A DNA stretch of 57,651 nucleotides, from assembly GCA_040005235.1 (NCBI GenBank), contig JBDTZG010000033.1, forward strand, positions 1 through 57,651. Reading direction: 5' to 3'. This stretch comes from Acidobacteriota bacterium (GTDB taxonomy: Bacteria > Acidobacteriota > Thermoanaerobaculia > Multivoradales > UBA5704). The number at the start of each line of letters is the position of its first letter. Positions within the stretch are counted from its first letter, which is position 1. Shown piece after piece: positions 1 to 57,651 of the stretch. The position numbers were made by a program, and so were the translations under genes. The notes under the pieces were generated by a model, which saw only the letters and a program-made list of their open reading frames with translations, was not told where the DNA came from and did not search any database.

Positions 1-6
1 TATCGC

Positions 7-172
7 CGTCCGCCACCAGGGCGGACGAACTACCCACACAGAGAGGCGAAGACCCCCAAGTTAGGGACGCTTCGTCCGCTTGAGGGCCGAAGGCCCGCCC
101 CAACATAGCCTGGGGCAACGCCCCAGGAACCGATTCGGCCCCGAGATCTCAAAAGCTGAAAGCCCGCCCTAT
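7..172. repeat. REP-like palindrome cluster
   Basis: Short GC-rich hairpins: cgtccgcc-acca-gggcggacg, gggccgaaggccc, cctggggc-aac-gccccagg, and a partial second copy gctgaaagcccgccctat. Architecture resembles RAYT/IS200-associated REPs. Confidence 0.6.
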
Positions 173-176
173 GTTT

Positions 177-401
177 TTACGCTGCCTCGGGCCTAACTTG
201 CTGACGCGCCACTTCGATGAGCAGTCGCAAGGCTCGGTTCACCGCCGCAGTATCTGGAAAGACAGCGGCAACGTCCGCGTCTAGCAAAATGAGGTTCGTC
301 CCTTGGCGGTATCGCTCGGCATATTTCCCTCGGACCCCGCCTCGGATGTCGTACTCCGGTTCCATCTCGTCGGCGTTTTCCTCTTTACTCTCCAGATTCA
401 T
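177..401 (-). CDS. BrnA-like antitoxin
   Basis: 74 aa with EYD..GGVRGKYA.RY..GTN.I.LD.DVA..FPD..AVN.ALR.L motif. Overlaps the 3' end of the BrnT gene. Confidence 0.85.
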   Translation of the reverse strand: MNLESKEENADEMEPEYDIRGGVRGKYAERYRQGTNLILLDADVAAVFPDTAAVNRALRLLIEVARQQVRPEAA

Positions 402-660
402 AAGTCCTCCGCTCTCGAGGAGTAGCTGGTCGCGCCCCGATCATCCGCACAGAATCTTCATCTTCCGTGTGCCAGACGATCAAGATTCGTCCAGAATCAA
501 GTGATCGCCCAGTGGTCAAGAAGCGGACCTCCGCCAAATGTTTGAAATCCCTGACCGTCGTTGAAAGCGCGTCACAGAAAACGGTACTGGCCTCCTCGAA
601 AGACACGCCATGTTTGACTAGGTTGCTGGCGGCCTTTTCAGAGTCCCATCGGAACCTCAT
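385..660 (-). CDS. BrnT family toxin
   Basis: MRFRWDSEKAASNLVKHGVSFEEASTVF...R.IGARPATPRERRTYE is the BrnT signature. ATG at 660. Confidence 0.9.
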   Translation of the reverse strand: MRFRWDSEKAASNLVKHGVSFEEASTVFCDALSTTVRDFKHLAEVRFLTTGRSLDSGRILIVWHTEDEDSVRMIGARPATPRERRTYESGE

Positions 661-689
661 CGCCAAACGATAGCATTCTCGGCCGTGTC

Positions 690-1970
690 CTACCCCACCT
701 CCTCCGCCAACCGCCCAGCCAGAAACCGCCGCTCCGGTTCCAGCCGCGCGAGCGTCAGCGCCCTTCGATATGCCTCCGCCGCTTCGGACGTTCGCCCCAA
801 GCGCCGGAGGAGGTCAGCCCGTGCCGCGGGCAGAAGGTGGTAGTCGGCGAGGTCACCGTTCGCTTCCAATCGATCCAGCAGCGCCAGCCCCGCCTCCGGC
901 CCTTCGGCCATGGCGACCGCCACCGCCCGGTTGAGCTCGACGACCGGGGAGGGGCGGGTGCGGAGGAGGAGGGCGTAGAGCTCGGCGATCTGGCGCCAGT
1001 CGGTTTGTTCAGCTCGTTCGGCTCGGGCGTGGACGGCGGCGATGGCTGCCTCTAACGCGTAGGCGTCGGGCGGGCCGGCGCGGAGCGCCTTCTCTACCAG
1101 CCAAAGGCCTTCGGCGATTTTTCGGCGATCCCAGCGGGTGCGGTCTTGGGCTTCGAGCAGGATCGGGAGGCCGTCGGGTGCTTGGCGGGCGTCGCCTCTC
1201 GCGTCGTGGAGGAGCATCAGGGCGAGCAGGCCTTCCACCGCCCGGTGCTCCGGGCGATCGGCGAGCTGGGCGGCGATCAACCGGCCTAGGCGGATGGCTT
1301 CGCCGCACAGTTCGCGGCGGACCAGGGCGTCGCCCGCGGTCGCGGCGTAGCCCTCGTTGAACACCAGGTAGATCACGGCGAGCACGGCGTCGAGCCGGTC
1401 GGGCAGCTCGACGGACTTGGGAATGCGGTAGGGGATGCCGGCGGCGCGGATCTTCGCCTTGGCCCGGACGATTCTCTGCTGGAGGGTCGGCAGCGGCGCC
1501 ATGAAAGCGCGGGCGATCTCTTCGGCGGAGAGGCCGCAGACGGTGCGCAGGGTGAGCGCGACCTGCGCCTCGGGGGCGAGCGCCGGATGGCAACAGGTGA
1601 AGATTAGCCGCAGGCGGTCATCTGGCCAGGATTCGTCGGTCGCGTCGTCCGGCTCCGCGGTCGCGGTCAAAGGAGAGGTTTCCCGGGCGACCGCTTCGAG
1701 CTTGGCCGAGAGGACTCGTTCGCGGCGCAGGCGGTCGAGCGCCTTGTGCCGGGCGGTGGAGATCAGCCAGGCGCGCGGGTTGCCGGGAACTCCCGTCGCG
1801 GGCCAGGCGGTGAGCGCCACGGCGCAGGCTTCTTGGAGCGCCTCCTCGGCGAGGTCGAAATCGCCGAGGAGGCTGATGAGGGTGGCGAGCGCGCGGCCGG
1901 ATTCCTGCCGGAAGATCCGCTCCAAGGCGAGGTCTATGCGGAGCGCTCCGGCGGCGGGCTCGGCGGTCAA
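690..1970 (-). CDS. ECF42-type RNA polymerase sigma factor with C-terminal TPR-like extension (DUF6596)
   Basis: [45 protein letters not shown] and QDRTRWD motifs; lies next to a DGPF/YciI gene. Confidence 0.93.
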
Positions 1971-1990
1971 AGCAGGGGTCGATCCGCGCC

Positions 1991-2341
1991 TTACATCATC
2001 TGGGGGACCGGCCGGATCTCGATCGAGCCGTCGGTGACCGCGGGGATGCGCGCCGCGATCGCGATCGCCTCATCGAGGTCGGCGGCCTGGATCAGGTAGT
2101 AGCCGCCGAGCTGCTCGCGGGTTTCGGCGAACGGGCCGTCGGTGCTCATCGTCTTGCCGTCCCGCACCCGCACGGTGGTCGCCGTGTTCGTCGGGGAGAG
2201 CGGGTTGCCGGAGACGTAATGGCCGGAGGCTTTGATCGAATCGGTGAAAGCCATGTATTCGCCGTAGACCTTCCCTTGCTCGTCCGGCGACATGCCCACC
2301 CAGCGGGCTTCGTTTTCGTAGATCAGCAGCATGTAGTTCAC
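1991..2341 (-). CDS. YciI/DGPF family protein
   Basis: [18 protein letters not shown]...IEIRP motif; GTG start with AGGAGAG RBS. Confidence 0.93.
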
Positions 2342-2404
2342 GGGGTCTCTCCTAAGTGGGAAGCGCGGTGTTCAGAGGGTCGCGCGCCTCGGGTTCGACC
2401 TCTA

Positions 2405-2431
2405 GTCGAACGGGGTCGGGCGAAATCGACA
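2405..2431 (-). promoter_or_regulatory. ECF42-type promoter TGTCGA-N17-CGAC
   Basis: Minus strand reads TGTCGA tttcgcccgaccccgtt CGAC upstream of the DGPF-ECF42 operon, matching the recalled ECF42 consensus (-35 TGTCGA, -10 CGWC). Confidence 0.75.
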
Positions 2432-2453
2432 GGGTCCGAAAATTTCCGAAAAT

Positions 2454-4067
2454 CTATTCGAGATCCGCCTCCCGGTATTCGCCGAACACCCCGCGCAGAG
2501 CGTCGGAGATCTCGCCGAGCGTGACCTCGGCGCGCACGCAGTCGAGGATCGGCGGCATCAGGTTCGCGTCCCCTCGGGCGGCGGTGGCGAGCGCTTCGAG
2601 GGTCGCGGCGGTTCGCGCGCCGTCCCTGCGCGCGCGCAGCGCCTGGAGGCGGGCGACTTGGTCGCGCTCGATCTCGGGCTCGATCTGGAGCACTTCGATG
2701 GGCAGCTCCTCTTCCGCCGCGAATGCGTTCACCCCCACCACCAGGTCGCGTTTCTCTTCAATCGCGATCTGCGCCCGGTAGGCGGCGTCGGCGATCTCGC
2801 GCTGCTGGAAACCGCGCTCGATCGCCGCGACGGCGCCGCCCATCTGGTCGATTTTTTCGATGTAGGCGCGCGCCCGGGTCACGATCTCGTCGGTCCAGGC
2901 TTCGATCACGTACGAGCCGCCGAGTGGATCGGCGACGTCGGCCACTCCGCTTTCAAACGCGATCACCTGTTGGGTGCGCAGCGCCACCCGGGCGGCTTCT
3001 TCCGTCGGCAGGCCGAGCGCCTCGTCGAGCGAGTTGGTGTGGAGCGATTGGGTGCCGCCGCAGACCGCGGCGAGCGCCTGGAGAGCGACTCTGGCGACGT
3101 TGTTGGTCGGCTGCTGTGCCGTCAAGGTCGAGCCCGCGGTCTGGGTGTGGAAGCGGAGCCAGAGCGAGCGCTCGTCCTTCGGGGCGAACCGTTCGCGCAC
3201 CAGCTCGGCCCAGAGGCGCCGGGCGGCGCGGAACTTCGCCACCTCTTCGAGGAAATTGTTGTGGGCGTTCCAGAAGAACGACAGGCGGGGGGCGAAGGCG
3301 TCGATCGGGAGCCCCCGATCGAGCGCGGCGCCGACGTAGGTGAGCGCGTTCGCCAGGGTGAACGCGACCTCCTGGACGGCGGTCGAGCCGGCCTCTCGCA
3401 TGTGGTAACCGGAGATCGAGATCGTGTTCCATTTCGGCACCCGGTCGGCGCAGAACGCGATCACGTCGGTGACCAGACGGAGCGACGGGCCGGGCGGGTA
3501 GATGTAGGTGCCGCGCGCGGCGTACTCCTTCAAGATGTCGTTCTGCACCGTGCCGCCGACCCGCTCCCACGCGACCCCTTGTTCCTCAGCCACGGCGAGA
3601 TAGAGCGCAAGCAGGATCGCGGCGGTCGAGTTGATCGTCATCGAGGTGGTGACTTTGTCGAGCGGAATGTCGGCGAACAGGCGCCGCATGTCCTCGATCG
3701 AGTCGATCGCCACCCCCACCCGGCCGACCTCGCCGAGCGCGAATGCGTGGTCCGAGTCGTAGCCGATCTGGGTCGGCAGGTCGAACGCCACGGAGAGCCC
3801 GGTGGTCCCCTGGGCGAGCAGGTAGCGGTAGCGTTGATTCGACTCTTCGGCCGAGGCGAACCCGGCGTACTGCCGCATGGTCCAGCGGCGCTGCCGATAC
3901 ATGTCGGCGTAGAGACCGCGGGTGAAAGGATAGCCGCCCGGTCGGCCGATCGTGGCGGGGTCGATCCCCGCGACCTCTTCGGGGCCGTATGAAGGGAGGA
4001 TCGGAATGCCGGAGGAGGTTTCTAGGACCTGCGGCGGCGCGGGGCTTTTCGGGGTTTCGGCAGGCAT
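2454..4067 (-). CDS. Methylmalonyl-CoA mutase, substrate-binding large subunit (no B12-binding domain)
   Basis: [18 protein letters not shown] (Tyr specificity residue), [19 protein letters not shown] (Arg), [12 protein letters not shown]. Confidence 0.95.
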
Positions 4068-4209
4068 GGGTCGGATTATAGGCGGTCGGCGGGCAGGGAA
4101 TTTTGGACGGGGTCACTCGAGGACACACCGGATTGCCCGGGTCTCCGGCGGACGCCGGAATCGGGCGTCGCAAGAGGGAAAACCTGTGGAAATCTTGTGG
4201 ACCGCGGAC

Positions 4210-4255
4210 TACCAGATGTGGTGGCTATGCCGCAGTGCGGCCCCTATCGCTGGTG
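4210..4255 (+). promoter_or_regulatory. Tandem NrdR boxes
   Basis: taccagatgtggtg (4210-4223) and ccctatcgctggtg (4242-4255), 32 bp apart, resemble acaCwAtATaTwGtg and lie upstream of nrdJ. Confidence 0.75.
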
Positions 4256-4267
4256 GTCTTAAGGGGT

Positions 4268-4297
4268 TGACACACAACGGATCGGGCGGTTACTTTG
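4268..4297 (+). promoter_or_regulatory. Sigma70 promoter of nrdJ
   Basis: TTGACA (4268-4273), 18-bp spacer, TACTTT (4292-4297). Confidence 0.65.
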
Positions 4298-4407
4298 GCA
4301 GACGCGGAACGAAGCTTCAGGAACGGGGGTACGGGCGGAATCTCGCCCGGCCGCCGCTGTAACTTTTGCTCACGCCTAACCGGCAGTACATCTAGGAGAG
4401 CTACCTC

Positions 4408-7194
4408 ATGGCGACCGAACCGACCCTCATTCCCGAGAACTCGAACGAGGCGCCGAGCCGTACGTCCGAGGCAACGAAGGGGTCGAAGTTTCAGCGCTAC
4501 TACACCACGCCGGGCGTGAGTCCTTACGACTTGGTGGAGTGGGAGCAGCGCGACGCTCTGATCACCAACGAGCGCGGCGAGAAGATCTTCGAGCAGAAGG
4601 GCGTCGAAATGCCGAAGGCCTGGTCACAGACCGCCACCAACGTGGTCGTGTCGAAATACTTCCGCGGCCATCTGGGCGCGCTCGACCGGGAGCGCAGCGT
4701 CCGCCAGCTGATCGGCCGGGTCGCGGACACGATCGCCGTGTGGGGCCGCCAGGGAGGCTACTTCGCGACCGAAGCCGACGGCGACACGTTTCACGCCGAG
4801 CTGACCCACATCCTGCTCCATCAATATGCCTGCTTCAATTCGCCGGTCTGGTTCAACGTCGGGATCGAAGAGAAGCCGCAGTGCTCGGCCTGCTTCATCA
4901 ACTCGGTCGACGACACGATGCAGTCGATCCTCGAATTGGCGAAGACCGAAGGCATGCTGTTCAAATACGGCTCGGGCACCGGCTCGAACCTCTCGGCGCT
5001 CCGGTCGGCGCGCGAGCCGCTCGCGGGCGGCGGCACCGCTTCCGGTCCGGTCTCGTTCATGAAGGGATTCGACGCCTTCGCCGGCGTGATCAAGAGCGGC
5101 GGCAAGACCCGCCGCGCGGCGAAAATGGTGATCCTGGACGTCGATCACCCGGACGTCATCGACTTCATCCGTTGCAAGGAAGTCGAGGAGAAGAAGGCCT
5201 GGGCGCTGATCGACGCCGGGTACGAAGGGGGCTTCAACATCGTCGGCGGCGCCTACGATTCGATCGCCTACCAGAACGCCAACCACTCGGTGCGCGCGAG
5301 CGACGAGTTCATGCAGGCGGTTGTGGAAGACGGCAAATGGTCGACCCGGGCGCGGATCGACAATCGGCCGATGGACACCTACAAGGCGCGCGACATCATG
5401 CGCATGATCGCCGAGGCGACCTGGGTGTGCGGCGATCCGGGCATGCAGTTCGACACCACGATCAACGACTGGCACACCTCGGCCAAAACCGCGCGGATCA
5501 ACGCCAGCAACCCCTGCTCGGAGTACATGTTCTTAGACGACACGGCGTGCAACCTGGCGTCGCTCAACCTGCTCCGGTTCTACGAGGACACGACCGGCTT
5601 CGACGTGGCGAGCTTCAAGCACTCGTGCGAAGTCGTCATCTCGGCGCAGGAGATCCTGGTCGATTTCGCGAGCTATCCGACGCCGAAGATCGGCGCCAAC
5701 TCCCACGCCTTCCGGCCGCTCGGCATCGGCTACGCGAATCTGGGCGCCCTGTTGATGGCGCGCGGCCTGCCCTACGACTCGGATTCCGGCCGCGATTACG
5801 CCGGCGCGATCACCGCGCTGATGACCGGCGCCTCTTACGCCCAGTCGGCGCGGCTCGCCGCGGCGATGGGACCGTTCGCCGGCTATGAGGTGAACCGGCA
5901 ACCGATGAGCCGGGTGATGCGCAAGCATCGCGACGCGATCCGCAAGATCGAGGCGGCCCATGTGCCGCTCGACCTGCTGCAGGCGGCGAAGAAGTCGTGG
6001 GACGAGGTGGTCGAGCTGGGCGAAAAGGTGGGCCTGCGCAACAGTCAGATCTCGGTGCTCGCGCCGACCGGCACGATCGCCTTCATGATGGACTGCGACA
6101 CGACCGGCGTCGAGCCGGACATCGCGCTCGTCAAGTACAAGAAGCTGGTCGGCGGCGGCATGATCAAGATCGTCAACGGCACGGTGCCGAAGGCGTTGAA
6201 GCGGCTCGGCTACGACCGGGAGCAGGTCCGGGCGGTCGTCGAGTTCATCGACGAGAACGACACGATCGAAGGGGCGCCGCATTTGAAGCCTGAGCACCTC
6301 GCGGTGTTCGATTGCGCGTTCAAGCCGAACAAGGGCTCGCGCTCGATCCACTACATGGGCCACTTGAAGATGCTCGCCGCGGCGCAGCCGTTCATCTCGG
6401 GCGCGATCAGCAAGACGATCAACATGCCCGAGGATTCGACCGTCGACGAGATCCTCCAGGCCTACGTCGAAGGGTGGCGGATGGGCTTGAAGGCGATCGC
6501 GGTCTACCGCGACAACTGCAAGCGCAGCCAGCCGTTGTCGACCAAGAAGGACGAGTCGTCGCCGGTGGCGACCGCGCTCAACCTCGCGGCCGAACGCCGG
6601 ACGGTCCGCCGTCGCCTGGCCGACGAGCGCCGGGCGATCACCCACAAGTTCTCGATCAACGACCACGAGGGTTTCATCACGGTCGGGCTCTACGACGACG
6701 GCCAGCCGGGCGAGCTGTTCCTGATGATGGCCAAGGAAGGCTCGACCATCTCCGGGCTGATGGACGCGTTCGGCATCGCGGTCTCGATCGCGCTCCAGTA
6801 CGGCGTGCCGTTGAAGACGCTGGTCGACAAGTTCAGCCACACCCGATTCGAGCCCTCGGGTTTCTCCTCGAACCCCGAGATTCCGATCGCCAAGTCGATC
6901 ATCGACTACATTTTCCGCTGGATGGCCAGCAAGTTCCTGTCGGCCCAAGAAAAGTTCGACGTCGGCGTGATCCTGCGCGAAGAAGTTCCCTCGGCCGATG
7001 CGCCGCCCGCGGTGGCCCTCCTGGGCGGCGGGCGCCTGGAGCCGGTGCTCGTAGCGAGCGTCGCGGAATCGCGCAAAGTGACGTTCCTCTACCAGCAGGA
7101 CGCCCCGAGCTGCCACGACTGCGGCTCGATCATGGTGCGAAACGGCAGCTGCTACAAATGCCTGAATTGCGGTTCGACCAGCGGTTGCAGTTAA
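4408..7194 (+). CDS. nrdJ: Adenosylcobalamin-dependent (class II) ribonucleotide reductase
   Basis: FNSPVWFN..PQCSACFI, NASNPCSEYMF, APTGTI, TSCPD-type C-terminal region and a Cys-rich tail; AGGAG RBS. Confidence 0.97.
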   Translation: MATEPTLIPENSNEAPSRTSEATKGSKFQRYYTTPGVSPYDLVEWEQRDALITNERGEKIFEQKGVEMPKAWSQTATNVVVSKYFRGHLGALDRERSVRQLIGRVADTIAVWGRQGGYFATEADGDTFHAELTHILLHQYACFNSPVWFNVGIEEKPQCSACFINSVDDTMQSILELAKTEGMLFKYGSGTGSNLSALRSAREPLAGGGTASGPVSFMKGFDAFAGVIKSGGKTRRAAKMVILDVDHPDVIDFIRCKEVEEKKAWALIDAGYEGGFNIVGGAYDSIAYQNANHSVRASDEFMQAVVEDGKWSTRARIDNRPMDTYKARDIMRMIAEATWVCGDPGMQFDTTINDWHTSAKTARINASNPCSEYMFLDDTACNLASLNLLRFYEDTTGFDVASFKHSCEVVISAQEILVDFASYPTPKIGANSHAFRPLGIGYANLGALLMARGLPYDSDSGRDYAGAITALMTGASYAQSARLAAAMGPFAGYEVNRQPMSRVMRKHRDAIRKIEAAHVPLDLLQAAKKSWDEVVELGEKVGLRNSQISVLAPTGTIAFMMDCDTTGVEPDIALVKYKKLVGGGMIKIVNGTVPKALKRLGYDREQVRAVVEFIDENDTIEGAPHLKPEHLAVFDCAFKPNKGSRSIHYMGHLKMLAAAQPFISGAISKTINMPEDSTVDEILQAYVEGWRMGLKAIAVYRDNCKRSQPLSTKKDESSPVATALNLAAERRTVRRRLADERRAITHKFSINDHEGFITVGLYDDGQPGELFLMMAKEGSTISGLMDAFGIAVSIALQYGVPLKTLVDKFSHTRFEPSGFSSNPEIPIAKSIIDYIFRWMASKFLSAQEKFDVGVILREEVPSADAPPAVALLGGGRLEPVLVASVAESRKVTFLYQQDAPSCHDCGSIMVRNGSCYKCLNCGSTSGCS

Positions 7195-7277
7195 GATCCG
7201 CCGCTGGAATCCGAGTTGTGTAGGGCGGGGAAGGCGCGTCTGGAGGGGCGTGCTGCTGTACGAGTAGGGGGAGGAGA

Positions 7278-7320
7278 GAAGGGGAAGAGGGCGAAAGCTC
7301 TCTTCCCCTTCGGTTTTCTT
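7278..7320 (+). terminator. Intrinsic terminator after nrdJ
   Basis: gaaggggaagagggc-gaaa-gctctcttccccttc followed by ggttttctt. Confidence 0.8.
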
Positions 7321-7360
7321 GGACGTGCGCGAGGCCCAGATGCCATATATTCCCCGTGCC

Positions 7361-7900
7361 ATGAAGACGCTCAGCCTGCTCCGCCTCCGGCCGGTCCTCC
7401 TCCTCGCCCTGCTTTCGATCCTGCTCGGTTTCGGCTGTCAGGAGGGATTTTCCTCTTCGGCGTCTTCGACCTCGACCAAGTCCGCCACGGCCGCGGCGAC
7501 CCAGTTCCGCCTGAAGACGTTGGAGGGGGGCAAATCGTTGGGGCCGCCCGACTTCCCCGGCAAGGTGGTGGTGGTCGACTTCTGGGCGACCTGGTGCGGT
7601 CCGTGCCAAATCCAGGCGCGCATTCTCGATGCGATGGCCAAGAGCTACGCGGGCAACAAGCGGGTCCAGTTCCTGGCCGCCAACGTCGGCGAGACCTCGG
7701 AGACGGTGAAGAGCTACGTCAAAAACAAGCCGTTTCCCTATCCGGTGCTGCTCGATCCGGACGGCGTTTCGGACGATCTCGGGGTCTTCGCGCTGCCGAC
7801 TCTTCTGATCATCGACACCCGAGGCAAAGTCGCCTTCTTCGAGCCGGGCATCGCCGACGCCGACATGATCAAGAAGATTCTGGCCCAGGCCGGGGCCTGA
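7361..7900 (+). CDS. TlpA family disulfide reductase (probable lipoprotein)
   Basis: VVVDFWATWCGPC motif; signal peptide ending LGFGC. Start could also be 7340. Confidence 0.9.
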   Translation: MKTLSLLRLRPVLLLALLSILLGFGCQEGFSSSASSTSTKSATAAATQFRLKTLEGGKSLGPPDFPGKVVVVDFWATWCGPCQIQARILDAMAKSYAGNKRVQFLAANVGETSETVKSYVKNKPFPYPVLLDPDGVSDDLGVFALPTLLIIDTRGKVAFFEPGIADADMIKKILAQAGA

Positions 7901-8285
7901 GGATCAGCGTCAGGTTGCGGGCGTAGACCACCAAGCCCGCGAGCTGGCCGACCGATCCCACCGGATCGCCCCGGCGCAGGAAGTAGATTGCGAGAATCAC
8001 CCCGCCGAAAAGGCTGAGCCACCAGAACACCACGGGAACGACGCTCTGGCGTTTGCGCTCGGTGGAGATCCACTGCGCGAGCATCCGCCCGGTGAACAGC
8101 GCCTGCCCCAGGAACCCGAACGCGATCCAGCTGCGCGGCAGTCCCGCCTCGCGGGCGTCCGTCGGGTGTTGCGGTCGCGCGGTTGTTGGAGGGGTCGTCG
8201 CCGGAGCGGTGTGGGTGACGAGAGGAATGAGCGCCAAGCCAGCGGCTAGGCCGGTCACGAAAATGACGAGGTAGATCGGTTTCAC
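7869..8285 (-). CDS. Lipid A biosynthesis N-terminal (LAB_N) domain membrane protein
   Basis: GFLGQALFTGR..QWISTE....SVVPVVFWWLSLFGG....YF....DPV..VGQ....VYARNL motif. Confidence 0.85.
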   Translation of the reverse strand: MKPIYLVIFVTGLAAGLALIPLVTHTAPATTPPTTARPQHPTDAREAGLPRSWIAFGFLGQALFTGRMLAQWISTERKRQSVVPVVFWWLSLFGGVILAIYFLRRGDPVGSVGQLAGLVVYARNLTLILRPRPGPESS

Positions 8286-8311
8286 CGGTCGATACGCTCC
8301 GAAGGAAGGGC

Positions 8312-8360
8312 AAAAGGCCAGACCCTCTCCCGCGAGCTTGAACGCTCGGGAGAGGGTCTG
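8312..8360 (-). terminator. Intrinsic terminator after the OmpA gene
   Basis: cagaccctctcccg...cgggagagggtctg stem, with a short U tract on the minus strand. Confidence 0.65.
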
Positions 8361-8389
8361 TTGCTTTCGGGGATCGTACCGCGAGGTGA

Positions 8390-9022
8390 CTACTTGAGAA
8401 CGACGAGTGCCACGCGGCGGTTCTGCGACCGCCCCTTACCCGATTTGTTGTCGGCGATCGGGGCGAGCTCACCGTAGGAGATGACGTTCATCCGGTGGAG
8501 CGGCAGCTGGTGCTCGCGGGCGAGGTAATTGCGCACGGCCTGAGCGCGCGACTGGCCGAGCTCCTCGTTGTAGTCGTCGGCGCCGACCGAATCGGTGTGC
8601 CCCTGGACCTCGATGTAGACCCCGGCGCCATCCTCCTTGAGCTTGGTGGCGAACTCGTCGAGCGCGGCTTTCGCCTCGGCCGACAGGTCGGTTTTGTTGA
8701 AGCCGAAGTGGACCCGGTCGTCGGTCAGCACGGTCTCGTAGAGCAGCTTGCCTTCGGCAAGCTTGCCCGCCTCTTGAGCGCGCTGGAGGGCCTCTTGCGC
8801 CGTGCGCGAGGCCTCGCCGATCTGCTGGTCATGGGTTTGGAGCTTGGCGTCCTGCTGCTTGTTCTGACTCTGAACCTCTTCGACCTGGCCCTCTACGCCG
8901 TTGACGCGGTCGGTGACCTTGGCATCTTCCTTCTGAACGTACTTCTTGGTCGCACAGCCGGAGGCGAGCAACCCTCCCGCGAGCATGAGGGCGAGGGCAG
9001 GGAGTTTGACGGACTTCAGCAT
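8390..9022 (-). CDS. OmpA family peptidoglycan-associated lipoprotein
   Basis: Lipobox ASGC; VQGHTDSVG..YNEELGQSRAQAV...SYGE..P...N......NRRV. Confidence 0.93.
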   Translation of the reverse strand: MLKSVKLPALALMLAGGLLASGCATKKYVQKEDAKVTDRVNGVEGQVEEVQSQNKQQDAKLQTHDQQIGEASRTAQEALQRAQEAGKLAEGKLLYETVLTDDRVHFGFNKTDLSAEAKAALDEFATKLKEDGAGVYIEVQGHTDSVGADDYNEELGQSRAQAVRNYLAREHQLPLHRMNVISYGELAPIADNKSGKGRSQNRRVALVVLK

Positions 9023-9088
9023 GAGATAATCCTCCTAGGGATTCGGGATTCGGGTTTGCCCGAAACTGAGGGTTCGCCCGCTCCCGGT

Positions 9089-10093
9089 TCATCTCCCCAC
9101 GCTGACCGCGGGGGGAGGTCCGTTGTAGCCGCGTCGGAACAGCACCGCCCTTTTTCCCGGCACCTGGATCTCCAGGCGGCGGAAGCGGTCGGCGCCATCG
9201 CCGGTCGCGAAGCCGAGAACGTACTGATGCCGCAGATCCTCGCGGATCGCGGTTAACGCCTCGGTCAAATCCGAGGTCGAAGCGACGGAGAAGTAACGGC
9301 CGCCAGACGTCGCGGCGAGCAAGTTCAAAACGTCGGCGTAGCGGTAGACCTTTTTGCCCTGTTCGTCCAACGGGTAGGGGCTGCCCGAATCGAACCCGAG
9401 CACGTAGACCGGCAGCTGCGCGGCGCGCACCAGCTCGCGCGCCTGCTCGGGCGTCATCGAGCTTGCGTTGTCGACGCCGTCGGTGATCAGCAGGGCGAAG
9501 CGTTTCGGATTGTGGCCCGAGCCGGAGACCTCGGGCATGTTGGCCACGGCATCGTGCAGGGCGGTCTTGCCCCACGGTTTCCAAGTCGCGACCGCCTCGC
9601 GCAGCGCGCCGAGATCCGCGGTGAACGGCACGTCGATCCGTTGCTCGCCGTCGGAAAACGTGGCGATTGCAAACTCGTCGCCCGAGGCGGCGGAATCGAA
9701 GAAGAAGCTCGCGGCGTTGCGGCTCCAGACCAGCCGCTCTCCCGCGTCCATGCTGCCCGAGAGATCCTGCAGCAGAACCAAGCTCGCCGGGGCGTCGGCC
9801 CGGCTCTCGAAGCTCTCGAACGAAGTTTTCTTGCCGTCCACGAACAGCTCGAAATCGCCGCGATCGAGGCCTTTGACGTAGCGCGCGCCGTCGCGCACGA
9901 CGACCGGGACCAGCACGTAACCGACCGAGAAGCTGTCGGCGAATTCTGCCGCCGGATCGCTGTTTACCGGCGTACCCGCCCCGCTCTGTAACTGACCGGC
10001 CGTCTGGGCGAAGCCGCTCCCCTGCAGGGTGGCGAGGAGGCTTCCCGTGGCCAGGAGCAGGGAAAGCGTGCGGGGGAGGGGGCGATTCGTCAT
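9089..10093 (-). CDS. VWA domain protein (Acidobacterial VWFA-related)
   Basis: MIDAS DLSGSM, TALHDAV, LITDGVDNAS, QYVLGF; signal peptide from ATG 10093. Confidence 0.88.
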   Translation of the reverse strand: MTNRPLPRTLSLLLATGSLLATLQGSGFAQTAGQLQSGAGTPVNSDPAAEFADSFSVGYVLVPVVVRDGARYVKGLDRGDFELFVDGKKTSFESFESRADAPASLVLLQDLSGSMDAGERLVWSRNAASFFFDSAASGDEFAIATFSDGEQRIDVPFTADLGALREAVATWKPWGKTALHDAVANMPEVSGSGHNPKRFALLITDGVDNASSMTPEQARELVRAAQLPVYVLGFDSGSPYPLDEQGKKVYRYADVLNLLAATSGGRYFSVASTSDLTEALTAIREDLRHQYVLGFATGDGADRFRRLEIQVPGKRAVLFRRGYNGPPPAVSVGR

Positions 10094-10189
10094 GCCGAAA
10101 AAGGACGGTAGCAAACCATGCGCCATCGGCTATGGGTGGCCGCCGTGGACGCTGCGAGAGGTAGAGTCCGCGGCGACAAGGAGAACCTC

Positions 10190-10447
10190 ATGAACGATTC
10201 GATCGATCTGCGCTTCCTCTCGATCAAGTGCGGTAACTGCAACACCTACCAGACCTTAGCCGCCTTCTCGCGGCGCGAGGAATGGAACGTCTACAGCTAC
10301 GAGTGCGAAAACGACGTCTGCGATCCCAACGTCACCCGCACCTACCTGGAAATCCCCCGAGAGCTCGACGCCTTCGCCCGCCGCGACCCAAATTGGCGTG
10401 GCGGCGGCAAACATGGCGCAGAAGGAGACGGGGCTCCGACCGACTAA
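10190..10447 (+). CDS. Small Cys-rich hypothetical protein (putative Zn ribbon)
   Basis: AAGGAG RBS then ATG 10190; CGNC...CENDVC; typical host codon usage. Confidence 0.75.
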   Translation: MNDSIDLRFLSIKCGNCNTYQTLAAFSRREEWNVYSYECENDVCDPNVTRTYLEIPRELDAFARRDPNWRGGGKHGAEGDGAPTD

Positions 10448-10583
10448 GGGGCGGGCCGAGGTCGGTGTCTTCTATGTCCGCCAAGCTGGACATGTTACCC
10501 TTGGCACTCAAGCGGGCTCGCCCCCGCCCCCCTAATATCGCCAGGTTCAGTCTGTCGCAATTCCTACCCAGGAGAAGGTAGCC

Positions 10584-11648
10584 ATGGCCAAGATCGTCCA
10601 CCTCGTGGGCACGGGCACGATCGGGGAGCCTCTGATCGGCCTGTTCACGGATTTCCGCGAGAAGCTCGGAATCGACGAAGTGACCTTTCACAAGCGGACG
10701 GCGCTGCCCGCGGACCGCGCGAAGATCAACCATCTGATGGCGCGCGGCGCCAAGCTCGCTGCCGACCCGGACGTGCGCGAGAGCTTCGAGAATCTCGGCC
10801 ACAAGGTGAGCTTCGACACCAGCGACGCGCTCGACCGGGCCTCGGTCGTGATCGACTGCACCCCCGCCGGCAACGAGAACAAAGAGCAGATCTACAAGCA
10901 TCTGTCGGGCCCCAAGGGGTTCCTGGCGCAGGGGAGCGAGTTCGGCTTCGGCAAGCCCTACGCCCGCGGAATCAACGACGAGACGTTGATCCCCGGCGAG
11001 GATCGCTACATCCAGGTGGTCTCCTGCAATACCCACAACATCACGACGCTGATCAAGACTCTGTGCGACGAAGGCGCGGCGGGCTACTCGCTCGAACGCG
11101 GCACGTTCGTCTGCATGCGCCGGGCGAACGACATCTCGCAGGACGGCGGCTTCGTGCCCGCCCCCTCGGTCGGCAAACACGACGACGATCTGTTCGGCAC
11201 CCACCACGCGCATGACGCCCACCATGTGTTCGAAACGCTCGGCCTCGACCTCAACCTGTTTTCGAGCGCGGTGAAGCTCAACACCCAATACATGCACTCG
11301 ATCTGGTTCAGTCTGGAAGTCAACCGCGACATCGCGATCGACGAGGTGAAGCGCCGGCTGCGCGAGAACCCGCGGGTCTCGATGACCGACAAGCGCTCCT
11401 CGAACCTGATCTTCAGCTTCGGCCGCGACCATGGCTATTACGGCCGCATCCTGTCCCAGACGGTGGTGGCGGCCCCGACCTTGACGGTACGGAAGAACCG
11501 CGAGATCTACGGCTTCTGCTTCACCCCGCAGGACGGCAACTCGCTGGTCTCTTCGATCGCGGCCGCGCTCTGGCTGATCGATCCGGATCCGACGAGCGTC
11601 GCGGAGAGGCTCGCGCCGATCCGCCGGTTCGTTTTTCGAGAAATCTAG
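10584..11648 (+). CDS. Archaeal-type (type II) glyceraldehyde-3-phosphate dehydrogenase homologue
   Basis: GTGTIG Rossmann motif, VIDCTPAG..NK..Y, AQGSE, catalytic VVSCNT, RRAND, THH, TQYMH. Confidence 0.8.
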   Translation: MAKIVHLVGTGTIGEPLIGLFTDFREKLGIDEVTFHKRTALPADRAKINHLMARGAKLAADPDVRESFENLGHKVSFDTSDALDRASVVIDCTPAGNENKEQIYKHLSGPKGFLAQGSEFGFGKPYARGINDETLIPGEDRYIQVVSCNTHNITTLIKTLCDEGAAGYSLERGTFVCMRRANDISQDGGFVPAPSVGKHDDDLFGTHHAHDAHHVFETLGLDLNLFSSAVKLNTQYMHSIWFSLEVNRDIAIDEVKRRLRENPRVSMTDKRSSNLIFSFGRDHGYYGRILSQTVVAAPTLTVRKNREIYGFCFTPQDGNSLVSSIAAALWLIDPDPTSVAERLAPIRRFVFREI

Positions 11649-11673
11649 GCGTGAGATCTGATTTGATTCGATC

Positions 11674-12519
11674 ATGAGTGGTGGGAAGGTCGAAGTCCGC
11701 ATCGAATCCGGGCCGGGCGCGCTCCGCATCGAAGGGTCCTCCCGGGCGGGCGACTCGACCTGGCTCAAAGTCCATCCCCCCGGCCTGGCGTTCGACGTCG
11801 GCCGGGGGTCGCTTCAGCTCGGCGGCTCGCGCGACCTGTTCGTCTCCCACGGCCATCTCGACCACGCGCTCGGCCTGCCGTTTGCGATCTCGCAACGGAC
11901 GCTCCACGAATCGGCGGCCACTCGGGTGTTCTGTCCGAAGGAGATCGCCGAAGACATCCGAGCCTTCGTCGTCGCCGCGGAGCGGATGGAGCGGGTCTCC
12001 TACCGCTGGGAGCTGTTCCCGTTGGAGACGGGCGACCGGGTCGAGGTGGCACGCGATCTTTGCGTCGAGGCGTTTCCCGTCGATCACGTGGTGCCGAGCC
12101 TGGGCTTCCATCTACTGCGAAAAAAGCACCGCCTCGCCGCGGTCTATCAGGGCCGCGAATCGACGGAGCTCGCGGCGCTGCGATCCTCAGGGGTGGCGAT
12201 CGAAGAGACCGTCGAAGAGCTTTGGGTCTCCTACTGCGCCGATACCGGCCCGGGCGTCTTCGACCTCGAACCGCGGATTTTCACCACCCCGGTGTTGATC
12301 CTCGAATGCACTTTTCTTTCCTCGGAGCTCCGCGATCGCGCGGTCCGCTATAAACATATGCATATCGACGAGATCGCCGCGCGCGCCGACCAGTTCCACA
12401 ACCAGGCGATCGTGCTCCAACACCTGTCGCACCGCCACAGCTTCGCGGATTTGGAGCGGGCGGTGGAAGAAAAGCTTCCAAGCCTCGCCGCGCGGATTCA
12501 GATCCTGAGGGCGCTATGA
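11674..12519 (+). CDS. MBL-fold hydrolase, RNase Z-like
   Basis: SHGHLDH, DH.VPSLG, Y.ADT, ILECTF, KHMH, QHLSHR motifs. Confidence 0.82.
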   Translation: MSGGKVEVRIESGPGALRIEGSSRAGDSTWLKVHPPGLAFDVGRGSLQLGGSRDLFVSHGHLDHALGLPFAISQRTLHESAATRVFCPKEIAEDIRAFVVAAERMERVSYRWELFPLETGDRVEVARDLCVEAFPVDHVVPSLGFHLLRKKHRLAAVYQGRESTELAALRSSGVAIEETVEELWVSYCADTGPGVFDLEPRIFTTPVLILECTFLSSELRDRAVRYKHMHIDEIAARADQFHNQAIVLQHLSHRHSFADLERAVEEKLPSLAARIQILRAL

Positions 12520-13751
12520 GTCGCCGGCCTGGAGCGGCGGTTCCCGCGAGCGTCCGGCTCGCCGAAATCGACGAGCTGGAGGTTTCGATCGACAAGCTGG
12601 TCGCGGGCGGCGAAGGGATCGCCCGGCTCGACGGCATCCCCATCTTCGTGCCGCGCGCGGCGCCCGGCGATCGGCTGCGCGTGAGGCTGACGGAGAGGAA
12701 GCCCGACTATGCGCGCGCCGAGATCGTCGAGATCCTTATCCCCGGTCCGGGCCGCCGGCCCGATCCGTACCCCGCGCTTTCGGCGACCGGCCTGTGCGAC
12801 CTCCAGCATCTGGACGACGATCTGCAATCCAGGGCGCGCGCCCAAGCGGTCTGCGAGACGCTGGTCCGCATGGGGGGCATCATCCTTCCTGCCGATCTCT
12901 CCGTGATCACCGGCGAGCCCTGGCACTACCGCCTGCGCACCGAGCTGACGACCGAGAAAAACGCGAACGGCGATGTCTTCGTCGGCTATCAGGCCCGGGC
13001 GAGCAACCGGCTGATTCCCCTGCAGGAATGTCCCCTGCTGGTGCCCGAGCTCGAAGCGCTGCTCGCCGTCTTGCCCCGACTGTTGGGGGAGTTGACCGGA
13101 GTCGAGCCGCCGCGCCGGATCGACCTCGCCGCGGGCGACGACGGCCAGGTCACTGCGGCGCCCGTGATCGAAGGGCTGCCCCACGGCGAGGTGACGACTA
13201 CGGTCGCGACGACTGCCGGCGAGATCACCTACGCTTACGACGCGCGCACCTTTTTCCAAGGGCACCGCGGCCTGTTGGCGAAACTGGTCGAAACCGCGGT
13301 GGGGCCGTGGACCGGTAAGTCCGCCTATGACCTCTATGCCGGGGTCGGCCTTTTCGCCTTGCCGCTCGCCAAGCGCTACGGCCACGTGGTGGCGGTCGAA
13401 GCCGACCGGATCGCCGTGCGTTACGCGCGCAACAACGCGCGGCGCAACAAGCTCACGAACGTCGAATCGTTCCCGAGCGCGCTCGAAACCTGGATCGGCA
13501 AGCTCCCCTACGAGACCGACCGGGTGATCCTCGACCCGCCCCGCGCGGGCCTCTCGCAACGGGTCCGCGCGGTTCTCTGCGAGCGGCCTCCGGCGCGGCT
13601 CACCTACGTCTCCTGCCATCCGGCGACGCTCGCCCGCGACCTGCGGCAGCTGTCCAAGACCTTCACGATCGAGAGCCTTGCGTTGCTCGATCTGTTCCCC
13701 CAGACCGGGCATATGGAGGCGGTGGTGCAGATGGTGCGGATTGCGGGCTAG
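12516..13751 (+). CDS. rlmD: TRAM-domain RNA (uracil-5) methyltransferase, RlmD/TrmA family
   Basis: TRAM N-terminus, FFQ, DLYAGVG, LDPPRAG, YVSCHPATLARD, DLFPQTGHME. Confidence 0.88.
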   Translation: MSRRPGAAVPASVRLAEIDELEVSIDKLVAGGEGIARLDGIPIFVPRAAPGDRLRVRLTERKPDYARAEIVEILIPGPGRRPDPYPALSATGLCDLQHLDDDLQSRARAQAVCETLVRMGGIILPADLSVITGEPWHYRLRTELTTEKNANGDVFVGYQARASNRLIPLQECPLLVPELEALLAVLPRLLGELTGVEPPRRIDLAAGDDGQVTAAPVIEGLPHGEVTTTVATTAGEITYAYDARTFFQGHRGLLAKLVETAVGPWTGKSAYDLYAGVGLFALPLAKRYGHVVAVEADRIAVRYARNNARRNKLTNVESFPSALETWIGKLPYETDRVILDPPRAGLSQRVRAVLCERPPARLTYVSCHPATLARDLRQLSKTFTIESLALLDLFPQTGHMEAVVQMVRIAG

Positions 13752-13769
13752 CGGCGCGTCCGGGCCAAA

Positions 13770-13873
13770 ATTACCGTTCCCTGCCGCGGGATCACTGTTC
13801 CCGGCCGCGGGACCAGTGATTTTGCGCCAAATTCGTTGATCCCTGGCTCGGGATCGCTGGTCCCTCCGTCGGG
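13770..13873. repeat. Degenerate 21-bp tandem repeat, about 5 units
   Basis: attaccgttccctgccgcggg / atcactgttcccggccgcggg / accagtgattttgcgccaaa / ttcgttgatccctggctcggg / atcgctggtccctccgtcggg. Confidence 0.75.
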
Positions 13874-14183
13874 AGCGCGCGCCACACTGCTCGCGAGCGA
13901 CGAGCGGAAGAAGTCCAAGAATAAGGATCGGCTAGCCGATCTCCTCGCGCCCGTCTGGGCGACGTCGACGACGCTCTCGAAGAACTGACGAACTGACCGC
14001 TCGGTCCGGGCCGGGCGGCCTCGCTGTCCTCTCCTTTGCCACGCATAGACTGGCACGGACGGAGGGAGCGGAGAGGACAGGATCCGGCGGGTGGAGTGTA
14101 TTCCGACGAGAATTGGAACGAATCCGGCTCCATTTGCCGCTAGTGAGAAGGAATCGATTCAATTTCCGCGAGGTCAGACGACG

Positions 14184-15437
14184 ATGGAAACTATGGAGGC
14201 AAGAGTGCAGAAGCTGGAGTGGCGTAAGGGCGAGCCGCTATTCACGGCGGCTGAATGGGATGCCGAGCAGCATCCGTGTCTGGCGTCGGTTTCCTGCGGC
14301 ATGATGGGGCTTCGAGCCGTGCCGGTTTTGAAAACGCCGCCTGTTGAGATTGTCCAAATCCCCGTTGGCGACGACTTCAACCAAGAGATCAGCCTCGCAG
14401 CAATGGCATTCAACATGACTTGGCAATCCGGAGCGGCTTGGGGAAACTGGCGCGGTGGCTTTTTCGGATACGACGAAGAAGAGGACTGGCCGGAGGCCAT
14501 TCGGACGGTATTAAAGAGGTGTGATGAGAGCGTGACCGTCCGGTTTGTCCCGACCGGCGCCCGACCGAGCCTTGCGCTCGCGCAGCACGGTCCTCTCTTT
14601 CAGCTTCTTCCCCTTAACTCGCTCCTGAAGCATCGGCTCCCAGTACTCGGCCGACGTACCTGGCCTACTCCGTTCTTCGGAGATCTTGACCTCGAATTGG
14701 GAGGGACCGCCCGTATCTTGCGCTCAAGGCTTGAGCGCGCGGTCGCGGAACACCTCTGGCCGCTGCTCATGCCCCAATCGGGCCTAATGGCGTTCAGCGC
14801 GAAGGATCCGATCCGGCTGCTCGCCTTCAATCTCGACTTCTGGCTGCCTTACCTCGACCGCGTCATCGAAGAGCGAATGCGTACCATAGGGAAAAACACG
14901 TACCGGAGCGCCGCCGACAAGACTGTAGCGGCGCAGATGCTTCAGCAGCTCGGGGAAAACTTCGAGGTCGAACCGCCGCTCTATCACGCGGATGCTTGGC
15001 GAGGAGAAGCCGAGGCATTGGAAGCTACACGCGAGATGGTTGAGGCGGCCGACAGGGGCGGGAAGCTCCGGGCGATCATTGATGTCGTGCGACGCCATCG
15101 CGTCGAGGACGACTTCTCAGAGAAGTGGAGCTGGGCCAAGGAGGACTTTGAGCGAAAGCTCTACTCGAAGCGATCGAAATGCCGAGTCACCTTCGTCGAG
15201 CTGAGCGACACACTACCCGTCCACGGCCCCGACAAAGAGATTGACGCCGCGACCAGCCTGCTTTGGGACGACCTGTTCGCTCTGATCGACCGGAAGGATC
15301 GCAACGTTGTTGTCTGCCTACGAAATGGGGTAACCCGTGTCTCGGAGATAGCCGAGTTGCTCGGATATGCGAATCACAGTGCGGTATCGAAGAAGCTTGC
15401 CCGCATCCGAGAGCGCGCCAGAAGGCTCTTGGCGTAG
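14184..15437 (+). CDS. Hypothetical protein with C-terminal sigma70 region 4-like HTH
   Basis: Long ORF with atypical codon usage; C-terminus LIDRKDRNVVVCLRNGVTRVSEIAELLGYANHSAVSKKLARIR. Confidence 0.75.
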   Translation: METMEARVQKLEWRKGEPLFTAAEWDAEQHPCLASVSCGMMGLRAVPVLKTPPVEIVQIPVGDDFNQEISLAAMAFNMTWQSGAAWGNWRGGFFGYDEEEDWPEAIRTVLKRCDESVTVRFVPTGARPSLALAQHGPLFQLLPLNSLLKHRLPVLGRRTWPTPFFGDLDLELGGTARILRSRLERAVAEHLWPLLMPQSGLMAFSAKDPIRLLAFNLDFWLPYLDRVIEERMRTIGKNTYRSAADKTVAAQMLQQLGENFEVEPPLYHADAWRGEAEALEATREMVEAADRGGKLRAIIDVVRRHRVEDDFSEKWSWAKEDFERKLYSKRSKCRVTFVELSDTLPVHGPDKEIDAATSLLWDDLFALIDRKDRNVVVCLRNGVTRVSEIAELLGYANHSAVSKKLARIRERARRLLA

Positions 15438-15458
15438 CTTGGTGTAAGTATCCTCCGG

Positions 15459-15554
15459 CGCGCGGCCTACCGAGTCTGGCGCCGCCCCGGCGACCGGTTT
15501 GGCTTCCTCGGCTTCCGCCTTGCCCGAGGTCAGGGTATGCGCTCCTGCAGGTGA
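15459..15554 (+). pseudogene. Orphan C-terminal fragment of an FGE-sulfatase/C-lectin-fold gene (DGR variable-region-like)
   Basis: Translates as RAAYRVWRRPGDRFGFLGFRLARGQGMRSCR*, the typical FGE C-terminal motif. No start codon or N-terminal part. Confidence 0.6.
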
Positions 15555-15596
15555 GATCGGAGCGGTCGGATGCTGGAGAAGAAATATAGTCCAACG

Positions 15597-16070
15597 ATGA
15601 AACCGAAAATCTACGTCGAGACCTCGATCATCAGCTATCTGGCGGCTCGGCCGAGCCGAGACTTGGTCCTCGCGGGCCATCAGCAAATCACCCACCAGTG
15701 GTGGGAAGAGCGTCGAGGGGACTTCGAGGCGTTCGCGTCGGAAGCCGTGGTCAATGAAGCGAGTGCAGGAGACCCTGAGGCAGCGCGTCGGCGTCTTGAA
15801 TTCCTTGGTTCGCTTCCGCTCCTCGACATTACCGACGAGGTATCTTCGCTGGTAGAAAAGCTGATCCAACAGGGGCCGATTCCGCCCAAGGCTGTCGTAG
15901 ACGCCGTGCACGTTGCCGTTTCCGCGGTCTACGGATTGGATTACCTCCTCACTTGGAACTGTTCTCACCTGGCGAACGCCACGATGCGGACTCGGATCAA
16001 TCAGGTCTGTGTTTCGTCAGGGTACCAGGCGGTAGTAATCTGTACACCTGAAGAACTGATGGAGGACTAG
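15597..16070 (+). CDS. PIN-domain (VapC-like) toxin
   Basis: KIYVETSIISYL, SEAVVNEASAGD, DAVHVA, DYLLTWNCSHLAN, ICTPEEL. Confidence 0.9.
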   Translation: MKPKIYVETSIISYLAARPSRDLVLAGHQQITHQWWEERRGDFEAFASEAVVNEASAGDPEAARRRLEFLGSLPLLDITDEVSSLVEKLIQQGPIPPKAVVDAVHVAVSAVYGLDYLLTWNCSHLANATMRTRINQVCVSSGYQAVVICTPEELMED

Positions 16071-16073
16071 TCC

Positions 16074-16265
16074 ATGGACAAGTGGCAAGATGAGATCGTC
16101 GCCGAAATCAGGGCCGTTCGTGACGCCTATGCGCAGCGCTTCAACTACGACCCCCAAGCCATTTGCCGCGACCTCCGACGGCTTCAAGAGGAAAGCGGTA
16201 GTACCATCGTGCGCCCCGAGAGAGTCCAAGAAGCCGACCGTAAGCGGCGAAGCCAAGCGGCTTGA
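16074..16265 (+). CDS. Small putative antitoxin
   Basis: WQDEIVAEIRAVRDAYAQRFNYD..AI..DL, the partner type that typically accompanies this PIN family. Confidence 0.75.
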   Translation: MDKWQDEIVAEIRAVRDAYAQRFNYDPQAICRDLRRLQEESGSTIVRPERVQEADRKRRSQAA

Positions 16266-16354
16266 ACCTGGGGAGCGCGGAGGCCGAGTCTTCCGCGCTC
16301 CGGCCCGCCCATCCGGGTGGCCCGGCGCGGCGGGCCTTCACGTATTCTTTCCTG

Positions 16355-18145
16355 ATGCACCCCGCCCCGGCCCCGGCCTCTGACGTGCCCGTCGCAGCGA
16401 GGCCAACCCAGTTTCCACTCAAGCTCGCCGAGGCGCTGCGACGGACGTTCGCCGCGGGGTATACCAAAGCCGATCTGCGGGCCGACCTGCTCGCCGGGGC
16501 GGTCGTCGGCGTTGTGGCCCTGCCGCTTTCGATGGCGCTCGCCGTGGCGTCCGGCGTGCCGCCCCAGTACGGGCTCTACACCGCGATCGTCGGCGGTTTT
16601 CTGATCGCCGCGCTCGGCGGATCGAAGGTCCAGGTCTCCGGACCGACCGCGGCGTTCGTGGTGGTCCTGGCGCCGATCGCCGCGCGCCAGGGTGTCGGGG
16701 GGCTGCTGCTGGCGACCGCGATGGCCGGGGTGATCCTGATCGGAATGGGAATCGGCCGGCTGGGCGGCCTGATCCAATTCGTCCCCTATCCGGTCACGAC
16801 GGGATTTACGACGGGTATCGCGGTCGTCATCGCGACGCTCCAACTCAAGGACTTCCTCGGCCTCACGGTCGAAAAGATGCCGGAGCATTTCGCCGAGCGG
16901 GCCGTGGCGCTCGGGCGAGCGGTCCCGAGTGCCCGCTGGCCGGAGATCGCGATCGGTGCGTTCACGCTCGCCGTTCTTCTCCTCTGGCCCCGACTGACGC
17001 GAAAATTTCCCGCGCCGCTCGTGGCGCTCTCCCTCGGCGGACTGCTCGCCGCGGCGCTCTCGCACTTCGTTCCCGGTTTTGAGGTCGCGACGATCGCCAG
17101 CCGTTTCCATTACGAGATCGGTGGAGTGATCCACGGTGGCATCCCGCAGCTGCCGCCGGTGCCGATTCTCCCTTGGAACCTGCCCGGGGCCGACGGCGCG
17201 CCGCTCGTCCTATCCTTCGATCTGTTCCGCCAACTGCTGCCGGTCGCGTTCGCGATCGCCATGCTGGGCGCGATCGAATCGCTCCTTTCCGCGGTGGTCG
17301 CGGATGGTCTTACCGGCAAGACCCACGATCCCGACAGCGAGCTGCTCGCCCAAGGCATCGGCAACTTGGTCGCGCCGTTCTTCGGTGGCATTCCGGCGAC
17401 CGGCGCGATCGCGCGAACGGCGACCAACGTCCGCTCCGGAGCCCGTTCGCCGATCGCGGCGATGACCCACGCGTTTGTGGTGCTCGCCGCAGTCCTGGTC
17501 GCCGCCCCCCTCCTCGGCTATCTGCCGATGGCCTCGCTCGCCGCCCTCCTGCTTCTGGTCGCCTGGAACATGAGCGAGGTCCACAACTTCGCCCGCACCT
17601 TCCGCCAGGCGCCGAAGAGCGACACTTTCATCCTGCTCGCCTGCTTCCTGCTGACGGTGCTGTTCGACATGGTGGTCGCCGTCACTTTCGGAGTTCTTCT
17701 CGCCGCCCTCCTCTTCATGCGCCGGATGGCCGAAGTCTCCGGCACCGACCTCGCGGAATCGACCCATCCTCTGGTGGCAGAGGGCTTGCCCAAAGACGTT
17801 CTGGTCTACGAGGTCGCCGGCCCCCTCTTCTTCGGCGCAGCCCAAAAAGCGATGAGCGCCCTTCAACGCGTGGCGCAAGGGGTAGCCGTCGTGATCCTCG
17901 ACCTGCACGCCGTGCCGGCCATCGACGCCACCGGCCTCGTAGCCCTCGAAGCCGCGATCGACCGCCTCTACCGAATGAACGTCTTCGTCGTCCTCGCCGG
18001 AGTCCAACACCAGCCGCTCGAAGTCCTCGGCAAAGCCGGCTTTCCCCGCCGCACCGAAAAACTCGCCGTCTGCCGCTCGCACGAAAGCGCGCTGGCGACG
18101 GCGCGGAAACGGTCCAAGCTCAGCGAAGAGAAGCCTCCGGAATAG
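16355..18145 (+). CDS. dauA: SulP family C4-dicarboxylate transporter with STAS domain
   Basis: DLLAG..VGVVALPLSMALA, GPTAAF, LGAIESLLSAVVADG, ATGAIART, GPLFFGAA. Confidence 0.88.
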   Translation: MHPAPAPASDVPVAARPTQFPLKLAEALRRTFAAGYTKADLRADLLAGAVVGVVALPLSMALAVASGVPPQYGLYTAIVGGFLIAALGGSKVQVSGPTAAFVVVLAPIAARQGVGGLLLATAMAGVILIGMGIGRLGGLIQFVPYPVTTGFTTGIAVVIATLQLKDFLGLTVEKMPEHFAERAVALGRAVPSARWPEIAIGAFTLAVLLLWPRLTRKFPAPLVALSLGGLLAAALSHFVPGFEVATIASRFHYEIGGVIHGGIPQLPPVPILPWNLPGADGAPLVLSFDLFRQLLPVAFAIAMLGAIESLLSAVVADGLTGKTHDPDSELLAQGIGNLVAPFFGGIPATGAIARTATNVRSGARSPIAAMTHAFVVLAAVLVAAPLLGYLPMASLAALLLLVAWNMSEVHNFARTFRQAPKSDTFILLACFLLTVLFDMVVAVTFGVLLAALLFMRRMAEVSGTDLAESTHPLVAEGLPKDVLVYEVAGPLFFGAAQKAMSALQRVAQGVAVVILDLHAVPAIDATGLVALEAAIDRLYRMNVFVVLAGVQHQPLEVLGKAGFPRRTEKLAVCRSHESALATARKRSKLSEEKPPE

Positions 18146-18249
18146 AAATCCTGGGCTCTCCAAAGCATAGAAACGCGAAGTCCTTGACCCGCCCTAAACG
18201 CTCCGGGTACTTTCGACGTCCATATCGAGAGAGCGACTGGAGGAAATCG

Positions 18250-19167
18250 ATGAGCCGGAAATCCGCGCGGATTCTGTCCGCCCTGCTGTGTGTCGTACCG
18301 TTCGCCGTGGCCGCTGGGTTCGCCCAAACGCCGCCGCCCGCCCCCACCGATCCCGCGAAGCTCGACGCGGAGCTGCGCTACCAGACCGGGACCGTGCAGG
18401 TCGCGGACGGCAAGGCGACGTTCAACCTTGGCCCCGAGTTTCGCTATCTGGACCCGAAGCAGACGGCTCGACTGTTGACCGAAGGGTGGGGCAACCCTCC
18501 CGGCGGCGAGACTCTCGGCATGATCTTCCCATCGGGGCTAAGCCCCCTTTCCGCCGAGGGGTGGGGCGTCGTCATTACCTATGAAGAGGACGGCTACGTC
18601 GACGACAAGGGCGCCGAGAAGGTCGACTACAACGAGCTGCTCGGCGAGATGAAGAAGAGCGTCACCGAGGAGAACAAAGAGCGGACGAAAGCGGGGTACG
18701 AGCCGATGCAACTGGTCGGCTGGGCCGAGCCGCCGCGCTACGACAAGGCGACCAACAAGATGTATTGGGCCAAGGACATCAAGTTCGGCAATTCGCCCGT
18801 CGACACCCTGAACTACAACATCCGCGTGCTCGGCCGGCGCGGAGTCCTGGTACTGAACGCGGTCTCGACCGTCGATCAGCTGGCTTCTGTCACGACCTCG
18901 ATGCAGCTGCTGCTGCCCGCGGTCGATTTCAACCCCGGGCACCGGTACGCCGATTTCATTCCGGGCAAGGACAAGATGGCCGAATACGGCATCGGCGCCC
19001 TGGTGCTCGGCACGCTCGCGGCGAAGACCGGCCTGTTCAAGGCGCTGCTCGTCGGCCTCTTGGCGGCGAAGAAATTCGTCATCCTGGGGCTCGCCGCGAT
19101 CGGCGCCTGGTTCCGGAAAAAGTTCAAGAAGAAGGAACCGACAATGGCCGAGGCGATCGAGCCCTAA
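18250..19167 (+). CDS. DUF2167 domain membrane-anchored protein
   Basis: WGNP, EDGYVDD, GWAEPPRYD...KMYWAK, LNYNIRVLGRRGVLVLNAV, AEYGIGALV; ATG 18250. Confidence 0.9.
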   Translation: MSRKSARILSALLCVVPFAVAAGFAQTPPPAPTDPAKLDAELRYQTGTVQVADGKATFNLGPEFRYLDPKQTARLLTEGWGNPPGGETLGMIFPSGLSPLSAEGWGVVITYEEDGYVDDKGAEKVDYNELLGEMKKSVTEENKERTKAGYEPMQLVGWAEPPRYDKATNKMYWAKDIKFGNSPVDTLNYNIRVLGRRGVLVLNAVSTVDQLASVTTSMQLLLPAVDFNPGHRYADFIPGKDKMAEYGIGALVLGTLAAKTGLFKALLVGLLAAKKFVILGLAAIGAWFRKKFKKKEPTMAEAIEP

Positions 19168-19182
19168 GGGCGGCTGAACCCG

Positions 19183-19662
19183 CTACGGCGGCGGAGGCGC
19201 GTCGTTCGGCAGCGCTGAGGTTTCGGCCGGAAGCTCGTCGCTGGTCATTTCGTCACTGGACGTCGCGTCCTCGTGCGCCGGCACCGCGGAATCATCGAGC
19301 GGCACGAGACAGGTGGTCTCGGTAGCGGCGATTGGCGAGGTGTCCTGGATCAGGTGGACCGTGGCGACCTCGGTGCCGATCTTCGCCTCGACCCGGGTCT
19401 CGTAATCGTTGCCGGAGAATCCGCCCTTCCAATAGATCGTGCCGCGGAAGCCTTCGCCGCCGATCTTGATCGGGCCGGCGGTCTTGATCTCGCCGAGGGG
19501 ATGGAAACAGGCGAGCGCCCGCTTGGCCAGTTTGTCGCGAAACAGCTTGTCGAACTCTTCCTGCCGGCTGCAGGCGAAACCCGCGAGCAGCGGCAGCAAC
19601 AGCGGCAGCAAAAGCAGGGCGCATCGAATCGTCGAACCGCGAACGGTCTTCGCGTGGAACAT
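19183..19662 (-). CDS. Hypothetical lipoprotein
   Basis: Hydrophobic signal ending AGFAC; acidic, Pro-rich tail. Confidence 0.65.
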   Translation of the reverse strand: MFHAKTVRGSTIRCALLLLPLLLPLLAGFACSRQEEFDKLFRDKLAKRALACFHPLGEIKTAGPIKIGGEGFRGTIYWKGGFSGNDYETRVEAKIGTEVATVHLIQDTSPIAATETTCLVPLDDSAVPAHEDATSSDEMTSDELPAETSALPNDAPPPP

Positions 19663-19703
19663 CGGGCGAGACTCCTTTGAAAACAAGCTTGAGGCCGAAG
19701 ATG

Positions 19704-22370
19704 CTATCCGATTCGGGCCGGGCTCGTCGTCCGCCGACCTCGCGCGAGCTTGAACGCCCAGGCCGCGCCGATTCCCAGCAGAAGCCCGCCGAGGCCGAAC
19801 GCCCAGGCGGGGAGCGGGCGCGCCGGGCGTTGAAGGGCGAGGGGCAGTGCGAACGCCGGGTCGCCCATCAGCACCAGGCCCGCCCAGGCGGCAGGAGGAA
19901 GCCCCGCCGCGGCCGCCTCGCGACGCGCCTGCCGGAGAGCCCGGCCGGCGGAGTCTCCCCGCGCGAGAGAGCGGTAGAAGCTCTTCGAAATCCTTTCGGC
20001 CTCGTCGTCCGCCAGCGGCCAGCGACTGCCGATGACGGTGGGAGCGCCCGCTTGGAAGAACGCCCGCGCGAGGCTCATCGTTCCCTCTCCGGAGACGATC
20101 GTGCCGTCGGCCGTTTGGCAGGCGGAAAGGAAGGCGAGTTTTCCCAGCAGCGGCAGCGCCACGATTTCGCGCGGCTGGAGCAGGCCGTCCGCGAGCAGGA
20201 CCGCCGAGCGATCCGGATGAGCGGCGTCGGCGATCGCATGGGCCGCGAAATGGAGCACGGCAAACGGCGCCAGGGGTGTGCGTGCGAGCCTCTCGATCGT
20301 CGCCTGCCTACCGACCCACAGCTCGCTTAAAAGGAGCTGATCTTTCACGTCTTCGCCCTCGCGCCGGGCGAAGGGCAGCGGGCTGAACCGCTCGCCTGGT
20401 GGAGGGAGAGGAGGGGCCGAAGCCCCTTGGGCCGCCGCGGCCGGGCCGGTTTGGCGGGGTTCCGGATCGGCGAGGATCAGGGCGCCACGCTCGGGGACTG
20501 ATCGGGGGCGGGTCCGCCAGTACGCGAACAGGGTGGCCGACGGGGCGATCGCCAGCTCGTAACGAAGGCCGAGCGGCGGGCTCTCCGGGCTCTCGCGGAG
20601 GGCATCCCAGGGGAGGCTGTAGAGCGCACCGTCAGGAATGATCACCAGCCGGTGAACTGCTTTGGGTAGAGTGCCAAGCGCTGGGCCGAGCAGCATCGAG
20701 CCGAGCCGGGCGGCGGCGGGCGCCTCTTTGCCGTCCCTTCGTTCGAGCAGACCGAGGAACATCGGCAGCAGCGTTTCGATCTCCGCCCGGTCGGCCAGAC
20801 GATGGACCTGGGCGCCGCCTCGGGTGATCGTGATCAGCCACGATCCACCGGCGAAATCGCCGTACAGATCGCGCCAAGAGCCGAGCTGGAACAGGAGGAG
20901 AGCCTCGTCCGGCGCCAGCGTCCGGCGCACGACGGCGAGCGGCGTCGCGACCCCGGCGAGCGAGTCCGCCTGGCGCACCGGGGCGGTGCCGGCGGCGGCG
21001 AGGCTCTCTAAGAGGAAACGGCCGCGCATCCGCTCCATCACCGCGAAGGCGCGCGGCAGGTCGGGCACCTCGCCGTCGAGCAGCCGCCCGGCGAGCCAGC
21101 GGTAGTTTTGGGTCCAGGCGGAGAACAAGCCGACGCGGCTCTCCTCCTCGGGCTGGAGGATGCGGAGCGACTCGATCGCCGACAGGGCCGCAAAGCAACT
21201 CGCGACCGCCGCTTCGCGCGGCAAGGTCCGCCAATCGACCCGCATGCGCCCCTGCCAGGAGATCGCGAGCGAGCGAGGGTCGCCGATCTCTTGCGCGGCG
21301 GCGATCGCCTGCCGGGCGAAGCTCGCCGCCTCGGCTCCTGCCGTCAGATGGGCGAGCGACCAGAGGGTGTTCGCGATCCGCTCCGGTTGCTCCAGCTTGC
21401 GCGCCAGCGCCAAGCTTTGGATGAGGATCTTTCTCGCGCTCTCGGGCCGGCCGCGAGCCCGCTCGTTTTCGCCGAGCAGTTGCAGGCTGCGCTGTGCGAT
21501 CTCTAGTGAACCCCCGGCGCGGGCGAGGACGAGCGCCTGGCGGGAGAGCGTTTCGATCTCCTCCAACCCTCCCGGTTCGGGCAGCTCTTCGAGCTGGCGC
21601 TGGCGGGTGAGCGCCAGGCTGTAGGCGCAGATCGCCTCGCCGGCCTGGTTGCGGCTGGCGCGATAGGACTCGGAAAGGCGCCGGAAGTAGGCGGCCGCCT
21701 CGTCGTAGCGCCCGAGCCGGAAGCTCAAGCCCGCCAATGCCTCCAAGCATCCCTGCTGGCGTCTGGGGGTGCCTCTCGGGAAAGCGAGCGCCTCCGCACG
21801 CTTGAGGTTGCGGCCCGCCCGGCCGAGATCGCCGCCGCTCTCCATCAACTGGTTCGCTTCGAGGATCAGAGCGAGGCCGAGCAGGTCGGGATCCTTCGTC
21901 GTTTCGGCAGCCGCCAGAGCGAGCGACGCCTGCCGGGCCGCCTCCGCCATTTCGCCGCGTCGCGACAGGATGTTTCGCAAGTTGGCTCTCGCCTTCACCT
22001 CACCCTGCGGCATTTTGAGCCGGGCGAGCTCGACGGCTGCGGCGCGGTAGAAAGCGAGGGCTTCTTCTTCCTTCCCTTGGGGGTCGTCGGACGCGATGTG
22101 GCCCCGCACCAGGAGAGCCCAGGCGAGGCCGCGCGGTCCGGGGGCCAGGAGGCCGATGCGCGCAAGCCGTGCGTCGGCCTCCTTGAATCTGTTCTCCGAC
22201 CGGGCCACCTCGTCGAAGCAGAGATAGGAGCGGTCCTCGTTCGGCGCGGCCCGCACCCGGTCGTCGCAGGCGACAAAAGAATCGGCAGCCTCCCCCGGCG
22301 TCGCCCCGTGGCCGATGGCGGCCCCGGCGAACCAGAGCGGCAAGGCCAGCCATCGGGGGACGACGGGCAT
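19704..22370 (-). CDS. TPR-CHAT (caspase-like) protease, probably exported and C-terminally membrane anchored
   Basis: TPR-like helices, IIPDGALYSLPWDAL, catalytic LHFAAH and LSACQT, GSRWPLAD, WAGLVLMGDP; hydrophobic N- and C-termini. Confidence 0.9.
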   Translation of the reverse strand: MPVVPRWLALPLWFAGAAIGHGATPGEAADSFVACDDRVRAAPNEDRSYLCFDEVARSENRFKEADARLARIGLLAPGPRGLAWALLVRGHIASDDPQGKEEEALAFYRAAAVELARLKMPQGEVKARANLRNILSRRGEMAEAARQASLALAAAETTKDPDLLGLALILEANQLMESGGDLGRAGRNLKRAEALAFPRGTPRRQQGCLEALAGLSFRLGRYDEAAAYFRRLSESYRASRNQAGEAICAYSLALTRQRQLEELPEPGGLEEIETLSRQALVLARAGGSLEIAQRSLQLLGENERARGRPESARKILIQSLALARKLEQPERIANTLWSLAHLTAGAEAASFARQAIAAAQEIGDPRSLAISWQGRMRVDWRTLPREAAVASCFAALSAIESLRILQPEEESRVGLFSAWTQNYRWLAGRLLDGEVPDLPRAFAVMERMRGRFLLESLAAAGTAPVRQADSLAGVATPLAVVRRTLAPDEALLLFQLGSWRDLYGDFAGGSWLITITRGGAQVHRLADRAEIETLLPMFLGLLERRDGKEAPAAARLGSMLLGPALGTLPKAVHRLVIIPDGALYSLPWDALRESPESPPLGLRYELAIAPSATLFAYWRTRPRSVPERGALILADPEPRQTGPAAAAQGASAPPLPPPGERFSPLPFARREGEDVKDQLLLSELWVGRQATIERLARTPLAPFAVLHFAAHAIADAAHPDRSAVLLADGLLQPREIVALPLLGKLAFLSACQTADGTIVSGEGTMSLARAFFQAGAPTVIGSRWPLADDEAERISKSFYRSLARGDSAGRALRQARREAAAAGLPPAAWAGLVLMGDPAFALPLALQRPARPLPAWAFGLGGLLLGIGAAWAFKLARGRRTTSPARIG

Positions 22371-22388
22371 AGGCCGCGAAGCGGAAAG

Positions 22389-22958
22389 CTAGCGCTCGCC
22401 CGGAGCGAGCAGGTCGCGGATCACGTCGCAACCGCCGCCGCAATCGCGCTCCGTCATGTGCGGCGGCGGCGGATCGCCCATGTTGGCGATGGGGCATTGC
22501 GCCGTCGTGATCGCCAGGCTGTCGGCGGCCTCGGACTGAATTTCGGCCGAAAAGACCGGACCACTCAACAAATTGTCGACCCCGGTCTCGATTACCGCGA
22601 TCGCGCGGATGTAGAGAAACGGCCGGCTGCCGAGCAGGTTGGCGGCGCGCAGCACGAGGTGGAGGGGAACGCCGGGCCGCAGCGTGGCGGTGCGGAATCC
22701 GAGCAGCGTCCCGCGGTCGTCACGTAGCTCGATGCGGGCGGTCGAAGGATGGGTTCCCGTGCGGCCGGCGTCGACCAGGTGGAGCCGCACGGTCTGCCGC
22801 GGCGAAAGGGTGAAGATGCCGGTCGAGGCCGTGGTGCGGATGCGATCCTGAGCCAGGGACGCGGTCGACGCTCCGAGCGCGAGCAGCAGGCCGATCAGCA
22901 GCGCACGTCGAAGCCGAGGGGCGAAGAGAGAGAAGGTATTCATGGTTCGAGTCTCCAT
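22389..22958 (-). CDS. Secreted hypothetical protein
   Basis: Signal peptide (…ASTASLA-QD), beta-rich body and a Cys-containing tail. Start may be 22943. Confidence 0.75.
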   Translation of the reverse strand: METRTMNTFSLFAPRLRRALLIGLLLALGASTASLAQDRIRTTASTGIFTLSPRQTVRLHLVDAGRTGTHPSTARIELRDDRGTLLGFRTATLRPGVPLHLVLRAANLLGSRPFLYIRAIAVIETGVDNLLSGPVFSAEIQSEAADSLAITTAQCPIANMGDPPPPHMTERDCGGGCDVIRDLLAPGER

Positions 22959-22979
22959 AGTTCTAGCGGTCTGCTCTTC

Positions 22980-23008
22980 GAACGCGTTCCATGCGGCAAT
23001 TCCCTCAC
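22980..23008 (-). promoter_or_regulatory. Putative ECF promoter GTGAGGG-N17-CGTTC
   Basis: GTGAGGGAAT-tgccgcatggaacg-CGTTC; same motif and spacing as at 29450-29478. Confidence 0.6.
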
Positions 23009-23022
23009 CTCTCCCTTAAGGT

Positions 23023-23775
23023 TCATCGGGAGATCGCGACCTCATAGGCGGGCGAGGCGACCGTTCGTCCATCGGCGGTCCGGCCTTCGACCTGCCAGAG
23101 AAGGCGGGTGCCCGCCGGAAAAGCCGCGAGCGCGCTTTCGGGCACCTGGTACGACGGCTTCTCGAGATGGCGGCCCTCGGCGACCGGCCCGAGATCCGCG
23201 GTGGTCACCCGCACGGTGTAGCAGCGGACTTCCGCGTCGGGCAGCGGCACCCAGACCAGGCGAAACGCGCTGCGAGGAAGCGACGCGCCGTCCGAAATCG
23301 TCGCCGAGAGGGCGGAGTTGCCGCCGCGCAGCCCCGGCGGGGGGGCGTGCATTCTCGTCCAGACGCTGAACCCGATCGTCGCCGCGAGCACCGCGGCGAT
23401 CGCCAGAAGGGTCCGGCGCGCGAAGAAGCGCCGCGGCGCGGGGGCGGCGACGCGGAACGGAATGACCTCGCCGGAAGGCTGCTCGTCGATCTCTTGCGCC
23501 TCGAACGCCGCTTCCTCGTCTTCTTGAGCGCCTTTGGCCTCGGCGCGCTGGAGCTCGACCGCGAGACGCCAGATCTCTGCGGCGGCGGCGCTGGTCGCCA
23601 CCTGGTCGATCACCGCGCGGCGCTCCTCTTCGGGCAGCTCGCCTGCGGCGGCGAGGTAGATCCGCTCGGCGTCGATCTCCTCGCCTTCGGTATTGGAGGG
23701 GGAGGAGGAGAGAGAGTCGTCGTAGGTGGCAAAAGCGCGGCGCAGGCGCTCGATCCCCGGGGCGTTTTCGATCAT
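23023..23775 (-). CDS. Membrane-bound anti-sigma-like protein
   Basis: ATGA-coupled to the ECF. Degenerate zf-HC-like N-terminus (GELPEEERRAVIDQVATS), one TM helix, LRG motif, beta-sandwich C-terminus. Confidence 0.8.
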   Translation of the reverse strand: MIENAPGIERLRRAFATYDDSLSSSPSNTEGEEIDAERIYLAAAGELPEEERRAVIDQVATSAAAAEIWRLAVELQRAEAKGAQEDEEAAFEAQEIDEQPSGEVIPFRVAAPAPRRFFARRTLLAIAAVLAATIGFSVWTRMHAPPPGLRGGNSALSATISDGASLPRSAFRLVWVPLPDAEVRCYTVRVTTADLGPVAEGRHLEKPSYQVPESALAAFPAGTRLLWQVEGRTADGRTVASPAYEVAISR

Positions 23776-24338
23776 GGCGCAAGCCCCTTGTCGGTGAGGC
23801 AGCGTCGCAGGTCGGAAAGGCCGCGGTAGACCAGATTCTCGGTCCGCTTCGCCGTCCAGGCGAGCAGGCGCGAGGCGTCGGGCACGCCGTGTCCTTGCAG
23901 ATAGAGCGTCACGGCGAGCCGCCGGTCGCGGACCAGGTCTCCCAGGCAATCGCGGATGCCGCGGCCCACTTCCGCCGCGGCGGAAGTCGCCCCCGGGTCG
24001 GGGGTTTGGGCGGGGATCGCGGCGTGCTCGCTTTCAGATTCTTCCAGGCTCACTTCGTGCCTCCTTCTCCGGGCGCGGATCTCGTCCACGAGAGCGCTGT
24101 GCGCCACCCGGTACAGGTAAGACGAAGAAAGCTCGACCATTCCCTCACGTCGGCGGGAAAGTTCCATCACTTTGATCAAAGCCGCCTGGACCAGATCGTC
24201 GCGCCGATCCGCCAGCCACCCTGGACACACCTTGGCGACCGCCTTGGTCAAATCGTTACGCAGCCGGGCATAGTCCGGCTCGGCGTACGACGTTTCCGGA
24301 AGTCTGGGGGCCGGGCCTGGGGACGAACGATCTGGCAC
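23772..24338 (-). CDS. ECF RNA polymerase sigma factor (CHAT-associated)
   Basis: DDLVQAALIK, SYLYRVAHSALVDEIR, region 4 ...ENLVYRGLSDLRRCL. Start uncertain. Confidence 0.9.
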   Translation of the reverse strand: MPDRSSPGPAPRLPETSYAEPDYARLRNDLTKAVAKVCPGWLADRRDDLVQAALIKVMELSRRREGMVELSSSYLYRVAHSALVDEIRARRRRHEVSLEESESEHAAIPAQTPDPGATSAAAEVGRGIRDCLGDLVRDRRLAVTLYLQGHGVPDASRLLAWTAKRTENLVYRGLSDLRRCLTDKGLAP

Positions 24339-24525
24339 GAATTGCCCTCACGAAAGGACGGCGGAAGAGAACGGCCGGGAGCGTAACACAGCGGTTTCGG
24401 AGGGCGGTGGGGCTGGCTGGTGCCCCCCGCGAAGGATTTCCGCCGCCCGCGCATCCAACCCTCCGAACCGCCGCCGCGGGGAGCGATGCCTTCCCGCGGC
24501 GCCTTGAGGAAGGAAGGGAACAGCC

Positions 24526-25263
24526 ATGACGACCCAGGGTACCCAAGTCTTTCGATCCCTACGGACTCTGATCCTCGCCGGTGCGATCTTCGCTCCGGCC
24601 GGTGTTGCCGCCCAGACGTTCACCACCGATTTCGACCTGGACCGCTGCACGTTCGCCGCGTTCGGCCGCCACAATCCCTACTTCAGCCTGAAGCCGGGCG
24701 ACCGGTCGACGCTCTCCGGGGAGGAGGACGGCACGGCGGTCGAAGTGAAGATCACCGTGCTGGATCGCTTCAAGGTCATCACCCTGGTAACGCCCGGCGG
24801 AGCGACCCGGCGGGTGCGCGCCCGGGTGATCGAAGAGCGCGAGACGGACGACGGCGATCTGATCGAGGTGTCGCGCAACTGGTTCGCCCGCTGCGTCGAG
24901 ACGAACGACGTGTTCTACTTCGGGGAGGACGTCGACATCATAGAGGGCGGCCAGGTGGTTCGCCACGACGGGTCGTGGGAGGCGGGAAAAAACGGCGCCC
25001 AGCCAGGGATCGTGATCCCGGCTCGCTTTCTGCTCGGTTCGCGGTACTACCAGGAACAGGCCTTGCCGGTCGCGGCGGATCGCTCGGAGCACGTCGGGAT
25101 GAGCCTCGATGTCGCAGCGGCGGGTACGACGTTCCACAAATGTGTTGCGGTCACCGAGACTTCACCTTTGACGCCCGGCGAGGAAGAGTCGAAGGTCTAC
25201 TGCCCGGGAGTGGGATTGGTCAAGGACGATACGATCACCCTGTCTGATTTCGACCGTCCGTAG
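24526..25263 (+). CDS. Secreted hypothetical protein
   Basis: Signal peptide; NPYFSLKPG, WFA....DVFYFGEDV, GSWEAG..GAQPG, YYQE, K.YCPGVGLV motifs. Confidence 0.8.
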   Translation: MTTQGTQVFRSLRTLILAGAIFAPAGVAAQTFTTDFDLDRCTFAAFGRHNPYFSLKPGDRSTLSGEEDGTAVEVKITVLDRFKVITLVTPGGATRRVRARVIEERETDDGDLIEVSRNWFARCVETNDVFYFGEDVDIIEGGQVVRHDGSWEAGKNGAQPGIVIPARFLLGSRYYQEQALPVAADRSEHVGMSLDVAAAGTTFHKCVAVTETSPLTPGEEESKVYCPGVGLVKDDTITLSDFDRP

Positions 25264-25296
25264 GGGAACGAAGCGTAGGGAGGAACGAAGCGGACG

Positions 25297-25971
25297 ATGA
25301 GCGAAGGAGGCGCGGGCGGACAGGCGGTGACGGTCCATTTCGAGGACCGGTCGCTTGCCGCGCGGATGCGCGCGGGGGACGAGGTCGCGTTGGCGATTTT
25401 CGCGGAGCGCTGCTTCGGACCGCTCTACCGCTTCGCGGCCTCGCGGCTCGCCGGAGATCCCGAGCTGACCTCGGAGATCGTCCAGACGACGATCGCCAAG
25501 GCGCTCGCGAACCTCGCCGGCTACCGCGGCGAGGCGGCGCTGCTCACCTGGTTGTGCGCCTGTTGTACGAACGAGATTCGCATGCATTTCCGGCGGCGGG
25601 CCAGCGCGCCGGATGAGGTGGAGCTGGCCGAGGATCAGGCGCCCTCGGCCGGCTTTTACGGCGTACCGAAGGAAGATGCAGAGGCGGATCTGCAGCGGAA
25701 GGAAGTGGCGCTCCAGGTTCACATGGCGCTCGACGGCTTGCCCGAGCACTATGCCCGGGCGCTCGAATGGAAGTACCTGGAACGGCTGAGCGTGGCCGAG
25801 ATCGCGGCGCGGATAGGGTTAGAGGGGAAGGCGGCGGAATCGCTTCTCACCCGCGCCCGGCAGGCGTTTCGGGCGAGCTACGGGCGGGCGGGCGCCGCGG
25901 TTCAAGCTGCGGAACCGACCGATGGGAACGAAGGGAAGGTCGAACATGGACGAACGAGAACCTCGGTTTGA
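25297..25971 (+). CDS. ECF RNA polymerase sigma factor (FecI-like context)
   Basis: EIVQTT, YRGEAALLTWL, L..LPEHY..ALEWKY....SVAEIA......KAAESLLTRARQAFR. Confidence 0.9.
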   Translation: MSEGGAGGQAVTVHFEDRSLAARMRAGDEVALAIFAERCFGPLYRFAASRLAGDPELTSEIVQTTIAKALANLAGYRGEAALLTWLCACCTNEIRMHFRRRASAPDEVELAEDQAPSAGFYGVPKEDAEADLQRKEVALQVHMALDGLPEHYARALEWKYLERLSVAEIAARIGLEGKAAESLLTRARQAFRASYGRAGAAVQAAEPTDGNEGKVEHGRTRTSV

Positions 25972-27004
25972 CGCGGCGCCCCCCGAGGGCGATGGGGACG
26001 ACGAGGCGATGGGAGCGCGGATCGCCGCGGCGGGACCGCGTTCCCCGATCCTGCCCGAGGCGCTCGCGGCCCTTCAGGAAACCGCGCGCGCCGCGCTGGG
26101 CCTGGCGAAGACGCCGGCCGAGGCGAGCGCGCCAAGGGTCCGTCCGATCGGCCGGCGGTGGCGCCTCGCGGCGGCGGCCGCGGTTTTTCTCGCGATCGGT
26201 TTCGGCTGGTTTACGTTTCGTACTTTGGCCCCCTCTCGCGCGATGCCGGTGGCGGAGGTCGAAGCCGCGACCGGTCCGCTGGAGCTCGAGATCGGCAAGG
26301 GGTATTGGCGCTCGGTGCGCGTGGGCGAACGGCTGTCCAAAGACGCGCGGTTGCGCACCGGCAGCGGATCGCGCGCCTCGCTTCGCCTGACCCAGGGGGC
26401 GATCGTGCGCCTCGATGCCGAGAGCCAGGTGTGGTTTCTAGGGGCGGCGGTGGTCGGCTTGGAGCGCGGCGGGATCTACGCCGACACGGGGACCGCCAAG
26501 CCAACCGGTCCAGCGCTCGAAGTGAAGACGCCGCTCTGCACCGTCCGCCACCTCGGCACCCAGTTTGAAGTCCGGTGGATCGATGCGGTCCCTTCGGCTC
26601 TCCGAGTGCGGGTGCGCGAGGGGTCGGTCGAAGTCGAGGGGGAGGGACGAACCGAACGGGCCGCAGCGGGCGAGGAGCTGTCCGTGCTTCGCGGCGGCGG
26701 GGTGACGCGGGCTCGGATCGCCGGTTTCGGCGCGGACTGGGAATGGACGATGGACGCCGCGGGTCGCCTGGAGATCGAAGGACGCGACCTCGGGCAATTG
26801 CTCGACCGCGTTGGACGCGAGACCGGCTGGCAGGTCCGCTTCGCCGATCCCGAGATCGAATCCTCCGCGCGGCGGATCGTGCTCCATGGCGGCGTCGGCG
26901 CCCTCCGGCCCGACCAGGCGGCGTTCGCGATCCTCGCGGGCGCCGGCTTCGAAGGCAAGCTCGATCAAGGGGTGCTGGTCGTTCGGCTCAAAACTCCCAG
27001 TTGA
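25946..27004 (+). CDS. FecR family anti-sigma/transducer
   Basis: TM helix, LRTG.GSRASL.L..G..VRLDAES, VRHLGTQFEVR, VRVREGSV. Confidence 0.88.
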   Translation: MDEREPRFDAAPPEGDGDDEAMGARIAAAGPRSPILPEALAALQETARAALGLAKTPAEASAPRVRPIGRRWRLAAAAAVFLAIGFGWFTFRTLAPSRAMPVAEVEAATGPLELEIGKGYWRSVRVGERLSKDARLRTGSGSRASLRLTQGAIVRLDAESQVWFLGAAVVGLERGGIYADTGTAKPTGPALEVKTPLCTVRHLGTQFEVRWIDAVPSALRVRVREGSVEVEGEGRTERAAAGEELSVLRGGGVTRARIAGFGADWEWTMDAAGRLEIEGRDLGQLLDRVGRETGWQVRFADPEIESSARRIVLHGGVGALRPDQAAFAILAGAGFEGKLDQGVLVVRLKTPS

Positions 27005-29396
27005 TCCCGAGCGAGGGGAAGATGCCGGCCCAGTGTTCCTTCACCAGGTCGAACGATTCCGCCTCGGCGTCCACCTGGAGGTCGAACCCGCCCAGGTTCT
27101 GCCGATCGTAGAGGTTCTGCACGTCGACGAAGAAGGTGAGCCGGCCGCGGCGCCGCTCCCAGCTTCGGCTCGCCCGCAGGTCGAGTCGGTGGTAGGGGGG
27201 CAGCCGCTTGCTGTTCAAGCGGCCGAACACGACCGCGAAGGTCGCCTCTTCCGGATCGTCGGGGTCGGCGACGAGCTGGCCGGACACCGGCGTGGTCGGC
27301 CAGCCGGTGTGCGCCTTCCAGGCGAGGTTCAAATTCCACGCCCTGGGGAGCCGGATGTTCAAGTCGAGGGTGAGCGCGTGCGGCTGGTCGAGCGAGCGCG
27401 GCACGGTTGCGGCCGGATCGCGGGAGTTGGCCGCCAGGCGATCTTCGATCCGCGAGAACGAGTAGGCCACCCACCCTTCGAGCCGTTCGCCGCGCCGGCC
27501 GTGGAGCAGCAGCTCGACCCCGAAAGCGGTGCTGTCGAGCGGCGCGATCCGCGCCCGGTCGGGCTCCGCCTCTTGGAAAACGTTCAGCGGTTCGAGCAGG
27601 TTTTCAAACCGGGCGCGCGGGTGTTCGACGTCGCGGCGATACAGCTCGATCCGAAATCCGTCGAACCCCGCGCGATTCGCCGGGGGGACCACCTCGTAGC
27701 CCAGCACCGACTGCCGGGAAAGCTCCGCCCGGGAGAGCGTGCTCTCGCCGTCTTCGACCTGGAGCTCGTACGGTCGCTGGCTCTGGAAAAAGCGGCCCCA
27801 CCCGGCGCGTAGCACGCCGCGGCTGCCGAGCCGCCAGGCCAGGTTGATTCGCGGGCTCCAAAGCGTGTCGTCGGTCGCCGTGTGCCGGTCGTAGCGGCCG
27901 CCGATCTCGGCGGTGATCTGTCCCAAGGTGAAGCGGTCGCTCACCCAGGTCCCCAGATGGTCGCCGCGCAGCGGGCCGTGGAGCGTATGGACCGTCCGCC
28001 GCGGGGTGGAAAACGGCGTGATCACCGGAAAATCGAGGTCGAGATCCTTGGCGTAATCGAACGTCGCGTCGTAACGGCGCGCCTCCCAGCCTCCTTCCGG
28101 TTGATGCCGGGCGGTGCCGGGATCGAAGCTCCAGGATTGGCTGAGGGCGATCACGCGGAGGTCCCGCCGGTCGGTCAAGTCGAACCGGCTGTCGTCGTCC
28201 AGCGTGCGGTCCTGGCGGTCGCGCTCGATCCGCGCCCATGAGGAGGAGGTTTCGATCAAAGTTCGTGTCCCCGGTGTGGCCTGATGGGTGAGCCAGCCTT
28301 GCGTGCTCCGGTAGTCGTTGTCCAGGTGGTCAGAGGTCTCGCCATCCACCCGGTCGATCTGGAGCCCATCCCCGGCGGTGAGCAAGTGGGCGGCGAGCGG
28401 GCCGATCGGGGTCTCGACCTCCGCCTTGGCGAACAGGTCCCAAAACGTTGGGTGCTCGTTGCCGATCGCTTGGGCCGCGAGGTCGATCGCACCGCGCCGA
28501 GCGGACACGAACCAGCCCCCCGGCTCGGTCGCCTCGGCCGGATCGTCCGGCGCGCGAACAAATCGGCCCGCGCTCGAAACCTGCGCGTCGAGCACGCTCA
28601 ACCCCAGCACGGTGCGTCTTGGAGTCGACGGCGGAAGCGTCCGCAGGTCGAGCACGCCGCTCATATGGTCGCCTTGGCTCACCGGAAACGCGCCGGTCGA
28701 GAGCGTTGCGCTCGCGAGATTCTTCGCCGGCACCAAAGAGAGCGCGCCATCGTAGTCCTTCAGATGGTAGGCCTCGAACAGCTCCTGACCGTCGAGCGAG
28801 ATCTTCACCTCGTCGCGCCGGCCGCCGTGGACGCTGAATTGCGCGGAGATGTCGTTCGCGGCGACCCCGGGCAACAGGGCCAGCGTGCGCGAAAGGTCGC
28901 CGCCGAGCTGGGGCAGCCTCTCGATCTCTTCGCGCCCCAGGGCGAGCGAGGAGTCCGGGTGCTCGTCGAGCAGTGAGATCCGGCTCGAGCGGACGACGAT
29001 CTCTTCGGAAAACGAAGGCTGGGGCGGCGCGGCAGGCTCGACTCTCGGCGGGTCTTCTGACCGAGCCGGGATGCCGCCCGCTCCTTGCCGCGCCACGATC
29101 ACCCACACGCCGCCCGGCGCCTGCTCCGCGGCAAGTCCGTGGGGCGCCAACAGCTGATCGAGAATCGCGCGCGGCCGGTGTGCGGTCGGTTCCGCCACGA
29201 CTCTCATTTCGGGCCGGACCCGTTGGTCGGAAAAAACCAGTGCGAGCCCCTGCGCTTCCAGGACGCGCAGGGCGTCGGCGAGCGAGCGGCCGGCGAAATG
29301 CGGCGCCGCGGGGGAGTCGGCCAGGGCGTAGGCCGACCCGGTCGCCAGAATCAGGACGACCCCGAGAGCCCGAACGCATGCCGTCGATGACGTCAT
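26988..29396 (-). CDS. TonB-dependent receptor with N-terminal STN signalling domain
   Basis: SLADALR.L STN, EEIVV TonB box, plug LPGV..VHGG, SPRINL, YHRLDLR, VQNLYD, C-terminal Phe. Confidence 0.92.
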   Translation of the reverse strand: MTSSTACVRALGVVLILATGSAYALADSPAAPHFAGRSLADALRVLEAQGLALVFSDQRVRPEMRVVAEPTAHRPRAILDQLLAPHGLAAEQAPGGVWVIVARQGAGGIPARSEDPPRVEPAAPPQPSFSEEIVVRSSRISLLDEHPDSSLALGREEIERLPQLGGDLSRTLALLPGVAANDISAQFSVHGGRRDEVKISLDGQELFEAYHLKDYDGALSLVPAKNLASATLSTGAFPVSQGDHMSGVLDLRTLPPSTPRRTVLGLSVLDAQVSSAGRFVRAPDDPAEATEPGGWFVSARRGAIDLAAQAIGNEHPTFWDLFAKAEVETPIGPLAAHLLTAGDGLQIDRVDGETSDHLDNDYRSTQGWLTHQATPGTRTLIETSSSWARIERDRQDRTLDDDSRFDLTDRRDLRVIALSQSWSFDPGTARHQPEGGWEARRYDATFDYAKDLDLDFPVITPFSTPRRTVHTLHGPLRGDHLGTWVSDRFTLGQITAEIGGRYDRHTATDDTLWSPRINLAWRLGSRGVLRAGWGRFFQSQRPYELQVEDGESTLSRAELSRQSVLGYEVVPPANRAGFDGFRIELYRRDVEHPRARFENLLEPLNVFQEAEPDRARIAPLDSTAFGVELLLHGRRGERLEGWVAYSFSRIEDRLAANSRDPAATVPRSLDQPHALTLDLNIRLPRAWNLNLAWKAHTGWPTTPVSGQLVADPDDPEEATFAVVFGRLNSKRLPPYHRLDLRASRSWERRRGRLTFFVDVQNLYDRQNLGGFDLQVDAEAESFDLVKEHWAGIFPSLGINWEF

Positions 29397-29449
29397 CGGT
29401 ACCCCTCCACACCACGAAATCCCTTCCGCGAGCCGAATCTTACGCCGGG

Positions 29450-29478
29450 GTGAGGGAATCGCCCCGTGACGGTCGTTC
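29450..29478 (+). promoter_or_regulatory. Putative ECF promoter GTGAGGG-N17-CGTTC
   Basis: GTGAGGGAAT-cgccccgtgacggt-CGTTC, 60 bp upstream of ATG 29539; matches the 22980-23008 motif. Confidence 0.6.
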
Positions 29479-29538
29479 CTCCTCCTGAACCCGAACGAGA
29501 TCCCGAACCCGGGGCCTCGAAAGACTCAGGAGGACGCC

Positions 29539-31482
29539 ATGTTTGCCAACATCCTTTCCCGGACGCGCCTGGAAATTTGCGCCGCGCTCTTTCTGGCCGC
29601 AACGCTCGCCTCTCCCGCTTTCGCCGTAGGTCCCTGGGCTTCGAATCCCGTCGTCTTCGGCCAGGAGGTGGGCGGTGTGGTCGATGCCGACTACAGCTCG
29701 GCCTGGAACCACTGGAAGGATCTCGGCTACGCCCCGGTCAACCTGTCCGGCGTCGAGAAGTCGGGAGCCGCCACCCGCTACAGCGGCCTCTGGCACAAAG
29801 ATCCGAGCATCGCCACCTGGACCTCGAAGCGAGGATTGACCGCCACCGCCTACCAGACCCTCTGGGACCAGCTGATCGGCCAGGGCTACCGGGTGCTCGA
29901 CCTCGACGCCCACGTCGTCTCGGGCCAGGCGCTCTACGACGCGATCTGGATCAAGGAGCAAGGGGGCAGCAAGGGGTTCAAGTCCCATCGCATCCTCACC
30001 CTGGCGCAGCTCGACACCAAAATGGCCGAGTACGCCGGGCAGCGCTTCCGGCCGATCCGGGTGAACGGCTACCGCGTCGGCAGCCAGACCTATTACGCCG
30101 CGGTCTGGGTGCAGGACGGCCTGACCGATTTCGGCTACAAGCGCGATCTCACCTCGGCGGATTACTCCTCCTGGTGGACTTTCTACAAGAACGCCGGATA
30201 TCGGCCGGTCGACATCGCGGCCTATCCGACCTCCGCGGGGCTGCGCTACGCCGGGCTCTGGGTGCGCGAAGGCGGAATCGACGGCTGGATTTCGCTGCGC
30301 GATCGGACCGCCGCGCAGATGCAGGCCGAGATCATCGCGCAGAAAAAAGCGAACTACCTGGAAGTGGATCTCGACGCCTACTACGTCGGTTCGGAGCTCC
30401 GCTACTCCGGTATCTGGATCCGCCGCCAGACGAGGAACGTCCTCACCGGCAACGTCGTGCTTTCCGGCTCGCAGATCGATCAGCTGAAGGCGAAGCTCAC
30501 GGAGTACACGACGAACGGCACCGACGGCCGCAAGGGGTCCGTCGGCTTCTATATCGAGGATCTCACCACGGGCCATTGGATCGCCTTCAACCCGAACGAG
30601 CCGTTCTATCTCGCCTCCGCCTCGAAGACCTTCATTGCGGCCAAAGAAGTTTCGATGCCGGAAATGTCGGCCGGCGACCTCTACCAGCTGCGGACCTCCG
30701 ACTGGCGCGGCGAAGCGACCCGCGGCTTCACGAAGGCCGACATTGGCGACAACCAGACGGTCGCGACCTACCTGGACCACATGATCAACAACAGCGACAG
30801 CTGCTCGACCGATCGACTGCATGGCCTGATCGAGCACTTCGACGGCGCGCTCGCGGTCAACAAGTTCCTCGATTCCCAGGCCGACATGCAGAACGTCGGC
30901 GAAATCACCACCATCTGCCAGGTCGACAAGCGGATCGAGGCGAGCGCCGACTCCTGCGTGTTTTCGGTCCCCTGCCACAGCTTCGAAAGCTGGTTCCGGT
31001 CGAACGACAAGAGCTACTCAACGGCCGCCGACATCGCGTGCTTCAACAAGCTGAACGCCTCGCCGGTTTCCACAAACAGCCGCTACGACCTCTACTACAA
31101 CAGCCTCGCCAACTCGGTCACTCCGGCCGAAGCGGGCCGCTTCTTCCGAAGCGTCGCCGACCACGATCTGCTGACCGTCTTCGACGAAGGCGATTTCGTC
31201 CGCGAGCTGGACAAGAACAACTCCTACGCGCCCCCGGCAGCCGGAGCCTTCCAAGCCTGGGGCGGCAAAGACGGCGGCAAATATAAAGTGAAGAGCTGGA
31301 TCGGTCTCGCCTGGAACTGGGATTTCGCAGCGGGCGACTACTCCTCCCTCACTCACCAGTTCAGCGTCGCGATGTTCACCGAAGACTGGACCACCGACGA
31401 CGCGACCGGGGATTCGAAAGCGTCGGCGATCATCGGCGATGCGATCAAGGTCGCGATCCCCTACCTGGTGGGCAAGCGGTAG
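29539..31482 (+). CDS. Secreted serine hydrolase (class A beta-lactamase-like) with N-terminal bacterial tandem repeats (polyglycine-hydrolase-like)
   Basis: About 5 repeats of W....GLT...Y....GYR..D....Y..LW; SxxK (ASASK), NSD, KDG; AGGAGG RBS. Confidence 0.85.
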   Translation: MFANILSRTRLEICAALFLAATLASPAFAVGPWASNPVVFGQEVGGVVDADYSSAWNHWKDLGYAPVNLSGVEKSGAATRYSGLWHKDPSIATWTSKRGLTATAYQTLWDQLIGQGYRVLDLDAHVVSGQALYDAIWIKEQGGSKGFKSHRILTLAQLDTKMAEYAGQRFRPIRVNGYRVGSQTYYAAVWVQDGLTDFGYKRDLTSADYSSWWTFYKNAGYRPVDIAAYPTSAGLRYAGLWVREGGIDGWISLRDRTAAQMQAEIIAQKKANYLEVDLDAYYVGSELRYSGIWIRRQTRNVLTGNVVLSGSQIDQLKAKLTEYTTNGTDGRKGSVGFYIEDLTTGHWIAFNPNEPFYLASASKTFIAAKEVSMPEMSAGDLYQLRTSDWRGEATRGFTKADIGDNQTVATYLDHMINNSDSCSTDRLHGLIEHFDGALAVNKFLDSQADMQNVGEITTICQVDKRIEASADSCVFSVPCHSFESWFRSNDKSYSTAADIACFNKLNASPVSTNSRYDLYYNSLANSVTPAEAGRFFRSVADHDLLTVFDEGDFVRELDKNNSYAPPAAGAFQAWGGKDGGKYKVKSWIGLAWNWDFAAGDYSSLTHQFSVAMFTEDWTTDDATGDSKASAIIGDAIKVAIPYLVGKR

Positions 31483-31495
31483 AGCGGGAGACGGA

Positions 31496-31645
31496 CCCGA
31501 GCGAGGGGTTGAAACCCCTCGCTCGCATACGCCGTCCCTGCGGGACGGAATTGGGACCTGAGATTTTTCGGGTCCTTCGCTCGTTTCAGGGACACGTCCC
31601 GTCAGGGACGTCGTAACCTAGCGAGCGATTTCAATCGCTCGCGGG
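31496..31645. repeat. Inverted REP doublet (REPIN-like)
   Basis: The left arm gcgaggggttgaaacccctcgc..gtccctgcgggac is an inverted copy of the right arm gtcccgtcagggac..gcgagcgatttcaatcgctcgc. Same family at 57540-57650. Confidence 0.85.
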
Positions 31646-31686
31646 ACTTCAGCATGCCGCATCCTCTTGCGTAGCAACCACCCTTC

Positions 31687-31703
31687 GTGTTGCAATGCAA
31701 CAC
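31687..31703. promoter_or_regulatory. Perfect palindromic operator GTGTTGCA-a-TGCAACAC
   Basis: 8-bp inverted repeat ending 1 nt before ATG 31705. Confidence 0.7.
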
Positions 31704-31704
31704 A

Positions 31705-32169
31705 ATGACGCAACAAGAATACGAACACCAAAAGCGCCTTCTCGACGAGCAGCTGCAGGCCGGGATCGCGCTTCTAGAGGCGGCCCACCGCCAGCAGCGG
31801 CGGGCGTTGGATCTGGTTTGGATGACCATGGCGGAGGGGGACATCGCGCCGGGGTTCCCGGTTCCGGCGCTTCTGGCCGCCGCGCCGGCTCGGGAGCGGG
31901 AGGCTCCCCGGCCTGCCGAGAAGCGCGTGCGCCGGCTTCCGGGCGCGCTCCAAGCCGAGGTCGAGGCTGCTCTGGAGAAGCTCCCGGAGCGGTTCGACCG
32001 GAACGATCTGCTGGCGTTGCTCCCGGGGGAACCGGATCGCAGCTCGCTGTTCCGGGTGCTTCAGGAGATGGCGGATGCCGGCCGCTTGAGGGTCGAGCTT
32101 CGCGGGGAGGGGCGCCTGCCGACGCGCTACTACAATCCGCAGGCGCCGGCCGCGGAACCGCCGGACTGA
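31705..32169 (+). CDS. Hypothetical DNA-binding protein (N-terminal coiled coil, C-terminal winged-helix-like)
   Basis: YEHQKRLLDEQLQAGIALLEAAHRQQRRALDLVW coil, A/P/R linker, LPERFDRNDLL...PDRSSLFRVLQEM...GRL....G.GR.PTRY. Confidence 0.75.
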   Translation: MTQQEYEHQKRLLDEQLQAGIALLEAAHRQQRRALDLVWMTMAEGDIAPGFPVPALLAAAPAREREAPRPAEKRVRRLPGALQAEVEAALEKLPERFDRNDLLALLPGEPDRSSLFRVLQEMADAGRLRVELRGEGRLPTRYYNPQAPAAEPPD

Positions 32170-32207
32170 GATCCGCGACCGCCGCTTCGGGCGCGGGCAC
32201 CCTCCTG

Positions 32208-32803
32208 GAGACGCGGGGAAGTGGAGCCACGCAACGCAAAACCAGTGACGCGACGCGAGGTACCGGTGCAATCACGCAACGCACTTCGGTTGCAACGCAC
32301 CGTGGCAGCTTTGAGAAGTTCGGAAGCCGGAATGCAACGCTGCGGACCCGGGATGCAACGCGAGGGAGCGGGAACGCGCAGCCGAGAACCGGCTCCCGGA
32401 GGGCGGAAGCCGCCTCCGAGCGACGGGAAACCACTTCCGTACCTCGGTGCAACGCAATCTCGTAGCTCATCACCTGGATCCTGCGTTGCGAAGGTGGTGC
32501 GTTGCGTCTCGGCGCTGGTACGCCGTGTCGCGCCAGGGGTGCGCGGTGTCTCGTCGCTGGTATTTCCAGTTGCGTCACCAGGTCCGCGCGTTGCGACAGA
32601 GGGGCGTCGTCTTGCGTGAGCGGCGCCTGGTGTTACGGGAGCGGTGCTTCGTTGCGCATCGGTGGAGCGCGGCGTCGCATCCTCGGTGCCGCGGGGTGCG
32701 TGGCCGGTGTTTCGCTCCGCCTCACCCCTTTTTCGCGTTGCCGTGGGAGGTTTTCGCGTTGCGCGGGTGGATCTCCGTCGTACGGCATCGGGCTCCGCGT
32801 CGC
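32208..32803. repeat. Head-to-head 21-bp-phased array of GCAACGC/GCGTTGC motifs
   Basis: GCAACGC-like motifs at 32208, 32250, 32271, 32292, 32334, 32355, 32449. Reverse-complement GCGTTGC-like motifs at 32483, 32504, 32525, 32546, 32567, 32588, 32609, 32630, 32672, 32735, 32756. Confidence 0.85.
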
Positions 32804-32849
32804 AGGAGGCGCGCCGAGGGCGGTTTCGTCCGCTAAGATCCGTCGCCTC

Positions 32850-33353
32850 ATGCCCTCGATGCCCTCGACCAGCGATTCCAAGTTCCTCCGCCAGGCTCGC
32901 TCGCGGTTCCTCATGCGGCTGTTCTTCCTGGGCAAGCTCCCGCTCGCCCTCTTCGCCGGATTGCGGATCGATGAAATCACCGCCGAGCGCTGTGTGGTCT
33001 CGCTGCCCTACGGCTGGCGGTCGACCAACCCATTCCGCTCGATCTATTTCGCGGCGCAAGCGATGGCCGCGGAGCTTTCGACCGGGGCGCTCGCGATGGC
33101 GGCGATCGAAGCTTCCAAAGCTCCGGTTGCGCTGTTGATCGTCGGGCTCGAAGCGACGTTCGAAAAGAAGGCTGGGGCGCGGGTGTCTTTCACCTGCGAG
33201 GCCGGCCCGGCGATCTCCGCGGCGGTCGCCCGCGCGATCGAGACGGGAGAGCCGCAGACCGTGCGGGCCGAGACGATCGGCCGGCTGCCAGACGGCGCCG
33301 TGGCCGCCCGTTTCGCCTTCACCTGGTCGTTCAAGAAGCGGTTAGGGAAATAG
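32850..33353 (+). CDS. DUF4442/YiiD-like hotdog-fold thioesterase
   Basis: KLPLALFAGLR, LPYGWRSTNPFRSIYFAAQAMAAELSTG, FEKKA, FTWSFK. Confidence 0.85.
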   Translation: MPSMPSTSDSKFLRQARSRFLMRLFFLGKLPLALFAGLRIDEITAERCVVSLPYGWRSTNPFRSIYFAAQAMAAELSTGALAMAAIEASKAPVALLIVGLEATFEKKAGARVSFTCEAGPAISAAVARAIETGEPQTVRAETIGRLPDGAVAARFAFTWSFKKRLGK

Positions 33354-33361
33354 GGCCGGGT

Positions 33362-33790
33362 CTATTCCGGATGCCTCTGACGGCTGGTGGCGATCAAAAG
33401 ATCGGAGCCGGGATTGACCGCTGCGAGCAACCGGCCAAGTTGCTCGACGGACGGCATTGTGCGCCCCTGTTCGTATCGCGCGTAGGTGTTCGGCGATGAG
33501 GCACTGAGCCGCTTTGCCGCCTCCGCAAGGGTTACCCCGTTCAGCAAACGTTGGCGCTTCAGCATCAAGGCCGTTAGCGGTGCAAAGTCGGGCGAGCCCA
33601 CTTCGAAATAACCTCCATCCCCAGGAAACACTTCGACCGAGAAACCGGTCTTGTTGACGAGCGCCTCGATGGCATCGGCGACCATCAGGTAGGCCTCGGA
33701 TCGAGTCCCGCCCTGAGTGACGACGCCTAGGATGGGTACCTCGATAGCCCAGAAGCGACCCTGCTTATGCATCCTGCCTTCGAATCTCAT
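33362..33790 (-). CDS. HicB-like antitoxin with XRE HTH
   Basis: MRFEG.....GRFWAIEVPILGVVTQG.TRSEA..M.ADAI; C-terminal HTH YARYEQGRTMPS. Confidence 0.85.
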   Translation of the reverse strand: MRFEGRMHKQGRFWAIEVPILGVVTQGGTRSEAYLMVADAIEALVNKTGFSVEVFPGDGGYFEVGSPDFAPLTALMLKRQRLLNGVTLAEAAKRLSASSPNTYARYEQGRTMPSVEQLGRLLAAVNPGSDLLIATSRQRHPE

Positions 33791-33853
33791 GACTTTGCTC
33801 CTTTGGCCTCTCGAAGAATCGCCTTCGCCGCGCTCGAGGTCGCGGCGCTTCAC
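33787..33853 (-). pseudogene. Internally deleted HicA toxin remnant
   Basis: GTG-KRRDLER start joined out of frame to AAKAILREAKGAKS*, whose TGA overlaps the hicB ATG. Confidence 0.65.
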
Positions 33854-33939
33854 GGGTGGAGAATTACACCGATCCGTGTCCAGAGCAAGGCGCTGGTGAG
33901 GAGCATGCGTATGCAAGACAGCCTGTCTCCTTTGCCGCC

Positions 33940-33969
33940 TGGCCCCCTTCTCCCCAATTCGCCGCCTCT
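33940..33969 (+). promoter_or_regulatory. Putative ECF promoter TGGCCCC-N16-CGCCTCT (copy 1)
   Basis: Identical boxes and spacing at 34797 and 43098. Confidence 0.75.
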
Positions 33970-34006
33970 CCTCGCGCCACGGATTTTGTGGCCAAAGGAG
34001 AGAACG

Positions 34007-34936
34007 ATGCGTAGACGATCGAGTTGGATTCGGCTTGCCTTGGCGGCCCTCGGGATTCTCGGAGGGTTTCTCGCCGCGGCGCTGCCCGGCGCGGCGCAGG
34101 GTTGGGACCAGGCGTATGGGAACCTGGCGAACACCGGCTTTGTGAACGTGACGACCCACGTTCCGGTTTCGCCACGGTGGATCTTTCAGCTGGACGGTTC
34201 GGTGAGCGCGGGCGGTCCTTCGGTGAGCGGCAAGGACGGCACGATCTGGGTCGGCACGGCGAACGGCACCCTTTGGGGGTTCTTGTCGAACGGCAGCGTC
34301 CTCTGCTCGCGGAACTTCAAGGAATCGACGATCACCTCCACCCCAGCGTTCTTTCCCAACGGGGATGTCGCGATCCTGGTCAGCCAGACCGTCGCCGGCT
34401 CCCCTTGGAAACAGACGTCGATCGCGCGGCTCACTCCCGCTTGCGCGATCGTCTGGAAAGTCCAGCTGCCGCAAGGTCGTACCTACCCGAGCACCGCCTC
34501 GGGGTCGGTCAAGATCTGGACCCGGAACGGCGTTCCGTTTCTGTTCGTGCATGGGCGCCAGACGATCAACGTCGACCTGACCACCGCGGACCCCGAAAGC
34601 TTCAACGAGCTGCTCGTCTACGACGCGAACGGCAGCATCTTCGCCCGGCGCCAGTCGGGGAATGGGTGCATCACGGTGAGTGGGGGTGGTGGATTCCTGA
34701 CCGCCAACAGCGCGGGCGATCCGCTTTACGGCGACATTTGGAATTTCCTGACCAGCTTCTGGCCGCCGCTCGACGTCCTTCGGCCCGCCTTAGATTTGGC
34801 CCCCATTTCCCGCGCTTCCCGCCTCTCCTTGGCAACAACCTTCAGATTGCCAAGGAGAGAACGATGCGCACACATGGGGGAGGGCCCCGGCGGGCTTTTG
34901 CCGCTTGGGGATTTGTTTTCGGTGGCTTGGGTCTAG
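34007..34936 (+). pseudogene. 3'-truncated PQQ-like beta-propeller secreted protein (paralogue of the next gene)
   Basis: WDQAYGNLANTGFVN and further motifs shared with the next gene. Similarity ends near 34690-34770, then the ORF runs through the next promoter and start. Confidence 0.65.
34797..34826 (+). promoter_or_regulatory. Putative ECF promoter TGGCCCC-N16-CGCCTCT (copy 2)
   Basis: See copies 1 and 3. Confidence 0.75.
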
Positions 34937-36282
34937 CGGCGTCGGCAGGCGCCGCGGGGGGTTGGGATCAGGCGTACGGCAACCTGGCGAATACGGGTTT
35001 CGTCAACACCACTACGAACATTCCGGTGGTGGCGAACTGGGCGTTCTCGCTGGAGGGTGAAGTGGGCACGAGCGGGCCGGCGGTCGATTCCGTCAGCGGC
35101 ACGATCTATCTCGGCTCGGCGAACGGAACGTTCTGGTCGATCTTGCCCGACGGAAAACTCAACTGCAAGCGGATGTTCAAGGACCGGTCGATCCCGTCGG
35201 TGCCCGCGATTTTTCCCAACGGCGACGTGGCGATCCTCCTAACCCGGCCCGCGGGTGATAAAAAGCAGACGGCCCTGGTGCGAATGGCGCCCAATTGCAG
35301 CGTGGTCTGGCAGGTCGACCTGCCGACCATGTTTGGCAACCCCAGCTCCGCTTCCGGCTCGGCGAAGATCTGGACGCTCGACGGCCGGTCGTTCCTCTTC
35401 GTCCACGTGCATGATTCCAACTTCGATTTTTCCTTCGAGCCGTACAGTTTCGATGAGCTGATCGTCTTCGACGACTTGGGCCGGACCTTCGCCCGGCTCC
35501 CCGTCGGGGACGGGTGCCTCGACCTCCGCGGCGGGGGCCGGTTCAGCGCCGACCCCCATCGCCGAAAGGATTCGAGCGGCTCGCCGGACTCCGACGTGGC
35601 AGGGCAAGTCGCCGTAACCACCGGCTGGCCCGATTCGACCCCGGCGATTCTGGATACGCCGCTGCACGGCTTTTCGACTCCCAGAGCTCCGCTCGTCGCG
35701 GTCACAGACGACCTTTGCGACGTACGTTTGGAGGTCCTCCAGTTCGATCCCGCGGCGGCCACCGTGGCGGGGCGCCTGGTCAAGCGCTGGGGCCATCGGG
35801 GCGAAGAGGACGGTGTGCGGCTTTCAAGCCCGACCGTCACGCCGGAAGGGTTGATCGTGTTTGGCACCAGCTGCTACCGGGTGCGAATCTACGACCTCAA
35901 CACGCTGTCGCTCCGAAGCTCTTTCGATTCGACCTACGCGGTGATGCATCCGCCAGCCTTGGCGCCCGATGCCTGGCTGGTCAATTCCGAATACGCGGCC
36001 CATCTGCTCAAGCCGGGGACCAACACCCCGATCGATACGGCACGGCCGCAGCCCGTGTACACCTTGGGCTCGGCAACCGGCGTAGCCGCGAGCCTGAACG
36101 AAATGGTCGTTCCGAACCTTCAGGAGTTGGGGGTCTGGAGCCACGATCTGCTGAGCCGCACTCACGCTCTGGATCACGAGGAATTCCGTACTTCGAGCCC
36201 GGCCTTGACGCCGGACGGGAGGCTCTACGTCGTGTCCCAGACCAGCGAAAAATCATTCCTGTTCGCGTTGGGACCGCCCTGA
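34864..36282 (+). CDS. Secreted PQQ-like beta-propeller protein
   Basis: AAGGAGAG RBS, signal peptide, W.Q..G...NTG, SGPAV..GTIYLGS.NG, SSPTV, SSPAL..DG.LYV, LFALG. Confidence 0.82.
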   Translation: MRTHGGGPRRAFAAWGFVFGGLGLAASAGAAGGWDQAYGNLANTGFVNTTTNIPVVANWAFSLEGEVGTSGPAVDSVSGTIYLGSANGTFWSILPDGKLNCKRMFKDRSIPSVPAIFPNGDVAILLTRPAGDKKQTALVRMAPNCSVVWQVDLPTMFGNPSSASGSAKIWTLDGRSFLFVHVHDSNFDFSFEPYSFDELIVFDDLGRTFARLPVGDGCLDLRGGGRFSADPHRRKDSSGSPDSDVAGQVAVTTGWPDSTPAILDTPLHGFSTPRAPLVAVTDDLCDVRLEVLQFDPAAATVAGRLVKRWGHRGEEDGVRLSSPTVTPEGLIVFGTSCYRVRIYDLNTLSLRSSFDSTYAVMHPPALAPDAWLVNSEYAAHLLKPGTNTPIDTARPQPVYTLGSATGVAASLNEMVVPNLQELGVWSHDLLSRTHALDHEEFRTSSPALTPDGRLYVVSQTSEKSFLFALGPP

Positions 36283-39200
36283 TCAGGCGGCAGGCCTCGA
36301 TCCGCGCGCGAGGCGCGGGGCGCTAAGGATCTCGGCGGCTTGCCGGGCGATTTTGCCAAAGCGCCCCGCGTTTGCGTCCCGCTCCAATTGCTCGGCGAGC
36401 GCGCGGACCCGTTCCGGATGGTCGCCGCGGGCGAGCGCGAGGCGCACTTCTAATAACCGGGTTTCCAGCAACAGGGTGCCTTGCGAGTTGGTGCGGCATT
36501 CGGCTTCGGCGGAGGCGAGCAGCCGCTCCGCCTCGGCCCAATCGCGAGTGCCGAGGGCGACGGCGGCCGACGCGAGTTTCCACTGCACCCGCGTCTCCAG
36601 CCTTTGCGACGTGGCCGCGCCGCGAGCCCGCTCGGCCCAGGCCGCCGCCTGGCGCGGCGACCCCGCTTCGCTCCAGCAGCGGACGAGGAGGATGCGGTTC
36701 AACTCGGCGGCCGGATGGTTCATTTCTTCGAGCTGGCGCAGGGAACCCTCCTCGCCGCGGCAGACCGAAGGAGAGGGGCGGGCCACCTGTCGGCGGGAGG
36801 CGAGCAAGACGGCCAAGTCGCTCGCCCGGCCCGCCTCGGGAAACAGCGCCGCGGCGCGATCGAACCAGTCGAGGGCTTGGGCGTCTTGGCCCAAGACGGC
36901 GGTCCATTCCGCGCGCAGCCAGAACAAGGTGGCGAGATCGCGTTGCGCGCCGAGCTTCCGGGCCACGGCCTCGATCTCGACCAGCAGCGCCTCGGCTTCG
37001 GTAAGCTCGCCCCGCTGTTGCAAAATCGTCGCGAGCACCGCGCGGACGCGATTGCCGCCCAAGACATTGCCCGTTTCGGCATACAGGTCCAGCGCTTTCC
37101 GCGCGTTCGACTCGGCCGCGGTCAAGTGGCCGAGGTCGACGTCGAGGTTCGCCAGATTGAAGCGGAATCGCGCCTCCTCGGCGGGATCGCTGACGGCGCC
37201 GCGGGTCGCAATGTCCAGCGCCTCCGCGATCGTCGACCGGGCTGCGACCACCTGGCCGCGGTGGCGCTGCAAGATCCCGAGGTTGTTGAGCACCCGCATG
37301 ATCCCCGCGGGATTTCCCAGCCGCCGCCGCAGCCGCAGGCTCTCCTCGCAAGCTCGCTCGGCCTCGTCGTTTTGGGCGTCGCGGATCAGCGAGGTGCAGA
37401 GCAGTTGGAGGGAGCGGGCAACACCTCCGGTTTCGCCTTGCGCGTGAAACAGAGCTTGAGCGCGCCTCGCCGCGGACCGCGCTTGCCCGTTGTCGCCGAG
37501 GGCGTCGTACGCTCCTCCCAAACTGAGCGAAGCCCGGGCCGAAAGGGCGGGGAAACCTTGGGCGAGAGCGTCGTCGGCGAGTTTTTCCGCTCGTTCCTGG
37601 ACGTCGTGCGAGCGACCCAACGGGGCGAGCGCTTCGAGCTCGATTTCGCCCAGCCGCAGGCGCTGCGAAAGAGAGGAAACCACCGGCCGCAGCTTGGCGA
37701 CGATCTCCAGCGCCTCGGCCGGCCGGCCGCCGGTCGCCAGGCTTTCGGCGAAGCGCAGGCCGACTTCCGCGCGGTCCGGCCGGAGCAGCCAGAGCGAGCG
37801 CAGCAACTCGGCCTCCTTGGCCCGCTGGCCGGAGGTTCGCAGCGCCACCGAGGCGACCAGCAGCTCGCTTTCCCGCGGCAGCTCCGCGCTGCTCGCGAGC
37901 GCCTTCTGTCCTTCGCGGTGCGCCTCTTCGTCCCGATCGGCTAACGCCAACGCGTCGGCGAGAGCGGCGTGGACGAGAGGATGGTTGGGATCGGCGGACA
38001 CCGCGGCGCGCAATGCGGAGAGGGCCGCGGTCGAATCGCCGCGCGCCGCGGCGTCGAGCCCTTGGGCGTAGCTCGCCCGGGCGGATGGGGCGACCGGCGC
38101 CGCGAGCCAGGGCGAGGCATCGGCAGCGACCGGGCGCGGAAAGGTGCCGCGCGAGGCGCCCGAGAGCCAGAGCGCGGCCACCGTAAGAAGAGCTACGACG
38201 AGGGCCGCGTTCAGCCACAGCCAGCGCCTTCGGCGAACGTGTTTGACGATTCCGTAGAGCCGGGAACCGCGCCGGGCGAGCACGGTCCGCCCTTCGAGGT
38301 AACGCACGAGATCCGCGGCGAAATCGGCGGCGGAGGCGTAGCGCGCGGCGGGCTCTTTTCGCAGCGCTTTGGCGAGGATCGCGTCGAGGTCACCGCCCAG
38401 GCCGGCGGGCTGCGGCTCCTGTTCTCGGATCGCCAGGTCGAGCGCCTCGGGACCGGTTTGGGTGAGCTTGTAGGGCCGCCGGCCGACGAGAAGTTGGTAG
38501 AGGACGACCCCGAGCGAGTAGACGTCCGAAGCGCGTTCGACCGGCTCTCCGCGAATCTGCTCGGGGCTCGCGTAGGCGGGGGTCATCGCTCGATGCCGGG
38601 TCTCCGTGACGTCCGCCGTTCCGGATTCCCCTTCGAGCAGCCGCGCGATGCCGAAGTCGAGCAGCTTCGGCTCGCCGCGTTCCGAGACCAGCAGGTTGCC
38701 GGGCTTCAAGTCCCGATGGACCACCGACGAGCCGTGCGCGTGCTCGACCGCTTGGAGAACCTTGAGGAACAGCCCGATTCGTTCGCGGAGCGTGGCCCCG
38801 GTGCGTTCGCAGTGTTCGATCAGCGTCGTGCCGCGGACCAGCTCCATCGCGAGATAGGGCTGCCCGGACGGGGTGATCCCCGCGTCGTACAGGCGCGCGA
38901 TGCCGGGATGTTCGAGCGCGGCGAGAATGCTCTGCTCGGCGCGAAACCGGCGCAGCAGGGAAGCGTCCACCCACCGGCCGAGCACCTTGAGCGCCACTTG
39001 GCGCGTGAATCCCTCGCCGAGCTGCTCGGCGATGTAGACCGTGGCGCTCCCGCCGCGGCCGATGGATGCAAGAATCCGATAGCCGGGAATCGGCTCGGGA
39101 GACTCCGGAACGGCGCCCAGCTCGCGCAGCGGCGGCTGGTCGAGCGGCGTGGTCGAGCGTTCGGCTTCGGCGAGCAGGGCGCGCAGCTCGGCCGCGAATT

Positions 39201-39312
39201 CCGGATCGTCGCCGCTCCAGCCGCGGATCGCTTCGTCGCGCTCGGGCGCCGCGAGGTCCTGCACCTGGTCGAACGCCGCGCGGAGCCGGCCGAACCGCGG
39301 GTCTCGGGTCAT
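36283..39312 (-). CDS. Ser/Thr protein kinase with TM helix and TPR region (kinase 2)
   Basis: GRGGSATVY, VALK, HRDLKPGN, DFGIA, TPAYASPEQ; TM helix after RRRR; TPR C-terminus. Confidence 0.95.
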   Translation of the reverse strand: MTRDPRFGRLRAAFDQVQDLAAPERDEAIRGWSGDDPEFAAELRALLAEAERSTTPLDQPPLRELGAVPESPEPIPGYRILASIGRGGSATVYIAEQLGEGFTRQVALKVLGRWVDASLLRRFRAEQSILAALEHPGIARLYDAGITPSGQPYLAMELVRGTTLIEHCERTGATLRERIGLFLKVLQAVEHAHGSSVVHRDLKPGNLLVSERGEPKLLDFGIARLLEGESGTADVTETRHRAMTPAYASPEQIRGEPVERASDVYSLGVVLYQLLVGRRPYKLTQTGPEALDLAIREQEPQPAGLGGDLDAILAKALRKEPAARYASAADFAADLVRYLEGRTVLARRGSRLYGIVKHVRRRRWLWLNAALVVALLTVAALWLSGASRGTFPRPVAADASPWLAAPVAPSARASYAQGLDAAARGDSTAALSALRAAVSADPNHPLVHAALADALALADRDEEAHREGQKALASSAELPRESELLVASVALRTSGQRAKEAELLRSLWLLRPDRAEVGLRFAESLATGGRPAEALEIVAKLRPVVSSLSQRLRLGEIELEALAPLGRSHDVQERAEKLADDALAQGFPALSARASLSLGGAYDALGDNGQARSAARRAQALFHAQGETGGVARSLQLLCTSLIRDAQNDEAERACEESLRLRRRLGNPAGIMRVLNNLGILQRHRGQVVAARSTIAEALDIATRGAVSDPAEEARFRFNLANLDVDLGHLTAAESNARKALDLYAETGNVLGGNRVRAVLATILQQRGELTEAEALLVEIEAVARKLGAQRDLATLFWLRAEWTAVLGQDAQALDWFDRAAALFPEAGRASDLAVLLASRRQVARPSPSVCRGEEGSLRQLEEMNHPAAELNRILLVRCWSEAGSPRQAAAWAERARGAATSQRLETRVQWKLASAAVALGTRDWAEAERLLASAEAECRTNSQGTLLLETRLLEVRLALARGDHPERVRALAEQLERDANAGRFGKIARQAAEILSAPRLARGSRPAA

Positions 39313-39352
39313 CCTCGGCCGCCTCGCCCTACCGCCATCGGCCCCGGCCTCT

Positions 39353-42300
39353 CTACCCGCGGGCGAGGCGCGGGACGCGGAGGATCTTGCCCGCCTCTTC
39401 GGCGACCTTGCCGAAAAGGCCCGCCTTCGCGTCGCGCTCCAGCTCCTCGGCCAGCGTGCGAACCCGCTCGGGGTGATCGCCCCGGGCGAGCGCGAGCCGG
39501 GTTTCGAGCAGCCGGGTCTCCATCAGGTGGTAGCCGAGCGAGACGCGGCGGCATTCCGCGGCAGCCTCTTGGAGGATTTCGTCCGCATCCGACCAACGGC
39601 GCGCGCCGAGCGCCACGGCGGCTTTAGCTAGCTTGAATTCCACCCGGATCGAAGGCAGTTGCGAAGCGGTCGCCTCTTTCTCAGAGCGGTCGAGCCAGCG
39701 CTTCGCCTGGGCGGAAAACCCCGCGTCGCTCCAGCAGCGCGAAATGCCCACCGCAAGCTCGACGGAGGTCCGATCGCCGAGCCGGGTAAGCTCCTGCTCC
39801 GACGATTCGAGCTCGCGGCAGGAGCGCTCCGAAGGTTCCGCCAGCTGCTTCCTCGAAGCCTCGAACCGGGCGATCATCTCTCCCGCGCTGACGCTTTGGA
39901 GCGGAACCGCGGTCTGGTCGTACCAGCGGCGGGCGTCGTCCATTTTTCCTTCGAGCTTCGCCAGGTCGCCGCGCTGCCAGTGAGTGTTGGCGAGGTCGCT
40001 CGGCGAACCGGCTTTCCGCGCGATCGGTTCGGCTTCGTCGAGGACGGTTCCGGCCTCGGCGAGCGCGCCGCGATACATCAGCACCACGGTGAGAGAACCG
40101 AGCGTGCGCATCAGGCTGAGCTGATTGCCGGCTTCGCGCAGGATCACGATCGCCTGGCGGAAGCCGTTTTCCGCCTCGGCGAGATTCCCCAGGTCCATGT
40201 CGAGGTTCGCGAGGTTGTGCAGATATTTTCCCTGGGCGACGCGGTCGCCGAGGACGCTCTGGCGCTCGATCTGAAGCGCTCCGGAAAACGACTCCCGGGC
40301 CTCCAGGATGAGGCCGCGGCGTCTGCGGGATATCCCCAGGTTGCTGAGGGCGCGGGCGAGACCGCTCGAATTGCCTAATTTTTTCGCCCGCCGCGAGCAC
40401 TCGCCGCACAACCTCTCGGCTTCCTCGTGGCGCGACTGCCGCACCGCCCCGAGGCACTCCAGGTTCAGCGCCCGGACGACGCCTCCGCCCTCGCCCCGCG
40501 GTACGAACAGGCGCCGGGCCTCCTCCGCGAGCGGAATCGATTGATCGCGTTGGCCCATGCCGTCCCGGCCCTGACTCTCTTGCAGCAGCGCCTGGGCGGC
40601 GAGGAGCGGCAGTTTGCGCGCCTTCGCCGCGGCGACGGTCGCCTGCGCGATCCGGGCGGCATCGACCGGGCGTCCCAGGGCGTTCATCGCTTCGGCCTCG
40701 ACCAGGTTGATCCGCAGGTCGGCCCCCGGCGGTTGGCTCTGAGCGGGCAAAGCGCGAAGTTTCGCGGCCAGCTGGAGCGCCTCATCCGGCGTTCCGCCTT
40801 CGACGAGGCTTTTGGCGAGCAGATAGCCGACCTCAAAATTGCCCGGGGCGAGCAGCCAAAGCGAGCGGCGCCGCTCCAGCTCGTCGGACTTCTTTCCCGA
40901 AGTCTGGAGCGCCACCGCTTCAATCAGCAATCGGCTCTCACGCGGTGCCCGCAGGGCCAATTGGAGCGCCTGCTGTCCCTCGGATCGGGCGAGCAGGTCG
41001 TGGCCCGCCCGGGAGTGCGCGGTCGCGAGCGCAGCGTGCACCAACGGCTGGTTGGGATCCTCTGTCTCGGCGGCGCGCAGTTTGGCGATCGCCGCCGTCG
41101 TCTCGGAGCGCGCCAAGGCGTCGAGCCCTTCGGCGTAGCTCGCCCGAGCCGCCGCCGCGATCGGCATCGCGAGCCAGGGGGAGGCGTTGGGATCGACGGC
41201 GGCCGCCCCCGAAAGTCCCCCGGCCAGCCAGATTCCGACGCCGGCCAGCAAAAGCGCCGCGAGGGCGGCGTTGAGCCAGAGCGCGCGCCGCCGACGGACC
41301 TCCTTGCCCAGGCGATAGACCAGCGAGCCGCGCCGCGCAAGGACCGACCGGCCGTCCAGATAGCGCCGCAGATCGGCCGCAAAGTCGGCGGCCGAGGCGT
41401 AGCGTTCCTCGGGCTCTTTGCGCAGCGCCTTGGCGACGATCGCGTCGAGATCGCCGCCCAGGCCCGGAGGATCCGGATCCTGATCGCGGATCGCGCGCTC
41501 CAACGCTTCGAGGCTGGTGTCGCCGATTTTGTAGGGCCGCCGACCGGTGAGCAGCTCGTAGAGGACCACGCCGAGCGAATAGATGTCCGAGGGTCGCTCG
41601 ACCGGCTCGCCGCGCACCTGCTCGGGGCTCGCGTAGGCGGGAGTCATCGCGCGATGGCGGGTCTCGGTGACGTCGAGATTCCCTGCGGCCTCCGGCGCGT
41701 GCAGCCGCGCGATGCCGAAATCGAGCAGCTTCGGCTCGCCCCGCTCGGAGACCAGGATGTTGCCCGGCTTCAAATCGCGATGGACGATCGACGAGGCGTG
41801 CGCATGCCCGACCGCTTCGAGCACCGACAGGAACAGCGCGATCCGGTCGCGCAGGGGGGGGGCCTCGATTCGCTTGCAGTGCTCGACCAGCGAGACGCCG
41901 CGCACCAGCTCCATCGCGAGGAAAGGCCGCCCCGAGGCGGTGATCCCCGCGTCGTAGAGCCGGGCGATGCCGGGATGTTCAAGAGCGGCCAAAATCCGCT
42001 GCTCGGCGCGAAATCCGCGCAGCAGCGAAGCGTCCACCCAGCGGCCGAGCACCTTGAGCGCCACCGGCCGGGTGAAGCCATCCCCCTGCTGCTCGGCGAG
42101 GTAGACGGTGGCGCTGCCGCCCCGGCCGATCGGTTCGATCAGCCGGTAGCCGGGGATCGTTTCCGGGGCTCCCGCGCCCGGTGCCTCCTCCTCCGGGGAC
42201 CCACCCTTCGAGTCGCGCAACGCGCGGAGCGGCGGAGTGTCGAGCGGCGTGGTCGAACGCTCGTCGGCGGCGAGCAGGGCGCGCAGCTCGGCCTCGAACG

Positions 42301-42412
42301 CGAGATCCGCGCCGCTCAAGCGGCGGATCGCCTCATCGCGGCCGGCCGGCCCTCCCTCGAGGACTTCGTGGAACGCCGCGCGCAGGCGACCGAAACGCTC
42401 CTCGGCAATCAT
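39353..42412 (-). CDS. Ser/Thr protein kinase with TM helix and TPR region (kinase 1)
   Basis: Same kinase motifs; ATG 42412 is ATGA-coupled to the ECF stop. Confidence 0.95.
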   Translation of the reverse strand: MIAEERFGRLRAAFHEVLEGGPAGRDEAIRRLSGADLAFEAELRALLAADERSTTPLDTPPLRALRDSKGGSPEEEAPGAGAPETIPGYRLIEPIGRGGSATVYLAEQQGDGFTRPVALKVLGRWVDASLLRGFRAEQRILAALEHPGIARLYDAGITASGRPFLAMELVRGVSLVEHCKRIEAPPLRDRIALFLSVLEAVGHAHASSIVHRDLKPGNILVSERGEPKLLDFGIARLHAPEAAGNLDVTETRHRAMTPAYASPEQVRGEPVERPSDIYSLGVVLYELLTGRRPYKIGDTSLEALERAIRDQDPDPPGLGGDLDAIVAKALRKEPEERYASAADFAADLRRYLDGRSVLARRGSLVYRLGKEVRRRRALWLNAALAALLLAGVGIWLAGGLSGAAAVDPNASPWLAMPIAAAARASYAEGLDALARSETTAAIAKLRAAETEDPNQPLVHAALATAHSRAGHDLLARSEGQQALQLALRAPRESRLLIEAVALQTSGKKSDELERRRSLWLLAPGNFEVGYLLAKSLVEGGTPDEALQLAAKLRALPAQSQPPGADLRINLVEAEAMNALGRPVDAARIAQATVAAAKARKLPLLAAQALLQESQGRDGMGQRDQSIPLAEEARRLFVPRGEGGGVVRALNLECLGAVRQSRHEEAERLCGECSRRAKKLGNSSGLARALSNLGISRRRRGLILEARESFSGALQIERQSVLGDRVAQGKYLHNLANLDMDLGNLAEAENGFRQAIVILREAGNQLSLMRTLGSLTVVLMYRGALAEAGTVLDEAEPIARKAGSPSDLANTHWQRGDLAKLEGKMDDARRWYDQTAVPLQSVSAGEMIARFEASRKQLAEPSERSCRELESSEQELTRLGDRTSVELAVGISRCWSDAGFSAQAKRWLDRSEKEATASQLPSIRVEFKLAKAAVALGARRWSDADEILQEAAAECRRVSLGYHLMETRLLETRLALARGDHPERVRTLAEELERDAKAGLFGKVAEEAGKILRVPRLARG

Positions 42413-43032
42413 CGCGGGGCCGCCGTCCCGAGGGCGCCGAGATCCTTGAGCAGCCAAGCGCGGGCGAACGCCCAATCCCGCTTCACCGTCCGGGGCGAGC
42501 ATTCAAGCACCTCCGCCGCCTCCTCGACCGTGAGGCCGCCGAAGAACCGCACCTCGACCAGCCGGGCCAGCCGCGGCTCCTCGGCCGACAATCGGTCGAG
42601 CGAGCGGTCGAGGTCGATCAACTCGGCGGCCGAGAGCGTCGATTCGACTCCTCCCGCATCGCTGTCGAGCAGCGAGACGTGAGGGGACTCCGCGCCGCGC
42701 TTCGCGGCCATCTTGCCTCGCGCGTGGTCGACCAAGATCCGGCGCATGATCCGGGAAGAGAAGGCGAAGAAATGGGTGCGGTCGTGCCACTGGATGTCGC
42801 GCAGGCCGCGCAGCTTCAAGAACGCCTCGTGCACCAACGCGGTCGGCTGGAGGGTGTGCCCCGCGCGCTCGCCCTGAAGCTGCCGGTCGGCGAGCCGGCG
42901 CAGCTCCAGATAGACGGCGGGAACCAGCCGTTCGAGCGCCTGGTCGTTGCCGCTGCGCCAGACGGCGAGCAGTTCGGTGATCTCGCGCGGATCGGTCTCC
43001 GCGCCGGATGGACCGGAAGAGCGTTCGCTCAA
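42409..43032 (-). CDS. ECF43-like sigma factor (TIGR02999 type, kinase-associated)
   Basis: ITELL..W..G...AL..L.P.VY.ELRRLA, HTLQPTALVHEA, MRRILVDHAR, RFFGGL, TVKRDW..ARAWL; TTG 43032 with GGAG RBS. Confidence 0.93.
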   Translation of the reverse strand: MSERSSGPSGAETDPREITELLAVWRSGNDQALERLVPAVYLELRRLADRQLQGERAGHTLQPTALVHEAFLKLRGLRDIQWHDRTHFFAFSSRIMRRILVDHARGKMAAKRGAESPHVSLLDSDAGGVESTLSAAELIDLDRSLDRLSAEEPRLARLVEVRFFGGLTVEEAAEVLECSPRTVKRDWAFARAWLLKDLGALGTAAPR

Positions 43033-43097
43033 GAGTAACTCCGCATTGCAGGTACCTACGATTCTGGCGCCGATCGTATCCAAAACGTTGCACGACG

Positions 43098-43127
43098 TGG
43101 CCCCAATTTGCGCGTCCCTTCGCCTCT
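43098..43127 (+). promoter_or_regulatory. Putative ECF promoter TGGCCCC-N16-CGCCTCT (copy 3)
   Basis: Divergent from the ECF43-like gene, 43 bp upstream of ATG 43171. Confidence 0.75.
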
Positions 43128-43170
43128 AGGGCAGCAGGTCCAACCGGCGGACCTTGAAACGGAGAGGCTC

Positions 43171-44517
43171 ATGCGTGGAAAACATCGGTTCCCGCTCTTT
43201 CTCGTCACCACCCTTTGTGCGTTGCCGCTCAGCGCCGCGAACTACAAAGTCCAGCATCTGAACGATAGTTCGACCCTGGGCGACGGCTGCTCGCTCCGCG
43301 AGGCGATTGCCGCCCACAACTCGTCGAACCTGAAAGGCGCCAACGAATGCGGCGCGTTCGACCCCGGTGCCGACTCGATCGAGTTTCCCGGATTGACCGG
43401 TACCCTCCGGCTCAATTCCACCCTGGGCGAGCTGGTGCTCACCGAGCCCGCGCTCACCCTGCAAGGGCCGGGAGCGAATCTGCTCGCGATCTCCGGCGGC
43501 AAGGTGATGTCGGTTCTGGTGCTCGACCGCGATCGCCCGGCCGCTTTGACCGTGCGCGGCCTCACGATCCGCGACGGGCTCGGATCTCCGGTGGCCGGCG
43601 GTCCGAGCGGCCAGGGGGGCGGCATTCGAATGGAGCTCGGCGGAGCGGTCCTCGCGCAACCGACGACGATCGTCATCGAGGATTCCGCCCTCCTGGCCAA
43701 CTCCGTTCCGTTCGCGGGAGCCTCGCGCGGCGCGGCGATCACCTCGTACGGATCTTTGGTCCTGCGCCGCAGCCTGGTGCGCTTCAATCAATCGGATTTC
43801 GGAGCGATCTTTCACACCGGCGATGCCCTGATCGAGGACTCGGAATTCAGCGACAACCTGGGCCAGTATCTGGGCTCGGCGGTCGTCCTCTACCCGCCCG
43901 GTCCATGGATCGTGCGCAGAACGCTGTTCCGCGACAACGTCGATATTCAGGACGGACCGTCGGGTCTGTTGTTGGTCGGGACTGCGGGCTCAGGAATCGT
44001 CGAGAATTGCACCTTCACCGGCAACTCCTCTTCGACCGGCAGCGTCGTGATGACCCAGGCGCCGATCACAGTGCGCAACTCGACGTTCTACGCCAACAAA
44101 GTGACCGGCTATCCCGGCGGCGGCGGAGTGCTGCACGTGGACCTCTCAACCGTCCGATTAGCCTCCAACCTGTTCGGCAAGCACGAGCTGCGCGACATTT
44201 CTGTGAACCCGAACCACGGAGCGGCGGTCGATGCGACCTACAACCTGTTTCACTCCGATGCCGCGAGCCTGCCGCCAGGGGTGGTCTGCGCCACCTCGAC
44301 TCTGGGGGGAGCGAACCTGTGCGGCGTGGCCGCTGCCGGGGTCGGTTCGCTCGGCCCCAACGGTGGATCGACCTGGACGATCCCGCTGCTGGCGGCGAGC
44401 CCTGCGATCAACGCGGGAAGCAGCCCGGGAAGCTTGACGACCGATCAACGGGGTCCCGGTTTCGCCCGAAGCGTGGGGCTTGGTACGGACATTGGTGCGT
44501 TTGAGGTCCAGCCGTAG
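43171..44517 (+). CDS. CSLREA/choice-of-anchor Q beta-helix surface protein
   Basis: GCSLREAI, beta-helix repeats, LGPNGG.T.T..L...SPAINAG...DQRG..R...DIGAFE. Confidence 0.9.
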   Translation: MRGKHRFPLFLVTTLCALPLSAANYKVQHLNDSSTLGDGCSLREAIAAHNSSNLKGANECGAFDPGADSIEFPGLTGTLRLNSTLGELVLTEPALTLQGPGANLLAISGGKVMSVLVLDRDRPAALTVRGLTIRDGLGSPVAGGPSGQGGGIRMELGGAVLAQPTTIVIEDSALLANSVPFAGASRGAAITSYGSLVLRRSLVRFNQSDFGAIFHTGDALIEDSEFSDNLGQYLGSAVVLYPPGPWIVRRTLFRDNVDIQDGPSGLLLVGTAGSGIVENCTFTGNSSSTGSVVMTQAPITVRNSTFYANKVTGYPGGGGVLHVDLSTVRLASNLFGKHELRDISVNPNHGAAVDATYNLFHSDAASLPPGVVCATSTLGGANLCGVAAAGVGSLGPNGGSTWTIPLLAASPAINAGSSPGSLTTDQRGPGFARSVGLGTDIGAFEVQP

Positions 44518-44586
44518 GCGTTACGAGAGCCCGGGGCCTCTTTTAGATACCGTTACCGCCGAAAAATAAGGGCCACGGTGCCGTGA

Positions 44587-44810
44587 CTACGGCAGTCGCG
44601 GAAAATTTTGCGGCGGTAGCACCGGGATTGCGGTAGCCGTCGCAGCGTTCTCCGTAGTTTCGGCACGGCGATCACAATCCCAGAAGGATTGCGGCAGTCG
44701 GCGGCGCGATTGCGACAATTGCGGGCCGACTACCGTTGTCGCGAGACGGTGGCGGTCTCAAGATCACCGTCACCGCTGCAACTCGGCGACCACCGTCCTT
44801 GCGAGGCCAT
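44587..44810. repeat. Degenerate ~20-21-bp-periodic intergenic repeat
   Basis: ctacggcagtcgc (44587), ttgcggcggtagc (44608), ttgcggtagccgt (44628), ttgcggcagtcgg (44689), ttgcgacaattgc (44710), ctaccgttgtcgc (44730). Confidence 0.6.
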
Positions 44811-44968
44811 TGCACTCTTTGAACCTCGATAAAGGCTGCCGAGAGACAAGCGCCACCTGCTCTGCGGGCCTGGAAATTGGTCCTTGAAAGAACTATTTTC
44901 AGCGACAGCCATTGTCAACCGGCGACGGACAGATTGTCAAGCTTAGACCGGGCTTATAGATTAACTGC

Positions 44969-44999
44969 CGTCATCCCGAGCGGGAGCGAGGGATCTGGG
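44969..44999 (+). repeat. REP-like repeat, copy 1
   Basis: cgtcatcccgagcgggagcgagggatctggg; 30/31 identical to 45726-45756. Confidence 0.85.
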
Positions 45000-45118
45000 A
45001 GGGAGGGCCGCCTTGAATCCCCTAATGAACTGGGTCGGCATCCGCTGTGAAGCATCAGAGAGCACCTCTTTTGGTGCCCGGAGTGGTGCAATGCGAGCAC
45101 CACGCTTATACTTTGCCT

Positions 45119-45682
45119 ATGGCCGAGCCCCTTCGCTCCCTGCCGTTCACGTATGACGACTACCTCCTCCTGCCGGAGGACAGCCCGCAGTGCGAGCTGA
45201 TCGAGGGGGAGCTGCTGATGACGCCGGCGCCTACCGTGACCCACCAGACGCTTCTCGGGCGGCTGTTCGCGGCGATCTTCAATTTTCTCGCCACCTCGCC
45301 AATCGGGACCGTGCTCTTCGCACCCACGGATGTCGTGCTCTCGGAGACGACCGTCGTCCAGCCCGACCTCCTGTTCGTCGCCCGAGAGCACCGGAACCGC
45401 ATCGCAGAGGACGGAGTTCACGGTCCTCCCGATCTGGTGATCGAGATTCTTTCTACCGGCTCGAGCCATCGAGACGAAGTGATCAAGCCTCGGCTGTATG
45501 CCCAGCACGGCATCCCTGAATATTGGATCGTCGATCCGTTCCACGAAGTCGTGCGCGTGTTTCGTTTGGACGGGGACCGCTACCGGAAGGTCGTGGAGCT
45601 TCGAGCGAATGCGGGGGAACGCCTGACCTCATCGCTCCTGCCGGGACTGGCGATCGATCTCGGGGAGATTTTCGGTCACTGA
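45119..45682 (+). CDS. Uma2 family endonuclease
   Basis: FTYDDY..LPED...ELIEG, PAP...HQ, VQPDL, PDLVIEILS, IPEYWIVDP. Confidence 0.92.
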   Translation: MAEPLRSLPFTYDDYLLLPEDSPQCELIEGELLMTPAPTVTHQTLLGRLFAAIFNFLATSPIGTVLFAPTDVVLSETTVVQPDLLFVAREHRNRIAEDGVHGPPDLVIEILSTGSSHRDEVIKPRLYAQHGIPEYWIVDPFHEVVRVFRLDGDRYRKVVELRANAGERLTSSLLPGLAIDLGEIFGH

Positions 45683-45725
45683 CCCGCGCGGATTCGCGGC
45701 CCGTAGGACGAACACCTTCCGCCAT

Positions 45726-45756
45726 CGTCATCCCGAGCGAGAGCGAGGGATCTGGG
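45726..45756 (+). repeat. REP-like repeat, copy 2
   Basis: cgtcatcccgagcgagagcgagggatctggg. Confidence 0.85.
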
Positions 45757-45768
45757 GGCTGGGTGGCC

Positions 45769-45972
45769 TTAAAACCCCTTCGCGTTGGCCGAAGCCGCCG
45801 GTCTCCTAGAGGCCTTCACTCTCCCACCCTTCCAGAAAGCCGCGACTGAGGCGGCGTCGTTGGGGTTGTAGGGACATTCCGGGTCGTCAACCCACTCCGG
45901 GGCCTTCGCGATAGCCTCTGCGATTTCCTCGGTGCTGGTTGGTTACGGCTTTGAAGGTTGAGCAAGTTTCAT
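45769..45972 (-). pseudogene. Degraded BrnA-like antitoxin fragment
   Basis: ATG with an in-frame TAA at codon 10, then EEIAEAIAKAPEWVDDPECPYNPNDAASVAAFWKG, resembling N-termini of some BrnA antitoxins. Confidence 0.45.
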
Positions 45973-46204
45973 AGAATGGCGAGTCTCTCAGAATGAAAGT
46001 ACGGAGACCTGTGGGGCAGGCGAACGCGATACTCCGAACTCAGGCGTTGTCACCAAGCGAGAACGGCACAGCGTTGCTCTAGAAAAGGCCCAAAGCTTGG
46101 CTGGACCTTAAGAGGTCGAGGAATCGAATCGGCGTTCGGGCGCAAGTAGTAACCGGGATTAGATGTGCTTCGCCAACGCATCCTACTACGTTGGCGGCAG
46201 CTTA

Positions 46205-46909
46205 CTACTGCTGTAATTTCTCGTAAGCCTCAAACTGCGTTCGCTGGCAATATTCTCGCATACTGAAGTCGGCAGGGTACTCCTCGAAGCAACGCTTCCG
46301 GACGGCCTGTACGACATTCTCGGGCATACCTGGCGGAGCCACGCCGAGCTTTGCCAACGCTTCCCGCTGAGTACGAACACAATACTCAAGCATGATAAAA
46401 TCAGTGCCATATTGTCCTTTACATTTGGTCTTTAGAATTTCGTCTGCTTTATGTGACGCGGCATTCTCTTTCACTCCAAGCGGAACCACGCCGAGTTTTT
46501 CCAACGCTTCCCGTTGCGTGCGAACACAATACTCACGCATGCTGAAGTCGGTGTCATACTTTTCTTTGCATTTAGTCTTAAGGATCTCGTCTGCGTTTGG
46601 CGGTATAAATGCAGGCATGTTTGCTGTTTCCGAGGCTCCGACTTGACTCGGTATCTCTACGAGGTTTGCCGGCGTCTCCTTTGCTCCATCCAAGCGGTCG
46701 ACCTTGTCCTCCGGTTGGAGCCCTACCGGGTGTTGTGCCTGGTCACCATAGCGCTTCGCCGCGAAACTGAGGATTGAATCGATCGCTCCAGTAAGTTGGC
46801 CTAATGCGACCACTGATAAGCCAATTGTTAAAAGAACTGCCAGGACTGGATGGTCCTTGACCTTCCTAAGCACCTGGTCGAGTCGCGTTTCCTTCGATTC
46901 TTCCGTCAC
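46205..46909 (-). CDS. Membrane-anchored hypothetical protein with three Cys-paired repeats
   Basis: One TM helix; three C...Y..DF.M.EYC..TQ.EA..KL repeats; lower GC. Confidence 0.8.
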   Translation of the reverse strand: MTEESKETRLDQVLRKVKDHPVLAVLLTIGLSVVALGQLTGAIDSILSFAAKRYGDQAQHPVGLQPEDKVDRLDGAKETPANLVEIPSQVGASETANMPAFIPPNADEILKTKCKEKYDTDFSMREYCVRTQREALEKLGVVPLGVKENAASHKADEILKTKCKGQYGTDFIMLEYCVRTQREALAKLGVAPPGMPENVVQAVRKRCFEEYPADFSMREYCQRTQFEAYEKLQQ

Positions 46910-47145
46910 TCAGGAATTCTCCGATGATGCTAAATCCTATAGGTCGTTGCATACGGCGCCATCAAATAGTGTTGGTCTAGACTACAGCCATTTTTCGAGG
47001 CAACTTCTTGAGTTCCATTCCTGTGGATAGCCTAAGCCTTGAAAGGTACACGCGTCAACTGCGCCATGAATCAGGCCTGCGCCGGGGAGCACAGAGTCTC
47101 AACTGCCAATGGCTCGCCTCAAGCCGAAAAGCATCTTCAAGACAT

Positions 47146-47574
47146 TCAGGAGCGAGTCTCCTTAACTCGCTCGATAATCATGCGGGCTCCAATGCGATCC
47201 GTGCGCAGCACATGCGCCAGTTGTCCCTCGGACAGCTCGGCCTGCTCCCAGGCCTTGACGGCGAGCGAAACGTATTGCGGAGGGAGGGGCTCATCGGCTT
47301 TGATCGGACCCAAATCTTCCATCGCTTTGCGCACCTCGGGGAGTTCTCCATGCTGCAAAAGCTCCCACAGCTGGCATCCGTACAACGTTGACAGCCGCAG
47401 AAGTTCCTCTGGACGAATCTGTCGAGCACCCTTCTCGATGGCCGCGAGCGTCTCGCTGGCCACCCCGGATTGATCGGTGGCTTGTTCCTGCGTCAAGTCG
47501 TGGGCTTCCCGCGCTTGGCGCAGGCGATCACCGAGGAGGCGCGGATCGATTTCGTCCAGGGGGTTGTTGTTCAT
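47146..47574 (-). CDS. XRE HTH protein, apparently an XRE-ImmA/IrrE fusion lacking the peptidase domain
   Basis: GAGGAGG RBS; LGDRLRQARE..LTQEQA.....IEKG.R; C-terminus LP.QY..LAVKAW....LSEGQLA..LR.DR. Confidence 0.75.
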   Translation of the reverse strand: MNNNPLDEIDPRLLGDRLRQAREAHDLTQEQATDQSGVASETLAAIEKGARQIRPEELLRLSTLYGCQLWELLQHGELPEVRKAMEDLGPIKADEPLPPQYVSLAVKAWEQAELSEGQLAHVLRTDRIGARMIIERVKETRS

Positions 47575-47684
47575 TGGAGGTTCCTCCTCAAGCGGCCTTG
47601 AGCGCCCAGGCAAGCTTATGGCGACGAGTCGACAAACTCAAAAGGCAACCGGCCGCGGCCTGGCTCCCCCTTGGGCCGGGAGTT

Positions 47685-47735
47685 TTGGAGTGCGGCGACG
47701 TGTCGCCGCTTTTCGTAGCGCCGACGTGTCGGCGC
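47685..47735. repeat. GGAG/GTAG-type REP pair
   Basis: GGAGt-gcggcgac-gt-gtcgccgc followed by GTAG-cgccgac-gt-gtcggcg. Confidence 0.7.
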
Positions 47736-47879
47736 GGCTCACCTTGAAGCAAACCCCTCGCCGGAGGGCTTTGCACGAAGCTTCTCTCTGTGACTGCGCG
47801 ACGTCCACGTTGGAACCGGTCGTCATCCACCTTCGAGGCGCAGGCGACGCTCACGGAGACGATGTGGTCGTGAGTTGCG

Positions 47880-47896
47880 GTATAACCAGGTTATAC
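47880..47896. promoter_or_regulatory. TA operator palindrome GTATAACC-a-GGTTATAC
   Basis: Perfect 8-bp inverted repeat just upstream of the antitoxin ATG. Confidence 0.8.
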
Positions 47897-47903
47897 TAGG
47901 CAC

Positions 47904-48140
47904 ATGAAGACGGCCATCTCGCTACCCGACCCCCTCTTTGAGTCCGCCGAGGCGATGGCGGCAGAGATGGGCATTTCCCGGAGCCAGCTCTATGCCACGG
48001 CCATCCAGGAATTTGTCCAGGCGCAGAAACGGAGCGGCATCACAGAGTCGCTCAACCGAGTCTACGAGAAGGTCGACCAGACGCCTGACCCCTTTCTGGA
48101 GGCCCTTCAACTGGCGACCTTGACACGGGATCCTTGGTGA
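47904..48140 (+). CDS. RHH (ChpI/CopG-like) antitoxin
   Basis: MKTAISLPDPLFESAE..A.EMGISRSQLYA.AI..F; GTGA-coupled to the toxin. Confidence 0.9.
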   Translation: MKTAISLPDPLFESAEAMAAEMGISRSQLYATAIQEFVQAQKRSGITESLNRVYEKVDQTPDPFLEALQLATLTRDPW

Positions 48141-48478
48141 TCCGGCGGGGGGAGATCTGGTGGGCCTCGCTCCCCGAGCCTTCCGGCTCCGAGCCCGGCT
48201 ATCGTAGGCCGGTACTCGTCATCCAGACCGAAGAGTTCACAGCAAGCCGCCTTCGCACCGTCCTCGCCGTACCGGTCACGACCACTTTGGAGCTGGCGGA
48301 AGCACCCGGCAATACGTTCCTCCCCAAGAACTTGACCGGCCTTCCCTCCGACTCGGTCGCGAACGTCTCCCAGCTCCTCGCCGTGGACAAGAGCCTCTTG
48401 ACCGAGTTCGCTGGAAAGGTACCTCCGCGGCTGCTTATGGGGGTCGAAAATGGACTGAGGCTCATCTTGGGGCTGTGA
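48137..48478 (+). CDS. PemK/MazF family toxin
   Basis: RRGEIWWA.L..P.GSEPGYRRPVLVIQ, TGL..DSVANVSQ. Confidence 0.93.
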   Translation: MIRRGEIWWASLPEPSGSEPGYRRPVLVIQTEEFTASRLRTVLAVPVTTTLELAEAPGNTFLPKNLTGLPSDSVANVSQLLAVDKSLLTEFAGKVPPRLLMGVENGLRLILGL

Positions 48479-48580
48479 GTCTCGGCACCCCGAACCGGAT
48501 AGAATCCCCCCCGACGCGCCGATCCGGATGCCGCGGGTCCCGTCCCAAATACTTTACCTGATTAGCCCGAGGAGCACCCC

Positions 48581-49660
48581 ATGGGTCTGACCGATTTCTT
48601 GAAGGGCCAGTTCATTGATGTCATCGAGTGGACCGACGACTCGCGGGACACTTTGTCGTTTCGGTATCCGGACGAGGACAAGGAGATCAAGAACGGCGCG
48701 CAGTTGATCGTGCGGGAGTCGCAGGTGGTGCAGTTCGTCTACCTGGGCGAGTTCGGCGACCTGTTCGCGCCGGGCAAGCACACGCTCACGACCGACAACA
48801 TCCCGATTTTGACCAGCTTGAAGTCGTGGAAGTACGCGTTCCAGTCTCCCTTCAAGGCGGACGTCTACTACGTCACGACGCGGCTCTTCACCGGCAACAA
48901 GTGGGGCACTTCGAACCCGATCATGATGCGCGACGCCGATTTCGGCATCGTACGGGTGCGGGCGTTCGGCACCTACGACTTCCGGATCGTCGATCCGAAG
49001 CTGTTCCTGAAAGAAGTCGCGGGCTCGGACCAGAACTTCCGGCTGGAGGAGTTCGCCGACGTCATGCGGTCGCGCCTGGTGAGCGTCTTCTCGGATGCCT
49101 TGGCGACTGCGAAGATCCCGGTGCTCGACCTTGCGACCCGGTACCAGGATTTGGGCGAGGCGCTGCTGCCGTTGATCAACCCGCTGCTTTCGGCCAAATA
49201 CGGCATCGAGATGGCGACCTTCGTGCTGGAAAATGCCTCGGTGCCACCGGAAGTGGAAGCCGCGATCGATCAGCGGTCCAGCATGGGCGCGGTCGGCAAC
49301 CTGAACGACTACGTGAAGTTCCAGATGGCGCAGGGGATGGCGAAAGGCGGCGGCGCGGGGGGGGCGGCGACCGAGTTGGCCGTCGGGCTCGCGATGGCGC
49401 AGCAGATCATCCAGCAGCAGGGCGGTGCGCTGGGTACGACGCCGGTGGCGGGCGGCGCGGCTCCCGGCGCTCCGGTGGCTCCTGGGGCGGCGGCCCCCGG
49501 TCTGCCTGAGCTGTTGACCCCGGCGGATGCGGCGAAGGCGCTCGGCGTCACCGAGGCCGACGTGATCGCGACCATCGAGTCGGGCGACTTGAAGGCGAAA
49601 AAGATCGGTACCGCCTATCGCATCACGCGCGCAGCGCTCGACTCGTTTCTGAACGCTTAA
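48581..49660 (+). CDS. SPFH-domain (YdjI-like) protein with C-terminal excisionase-type HTH
   Basis: IDVIEW, LIVRESQ, PFKADVY, WGT.NP, RAFGTY; C-terminus LLTPADAAKALGV..........GDLKAKKIG..YRI. Confidence 0.9.
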   Translation: MGLTDFLKGQFIDVIEWTDDSRDTLSFRYPDEDKEIKNGAQLIVRESQVVQFVYLGEFGDLFAPGKHTLTTDNIPILTSLKSWKYAFQSPFKADVYYVTTRLFTGNKWGTSNPIMMRDADFGIVRVRAFGTYDFRIVDPKLFLKEVAGSDQNFRLEEFADVMRSRLVSVFSDALATAKIPVLDLATRYQDLGEALLPLINPLLSAKYGIEMATFVLENASVPPEVEAAIDQRSSMGAVGNLNDYVKFQMAQGMAKGGGAGGAATELAVGLAMAQQIIQQQGGALGTTPVAGGAAPGAPVAPGAAAPGLPELLTPADAAKALGVTEADVIATIESGDLKAKKIGTAYRITRAALDSFLNA

Positions 49661-49682
49661 CCCTGAAGGGCCGGAGTCGCAC

Positions 49683-50795
49683 ATGTCCGACACCCCCGTG
49701 ACTCCGGCCCCGCCGGTTCCTCTGGAAATCTCCGCCCTTGGCAAGCACTCCTGCCCGGCGTGCGGGGCGGAGGCCAATTGGAATCCTGCCAAGCAGGCGC
49801 TCGTCTGTCCGTATTGCGGGGCGGTCTCTCCCGCGAAGCTGGCCGCCGACGGCAGCGTGATCGAAGAGCACGATCTGGCGACCGCCTTGCGCAATCTGCC
49901 GGCCGAGCGCAAGGGTTGGGACGCCGGTCGCGTCGCCGTCCAGTGCCAGGCCTGCAAGGCGATCTCTCTGTTCGATCCGTCGCGCGTGGCGCAGAACTGC
50001 GAGTTCTGCGGTTCGACTCAGGTCGTGCCGCAGACCGCCGTGCGTTCGCCGATCGTGCCGGAGAGCCTATTGCCGTTCAAAGTGGCCGAATCGACGGTGC
50101 GCGAAAGCGTACGCCGCTGGTACGGCAGCCTCTGGTTCGCCCCCAACAAATTGAAGAAGGCGGCGCTGACCGACCAGGTCCACGGGATCTACATTCCCTA
50201 TTGGACTTTCGATGCCCAGGTCTCCGCCACCTGGACCGCCGACGCCGGGCACTACTACTACGAAAATGAGATCCGCAACGGCAAGACCGAGCGGGTGCAG
50301 AAGGTCCGCTGGGTCCCTGCCTCGGGCGCGCTCGATCATTTCTTCGACGACGTTCCGGTCCCCGCGACCCGCGGCACGCAGCTCGACCTGCTCAAGAAGA
50401 TCGAGCCGTATCCGACCGCCTCGCTCCTCCCCTACGATCCGGGCTACGTCTCGGGCTGGGTGGTCGAGCAGTACCAGATCGACCTCGTCGCCGCGGCCGA
50501 AAACGCCCGGCGCGACATGGACCAACAGCTGGAGAAGCTGTGCGCCGCTCAGATTCCCGGCGACACCTACCGCAACCTGCGGGTCCAGGCCAACTACTCG
50601 GGCCAAACCTGGAAACACATCCTGGTGCCGCTCTGGCTGGTCTCCTACACCTACGGCGCCCGAATCTTCCAGGTGTTGGTGAACGGCTTCACCGGAACCA
50701 TCGCCGGAACCCGGCCCTGGAGCGCGGTGAAAATCTTCTTCGCGGTGGTCGCGGCGTTGATCGTGCTCTGGATCTTTATCCAGCTGAAATCGTAA
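49683..50795 (+). CDS. Zn-ribbon membrane protein (YdjG-like)
   Basis: Four CxxC pairs, G.YIPYWTFD, LVPLW...Y.Y.......VNG.TG.I.G.RP; C-terminal TM helix. Confidence 0.85.
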   Translation: MSDTPVTPAPPVPLEISALGKHSCPACGAEANWNPAKQALVCPYCGAVSPAKLAADGSVIEEHDLATALRNLPAERKGWDAGRVAVQCQACKAISLFDPSRVAQNCEFCGSTQVVPQTAVRSPIVPESLLPFKVAESTVRESVRRWYGSLWFAPNKLKKAALTDQVHGIYIPYWTFDAQVSATWTADAGHYYYENEIRNGKTERVQKVRWVPASGALDHFFDDVPVPATRGTQLDLLKKIEPYPTASLLPYDPGYVSGWVVEQYQIDLVAAAENARRDMDQQLEKLCAAQIPGDTYRNLRVQANYSGQTWKHILVPLWLVSYTYGARIFQVLVNGFTGTIAGTRPWSAVKIFFAVVAALIVLWIFIQLKS

Positions 50796-50799
50796 GGGG

Positions 50800-53700
50800 T
50801 TATCCCCCGCCCTCCGCCGGAACCTTCGCCGGCTCGCCCTTGTCCTTCTTCGGGGCTTGCGTCGCTCCGCCCTTGCCGCGCTCGATCGTATAGAGGATGT
50901 CCGCTCCGGTGGCGGTGCCCGTTTGTTCGGCTTGGAGCGACCAGTCGCGGCTGAGGAGATAGCGGATTTTGAACGTGCTCACCGGTTCGAACAGTCCCAG
51001 GCCGTAGGTGACGTAGAGGCGGGGCGAGAGGTATTTGCCGACCACGACCGAGGCTTCTTTGAGGCCGCCGGTCGATTCGATCCGCGCCTCTTCGAGGCCG
51101 AAGCGGGCGGCGAGTTTTTTGGCGAGCAGGTTGCCGCCTTTGAGGCCCAGGGAGTTGGCGGCGTTGGCGAGCAGGTCGCCTTCTTCTCCGGTCGATTGAC
51201 CGAGCGGATGGCCGAGCAGCAGGTAGGCGAGCGCTTCGCTTTCGCCCATCGGGGGATCGGAGTAGAGGGTGGTCTGGGGCGAGCGGAGCGTGCCGCGGAC
51301 GTTGATTCCTGCGATGGTTCCGTCGCTCGCTTTGCGGAACGCCTTGAGGTCGAGCCCGGGGTTGTCGATCGGCCCTCCGGCGAAGATCAGCCGGCCGCGT
51401 TCGAGACTCAGGTCTTGGCCGTAGGATTTATAGACGCCCTCTTCGATGGTCAGTTGGCCGGTCGCGGAAGTCGCCTTGCCCGGCTCTTCGATCACCAGCA
51501 GGCTTCCCTTCGGTTTGCCGGAAAAACCGAGCGCCTTGATCGAGATCTTGTCGCCCAAGATCACGCGGACCCGGGCGTGAATCTCGATGGGTGCCGCGTT
51601 GGCGGTCGTGACGACCTGATCGGACGGGGGCAGGATCACCACGTCGGAAGAGACCGGCACGGCGGCGGGCTTCCTCTTTTCCTGCTCGAACGTGGCTTCC
51701 GGCACCTCGACCTCGCCGGTCACGTCGATCCGCGAGCCCTGCATCGCGACCTCGATCCGGGGCGAAACGACCGCTTTGATCTCTTTCGTGTTGGCGGCCT
51801 GGAACCGGTTCCCTTCGATCGTCAGCCGGCTTGGGGTTCCGTCGAGCGCGGCGGTTCCAGAGATCGTAACGTTCCCTTTTCCCGATTGGGCGGCGCCGCG
51901 GATCGCGATCGGCCCGTCGCCCGGGCTGGTCGCGGCCAGCTCGATCCCACGCAGCTCCAGACCGTATTCCGGCACGTCCACCTGGCCTTTTTCGAGCTTC
52001 GCGGTGCCGCGGACGGTCGGCTTCGCGACCGTTCCTCCGAGGGTCAGGTCGGCGGTCAAGGCGCCGCGCGGATCGCGGAGATCGGGGACGAACGCTTCGA
52101 GCAGGCCGAGGCTCGAAAAGTCGGCGACGATATGTCCGCCGAGAGTTTGGCTTTCGAGCGGCGCGCCGACCAGGTTGAAGCGCGGCAGCTCCAGATCGGC
52201 CCGGACGTTGCCGGTATCGACGAAGGTCAGCTCGGCATGCCCGGTCAACCCCGCCGCGCCCGCCTGCGCTCGGACGATCCCCCGGTCGAAACGGATCGTC
52301 ACGAGGTCGCCGTCCTTCTTCGGATAGCGAATCTCTCCCGGCCCAGGCTGAAGATCGAGATCGGCGGTGACGACACCGGCCGGCGATCCCTGCCCTCGGA
52401 ACGTGCCGTTCGTGGCTCCCGTGATCTTCAGATCGGGGGGAAGGAAAGGCTGGAAGAGAGAGAACGGCAGATCGGCGACCGTGCCCGAGGCGCTCCACGG
52501 CCCGGTTTTCGACCATTCCCCTTGGGCGCACAGGCGGGCCGCGCCGGAGGTCCAGCAGAAATCGCGCAGGGCGGCCCGCGCGGTTCCCGCGGTGAGCTGG
52601 GCCGGTCCGGCGAGGCCCCAGGCGCCGGTCTGGTCGTTCTTCAAATCGAGTTGGCGGATCGTGCCGTTCCAAGTGGTGGTCCGGTCGAGCCCCCCGGCGA
52701 GCGCCAGGGCGAGGGTTCCGTCAGGTGCCGCCACCGCGAGCCGGATCTCGTGCGAATCGCGAGTTCCTGCGCCTTTGACCGTCACGGTTTCGAAGCGCCG
52801 TTCGCCGTAGGCGACTTGGCGTGCATCGAGGTCGATCGAGATCCGGCCGTGGGCTCGCAGATCGACATCTGCGGCGAGCTTCATCGATTCGACGCTCGAC
52901 GTGGAAAGCACGAGCGATTTCCCTTCGGCCGTGGCACGGACCCGCGGCGTGCCCCAGGGTCCGTCGAGATGCCCTTGGGCGACGAGCGAACCGCCGCTTT
53001 GAGGTAGAGCTTCGGAGAGATTCGGCGCGTCGAGCTTCCATTCGAGATCGGCGACGTCCGCGGTGAACGATCCCGCCGCGGTGACCCGTGCGCTGCCGGA
53101 GCGGAGGTCGAGGCGGGGGAGGCGGTAGCGGTCACCGGCCAATTCCAGATGGATGCGGCCGTCGAGCGGGTTGCCGCGGATCTGGCCGCTTAAGGATTCG
53201 AGATCGACTTTGCCGAACGGTCCGGCGTCGCGCATCGTGCCCGAAGAGGTGGCCGTAAAGTCGATCCGCCCCAAGTAGTCCTTGGCGGCGGGGGAGATCG
53301 AGGCGAACGCCGAGGGATCAAGCCCTTTGCCGGTGGTTCGGAGCGCCCAGGAGACCTGAGGCTGCCAGCCGATCCTGCCGGCTGCCGTGAGCCGGCCGCG
53401 CAGCAGGTCGGCGCGGAGGGAACGGATGTCCATCTTCTCCATGTTGCCCCGTCCCGCGACCACCCAACGGCCAGGGGGAACGTTCGGGCCGGCGACCTGG
53501 GCGTCCACATCGAGAAGGTAGTCCTTGAGGGTACCGCGTAGCGTGCCTTTTCCGGTCCGGCTGACGACCACGGGCGCGCTCCCTTCGAGCGGAAACGCGA
53601 GGCGCTGCCAGGTGGCGGCGAGATCGAGCCGGGTGTCATCCGAAGTCTGCGGGGCGACGGGCAGATTCACCGTGCCGTGGGCTTCGATCACGGCGTTCTT

Positions 53701-54783
53701 GTCGGTCGTCAAGCGCACCCTCTCGATCGCGATTGCGTCGCCTTTCTTCGTCAGGCGGTAATCGACCGCGCCGGAGGCGACCCCTTCGTAGGCTCCGATC
53801 ACCAGACCGTTCGAAGCAAAGTCGTCGAGCGCGCCGCGGATCGCCACATCGGCCCGGCGGATGCGCGCCGCCGGGTAGGTCGGATCGATCACGCGGGGAT
53901 CGAAGTTTTCGACATGCGCGGTGAGATCGAGACCGACCGTCCGCATGGGAGTCAGCACGTCGCCCCGGACCAGCGCGGCAAACGGCCGGGAGAGTCGCGC
54001 GTCGATCCGCAGTTTTTCGAGCGTGCCATCGAGTCGGGCGGCGACTTCGAACGGCGGATGCGCCGGATCGTGCCAGGTCGCGCGGGTATCGAGCGCAAGG
54101 GCGTAATCGCCGATCGGGGTGAGGTCCCCTTGGGCGCGCAGGTTGAACGTCGGCCCGTCGACCGCCAGGCTCTTGAGGTGGACTACGTCGCTCAGGCGCT
54201 CGCTGGTGGCATCGAGCGCGATGCGGTCTAGACGGAACGGAGGAGAGGGAACCGGAGCCGGTCCCGAAGCGGGAGGCGGCCCGGGGGTTTGGACGATCTC
54301 CACGTCTCGGATCAGTGCGTCCCGCACGATCAAGTTGAGTGGCACGTGGATCTGCGCCAAGCGGTCGTCCGTCGAGGGCGGCAGGACGGCGCGTACGCCG
54401 TCCACGCGGAGCTTCTTGATATCGAGCTGCCGATCCCAGAGTTTGCCGGGGTCCCAGTCGAGATCGAGGCTCTTGATCTGGACTTTGAGCCCCGCGTTTT
54501 CGTACCGCAAGTCGCGTAACGCGAGCGGGCCGATCAGCGGGCCGGTCTGGCCGCCGAGCGAGAGCTTGCCGGGGATGAAGCCGGGAAGCCGGGCGAGCAG
54601 GAAACGGGTTCCGTTCTCGGTCGAAACGCCGTACCAGAGCAGCCCGGCGAGCAGAATCACCCCGAACAGCCCGAGCGCCAGCAGCCCCAAAATCCAGCGC
54701 CGCAGCCGGTGCTTTTTAGGTGGCCGATCCTGCGCGGGCTCGCTCGCCTTCGCGTCGGGCTTGTCGTCTTCCCGCTCGCTCAC
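50800..54783 (-). CDS. tamB: Translocation and assembly module subunit TamB
   Basis: N-terminal TM helix, AsmA-like body, YGQDL, F.GGPIDNP.LD, GKYLSPRLYV.YG; coupled to tamA. Confidence 0.92.
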   Translation of the reverse strand: MSEREDDKPDAKASEPAQDRPPKKHRLRRWILGLLALGLFGVILLAGLLWYGVSTENGTRFLLARLPGFIPGKLSLGGQTGPLIGPLALRDLRYENAGLKVQIKSLDLDWDPGKLWDRQLDIKKLRVDGVRAVLPPSTDDRLAQIHVPLNLIVRDALIRDVEIVQTPGPPPASGPAPVPSPPFRLDRIALDATSERLSDVVHLKSLAVDGPTFNLRAQGDLTPIGDYALALDTRATWHDPAHPPFEVAARLDGTLEKLRIDARLSRPFAALVRGDVLTPMRTVGLDLTAHVENFDPRVIDPTYPAARIRRADVAIRGALDDFASNGLVIGAYEGVASGAVDYRLTKKGDAIAIERVRLTTDKNAVIEAHGTVNLPVAPQTSDDTRLDLAATWQRLAFPLEGSAPVVVSRTGKGTLRGTLKDYLLDVDAQVAGPNVPPGRWVVAGRGNMEKMDIRSLRADLLRGRLTAAGRIGWQPQVSWALRTTGKGLDPSAFASISPAAKDYLGRIDFTATSSGTMRDAGPFGKVDLESLSGQIRGNPLDGRIHLELAGDRYRLPRLDLRSGSARVTAAGSFTADVADLEWKLDAPNLSEALPQSGGSLVAQGHLDGPWGTPRVRATAEGKSLVLSTSSVESMKLAADVDLRAHGRISIDLDARQVAYGERRFETVTVKGAGTRDSHEIRLAVAAPDGTLALALAGGLDRTTTWNGTIRQLDLKNDQTGAWGLAGPAQLTAGTARAALRDFCWTSGAARLCAQGEWSKTGPWSASGTVADLPFSLFQPFLPPDLKITGATNGTFRGQGSPAGVVTADLDLQPGPGEIRYPKKDGDLVTIRFDRGIVRAQAGAAGLTGHAELTFVDTGNVRADLELPRFNLVGAPLESQTLGGHIVADFSSLGLLEAFVPDLRDPRGALTADLTLGGTVAKPTVRGTAKLEKGQVDVPEYGLELRGIELAATSPGDGPIAIRGAAQSGKGNVTISGTAALDGTPSRLTIEGNRFQAANTKEIKAVVSPRIEVAMQGSRIDVTGEVEVPEATFEQEKRKPAAVPVSSDVVILPPSDQVVTTANAAPIEIHARVRVILGDKISIKALGFSGKPKGSLLVIEEPGKATSATGQLTIEEGVYKSYGQDLSLERGRLIFAGGPIDNPGLDLKAFRKASDGTIAGINVRGTLRSPQTTLYSDPPMGESEALAYLLLGHPLGQSTGEEGDLLANAANSLGLKGGNLLAKKLAARFGLEEARIESTGGLKEASVVVGKYLSPRLYVTYGLGLFEPVSTFKIRYLLSRDWSLQAEQTGTATGADILYTIERGKGGATQAPKKDKGEPAKVPAEGGG

Positions 54784-56555
54784 AGGTCCGGTCCGATGCT
54801 CAGATGGAAGCGGAGCGGATGCCCCGGCTCGGTGAGCGCCCAGGCGACGTCGGCCCGGATCGGTCCGATCGGCGAGAGCCAGCGGAGGCCCACGCCCGCG
54901 CCCTGCTCCAGCTCGCAGGAAAAGTCATGGCAGGCGTTGCCCGCATCGTAAAAAGCCGCCAGGCCGAACTTGTCGAGGCTGAACTTGTCGAAGACGCGGA
55001 TGTCGTTCAACCGGAATTCGTATTCGAGGCTGCCGATCAGAAGCGTCTCGCCGCCGATCACATGGCCCGCCGAGTCCAGCTCGCCCAAGCCCTGATAGGC
55101 GTAGCCCCGGACGCTGCGATCGCCGCCCGCGAAGAAGCGAAACCGGGGAGGCAGCTCGCGGAATTCGTCGGTCACCGTGTAGCCCACCTGGGCGCGGCCG
55201 ATTAGACGGTTCCGGTCGCCGACCGTGCGGATCGCCTTGCCTTCGATCGAGGCCTGGAGAAACGACGAGTCGGACAGCGCGCTCGCCGAGGCGCCTTGGA
55301 GCGAGCCGAACAGCCGATAGCCCCGGGTGGTGAAGATCCGGTCGTCAGCCTTCACCCGCTCGTAGCTGATCCCCGGCACGACCAAGTTCGAGATTCCTTT
55401 GTCGAGGCCGACCGTGAAGTCCTCGCGTTGGAAGTTGAGCGAGATCGCCTCCCGCCAGCCGCCGCGGGTCTGGGTGCGCTGGGCGCCGATCAGCCCCGTC
55501 TCGCTCTGGGTCGTGTCGTTGTCCTTCCGGTCGTACGCCGTGTTGAACGATAGGAGGTCGGTTCGCGGGAAGGCGCCGGGGATCAAATAGCTGGTTTCCA
55601 AACTCTGCTCGATCGCGGACGCCTTGATCGACACCACGCCGCGATGTCCGCGCCGGTTGATCCGGCGCAGATCCCAGGCACCGCTCACGCGCGGGCCGGT
55701 ATCCGTTCCGTAACCGACTCCGCCGGAGAACCGCATCGTCTTGGCGGGCACCAGATCGACCTCGATCGGCACCTCCAGCCCTTGGGCCTCCTCCTGGCGG
55801 GTGACGACTTCGACCCGGCTCCAGTAGGGGCTGTCGGACAGCGCGTTCTGCAGCGCCAGGACTTTGTTCACGTCGAGCGGTTCGCCCCGTTTCCAGGTGA
55901 CGTAGCCGACCAGCAGCTCGGGATCGAGCACGTCCTGCTCGAACCGCACCTCGCCGAAGCGATAGCGCGGCCCGGTTTGGAAATGGACCACCACGTCGGC
56001 CCGGTAGCGTTCGAGGTCGACGCGGACCTCGCTGGTCTCGAACTTGGCGTCCAGATACCCCGCCTCGGCGGCCCGGTCCACCAGCTCCTTCTTGCCCGAC
56101 TCATAGTCGGGGTGGTAGAGCACCTCGCCGCGCCGGACGGGAAACTCCGCGGCGATCGCCTGGAAGCCGGAGTCGGTCGTCCCCTCGCCGTCGACGCGTA
56201 AGTCGACGCTCGCGATCTGGATCGCCGGCCCCTCCTCGACGGTGTAATGGGCGACCCATTTCTCGCCTTCGTGTTCGAGCGTGCTCCGCACCTGCGGCTT
56301 GTAATAGCCGAATGGCTGGAGCGCCTCGCCGATCTCTTCGGGCGCCTTCGCGTGCAGGCGTCGAATGCGCGCCTCGTCGAGCTTGTCGTCATCCTCTTGC
56401 GCGAGGCTGAGCAGCGAGCGGATGTTCCGCTCCAGATTGCGTTTTACGCCGTCGATCTCGATTTTCACCTTCGCCGCCTGGGCGGGGCCGGGAAACAGGG
56501 CAAGCCCCAGGATCAGGCCGCAGGCCCAGTGTCGCGCTCGGAGGGTCGTCGTCAC
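54780..56555 (-). CDS. tamA: Translocation and assembly module subunit TamA (Omp85 family)
   Basis: POTRA domains, GYGTDTG, RFFAGGDRSVRGY, GLRW.SPIGPIR.D.A, GPDL end. Confidence 0.95.
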   Translation of the reverse strand: MTTTLRARHWACGLILGLALFPGPAQAAKVKIEIDGVKRNLERNIRSLLSLAQEDDDKLDEARIRRLHAKAPEEIGEALQPFGYYKPQVRSTLEHEGEKWVAHYTVEEGPAIQIASVDLRVDGEGTTDSGFQAIAAEFPVRRGEVLYHPDYESGKKELVDRAAEAGYLDAKFETSEVRVDLERYRADVVVHFQTGPRYRFGEVRFEQDVLDPELLVGYVTWKRGEPLDVNKVLALQNALSDSPYWSRVEVVTRQEEAQGLEVPIEVDLVPAKTMRFSGGVGYGTDTGPRVSGAWDLRRINRRGHRGVVSIKASAIEQSLETSYLIPGAFPRTDLLSFNTAYDRKDNDTTQSETGLIGAQRTQTRGGWREAISLNFQREDFTVGLDKGISNLVVPGISYERVKADDRIFTTRGYRLFGSLQGASASALSDSSFLQASIEGKAIRTVGDRNRLIGRAQVGYTVTDEFRELPPRFRFFAGGDRSVRGYAYQGLGELDSAGHVIGGETLLIGSLEYEFRLNDIRVFDKFSLDKFGLAAFYDAGNACHDFSCELEQGAGVGLRWLSPIGPIRADVAWALTEPGHPLRFHLSIGPDL

Positions 56556-57472
56556 TTCGTGGCCTCCAGAGGAACTTGGACCGTGACGACGCGCTCCGCG
56601 CCCGGCTCCACCGGGGCGTGCCCCTTGCGATATTTGCGCGATTGAACGCGGGTGACTTCTGCGCCGAACAGGAAGATCAGCGACGAGTAGTAGATCCAGA
56701 GCAACATGGCGACCACCGACCCGGCGGCGCCGTAGGTCGAGGTCGTCGCGGTCCTTCCCAGGTAGAGCCCGATGCCGTACTTGCCGAGCAGGAACAGGCT
56801 CGCGGTGAGGATCGAGCCCCAGGCGACCTCGCGAAAGGAGAGCTCGACGTCCGGCAGGATGCGGTAGATCATTGCTAGCAGGACGGTCATCAGCAGCCAG
56901 GAAAGCAGCACGTCCGCCCCACCGAGGAAGGCCGAAAGGCCCCCTTCGAAGCGGGCTTCAAGAGCGCTCTGGATCGCTACGACCGCAGCGCTCGCGGCGA
57001 GCGAAAAGAGCACCAGCCCACCCACGCCGACGATCAGCACGAGGCAGAGCAGACGTTTCTTGAGCATCCGGCGAAGCCACAATTTCGGCTTCGGCTCGAC
57101 CTCCCAGACCGTGTTCAGGGCATCCTGCAGCTGGGCCAAGGCGCCGGTTGCGGTGACGACCAAAGTGATCGCGCCGATCAGCCCGGTAATCCAGCCGGCG
57201 TCGGGCCGCGCGCTCGCTTTCACGATCTCTTGGACGATACCGGCAGTTTCTGCACCCACGTACAGCGCCAGCTCGCGCTGAATCTGCCCCTGGGCCGCCT
57301 CGCGGCCGTAGAACATCCCGGAGAACGCGACCACCAGAATCAGGATCGGAGCGAGCGCGATCAGGAAGTAAAACGCCAAAGCGCCGCTCTGTGTCATCGA
57401 GCCATGGCGCTCCCAATTGGCGCCGGCCTCCTTGAGGACGCTCCAAATCTCTTGTCGTTTCGGGCGGCGCAT
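56552..57472 (-). CDS. YihY/BrkB family inner membrane protein
   Basis: ALAFY..IALAP, LQDALN.VW, Y..LPD, YGAAGS....LLWIYYSS.I.LFGAE; ATG 57472. Confidence 0.92.
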   Translation of the reverse strand: MRRPKRQEIWSVLKEAGANWERHGSMTQSGALAFYFLIALAPILILVVAFSGMFYGREAAQGQIQRELALYVGAETAGIVQEIVKASARPDAGWITGLIGAITLVVTATGALAQLQDALNTVWEVEPKPKLWLRRMLKKRLLCLVLIVGVGGLVLFSLAASAAVVAIQSALEARFEGGLSAFLGGADVLLSWLLMTVLLAMIYRILPDVELSFREVAWGSILTASLFLLGKYGIGLYLGRTATTSTYGAAGSVVAMLLWIYYSSLIFLFGAEVTRVQSRKYRKGHAPVEPGAERVVTVQVPLEATK

Positions 57473-57539
57473 GCGCAGTCGGGCCTCCCGGTGCAGGCCG
57501 CGAGGTACGGGGTGGGGTCTGCAAGGGGTGGGCCATTGG

Positions 57540-57650
57540 GGCGGGGTGAATCGGCCGCTAGAATGGGTCGTCCCTGACGGGACGAGATGTTCAAAAACAC
57601 GTCCCGGGAGGGACGTCGTAACATAGCGAGTGATTTCAATCACTCGCGGG
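57540..57650. repeat. Inverted REP doublet, same family as 31496-31645
   Basis: gtcccgggagggacgtcgtaacatagcgagtgatttcaatcactcgcggg is a near copy of 31596-31645. Confidence 0.85.
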
Positions 57651-57651
57651 G

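What the first reader, a model, noticed from the sequence alone, without database searches (positions are those of the whole stretch)
31687..32803. Candidate undescribed system: coiled-coil/winged-helix gene with a palindromic operator and a 600-bp head-to-head, 21-bp-phased array of the same half-site
Seen: a perfect palindrome GTGTTGCA-a-TGCAACAC abuts the ATG of a 154-aa gene that has no obvious SD. Right after its stop, ~600 bp carry (T)GCAACGC motifs mostly on a 21-bp register (32208-32355, plus 32449). The orientation flips near 32469 to GCGTTGC motifs that hold an exact 21-bp register from 32483 to 32756, with unrelated spacers. The array motif is nearly the operator half-site (TGCAACRC). 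Inference: 21 bp is two helical turns, so sites fall on one DNA face. The protein layout (oligomerising coil, flexible linker, wHTH) parallels Rok/H-NS-type bridgers and centromere-binding proteins. This suggests a self-contained protein-plus-cognate-array module (centromere-like, DNA-wrapping, titrating or selfish). No partition ATPase or recombinase is nearby.
Basis: partly seen in the sequence, partly recalled or inferred. Interest (0 to 1): 0.9.

Follow-up and report, generated by a model that had tools for sequence, protein, structure and literature searches.

The report
Small DNA-binder gene with phased repeat array
An uncharacterised small gene for a predicted DNA-binding protein in a soil Acidobacteriota genome is followed by a non-coding array of about 27 short repeats spaced every 21 bases, a pairing kept in most of its relatives, and similar arrays are scattered about 90 times through the genome.

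Summary
A 154-aa gene (31705-32169) has a perfect 8-1-8 palindrome against its ATG. It is followed by a two-armed array with 21-bp periodicity (about 32208-32797).

The gene-plus-array pairing is conserved. All 4 paralogues in this genome have a downstream array, as do 61 of 86 homologous loci from Thermoanaerobaculia genomes. Controls: 5 of 300 random windows and 0 of 24 upstream regions.

The protein is predicted to have a long N-terminal helix that pairs antiparallel, a disordered linker and a PadR/RTP-like winged helix. No curated family matches it.

The array is not coding. It lacks a codon-phase GC or conservation pattern, its motif flips orientation, and sister arrays in the genome have a 20-bp period.

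The module is not self-contained. This genome has 93 arrays of 20- or 21-bp period and none of 19, 22 or 23 bp. Many lie beside housekeeping genes, and a relative without the gene has them too. The operator/array match is weak across the family.

Best reading (about 0.45): a DNA-level array of phased sites bound by the adjacent protein. Binding is untested.

The parts
31667..31696 (+). Conserved promoter-like element: TTGCGT (31667-31672), 18-nt spacer, TG-T-TGCAAT (31688-31696). The hexamer ends 8 nt before the ATG, which implies a leaderless or nearly leaderless mRNA (inferred).
   Evidence: Across 87 homologous loci, TGCAAT ends 6-12 nt before the start in 27, against 0 of 3000 random positions. 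A TnnAAT/TGyTAT hexamer is there in 44, against 0.6% at random. Of those 44, 35 have TTGC/TTGT/TTGA at -35 distance. The sigma-70 consensus scan finds no promoter here.
31687..31703 (.). Perfect palindrome GTGTTGCA-A-TGCAACAC overlapping the -10-like element. Candidate autoregulatory operator.
   Evidence: Read directly. Among the orthologues, L002 keeps 7 of 8 positions of the right half and L003 is degenerate. The array-core PWM matches CGTGTTGCA at -19, and the self-match ranks at 0.07.
31705..32169 (+). 154-aa gene: N-terminal dimerising helix, disordered Pro/Ala/Arg linker, C-terminal PadR/RTP-like winged helix.
   Evidence: Three-way identity by codon position is 0.88/0.93/0.73, and GC by phase is 0.82/0.47/0.82. 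AlphaFold2 model: mean pLDDT 73.7. The family has 603 representatives in a 1.84-billion-protein library. No Pfam, NCBIfam, PADLOC or PHROGs family matches.
32208..32460 (.). Proximal arm of the array: about 12 units of 21 bp with core (T)GCAACGC. Degenerate.
   Evidence: No codon-like pattern.
32461..32482 (.). Centre where the motif changes orientation.
   Evidence: rows. Inverted repeat I1 joins 32241-32299 to 32482-32540.
32483..32797 (.). Distal arm: 15 units in exact 21-bp register. Core GYGTTGCG, with a second weaker block (GGTG) about 13 nt further on.
   Evidence: Conservation is uneven across the 21 columns in a fixed register (chi-square p = 0.0075). Orthologues differ by indels of exactly 21 nt.

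Best explanation
The locus is one member of a conserved two-part module found in Thermoanaerobaculia (Acidobacteriota).

Part 1 is a small gene read from a promoter-like element that almost abuts its ATG. Its product is predicted to dimerise through an antiparallel N-terminal coiled coil. That would hold two PadR/RTP-like winged-helix domains on long flexible basic tethers.

Part 2 lies directly 3' of the gene. It is a non-coding DNA array of about 10-25 short sites spaced exactly 21 bp apart. That is two helical turns, so all sites face one side of the helix. Most arrays are split into a short arm and a long arm of opposite polarity.

Proposed mechanism (inferred, not shown): each winged helix reads one 7-9-bp core, and dimers coat one face of the array cooperatively. 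The dyad-symmetric dimer may also sit on the palindrome over the gene's own promoter. The array would then act as a cis-linked sink or nucleation platform that sets the level of free protein, or that builds a local nucleoprotein structure.

The array belongs to a lineage-wide class of dispersed 20- or 21-bp-phased intergenic arrays. Some of these share their unit with a paralogue's array and could be further targets in trans.

Shown here: the anatomy, its conservation, the non-coding nature of the array, and the fold prediction. Inferred: DNA binding, cooperativity and autoregulation.
For: Linkage of gene and array.
- All 4 paralogues in this genome have a 21-bp array just downstream.
- 61 of 86 homologous loci with at least 400 bp of downstream sequence have one, with 9-24 units called (median 13) and a median main block of 317 bp starting a median 85 nt after the stop.
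- The same caller flags 5 of 300 random genome windows and 0 of 24 upstream regions.
- Array-unit similarity tracks protein similarity (Mantel r = 0.36-0.42, p = 0.0005). Gene and array therefore diverge together.

DNA-level rather than coding.
- A genome-wide period scan finds 71 arrays at 21 bp, 20 at 20 bp, and none at 19, 22 or 23 bp.
- The array has no GC3 or codon-position conservation pattern, unlike both flanking genes.
- The motif flips orientation. In 44 of 61 arrays the minor arm has 2 or more units.
- 42 of 61 arrays show conserved columns beside free columns (p < 0.01).
- The two arms are no more complementary in mirrored pairs than the shared motif explains.

Protein.
- The model has a helix at 3-44 (pLDDT above 90 over most of it), disorder at 45-67, and helices and strands of a winged helix at 79-143.
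- The PDB profile search matches the Zur DNA-binding domain (E = 8e-4).
- Foldseek returns only winged-helix DNA binders, including RTP-DNA, Zur, PadR, SlyA and Rok, all at E >= 0.014.
- The homodimer prediction for residues 1-50 scored 0.64 against 0.02 for the best of 3 controls. That mark was reached by 20 of 30 proteins solved as pairs of one chain and by 1 of 23 solved as single chains. The runs agree in at least 95% of contacts, and the partner pLDDT is at least 84. The listed contacts (21 with 21/24, 28 with 13, 35 with 6-10, 42 with 1) are antiparallel. The model supports pairing and does not show it.

Possible targets in trans and a parallel case.
- The C24 paralogue's array unit recurs in 4 other arrays (similarity 0.85-0.93). 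The C21 unit resembles the commonest array type (0.66-0.69).
- A MarR regulator gene in contig C107 is followed 24 bp later by 13 tandem copies of a 21-bp dyad, GATTTC-N9-GAAATC.

At this locus the array core matches the palindrome half-site.
Against: - No experiment or model here shows that the protein binds the array.
- The operator/array match is weak across the family: mean self-rank 0.41, 13 of 61 in the top tenth, Wilcoxon p = 0.014.
- Array similarity correlates with the recognition helix no better than with the N-terminal helix (r = 0.385 against 0.359; partial r = 0.26 against 0.21). The co-variation is therefore what co-inheritance alone would give.
- Among three orthologues the core is only slightly better kept than the spacer: right arm 70/120 against 92/195 (p = 0.063), left arm 54/88 against 84/143. 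The array as a whole is 50-68% identical where the gene is about 90%.
- Arrays of this class do not need this gene. 89 of the 93 arrays in this genome have no family member nearby. I scanned 73 ORFs flanking 40 other arrays. The 25 Pfam families listed are mostly housekeeping enzymes, and none occurs in more than 2 ORFs. A same-family genome without the gene has 7 + 3 arrays in 400 kb.
- 25 of 86 homologous loci lack an array by my caller, mostly in the divergent clade that has a Shine-Dalgarno (array in 6 of 16 loci with one, against 55 of 70 without).
Confidence: 0.45

Rival explanations
1. The arrays are a dispersed, self-propagating or near-neutral minisatellite class of this lineage, comparable to REP/BIME or MIRU elements. 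On this view the 20/21-bp period is inherited from a common ancestral unit rather than selected. The 154-aa gene merely sits beside one copy and is duplicated together with it. The protein is an ordinary autoregulated transcription factor with other targets.
For: - There are 93 arrays per genome, in every kind of intergenic setting: 16 ++, 15 +-, 8 -+ and 7 -- among the 46 arrays with both neighbours called.
- The flanking genes are housekeeping.
- 36 arrays link into one superfamily by unit similarity.
- Arrays occur in a relative that lacks the gene.
- Orthologous arrays drift fast and change by whole-unit indels.
- The core-versus-spacer constraint among orthologues is not significant.
Against: - The 61 of 86 linkage persists down to about 30-40% protein identity and across five genera, which is long for a passenger.
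- 42 of 61 arrays have nearly fixed columns next to free ones. Uniform decay would not produce that.
- No mobilising enzyme is associated. The genome's Y1 transposases are flanked by a different, hairpin-type REP.
Confidence: 0.25
2. The array works as RNA. It is read through from the gene as a long 3' UTR, or made as a separate ncRNA. It folds on itself or sponges an RNA-binding protein, possibly the winged-helix protein itself.
For: - No terminator-like hairpin lies between the stop codon and the array (z = +1.06).
- The array follows the gene on the same strand with a consistent polarity.
- The 611-nt stretch folds better than shuffles (-319 against -290 kcal/mol, z = -4.5 on 20 shuffles).
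Against: - The good fold is expected from any inverted motif array. Mirrored units are not more complementary than the consensus allows.
- The motif reads differently in the two arms on one strand.
- A restriction to 20/21 nt fits B-DNA phasing better than any RNA rule I know of.
- No Rfam family matches.
- In 28 of the 44 loci with a called downstream neighbour, that neighbour converges on the array.
Confidence: 0.15
3. The two opposed arms are polar roadblocks of the RTP/Ter kind, bound by an RTP-like winged-helix dimer. They would stop replication forks or RNA polymerase coming from one or both sides. This is a special case of the protein-binding reading.
For: - 11 of 22 family members give weak Pfam hits to RTP (best E = 3e-4).
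- The RTP-DNA complex 1f4k is Foldseek rank 7 (E = 0.05).
- RTP and PadR-s2 proteins are winged helices with a single dimerising helix that bind inverted repeats (PMC3506622, passages read).
- The array has opposed polarity and lies beside the gene. The array often lies between convergent genes (28 of the 44 called neighbours).
Against: - The sequence and fold matches are weak and generic.
- The dimerising helix is N-terminal and separated from the winged helix by about 35 disordered residues, unlike RTP.
- About 90 arrays per genome would be many fork barriers.
- I could not test array polarity against the direction of replication.
Confidence: 0.08
4. The array is a translated heptad-repeat ORF (21 bp = 7 codons).
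For: Three of the six frames stay open across the right arm, for example 32447-32836 (+) and 32130-33059 (-). Indels among orthologues are multiples of 21.
Against: - Open frames are expected at 66% GC.
- GC by phase is 0.58/0.73/0.64 (left arm) and 0.67/0.61/0.78 (right arm), against 0.57-0.82/0.46-0.54/0.82-0.87 in real genes.
- Three-way identity by phase is 0.58/0.68/0.51 and 0.50/0.46/0.59, against 0.88/0.93/0.73 in the gene.
- The motif flips strand.
- 20 sister arrays in the genome have a 20-bp period.
- Translations across other arrays look like out-of-frame sequence rich in Arg, Pro and Ser.
- No Pfam hits.
Confidence: 0.02
5. The module is the iteron origin, or the partition centromere, of an integrated plasmid-like element.
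For: The form resembles these systems: tandem sites of about 21 bp on one face, next to the gene of a winged-helix protein, with a palindrome at its promoter that shares the half-site.
Against: - The protein is 154 aa with one winged helix, and has no Rep, helicase or primase domain.
- No NTPase partner or recombinase lies nearby.
- There are 3-8 copies per genome, including on single-contig chromosomes.
- No hit in PHROGs or PADLOC.
Confidence: 0.03

Closest known systems
Plasmid centromere-binding proteins with iterated sites (ParR-parC of R1/pSK41, TubR-tubC). Recalled knowledge; of the review PMC5016525 I saw only the search listing and the start of the abstract.
   Same: A small dimeric DNA binder (TubR is a winged helix) is encoded next to an array of its own short sites at helical phasing. 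It coats the array into a higher-order complex and autoregulates.
   Different: Those arrays have 4-10 units and lie upstream at the promoter. The gene sits in an operon with a ParM/TubZ/ParA motor, and the system is on plasmids or phages. Here there is no motor gene, the array is 3' of the gene with 10-25 units in two opposed arms, and there are 3-8 chromosomal copies per genome plus about 90 orphan arrays.
Iteron replicons (RepE of F, RepA of P1/pSC101, pi of R6K). Recalled knowledge.
   Same: 19-22-bp iterons on one DNA face lie downstream of the gene (incC/incA). An inverted-repeat operator at the rep promoter shares a half-site with the iterons. The array titrates the protein.
   Different: Rep proteins have two winged-helix domains and about 250-350 aa, and they initiate replication at an adjacent AT-rich/DnaA-box origin. 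None of this is seen here.
RTP-Ter of Bacillus subtilis and PadR-s2 regulators (PMC3506622, passages read).
   Same: A winged helix with one extra helix for dimerisation, binding to inverted repeats, and weak sequence and fold likeness. From recall: rtp lies beside two opposed Ter sites and autoregulates through them.
   Different: The dimerising helix here is N-terminal and separated by a long disordered linker. All matches fall below the curated thresholds. There are many units per arm instead of one site.
H-NS / Lsr2 / MvaT / Rok nucleoid-associated bridgers. Recalled knowledge; the Rok C-terminal domain is Foldseek rank 47.
   Same: The same three-part layout and size: an N-terminal coiled-coil oligomeriser, a flexible basic linker and a C-terminal DNA-binding domain. 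Several paralogues per genome.
   Different: No sequence homology. Those proteins bind AT-rich DNA without dedicated arrays. Here the DNA is GC-rich, with defined cores at fixed phasing.
REP/BIME with RAYT transposases, and MIRU-type intergenic minisatellites. Recalled knowledge.
   Same: Families of short repeats are dispersed through intergenic regions, often at gene 3' ends. One gene sits beside repeats of its own type, and the gene clade and repeat type vary together.
   Different: REP units are hairpins mobilised by a Y1 nuclease. This genome has such a system separately. The arrays here are strictly 20/21-bp tandem units, mostly not hairpins, and the adjacent protein has no catalytic domain.
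BldC of Streptomyces (PMC5859096; title and start of abstract only).
   Same: A small DNA-binding protein that binds DNA direct repeats as cooperative multimers.
   Different: BldC is MerR-like and lacks a coiled coil. Whether it has any long cis-linked array was not checked (only the title and start of the abstract were seen).

Membership tests
Iteron-type plasmid replicon | Rep initiator with two winged-helix domains (about 250-350 aa) | tested here: not met
   154 aa with one winged helix plus one long helix. No Rep family in Pfam or NCBIfam.
Iteron-type plasmid replicon | Tandem 17-22-bp iterons at helical phasing near the gene | tested here: met
   21-bp register over about 27 units.
Iteron-type plasmid replicon | Plasmid or mobile-element context | tested here: not met
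   3-8 copies per genome, on chromosomes assembled as one contig (G102, G090). The neighbours are ordinary chromosomal genes.
Partition system (type II/III centromere plus centromere-binding protein) | Adjacent motor NTPase gene (ParM, TubZ or ParA) | tested here: not met
   None among the 15 ORFs scanned between 19.7 and 42.5 kb.
Partition system (type II/III centromere plus centromere-binding protein) | Small DNA-binding protein encoded next to an array of repeats | tested here: met
   Binding itself was not tested.
H-NS/Rok-type nucleoid-associated proteins | Oligomerising coil, flexible linker and C-terminal DNA-binding domain | tested here: met
   By prediction only: (score 0.64 against best control 0.02).
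H-NS/Rok-type nucleoid-associated proteins | Sequence membership in the Pfam H-NS, Lsr2, MvaT or Rok families | tested here: not met
   No such hit at E <= 1 for the query or for any of the 22 members.
RTP (PF02334) / PadR (PF03551) winged helix | Score above the curated Pfam threshold | tested here: inconclusive
   RTP hits in 11 of 22 members (best E = 3e-4) and PadR hits in 2 of 22 (best E = 1e-3). The window protein itself has none. Foldseek 1f4k E = 0.05.
RTP (PF02334) / PadR (PF03551) winged helix | Single C-terminal dimerisation helix packed against the winged helix | tested here: not met
   The long helix is N-terminal and separated by about 35 disordered residues.
REP/BIME-RAYT | Hairpin-forming REP unit and an associated Y1 transposase | tested here: not met
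   The array units are not hairpins. The Y1 genes lie elsewhere and are flanked by a different REP.
CRISPR array | Repeats of 23-47 bp separated by unique spacers of similar length | tested here: not met
   The whole period is 21 bp, and the variable stretch between cores is about 13 bp.
Type III toxin-antitoxin (ToxIN-like) | Tandem repeats of about 34-40 nt upstream of a toxin gene | tested here: not met
   The period is 21 bp and the array is downstream of a winged-helix gene. No PADLOC hit.
Heptad-repeat protein gene | Codon-phase composition and conservation | tested here: not met
   Sister arrays with a 20-bp period.

The most novel reading that the evidence does not exclude
Thermoanaerobaculia chromosomes carry an undescribed sequence-addressed architecture system. 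About 90 dispersed arrays of sites phased at two helical turns would serve as anchor or barrier elements. A family of H-NS-like proteins (antiparallel coil plus winged helix) would coat them, and each protein would be encoded beside a 'master' array of its own unit type. Because the N-terminal helix is the best-conserved part among paralogues, paralogues could pair with each other and tether arrays of different type. Alternatively, the opposed arms could act as polar roadblocks of the RTP/Ter kind.
Probability: 0.2. Interest if true: 0.9.

Novelty: new variant of a known kind. Interest (0 to 1): 0.78.

Why it matters
If the protein does coat its array, this would be a chromosomal relative of plasmid centromere and iteron systems that lacks both a motor and a replication protein, and it would be multiplied several times per genome.

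It also points to a larger feature. I found no description of a class of roughly 90 intergenic arrays per genome locked to a 20- or 21-bp period in an uncultured soil lineage (literature searches found nothing relevant). Such arrays would be natural handles for studying how bacteria without H-NS organise or insulate GC-rich chromosomes.

They also break MAG assemblies. In this genome 6 arrays lie at contig starts and 5 more end within 100 bp of a contig end.

The family has 603 representatives at 50% identity in metagenomes and no curated model, so even a plain DNA-binding assignment would annotate many proteins.

Tried and rejected
- Tandem Repeats Finder did not report the array.
- Rfam at gathering thresholds found nothing in the region. 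No tRNA genes.
- The sigma-70 consensus scan found no promoter. Its terminator-like hits are no more than the shuffles give.
- Expression could not be tested: no RNA holder was listed among the public runs.
- Protein Atlas: only unnamed clusters.
- PADLOC and PHROGs: no hits.
- Test for co-variation between the array core and the upstream region: weak.
- Partial Mantel tests did not single out the recognition helix.
- Core-versus-spacer conservation among three orthologues: not significant.
- Test for mirror-pair complementarity between the arms (selection for a hairpin): none beyond consensus level.
- Idea that every array sits next to its own regulator: rejected. I scanned 73 ORFs flanking 40 other arrays, and the Pfam families listed are mostly housekeeping enzymes (only the 25 commonest of 64 families were displayed). 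Of the genes that end just before six other arrays, five are a YafQ toxin, RecX, pterin dehydratase, PIN and a transglycosylase-associated protein, and the sixth has no Pfam hit.
- Idea that the arrays are REP elements of the genome's Y1 transposases: rejected. My shared-11-mer count was uninformative, because random windows scored as high.
- Inverted repeats at the family's promoters: not enriched (19 of 87 against 14% at random).
- The downstream neighbour is not a conserved target gene: 28 convergent, 16 co-directional and 17 not called.
Full report
**1. What is there**

The window is contig C87 of a 6.22-Mb, 66% GC assembly of 140 contigs. Close relatives of the protein come from MAGs labelled Thermoanaerobaculia or Acidobacteriota, and a few from MAGs labelled Holophagales. 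An Acido-Lenti-1 RNA at 83-127 fits that placement.

The sequence shows the palindrome GTGTTGCA-A-TGCAACAC at 31687-31703. One base further on is the ATG (31705) of a 154-aa ORF that ends at 32169. No Shine-Dalgarno precedes it.

From about 32208 to 32797 the DNA is periodic at 21 bp. Autocorrelation at lags 21/42/63 is 0.45/0.40/0.38 in the left part and 0.51/0.49/0.46 in the right part. The background is 0.28-0.30, and neither flanking gene shows such a peak.

The left part carries (T)GCAACGC. After about 32470 the motif appears as its reverse complement, GCGTTGC(G), in 15 units of one exact register starting at 32483. The array is degenerate and Tandem Repeats Finder misses it. It is nonetheless the only place in the genome with 6 or more of the 1431 motif copies within 600 bp. 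The one qualification is that only 3 of the 6 exact left-arm motifs share a register.

**2. The gene is real and the array is not coding**

Among three orthologous loci (L001, L002, L003), the gene is about 90% identical in DNA. Three-way identity by codon position is 0.88/0.93/0.73, and GC by phase is 0.82/0.47/0.82. The downstream DUF4442 gene behaves the same way.

The array is only 50-68% identical to its orthologues and shows no codon-like pattern in composition or conservation. Orthologues differ by insertions and deletions of exactly 21 nt. The motif changes strand halfway through.

A scan of the whole genome for periods of 6-60 bp finds 71 arrays at 21 bp, 20 at 20 bp, and none at 19, 22 or 23 bp. 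A 20-bp period cannot be a heptad of codons. Both periods are close to two turns of B-DNA. Translations across other arrays look like out-of-frame sequence. The 'translated heptad ORF' condition that would have refuted the finding is not met.

**3. The protein**

No Pfam, NCBIfam, PADLOC or PHROGs family matches. The family is nonetheless sizeable. The word-indexed search finds 27 clusters, all unnamed. A profile search of 1.84 billion representatives finds 603 at E <= 1e-3, of which 281 are at <= 1e-10 and 75 at <= 1e-30. Nearly all are 120-200 aa long.

The AlphaFold2 model, built on a 22-sequence alignment, has mean pLDDT 73.7. It shows one long helix at 3-44 with the highest confidence, a disordered Pro/Ala/Arg stretch at 45-78, and a winged helix at 79-143 made of three helices and three strands.

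A profile search of PDB sequences hits the DNA-binding domain of Zur (E = 8e-4). Foldseek returns only winged-helix domains, all at E >= 0.014, among them RTP-DNA, Zur, PadR, SlyA and the Rok C-terminal domain. Eleven of 22 members give weak Pfam hits to RTP and two to PadR. Passages of PMC3506622 describe RTP and PadR-s2 proteins as winged helices with one dimerising helix that bind inverted repeats.

A homodimer prediction for residues 1-50 scored 0.64, against 0.02 for the best of 3 controls. That mark was reached by 20 of 30 proteins solved as pairs of one chain and by 1 of 23 solved as single chains. The runs agree in at least 95% of contacts, and the partner pLDDT is at least 84. The contact list is antiparallel. 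This supports pairing and does not show it.

The N-terminal helix is the most conserved part of the family.

**4. The module is conserved**

tblastn and a family HMM over all six frames find exactly four members in this genome: C87, C28, C21 and C24. Each is followed by a 21-bp array with a different unit, and each array changes polarity.

A search of 201 genomes of the order finds the gene in 31. That includes 23 of 33 genomes in the window's own family, with 3-8 copies per genome.

I collected 87 loci and scored them with one fixed procedure. It requires a seed periodicity, at least 8 units, and at least 60% of spacings as multiples of 21.
- 61 of the 86 loci with enough downstream sequence have an array.
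- The same procedure of 300 random 1.3-kb windows of this genome and 0 of 24 upstream regions of the same genes.
- Arrays start a median 85 nt after the stop codon. They have 9-24 called units, and their main block has a median length of 317 bp.
- In 44 of 61 arrays the minor arm has at least 2 units, and in 31 it has at least 3 (counted).
- The 25 loci without an array are mostly a divergent clade with a normal Shine-Dalgarno. An array is present in 6 of 16 loci with an SD and in 55 of 70 without.

The neighbour beyond the array is convergent in 28 loci, co-directional in 16 and not called in 17. The array therefore belongs with the upstream gene and not with a downstream promoter.

**5. The promoter and the palindrome**

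Across the family the start codon is preceded by a conserved TTGC...-N17/18-TGnTGCAAT element.
- TGCAAT ends 6-12 nt before the start in 27 of 87 loci, against 0 of 3000 random positions.
- A TnnAAT-type hexamer is there in 44 of 87, against 0.6% at random.
- 35 of those 44 have a TTGC/TTGT/TTGA at -35 distance.

The left half of the window's palindrome is therefore largely this shared element. It implies a leaderless or nearly leaderless mRNA, which is an inference.

The right half (TGCAACAC) is specific to this orthologue group and is already eroded in L003. Perfect 6+6 inverted repeats at these promoters are not enriched over random (19 of 87 against 14%).

The array core does match the upstream region at this locus and in some others. 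Over all 61 arrays the effect is small: mean self-rank 0.41, 13 in the top tenth, p = 0.014.

**6. Do protein and array co-vary?**

Array-unit similarity correlates with protein similarity (Mantel r = 0.36-0.42, p = 0.0005). It does so about equally for the recognition helix, the wing, helices 1-2 and the N-terminal helix. That is what co-inheritance of a linked pair would give, so it is not evidence of a recognition code.

Clade-level pairings are visible. For example, helix '...DRGAARRNL...' goes with units like GTGGCTTCAGCGATTTTCT, '...GALYRTLQ...' with GGGGAATGTTCC, and '...GSLYRTFQ...' with GTGAYGC. The 'SSLFRVL' helix goes with GCGTTGC in two separate clades. These are few independent events.

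Among the three orthologues the core is kept only slightly better than the spacer. Within arrays, however, 42 of 61 show strongly uneven conservation across the 21 columns. The window's right arm does so in a fixed register (p = 0.0075).

**7. The wider context changes the interpretation**

The genome holds 93 arrays of 20- or 21-bp period, each about 200-680 bp long. Many lie at contig ends. They fall into unit families: one linked group of 36, a 20-bp group of 14, and smaller ones.

The unit of the C24 paralogue's array recurs in four orphan arrays (similarity 0.85-0.93). The C21 unit resembles the commonest type (0.66-0.69). The window's own unit is unique (best match 0.51).

Only four arrays have a family gene beside them. 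I scanned 73 ORFs flanking 40 other arrays. The Pfam families listed are mostly housekeeping enzymes such as deformylase, NadA, catalase and CysRS, and none recurs more than twice.

Arrays lie in every kind of intergenic setting. In 400-kb samples:
- A same-family genome without the gene (G112) has 7 + 3 arrays.
- A genome with 8 copies of the gene (G102) has 2 + 2.
- A genome of another family (G008) has 2 weak ones.

The arrays are therefore a feature of the lineage and do not depend on this gene. The gene family is strongly attached to them, by roughly 40-fold over the random-window rate.

Two other gene sets are also attached to arrays.
- A 129-aa helical protein family has 20 copies in this genome. 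Eight of the 20 have an array within 300 bp upstream, one of them a 20-bp array. This is my cross-check; the family first appeared.
- A set of TPR proteins has arrays downstream.

One MarR regulator is followed 24 bp later by 13 tandem 21-bp dyads, GATTTC-N9-GAAATC. That is what a tandem operator array would look like.

**8. Explanation**

I commit, at about 0.45, to a DNA-level array of phased sites bound by the adjacent dimeric winged-helix protein. The palindrome would be its autoregulatory site, and the array a cis-linked sink or nucleation platform.

Shown here: the anatomy, the conservation of the linkage, the non-coding nature of the array, the restriction to a two-turn period, and the predicted fold and pairing. 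Inferred: binding, cooperativity, autoregulation and any architectural role.

The main rival, at about 0.25, is that the arrays are a dispersed minisatellite class whose period is inherited, and that the gene merely travels with one copy. An RNA-level role (0.15) cannot be excluded without expression data. None was available: no RNA holder was listed. The 611-nt stretch folds better than shuffles (z = -4.5), but any inverted motif array would. An RTP/Ter-like polar roadblock is an attractive special case with weak support.

**9. Comparison and novelty**

The module works most like the plasmid pairings of a centromere-binding protein with its centromere, or of a Rep protein with its iterons. 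The protein's layout is like H-NS or Rok. It fails the defining tests of each of these (see the membership table). It is also not CRISPR, not REP/BIME and not a type III toxin-antitoxin system.

Full-text searches for 21-bp or tandem-repeat arrays in Acidobacteria or Thermoanaerobaculia, and for chromosomal iteron-like arrays with coiled-coil winged-helix proteins, found nothing relevant. Supplementary files were not open to me.

I rate it a new variant of a known kind: a DNA-binding protein with a cis-linked array of iterated sites. If the genome-wide arrays prove to be functional protein platforms, the system as a whole would be new in kind.

Noticed in passing
window 31498-31645 and 57569-57615: Pairs of strong GC-rich hairpins (z = -5.6 and -4.4) lie just upstream of the module. 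The hairpin CGTCCC-N3-4-GGGACG occurs at 30 sites in the genome and 0 times in the reversed control, often in doublets. It flanks both sides of a Y1 (IS200/RAYT-like) transposase gene at C48:29199-29537. This looks like a REP/REPIN-RAYT system, separate from the 21-bp arrays.
   Followed up: partly
whole genome G000 (list): There are 93 intergenic arrays of 20-bp (20) or 21-bp (73) period. None has a period of 19, 22 or 23 bp. They fall into unit families, and several show a 42-bp super-period of two alternating units (for example C138:15224 and C21:12751). Several lie at contig ends, so they break assemblies.
   Followed up: partly
G000 C127:301-687 and 19 paralogues: A second unannotated family, a helical protein of about 129 aa, has 14-25 copies per genome in four of the five other genomes of this genus (4 in an 85%-complete one). 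It has no Pfam, PADLOC or PHROGs hit. Eight of the 20 copies in this genome have an array within 300 bp upstream.
   Followed up: partly
G000 C107:31921-32334 (gene) and 32358-32630 (array); locus L176: A MarR-family regulator gene is followed 24 bp later by 13 tandem 21-bp units of the dyad GATTTC-N9-GAAATC, and then by a copy of the 129-aa family.
   Followed up: partly
G000 C18:145649-146974, C124:330-1565, C111:118597-119430, C8:182351-183151: Related TPR-repeat proteins each have an array just downstream, mostly of the commonest unit type. One of the four was scanned with Pfam and gave TPR hits.
   Followed up: no
window 83-127 (-): Acido-Lenti-1 RNA motif (Rfam RF01687, 43.1 bits against a gathering score of 37).
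   Followed up: no
window 33362-33790 (-), 33767-36282 (+), 36283-42502 (-): Downstream lie an HTH_3 (XRE-type) protein that resembles a HicB antitoxin by eye, two adjacent ORFs of unknown family that look paralogous by eye, and two tandem Ser/Thr kinase-TPR genes of about 1000 aa. Upstream lie a polyglycine-hydrolase-like beta-lactamase-fold protein (29539-31482), a TonB-dependent receptor, FecR, a zf-HC2 anti-sigma-like protein and a CHAT protease.
   Followed up: partly

Follow-up and report, generated by a model that had tools for sequence, protein, structure and literature searches.

A candidate ECF promoter overlapping a predicted Shine-Dalgarno-sequestering hairpin in an Acidobacteriota genome

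Genes and promoter-like motifs of the locus

The window is the whole stretch of DNA analysed here, 57,651 nucleotides of an Acidobacteriota contig, and the features in it that concern this study are collected in Table 1. A family-profile scan of the A2 protein returned no family above the curated threshold and a weak beta-propeller hint. The A1 frame now runs through the candidate promoter and the hairpin of A2, and the stop codon that it originally used (TAG, 34791-34793), now out of frame, is ∼30 nt before the A2 hairpin. The sigma factor gene scores well against both ECF models (PF07638, E 1.2e-55; TIGR02999, 222 bits with a cut-off of 126), and its divergent pairing with the CSLREA gene is kept in three other genomes (G002, G003, and G007). 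No anti-sigma domain is among those that Pfam scans assigned to the neighbouring genes. The sigma translation reads LQPTALVHEA, which by eye resembles QTTA.

Table 1. Coordinates in the window of the genes, promoter-like motifs, and leader repeats.
Feature	Position	Strand	Description
Second ECF-type promoter-like motif, GGGAAT-N14-CGTT	29454..29477	+	Upstream of hydrolase gene; CGTT at 29474-29477
Hydrolase leader repeat	29480-29488 / 29526-29534	+	TCCTCCTGA (directly 3' of CGTT) / TCAGGAGGA (SD arm)
Polyglycine-hydrolase-like repeats + beta-lactamase-family serine hydrolase	29539..31482	+	Start codon at 29539
A1 promoter motif	33940..33969	+	TGGCCCC 33940-33946, CGCCTCT 33963-33969
A1 hairpin	33966-33980 / 33988-34002	+	15 nt, 80% complementary
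A1 reading frame	34007..34936	+	Truncated copy, ∼0.7 kb deletion; start codon at 34007
A2 -35-like element, TGGCCCC	34797..34803	+	Bipartite motif TGGCCCC-N16-CGCCTCT
A2 -10-like element, CGCCTCT	34820..34826	+	Last four bases open the anti-SD arm
A2 leader repeat	34823-34835 / 34847-34859	+	13 nt, 100% complementary, 11 nt between arms
A2 5' arm (anti-SD)	34823-34835	+	CTCTCCTTGGCAA; ∼-10 to +3 if -10 is the last C of CGCC
A2 3' arm	34847-34859	+	TTGCCAAGGAGAG; includes SD AAGGAGAG at 34852-34859
Gene A2	34864..36282	+	472 aa, secreted-looking; start codon at 34864
Two Ser/Thr protein kinase-TPR genes	39353-42502, 36283-39312	-	Downstream of sigma gene
ECF sigma factor	42409..43083	-	Pfam Sigma70_ECF, TIGR02999
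CSLREA-gene promoter motif, same type as A1 and A2	43098..43127	+	Upstream of CSLREA / beta-helix gene; CGCCTCT at 43121-43127
CSLREA leader pairing, outer	43122-43127 / 43163-43168	+	GCCTCT / AGAGGC
CSLREA leader pairing, enclosed	43136-43141 / 43149-43154	+	AGGTCC / GGACCT
CSLREA / right-handed beta-helix, choice-of-anchor Q protein	43171..44517	+	Start codon at 43171

The sequence TGGCCCC-N16-CGCCTYY has the character of a conserved bipartite, promoter-like motif. It consists of two conserved blocks at a fixed spacing, near a sigma gene, which is the architecture of an ECF-type promoter (spacing ∼16-17 nt), and its sites flank the sigma-kinase gene group; the ECF -10 box named in the preliminary description of this DNA is part of a real conserved motif adjoining an ECF sigma gene. 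There are four strict matches in the genome, and a position-weight scan of the 6.22-Mb genome (G000) gave just five sites above 18 bits, each 60-110 nt before a start codon. The motif is kept in all 13 A-family leaders, and in sister genomes it also stands before four to five further gene families; altogether it precedes at least five unrelated families there and is found in gene classes A-F across eight genomes. The sigma factor encoded at 42409..43083 is likely to read it, judging from this arrangement. A sigma-54 reading of TGGCCCC was rejected because the GG-to-GC spacing, compared by eye, is inconsistent among the sites.

From the geometry of ECF promoters, transcription of A2 would start at ∼34831-34835, and that of A1 at ∼33974-33976, where the inner stem of its hairpin begins. 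A search for sequencing runs gave three metagenome runs of DNA type, all from one study, and none of RNA. A scan of 33300-36400 found no sigma-70-type promoter-like site and two terminator-like sites, both within coding sequence, against 3.2 expected; the A1-A2 interval contains neither kind of site. No T-run follows 34859, so the A2 repeat does not qualify as an intrinsic terminator. An Rfam search gave no match at the leaders, and the sole match at E ≤ 1 in 28000-46000 was Acido-Lenti-1 at 31502-31547.

Leader hairpins and their conservation

The preliminary description had paired the -10 regions of four leaders with the downstream Shine-Dalgarno (SD) sequences, and each of these inverted repeats is present at the coordinates given. 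An inverted-repeat search recovered the perfect 13-bp pairing at A2; the A1 leader has an outer CTCTCCT/AGGAGAG stem, a 3 × 3 internal loop, and a different inner stem (GCCAC/GTGGC), and the hydrolase repeat is present under its different motif. The SD is inside the 3' arm at all four leaders, and the 5' arm starts within or directly after the conserved -10-like element at each, so the coordinates agree with the placement of the anti-SD arm in or just after the -10 box, in the -10 to +1 region. The nested CSLREA pairings are located as described, but they are not above chance: the predicted fold of that leader has a z of +0.37, with 127 of 200 shuffles folding equally well.

Only the 13-bp A2 stem, among the four, is far beyond chance. 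The long A2 leader folds at -36 kcal/mol for the leader as a whole (z -5.92, none of 200 shuffles as good), and the short form has a z of -0.46. The A2 13-mer occurs at just two places in the window, and none of 100 shuffles held two matches. The A1 hairpin (33966-34002) is modest (z -1.60, 13 of 200 shuffles). The fold of the hydrolase leader is modest too (z -2.33, with 5 of 200 shuffles), and this leader is among just 4 of 865 with a complement of at least 9 bp; it is an independent instance, under another ECF-type motif, and the CCTCCTCC directly 3' of its CGTT is absent from two other sites with that motif. A complement of at least 11 bp covering GGAG is absent from all 865 background SD-bearing leaders and from 2595 shuffles. 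Genome-wide, SD-pairing stems below 8 bp are not enriched. The SD of A2 has a probability P of pairing with an upstream partner of 1.000 in the long leader and of 0.002 in one begun at 34831. Of the 865 background leaders, 0.1% attain the A2 value and 1.5% the A1 value (0.988), and in this genome of 66% G+C, 16.8% of SD-bearing leaders have a P of at least 0.8 anyway.

We compared A-family leaders from related genomes and metagenomes. The genome contigs corresponded to six loci already in the set, and the metagenome contigs contributed six loci, four with a leader (one the same as that of G007, two that match each other exactly, and one new and of A1 type). RNAalifold, applied to a MAFFT alignment of 13 leaders in which the arms are out of register, gave 0 pairs and no consensus structure; per-sequence folds and an arm-swap matrix were used in place of an alignment-based consensus. 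In the long form, P is at least 0.8 in 11 of 11 leaders tested. It falls below 0.3 in 9/11 when the leader begins 34 nt after the motif start, and is at most 0.31 in 8/13 when it begins at +36, where 4/13 retain a P of 0.44-0.65. The contrast that had been proposed between long and short transcripts reappears for A1 and A2 in the predicted folds, which bury the SD in the long leader and free it when the leader starts 34-36 nt past the start of the motif.

The hairpin arms are co-adapted in three lineages (A2 type, A1 type, and G022), in which cognate arm duplexes are 5-13 kcal/mol better than between-lineage swaps. In G022 the pair reads GTCTCCT/AGGAGAC in place of the CTCTCCT/AGGAGAG of the others, and the changed base is within the -10 heptamer. 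Being rich in pyrimidines and similar to an anti-SD, the promoter motif itself provides part of the SD pairing for free: with non-cognate promoters of the same regulon, the mean P of A-family leaders is 0.60-0.77, versus 0.33-0.63 with random genomic 44-mers. In 6 of the 13 A-family leaders, 4.7-6.7% of random 44-mers give a P as high as the cognate one. The CSLREA, D, and C83 leaders are no better than swaps, L030 excepted.

Promoter choice as a possible licence for translation

We propose that the neighbouring kinase-linked ECF sigma reads the motif and that the nested anti-SD hairpin makes translation depend on the choice of promoter, a proposal that we consider about evenly poised between right and wrong. 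TGGCCCC-N16-CGCCTYY would be the target promoter of this sigma. Among the A-family genes, with that at 34864 as the clearest case, the DNA from the -10 element to ∼+3 would also encode the 5' strand of a hairpin in which the SD is the 3' strand. Polymerase starting at the nested promoter would begin at or after the end of the 5' strand and make an mRNA whose ribosome-binding site is free, with a small hairpin at the 5' end ahead of it in some members. RNA entering from upstream would carry both strands, and the hairpin would hide the ribosome-binding site, so that promoter choice would license translation. The analysis establishes the sequences, the conservation of the motif, the predicted folds with their controls, and the co-adapted arms; from these we infer the use of the motif by this sigma, the start position, the read-through, and the block to translation in the cell, and on this footing the nested-promoter reading of the hairpin is plausible but unproven.

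The gene context bears on whether such a block would be of use. In several genomes (G001, G004, G002, G007, and G000) and on one metagenome contig, a co-directional upstream gene, in G001 and G004 a DUF4442 gene, ends 5-33 nt before the -35-like element, a gap with no room for a terminator, and from this spacing read-through into the A-family leaders appears plausible. The suggestion in the preliminary description that the hairpin insulates its gene from read-through gains from these arrangements, but it fits less well with the tandem arrays, in which the upstream gene is itself a member of the regulon; there the two genes share a promoter type, and blocking read-through is therefore without obvious use. 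Upstream of A1 and of the hydrolase gene, in this genome, the neighbouring gene is divergent, not co-directional.

A rather unlikely alternative is that the pairing is a by-product of promoter sequence combined with a 5' stabiliser. The C/T-rich -10 and discriminator (CGCCTYYCC) required by the sigma would naturally complement the GGAG required by the ribosome, and the inner stems (GCCAC/GTGGC, AGGTCC/GGACCT) would, as hairpins at the 5' end, protect ECF-started mRNA from decay; occlusion of the SD may occur, but it would not be what selection maintains. The lift in SD pairing given by non-cognate promoters of the regulon, well over random sequence, is consistent with this, as are the chance-level CSLREA stem and the presence of CC after CGCCTYY even in classes with ∼110-nt leaders. 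In both A1 and CSLREA the inner stem starts 36-38 nt past the start of the motif, which is the predicted +1 to +3, and class C leaders have a small hairpin at the corresponding place, as judged by eye. Perfect arms can come from template-switch mutation in quasi-palindromes, and those seen here may have arisen in this way. Against a by-product, the A2-type stem is unbroken from -10 to +3 and would lie mostly outside the ECF-started RNA, and the fold of the short form has a z of -0.46; the compensatory change in G022 falls within the -10 heptamer; and the promoter type of the hydrolase gene has no need for CCTCC after CGTT. The orthologues of the 34864 gene cut both ways. Two of the five have lost the 5' arm and with it the outer pairing, as a by-product would allow, but presence of the stem tracks the upstream gene in 5/5 of these few, related sequences: the three with a co-directional gene just upstream have an 11-13-bp stem, and the two that lack such a gene are those without the 5' arm.

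It is improbable that the hairpin instead marks the end of the upstream cistron, the paralogue that ends shortly before it, and serves there in processing, in stabilising the 3' end, or as a terminator lacking a U-tract. Its stem is a stable one (the -36 kcal/mol above refers to the long A2 leader as a whole) and stands close behind upstream stops, both the original A1 stop and those elsewhere, but there is no T-run 3' of it, the same type of hairpin precedes A1 with no co-directional gene upstream in this genome, and its 3' arm is the SD in every case. We consider it quite improbable that the whole hairpin belongs to a mature mRNA starting upstream of 34823, as an RNA thermometer or a structure that a small RNA or protein would open. 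SD-sequestering hairpins of similar size do act in this way elsewhere, but here another promoter would be required, for which the sigma-70 scan of 33300-36400 gave no candidate; in addition, the conserved bipartite motif terminates within the stem, no Rfam family matched there, and the motif follows the upstream stop by just 5-33 nt. An action of the inverted repeat as DNA, either as an operator bound by a dimeric regulator or through a cruciform that spans -10 to +25 and modulates the promoter, would suit a perfect 13-bp palindromic pair overlapping a promoter but is very improbable, given a spacer that varies from 7 to 15 nt, a 3' arm that is always the SD, and arm sequences that differ among paralogues and orthologues while pairing is kept, and that are therefore unlike an operator.

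If promoter choice does license translation of the A-family genes, the promoter of origin would decide whether an mRNA is translated, and in compact, terminator-poor genomes the RNA level would fail to predict protein; this would bear on how ECF regulons are defined. A trick of phage T4 late genes and of a transposon would then also serve ordinary chromosomal genes, in the ECF regulon of a soil acidobacterium, and would offer a natural insulator part for synthetic circuits with orthogonal ECF sigmas. The genome would also supply a well-defined regulon of five promoters, together with a candidate motif for a kinase-linked ECF sigma of the Acidobacteriota that is so far unstudied. A tentative generalization, which we regard as doubtful though possible, is a lineage-wide design rule for ECF-dependent genes: closely packed genes that lack terminators would carry the sigma promoter inside the strand that silences the ribosome-binding site, activation of the sigma by its kinase would be the sole route to protein while read-through, whether operon-style or pervasive, stays translationally silent, and the stem would decay once the co-directional upstream gene is lost.

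Relation to known systems

RNA thermometers and other SD-sequestering leaders likewise have a hairpin in which the SD is paired with pyrimidines upstream of it. In those cases the mature mRNA contains the complete hairpin, which opens in response to a signal, whereas here the 5' strand is predicted to be missing from the regulated transcript.

The closest comparison for the sigma factor is with ECF43 sigmas, which are activated by Ser/Thr kinases in the pairs EcfP/PknT and EcfK/PknS (PMC8999054, PMC13147305). The Sigma70_ECF domain, the adjacent TPR kinase gene, and the lack of a noted anti-sigma gene beside the sigma are shared features, and the acidic sigma-2.2 motif (DAED), which gives way to S/T residues in ECF43 (STTA/QTTA), appears by eye to be replaced here as well, by QPTA. 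The published description of ECF43, however, gives a predicted motif of GTC (-35) and CAG (-10), and a 2021 group confined to Proteobacteria (PMC7826278). Here the motif is TGGCCCC/CGCCT and the relatives are Thermoanaerobaculia, and this sigma is therefore termed ECF43-like rather than a member; two kinase genes follow it, and their products may activate it.

In literature searches covering titles and the opening lines of abstracts, none of the papers concerned ECF promoters with anti-Shine-Dalgarno pairing and read-through, and none of those on long and short transcripts with ribosome-binding site sequestration concerned ECF promoters.

The nearest precedent for the hairpin is in phage T4, where the genes e (lysozyme), soc, 49, and I-TevI have a late promoter inside the 5' strand of a hairpin that sequesters the SD (PMC3014915). 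Experiments show that longer upstream transcripts hide the SD or AUG, and that transcripts from the nested promoter, without the 5' strand, are translated (PMC3014915). At the present locus, an alternative-sigma promoter in the DNA of the 5' strand is likewise predicted, from sequence alone, and, as in gene e, the SD lies in a stable helix in the predicted folds of upstream-derived transcripts. The T4 arrangement differs in belonging to a phage and its temporal programme, with the gp55 sigma and TATAAATA, whereas that considered here would be the chromosomal regulon of a kinase-linked ECF sigma with a G+C-rich motif.

IS10/Tn10 is reportedly protected from external promoters, as described by Davis, Simons and Kleckner in 1985. 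Its read-through RNA is said to sequester the translation signals while RNA from its own promoter is translated, as proposed here; the protected gene, however, reportedly encodes a transposase and has a promoter of housekeeping type, the purpose being to limit transposition. Protection of IS10/Tn10 from external promoters is also cited in PMC13181058. Viewed together with these systems, the nested-promoter idea is not new in kind, since T4 late genes and IS10 already embody it; the setting proposed here would be a cellular ECF regulon.

Nested stems and their predicted folds

A preliminary description of this DNA had four leaders pairing the Shine-Dalgarno sequence (SD) with an upstream anti-SD arm (the 5' hairpin strand), and all four pairings are present at the positions given there, including the nested stems before A1 (a paralogue of A2, which encodes a secreted-looking protein of 472 aa) and the pair before the serine hydrolase gene. 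The CSLREA beta-helix gene likewise has both of its stems, but its fold is at chance level (z +0.37). The A2 13-mer has no further occurrence in the window. A bipartite promoter-like motif, TGGCCCC-N16-CGCCTCT, is common to the A2, A1, and CSLREA leaders. Position -10 is assigned to the final C of CGCC on the model of CGTC-type ECF -10 elements, so that the A2 arm would cover -10 to ∼+3; transcription would start ∼34-36 nt after the motif start, at ∼34831-34835, 33974-33976, and 43132-43136.

Features of the leaders, motif sites, and neighboring genes (positions in the window unless another contig is named)
Feature	Position	Strand	Details
A2 stem	34823-34835 / 34847-34859	+	CTCTCCTTGGCAA / TTGCCAAGGAGAG; perfect 13 bp, loop 11
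A2 SD	34852-34859	+	AAGGAGAG; within 3' arm, four bases 5' of ATG 34864
A1 stems	33966-34002		CTCTCCT/AGGAGAG enclosing GCCAC/GTGGC; ATG 34007
A1 frame	34007-34936		73-nt overlap with A2
A1 original stop	34791		TAG (noted with 34776-34795)
HTH_3-domain gene	33371-33790	-	140 aa; between DUF4442 gene and A1
CSLREA stems	43122-43168		GCCTCT/AGAGGC enclosing AGGTCC/GGACCT; ATG 43171
ECF sigma gene	42409-43083	-	Pfam Sigma70_ECF E 1.2e-55; TIGR02999 222 bits
Two Ser/Thr-kinase-TPR genes	39353-42502, 36283-39312	-	come after sigma gene
Hydrolase pair	29480-29534		TCCTCCTGA/TCAGGAGGA; ATG 29539
Acido-Lenti-1 RNA (Rfam) match	31502-31547	+	directly after hydrolase gene; full model length
Third ECF-type sigma (Sigma70_r2) and zf-HC2 anti-sigma gene	22389-24338	-	range as listed with ∼23004
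Second GGTGAGGGAAT-N14-CGTT copy	∼23004	-	just after sigma/anti-sigma pair
CHAT-domain protein	19704-22370		
Fourth regulon promoter and its gene	C118, locus L070 2969-3184	-	71-aa peptide
Fifth regulon promoter and its gene	C83, locus L026 2-1456	-	secreted-looking protein

Long (read-through) and short (begun at the motif-linked start) forms were compared by thermodynamic prediction on isolated 90-nt RNAs. The long A2 leader (34797-34878) folds at -36 kcal/mol (z -5.92, matched by none of 200 shuffles) with a predicted probability of 1.000 that the SD is paired upstream; for the short leader (from 34831) the values are -7.7 kcal/mol, z -0.46, and 0.002. The A1 probabilities are 0.988 (z -1.60) and 0.006, the short form having a 5'-end hairpin (GCCACG/UGUGGC). 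The proposed contrast, an SD hidden in the long form and free in the short, was borne out by these predictions for A2 and A1 and not for CSLREA, whose long leader gave 0.674 and whose short form is not above chance. The long hydrolase leader folds with z -2.33.

The best reading, already put forward in the preliminary description and held here with middling confidence, is that translation is gated by promoter choice through a nested promoter/SD hairpin: the hairpin would be formable only in RNA arriving from upstream, where it would hide the SD, and RNA begun at the nested promoter would have an open SD. Inner stems of the A1 and CSLREA types would persist as 5'-terminal hairpins, which may stabilize the mRNA.

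Chance complementarity and conservation

The background set comprised 865 genes of this genome (G000) with a strong SD, taken from a rough caller (third-position G+C, plus GGAG 4-10 nt before ATG or GTG) of which at least one call is doubtful. In folds of -75 to +15, the mean probability of upstream SD pairing was 0.48, and 16.8, 6.1, and 3.8% of leaders reached at least 0.8, 0.9, and 0.95, respectively; at 66% G+C, such pairing is thus predicted for many leaders of this genome. Contiguous Watson-Crick complements covering GGAG within 57 nt upstream reach at least 7 bp in 2.7% of real leaders and 2.2% of shuffles, at least 9 bp in 4 of 865 (the hydrolase leader among them) and 0.15%, at least 10 bp in 1 of 865 and no shuffles, and at least 11 bp in neither (0/865, 0/2595); below 8 bp, real leaders have them slightly less often than shuffles. 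The genome-wide enrichment over shuffles suggested as a check did not appear; what exists is a sparse tail, and the 13-bp A2 stem lies past it. Perfect complements of 8-10 bp within the same distance occur in 10 of 865 leaders, with examples on contigs C64, C38, C75, C18, and C113; in the C18 and C113 leaders the 5' arm adjoins, by eye, a -10-like element. The nested design may occur at other promoters of this genome.

The main rival, possible but in our judgment rather unlikely, treats the outer pairing as incidental: a promoter rich in C and T and an SD rich in purines would pair as a by-product of their composition, and the inner stems would act in the short mRNA. In a swap test, 5' parts of various origins were joined to the 3' parts of A-family leaders (A2, A1, and relatives), and the mean probability of SD pairing was 0.33-0.63 with random genomic 44-mers, 0.60-0.77 with promoters from the regulon's other gene classes, and 0.81-1.00 with the cognate promoter. 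Pyrimidine-rich from -35 to +1, the promoter family thus resembles an anti-SD by its own composition; the A family has specific complementarity beyond this effect. Random 44-mers (n = 150) matched the cognate probability in at most 0.7% of cases for 6 of 13 A-family leaders, in 2% for one, and in 4.7-6.7% for six. SD pairing in the CSLREA (three), class D (three), and C83 (one) leaders was no higher with the cognate promoter than with the others, except at locus L030.

The 13 A-family leaders, few, related, and non-independent, come from G000 to G004, G007, and G022 (11) and from metagenomes (two distinct), and all keep the motif. The A2-type stem is 13 bp in G000 and 11 bp in G007 and one metagenome species; G002 and G003 retain a recognizable 3' arm but have lost the 5' arm to decay (cognate duplexes of -6.8 and -10.0 kcal/mol). 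All five A1-type leaders retain outer and inner stems; in the two paralogues of G001 and in G022 the inner sequences are different and the outer stems measure 7-8 bp. Both sides have changed in G022 (GTCTCCT/AGGAGAC), with the arm displaced by 3 nt and the changed 5' base being the final base of the -10 heptamer. Cognate duplexes are stronger than between-lineage swaps in three lineages: A2 type (-24 to -27 versus -12 to -14.5 kcal/mol when its 3' arm is given 5' arms of other lineages), A1 type (-19.5 to -25 versus -13 to -19), and G022 (-20.2 versus -12). The two G001 genes had no cognate advantage in this matrix.

The motif starts 19 and 15 nt past the stop of a same-strand DUF4442 gene in G001 and G004, and in the tandems of G007, G002, G000, and the metagenome the second gene's motif starts 5-33 nt past the first gene's stop. 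The two stemless A2-type leaders have upstream only a divergent helix-turn-helix gene. Presence of the A2-type stem follows upstream context in the expected direction in 5/5 of these few, related sequences; against this pattern, A1-type leaders retain the stem behind the same divergent gene. The HTH_3 protein of the window looks, by eye, like an antitoxin-type protein; G001 and G004 lack its gene at this position, and a conserved stretch upstream of the gene, GGAGAATTACACCGATCCGTGT, recurs in G002 and G003. A1 in G000 is a truncated copy, with a ∼0.7 kb 3' deletion relative to the G007 paralogue; its original stop now lies in a different frame, and the A1 frame continues through the A2 promoter and hairpin, so ribosomes on it could open the A2 hairpin on read-through RNA.

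The predicted regulon and candidate sigma factors

Searched strictly, the motif has four matches in the genome (6.22 Mb in 140 contigs, of which C87 is the window in full), where roughly one would be expected by chance; one match is on C118 and the others are in the window. With a weight matrix trained on 27 sites, drawn from eight genomes plus two contigs of metagenomes, only five sites exceeded 18 bits, the strict matches and one on C83, all 60-110 nt 5' of a start codon with an SD. Across the genus, TGGCCCC-N16-CGCCT occurs in 2-8 copies per genome in 8/8 genomes (reversed control 2-5), and matches with a T-run after TGGCCCC lie on the 5' side of a few gene families. The motif-bearing classes are the A family, the CSLREA protein, a 71-aa Cys/Ser/Thr-rich peptide, class D (a secreted protein), class E (leader ∼110 nt), and the C83 gene. 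The C118 peptide combines a KKLNLNRETVRALE-type leader with a core rich in Cys, Ser, and Thr and resembles the precursor of a modified peptide; the gene after it encodes 668 aa and has no Pfam match. The ∼109-nt mRNA leader of the peptide gene has a G+C-rich hairpin conserved in five genomes, and its SD is predicted to pair within the leader itself, equally in long and short forms. The C83 protein has a squalene-hopene-cyclase C-terminal/prenyltransferase toroid domain. Motif-bearing ∼110-nt leaders at L021 (G007), L045 (G002), and L048 (G001) share a conserved block, GCCGTGGCCATGGTGGC...TTCTC, and may be structured; the motif search found none of this class in G000.

The CSLREA gene is divergent from the ECF sigma gene at 42409-43083, and the A genes lie on the opposite flank of the sigma-kinase genes. 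Sigma orthologues (86-98% identity) have the identical arrangement in G001, G002, G003, and G007. In G006 the best sigma reaches only 51% and no motif site is credible; G005 (85% complete) has a sigma 83% identical, with no A gene found by the query used, and G004 has an A gene and a best sigma only 62% identical. By association, this sigma is a candidate reader of the motif. Its translation has LQPTALVHEA at the position (unaligned comparison) of the STTA/QTTA that replaces the acidic DAED motif in ECF43 proteins, according to passages of PMC8999054 and PMC13147305. We term it ECF43-like only, since the ECF43 target motif in Supplementary Text S2 of PMC7826278 is GTC/CAG and the group proteobacterial, whereas here TGGCCCC/CGCCT is found in an acidobacterium. 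TIGR02999-type sigmas number 7-14 paralogues per genome across the genus (E 1e-30 or better), so that such sigmas, linked to kinases or otherwise, form a large family in it.

The hydrolase leader is indeed under a different motif, as had been described: seven orthologous leaders share GGTGAGGGAAT-N14-CGTTCCTC, of ECF-like appearance (GGAAT ... CGTT). Two other G000 sites with GGTGAGGGAAT-N14-CGTT continue CAAAAGG and CGAAGAG, so the CCTCC run is unnecessary for this promoter type. The copy after the Sigma70_r2/zf-HC2 pair is followed by a small gene and the CHAT-domain protein, and the sequence also precedes a gene on C56. The core TCCTCC/GGAGGA is retained in 5/7 orthologues and cut to 5 bp in two, and changes in the flanking TGA/TCA are, by eye, uncompensated. 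The Acido-Lenti-1 match scores 35.5 bits (gathering score 37, E 6.5e-05).

Remaining readings and known systems

Three further readings fit less well than promoter-gated translation: that the hairpin marks an intercistronic end or a processing site, that it is a switch within a longer mature leader, and that the inverted repeat acts at the DNA level. Among titles and abstract openings in the literature, we found no description of such a design in an ECF regulon. A promoter nested in an SD-hiding hairpin is documented, in passages of PMC3014915, for phage T4 genes e, soc, 49, and I-TevI, and, in one passage of PMC13181058, for IS10. The T4 genes have the design in a phage; the leaders described here would carry it into an ECF regulon that is cellular, linked to kinases, and from Thermoanaerobaculia, and would thus be a new form of an established type.
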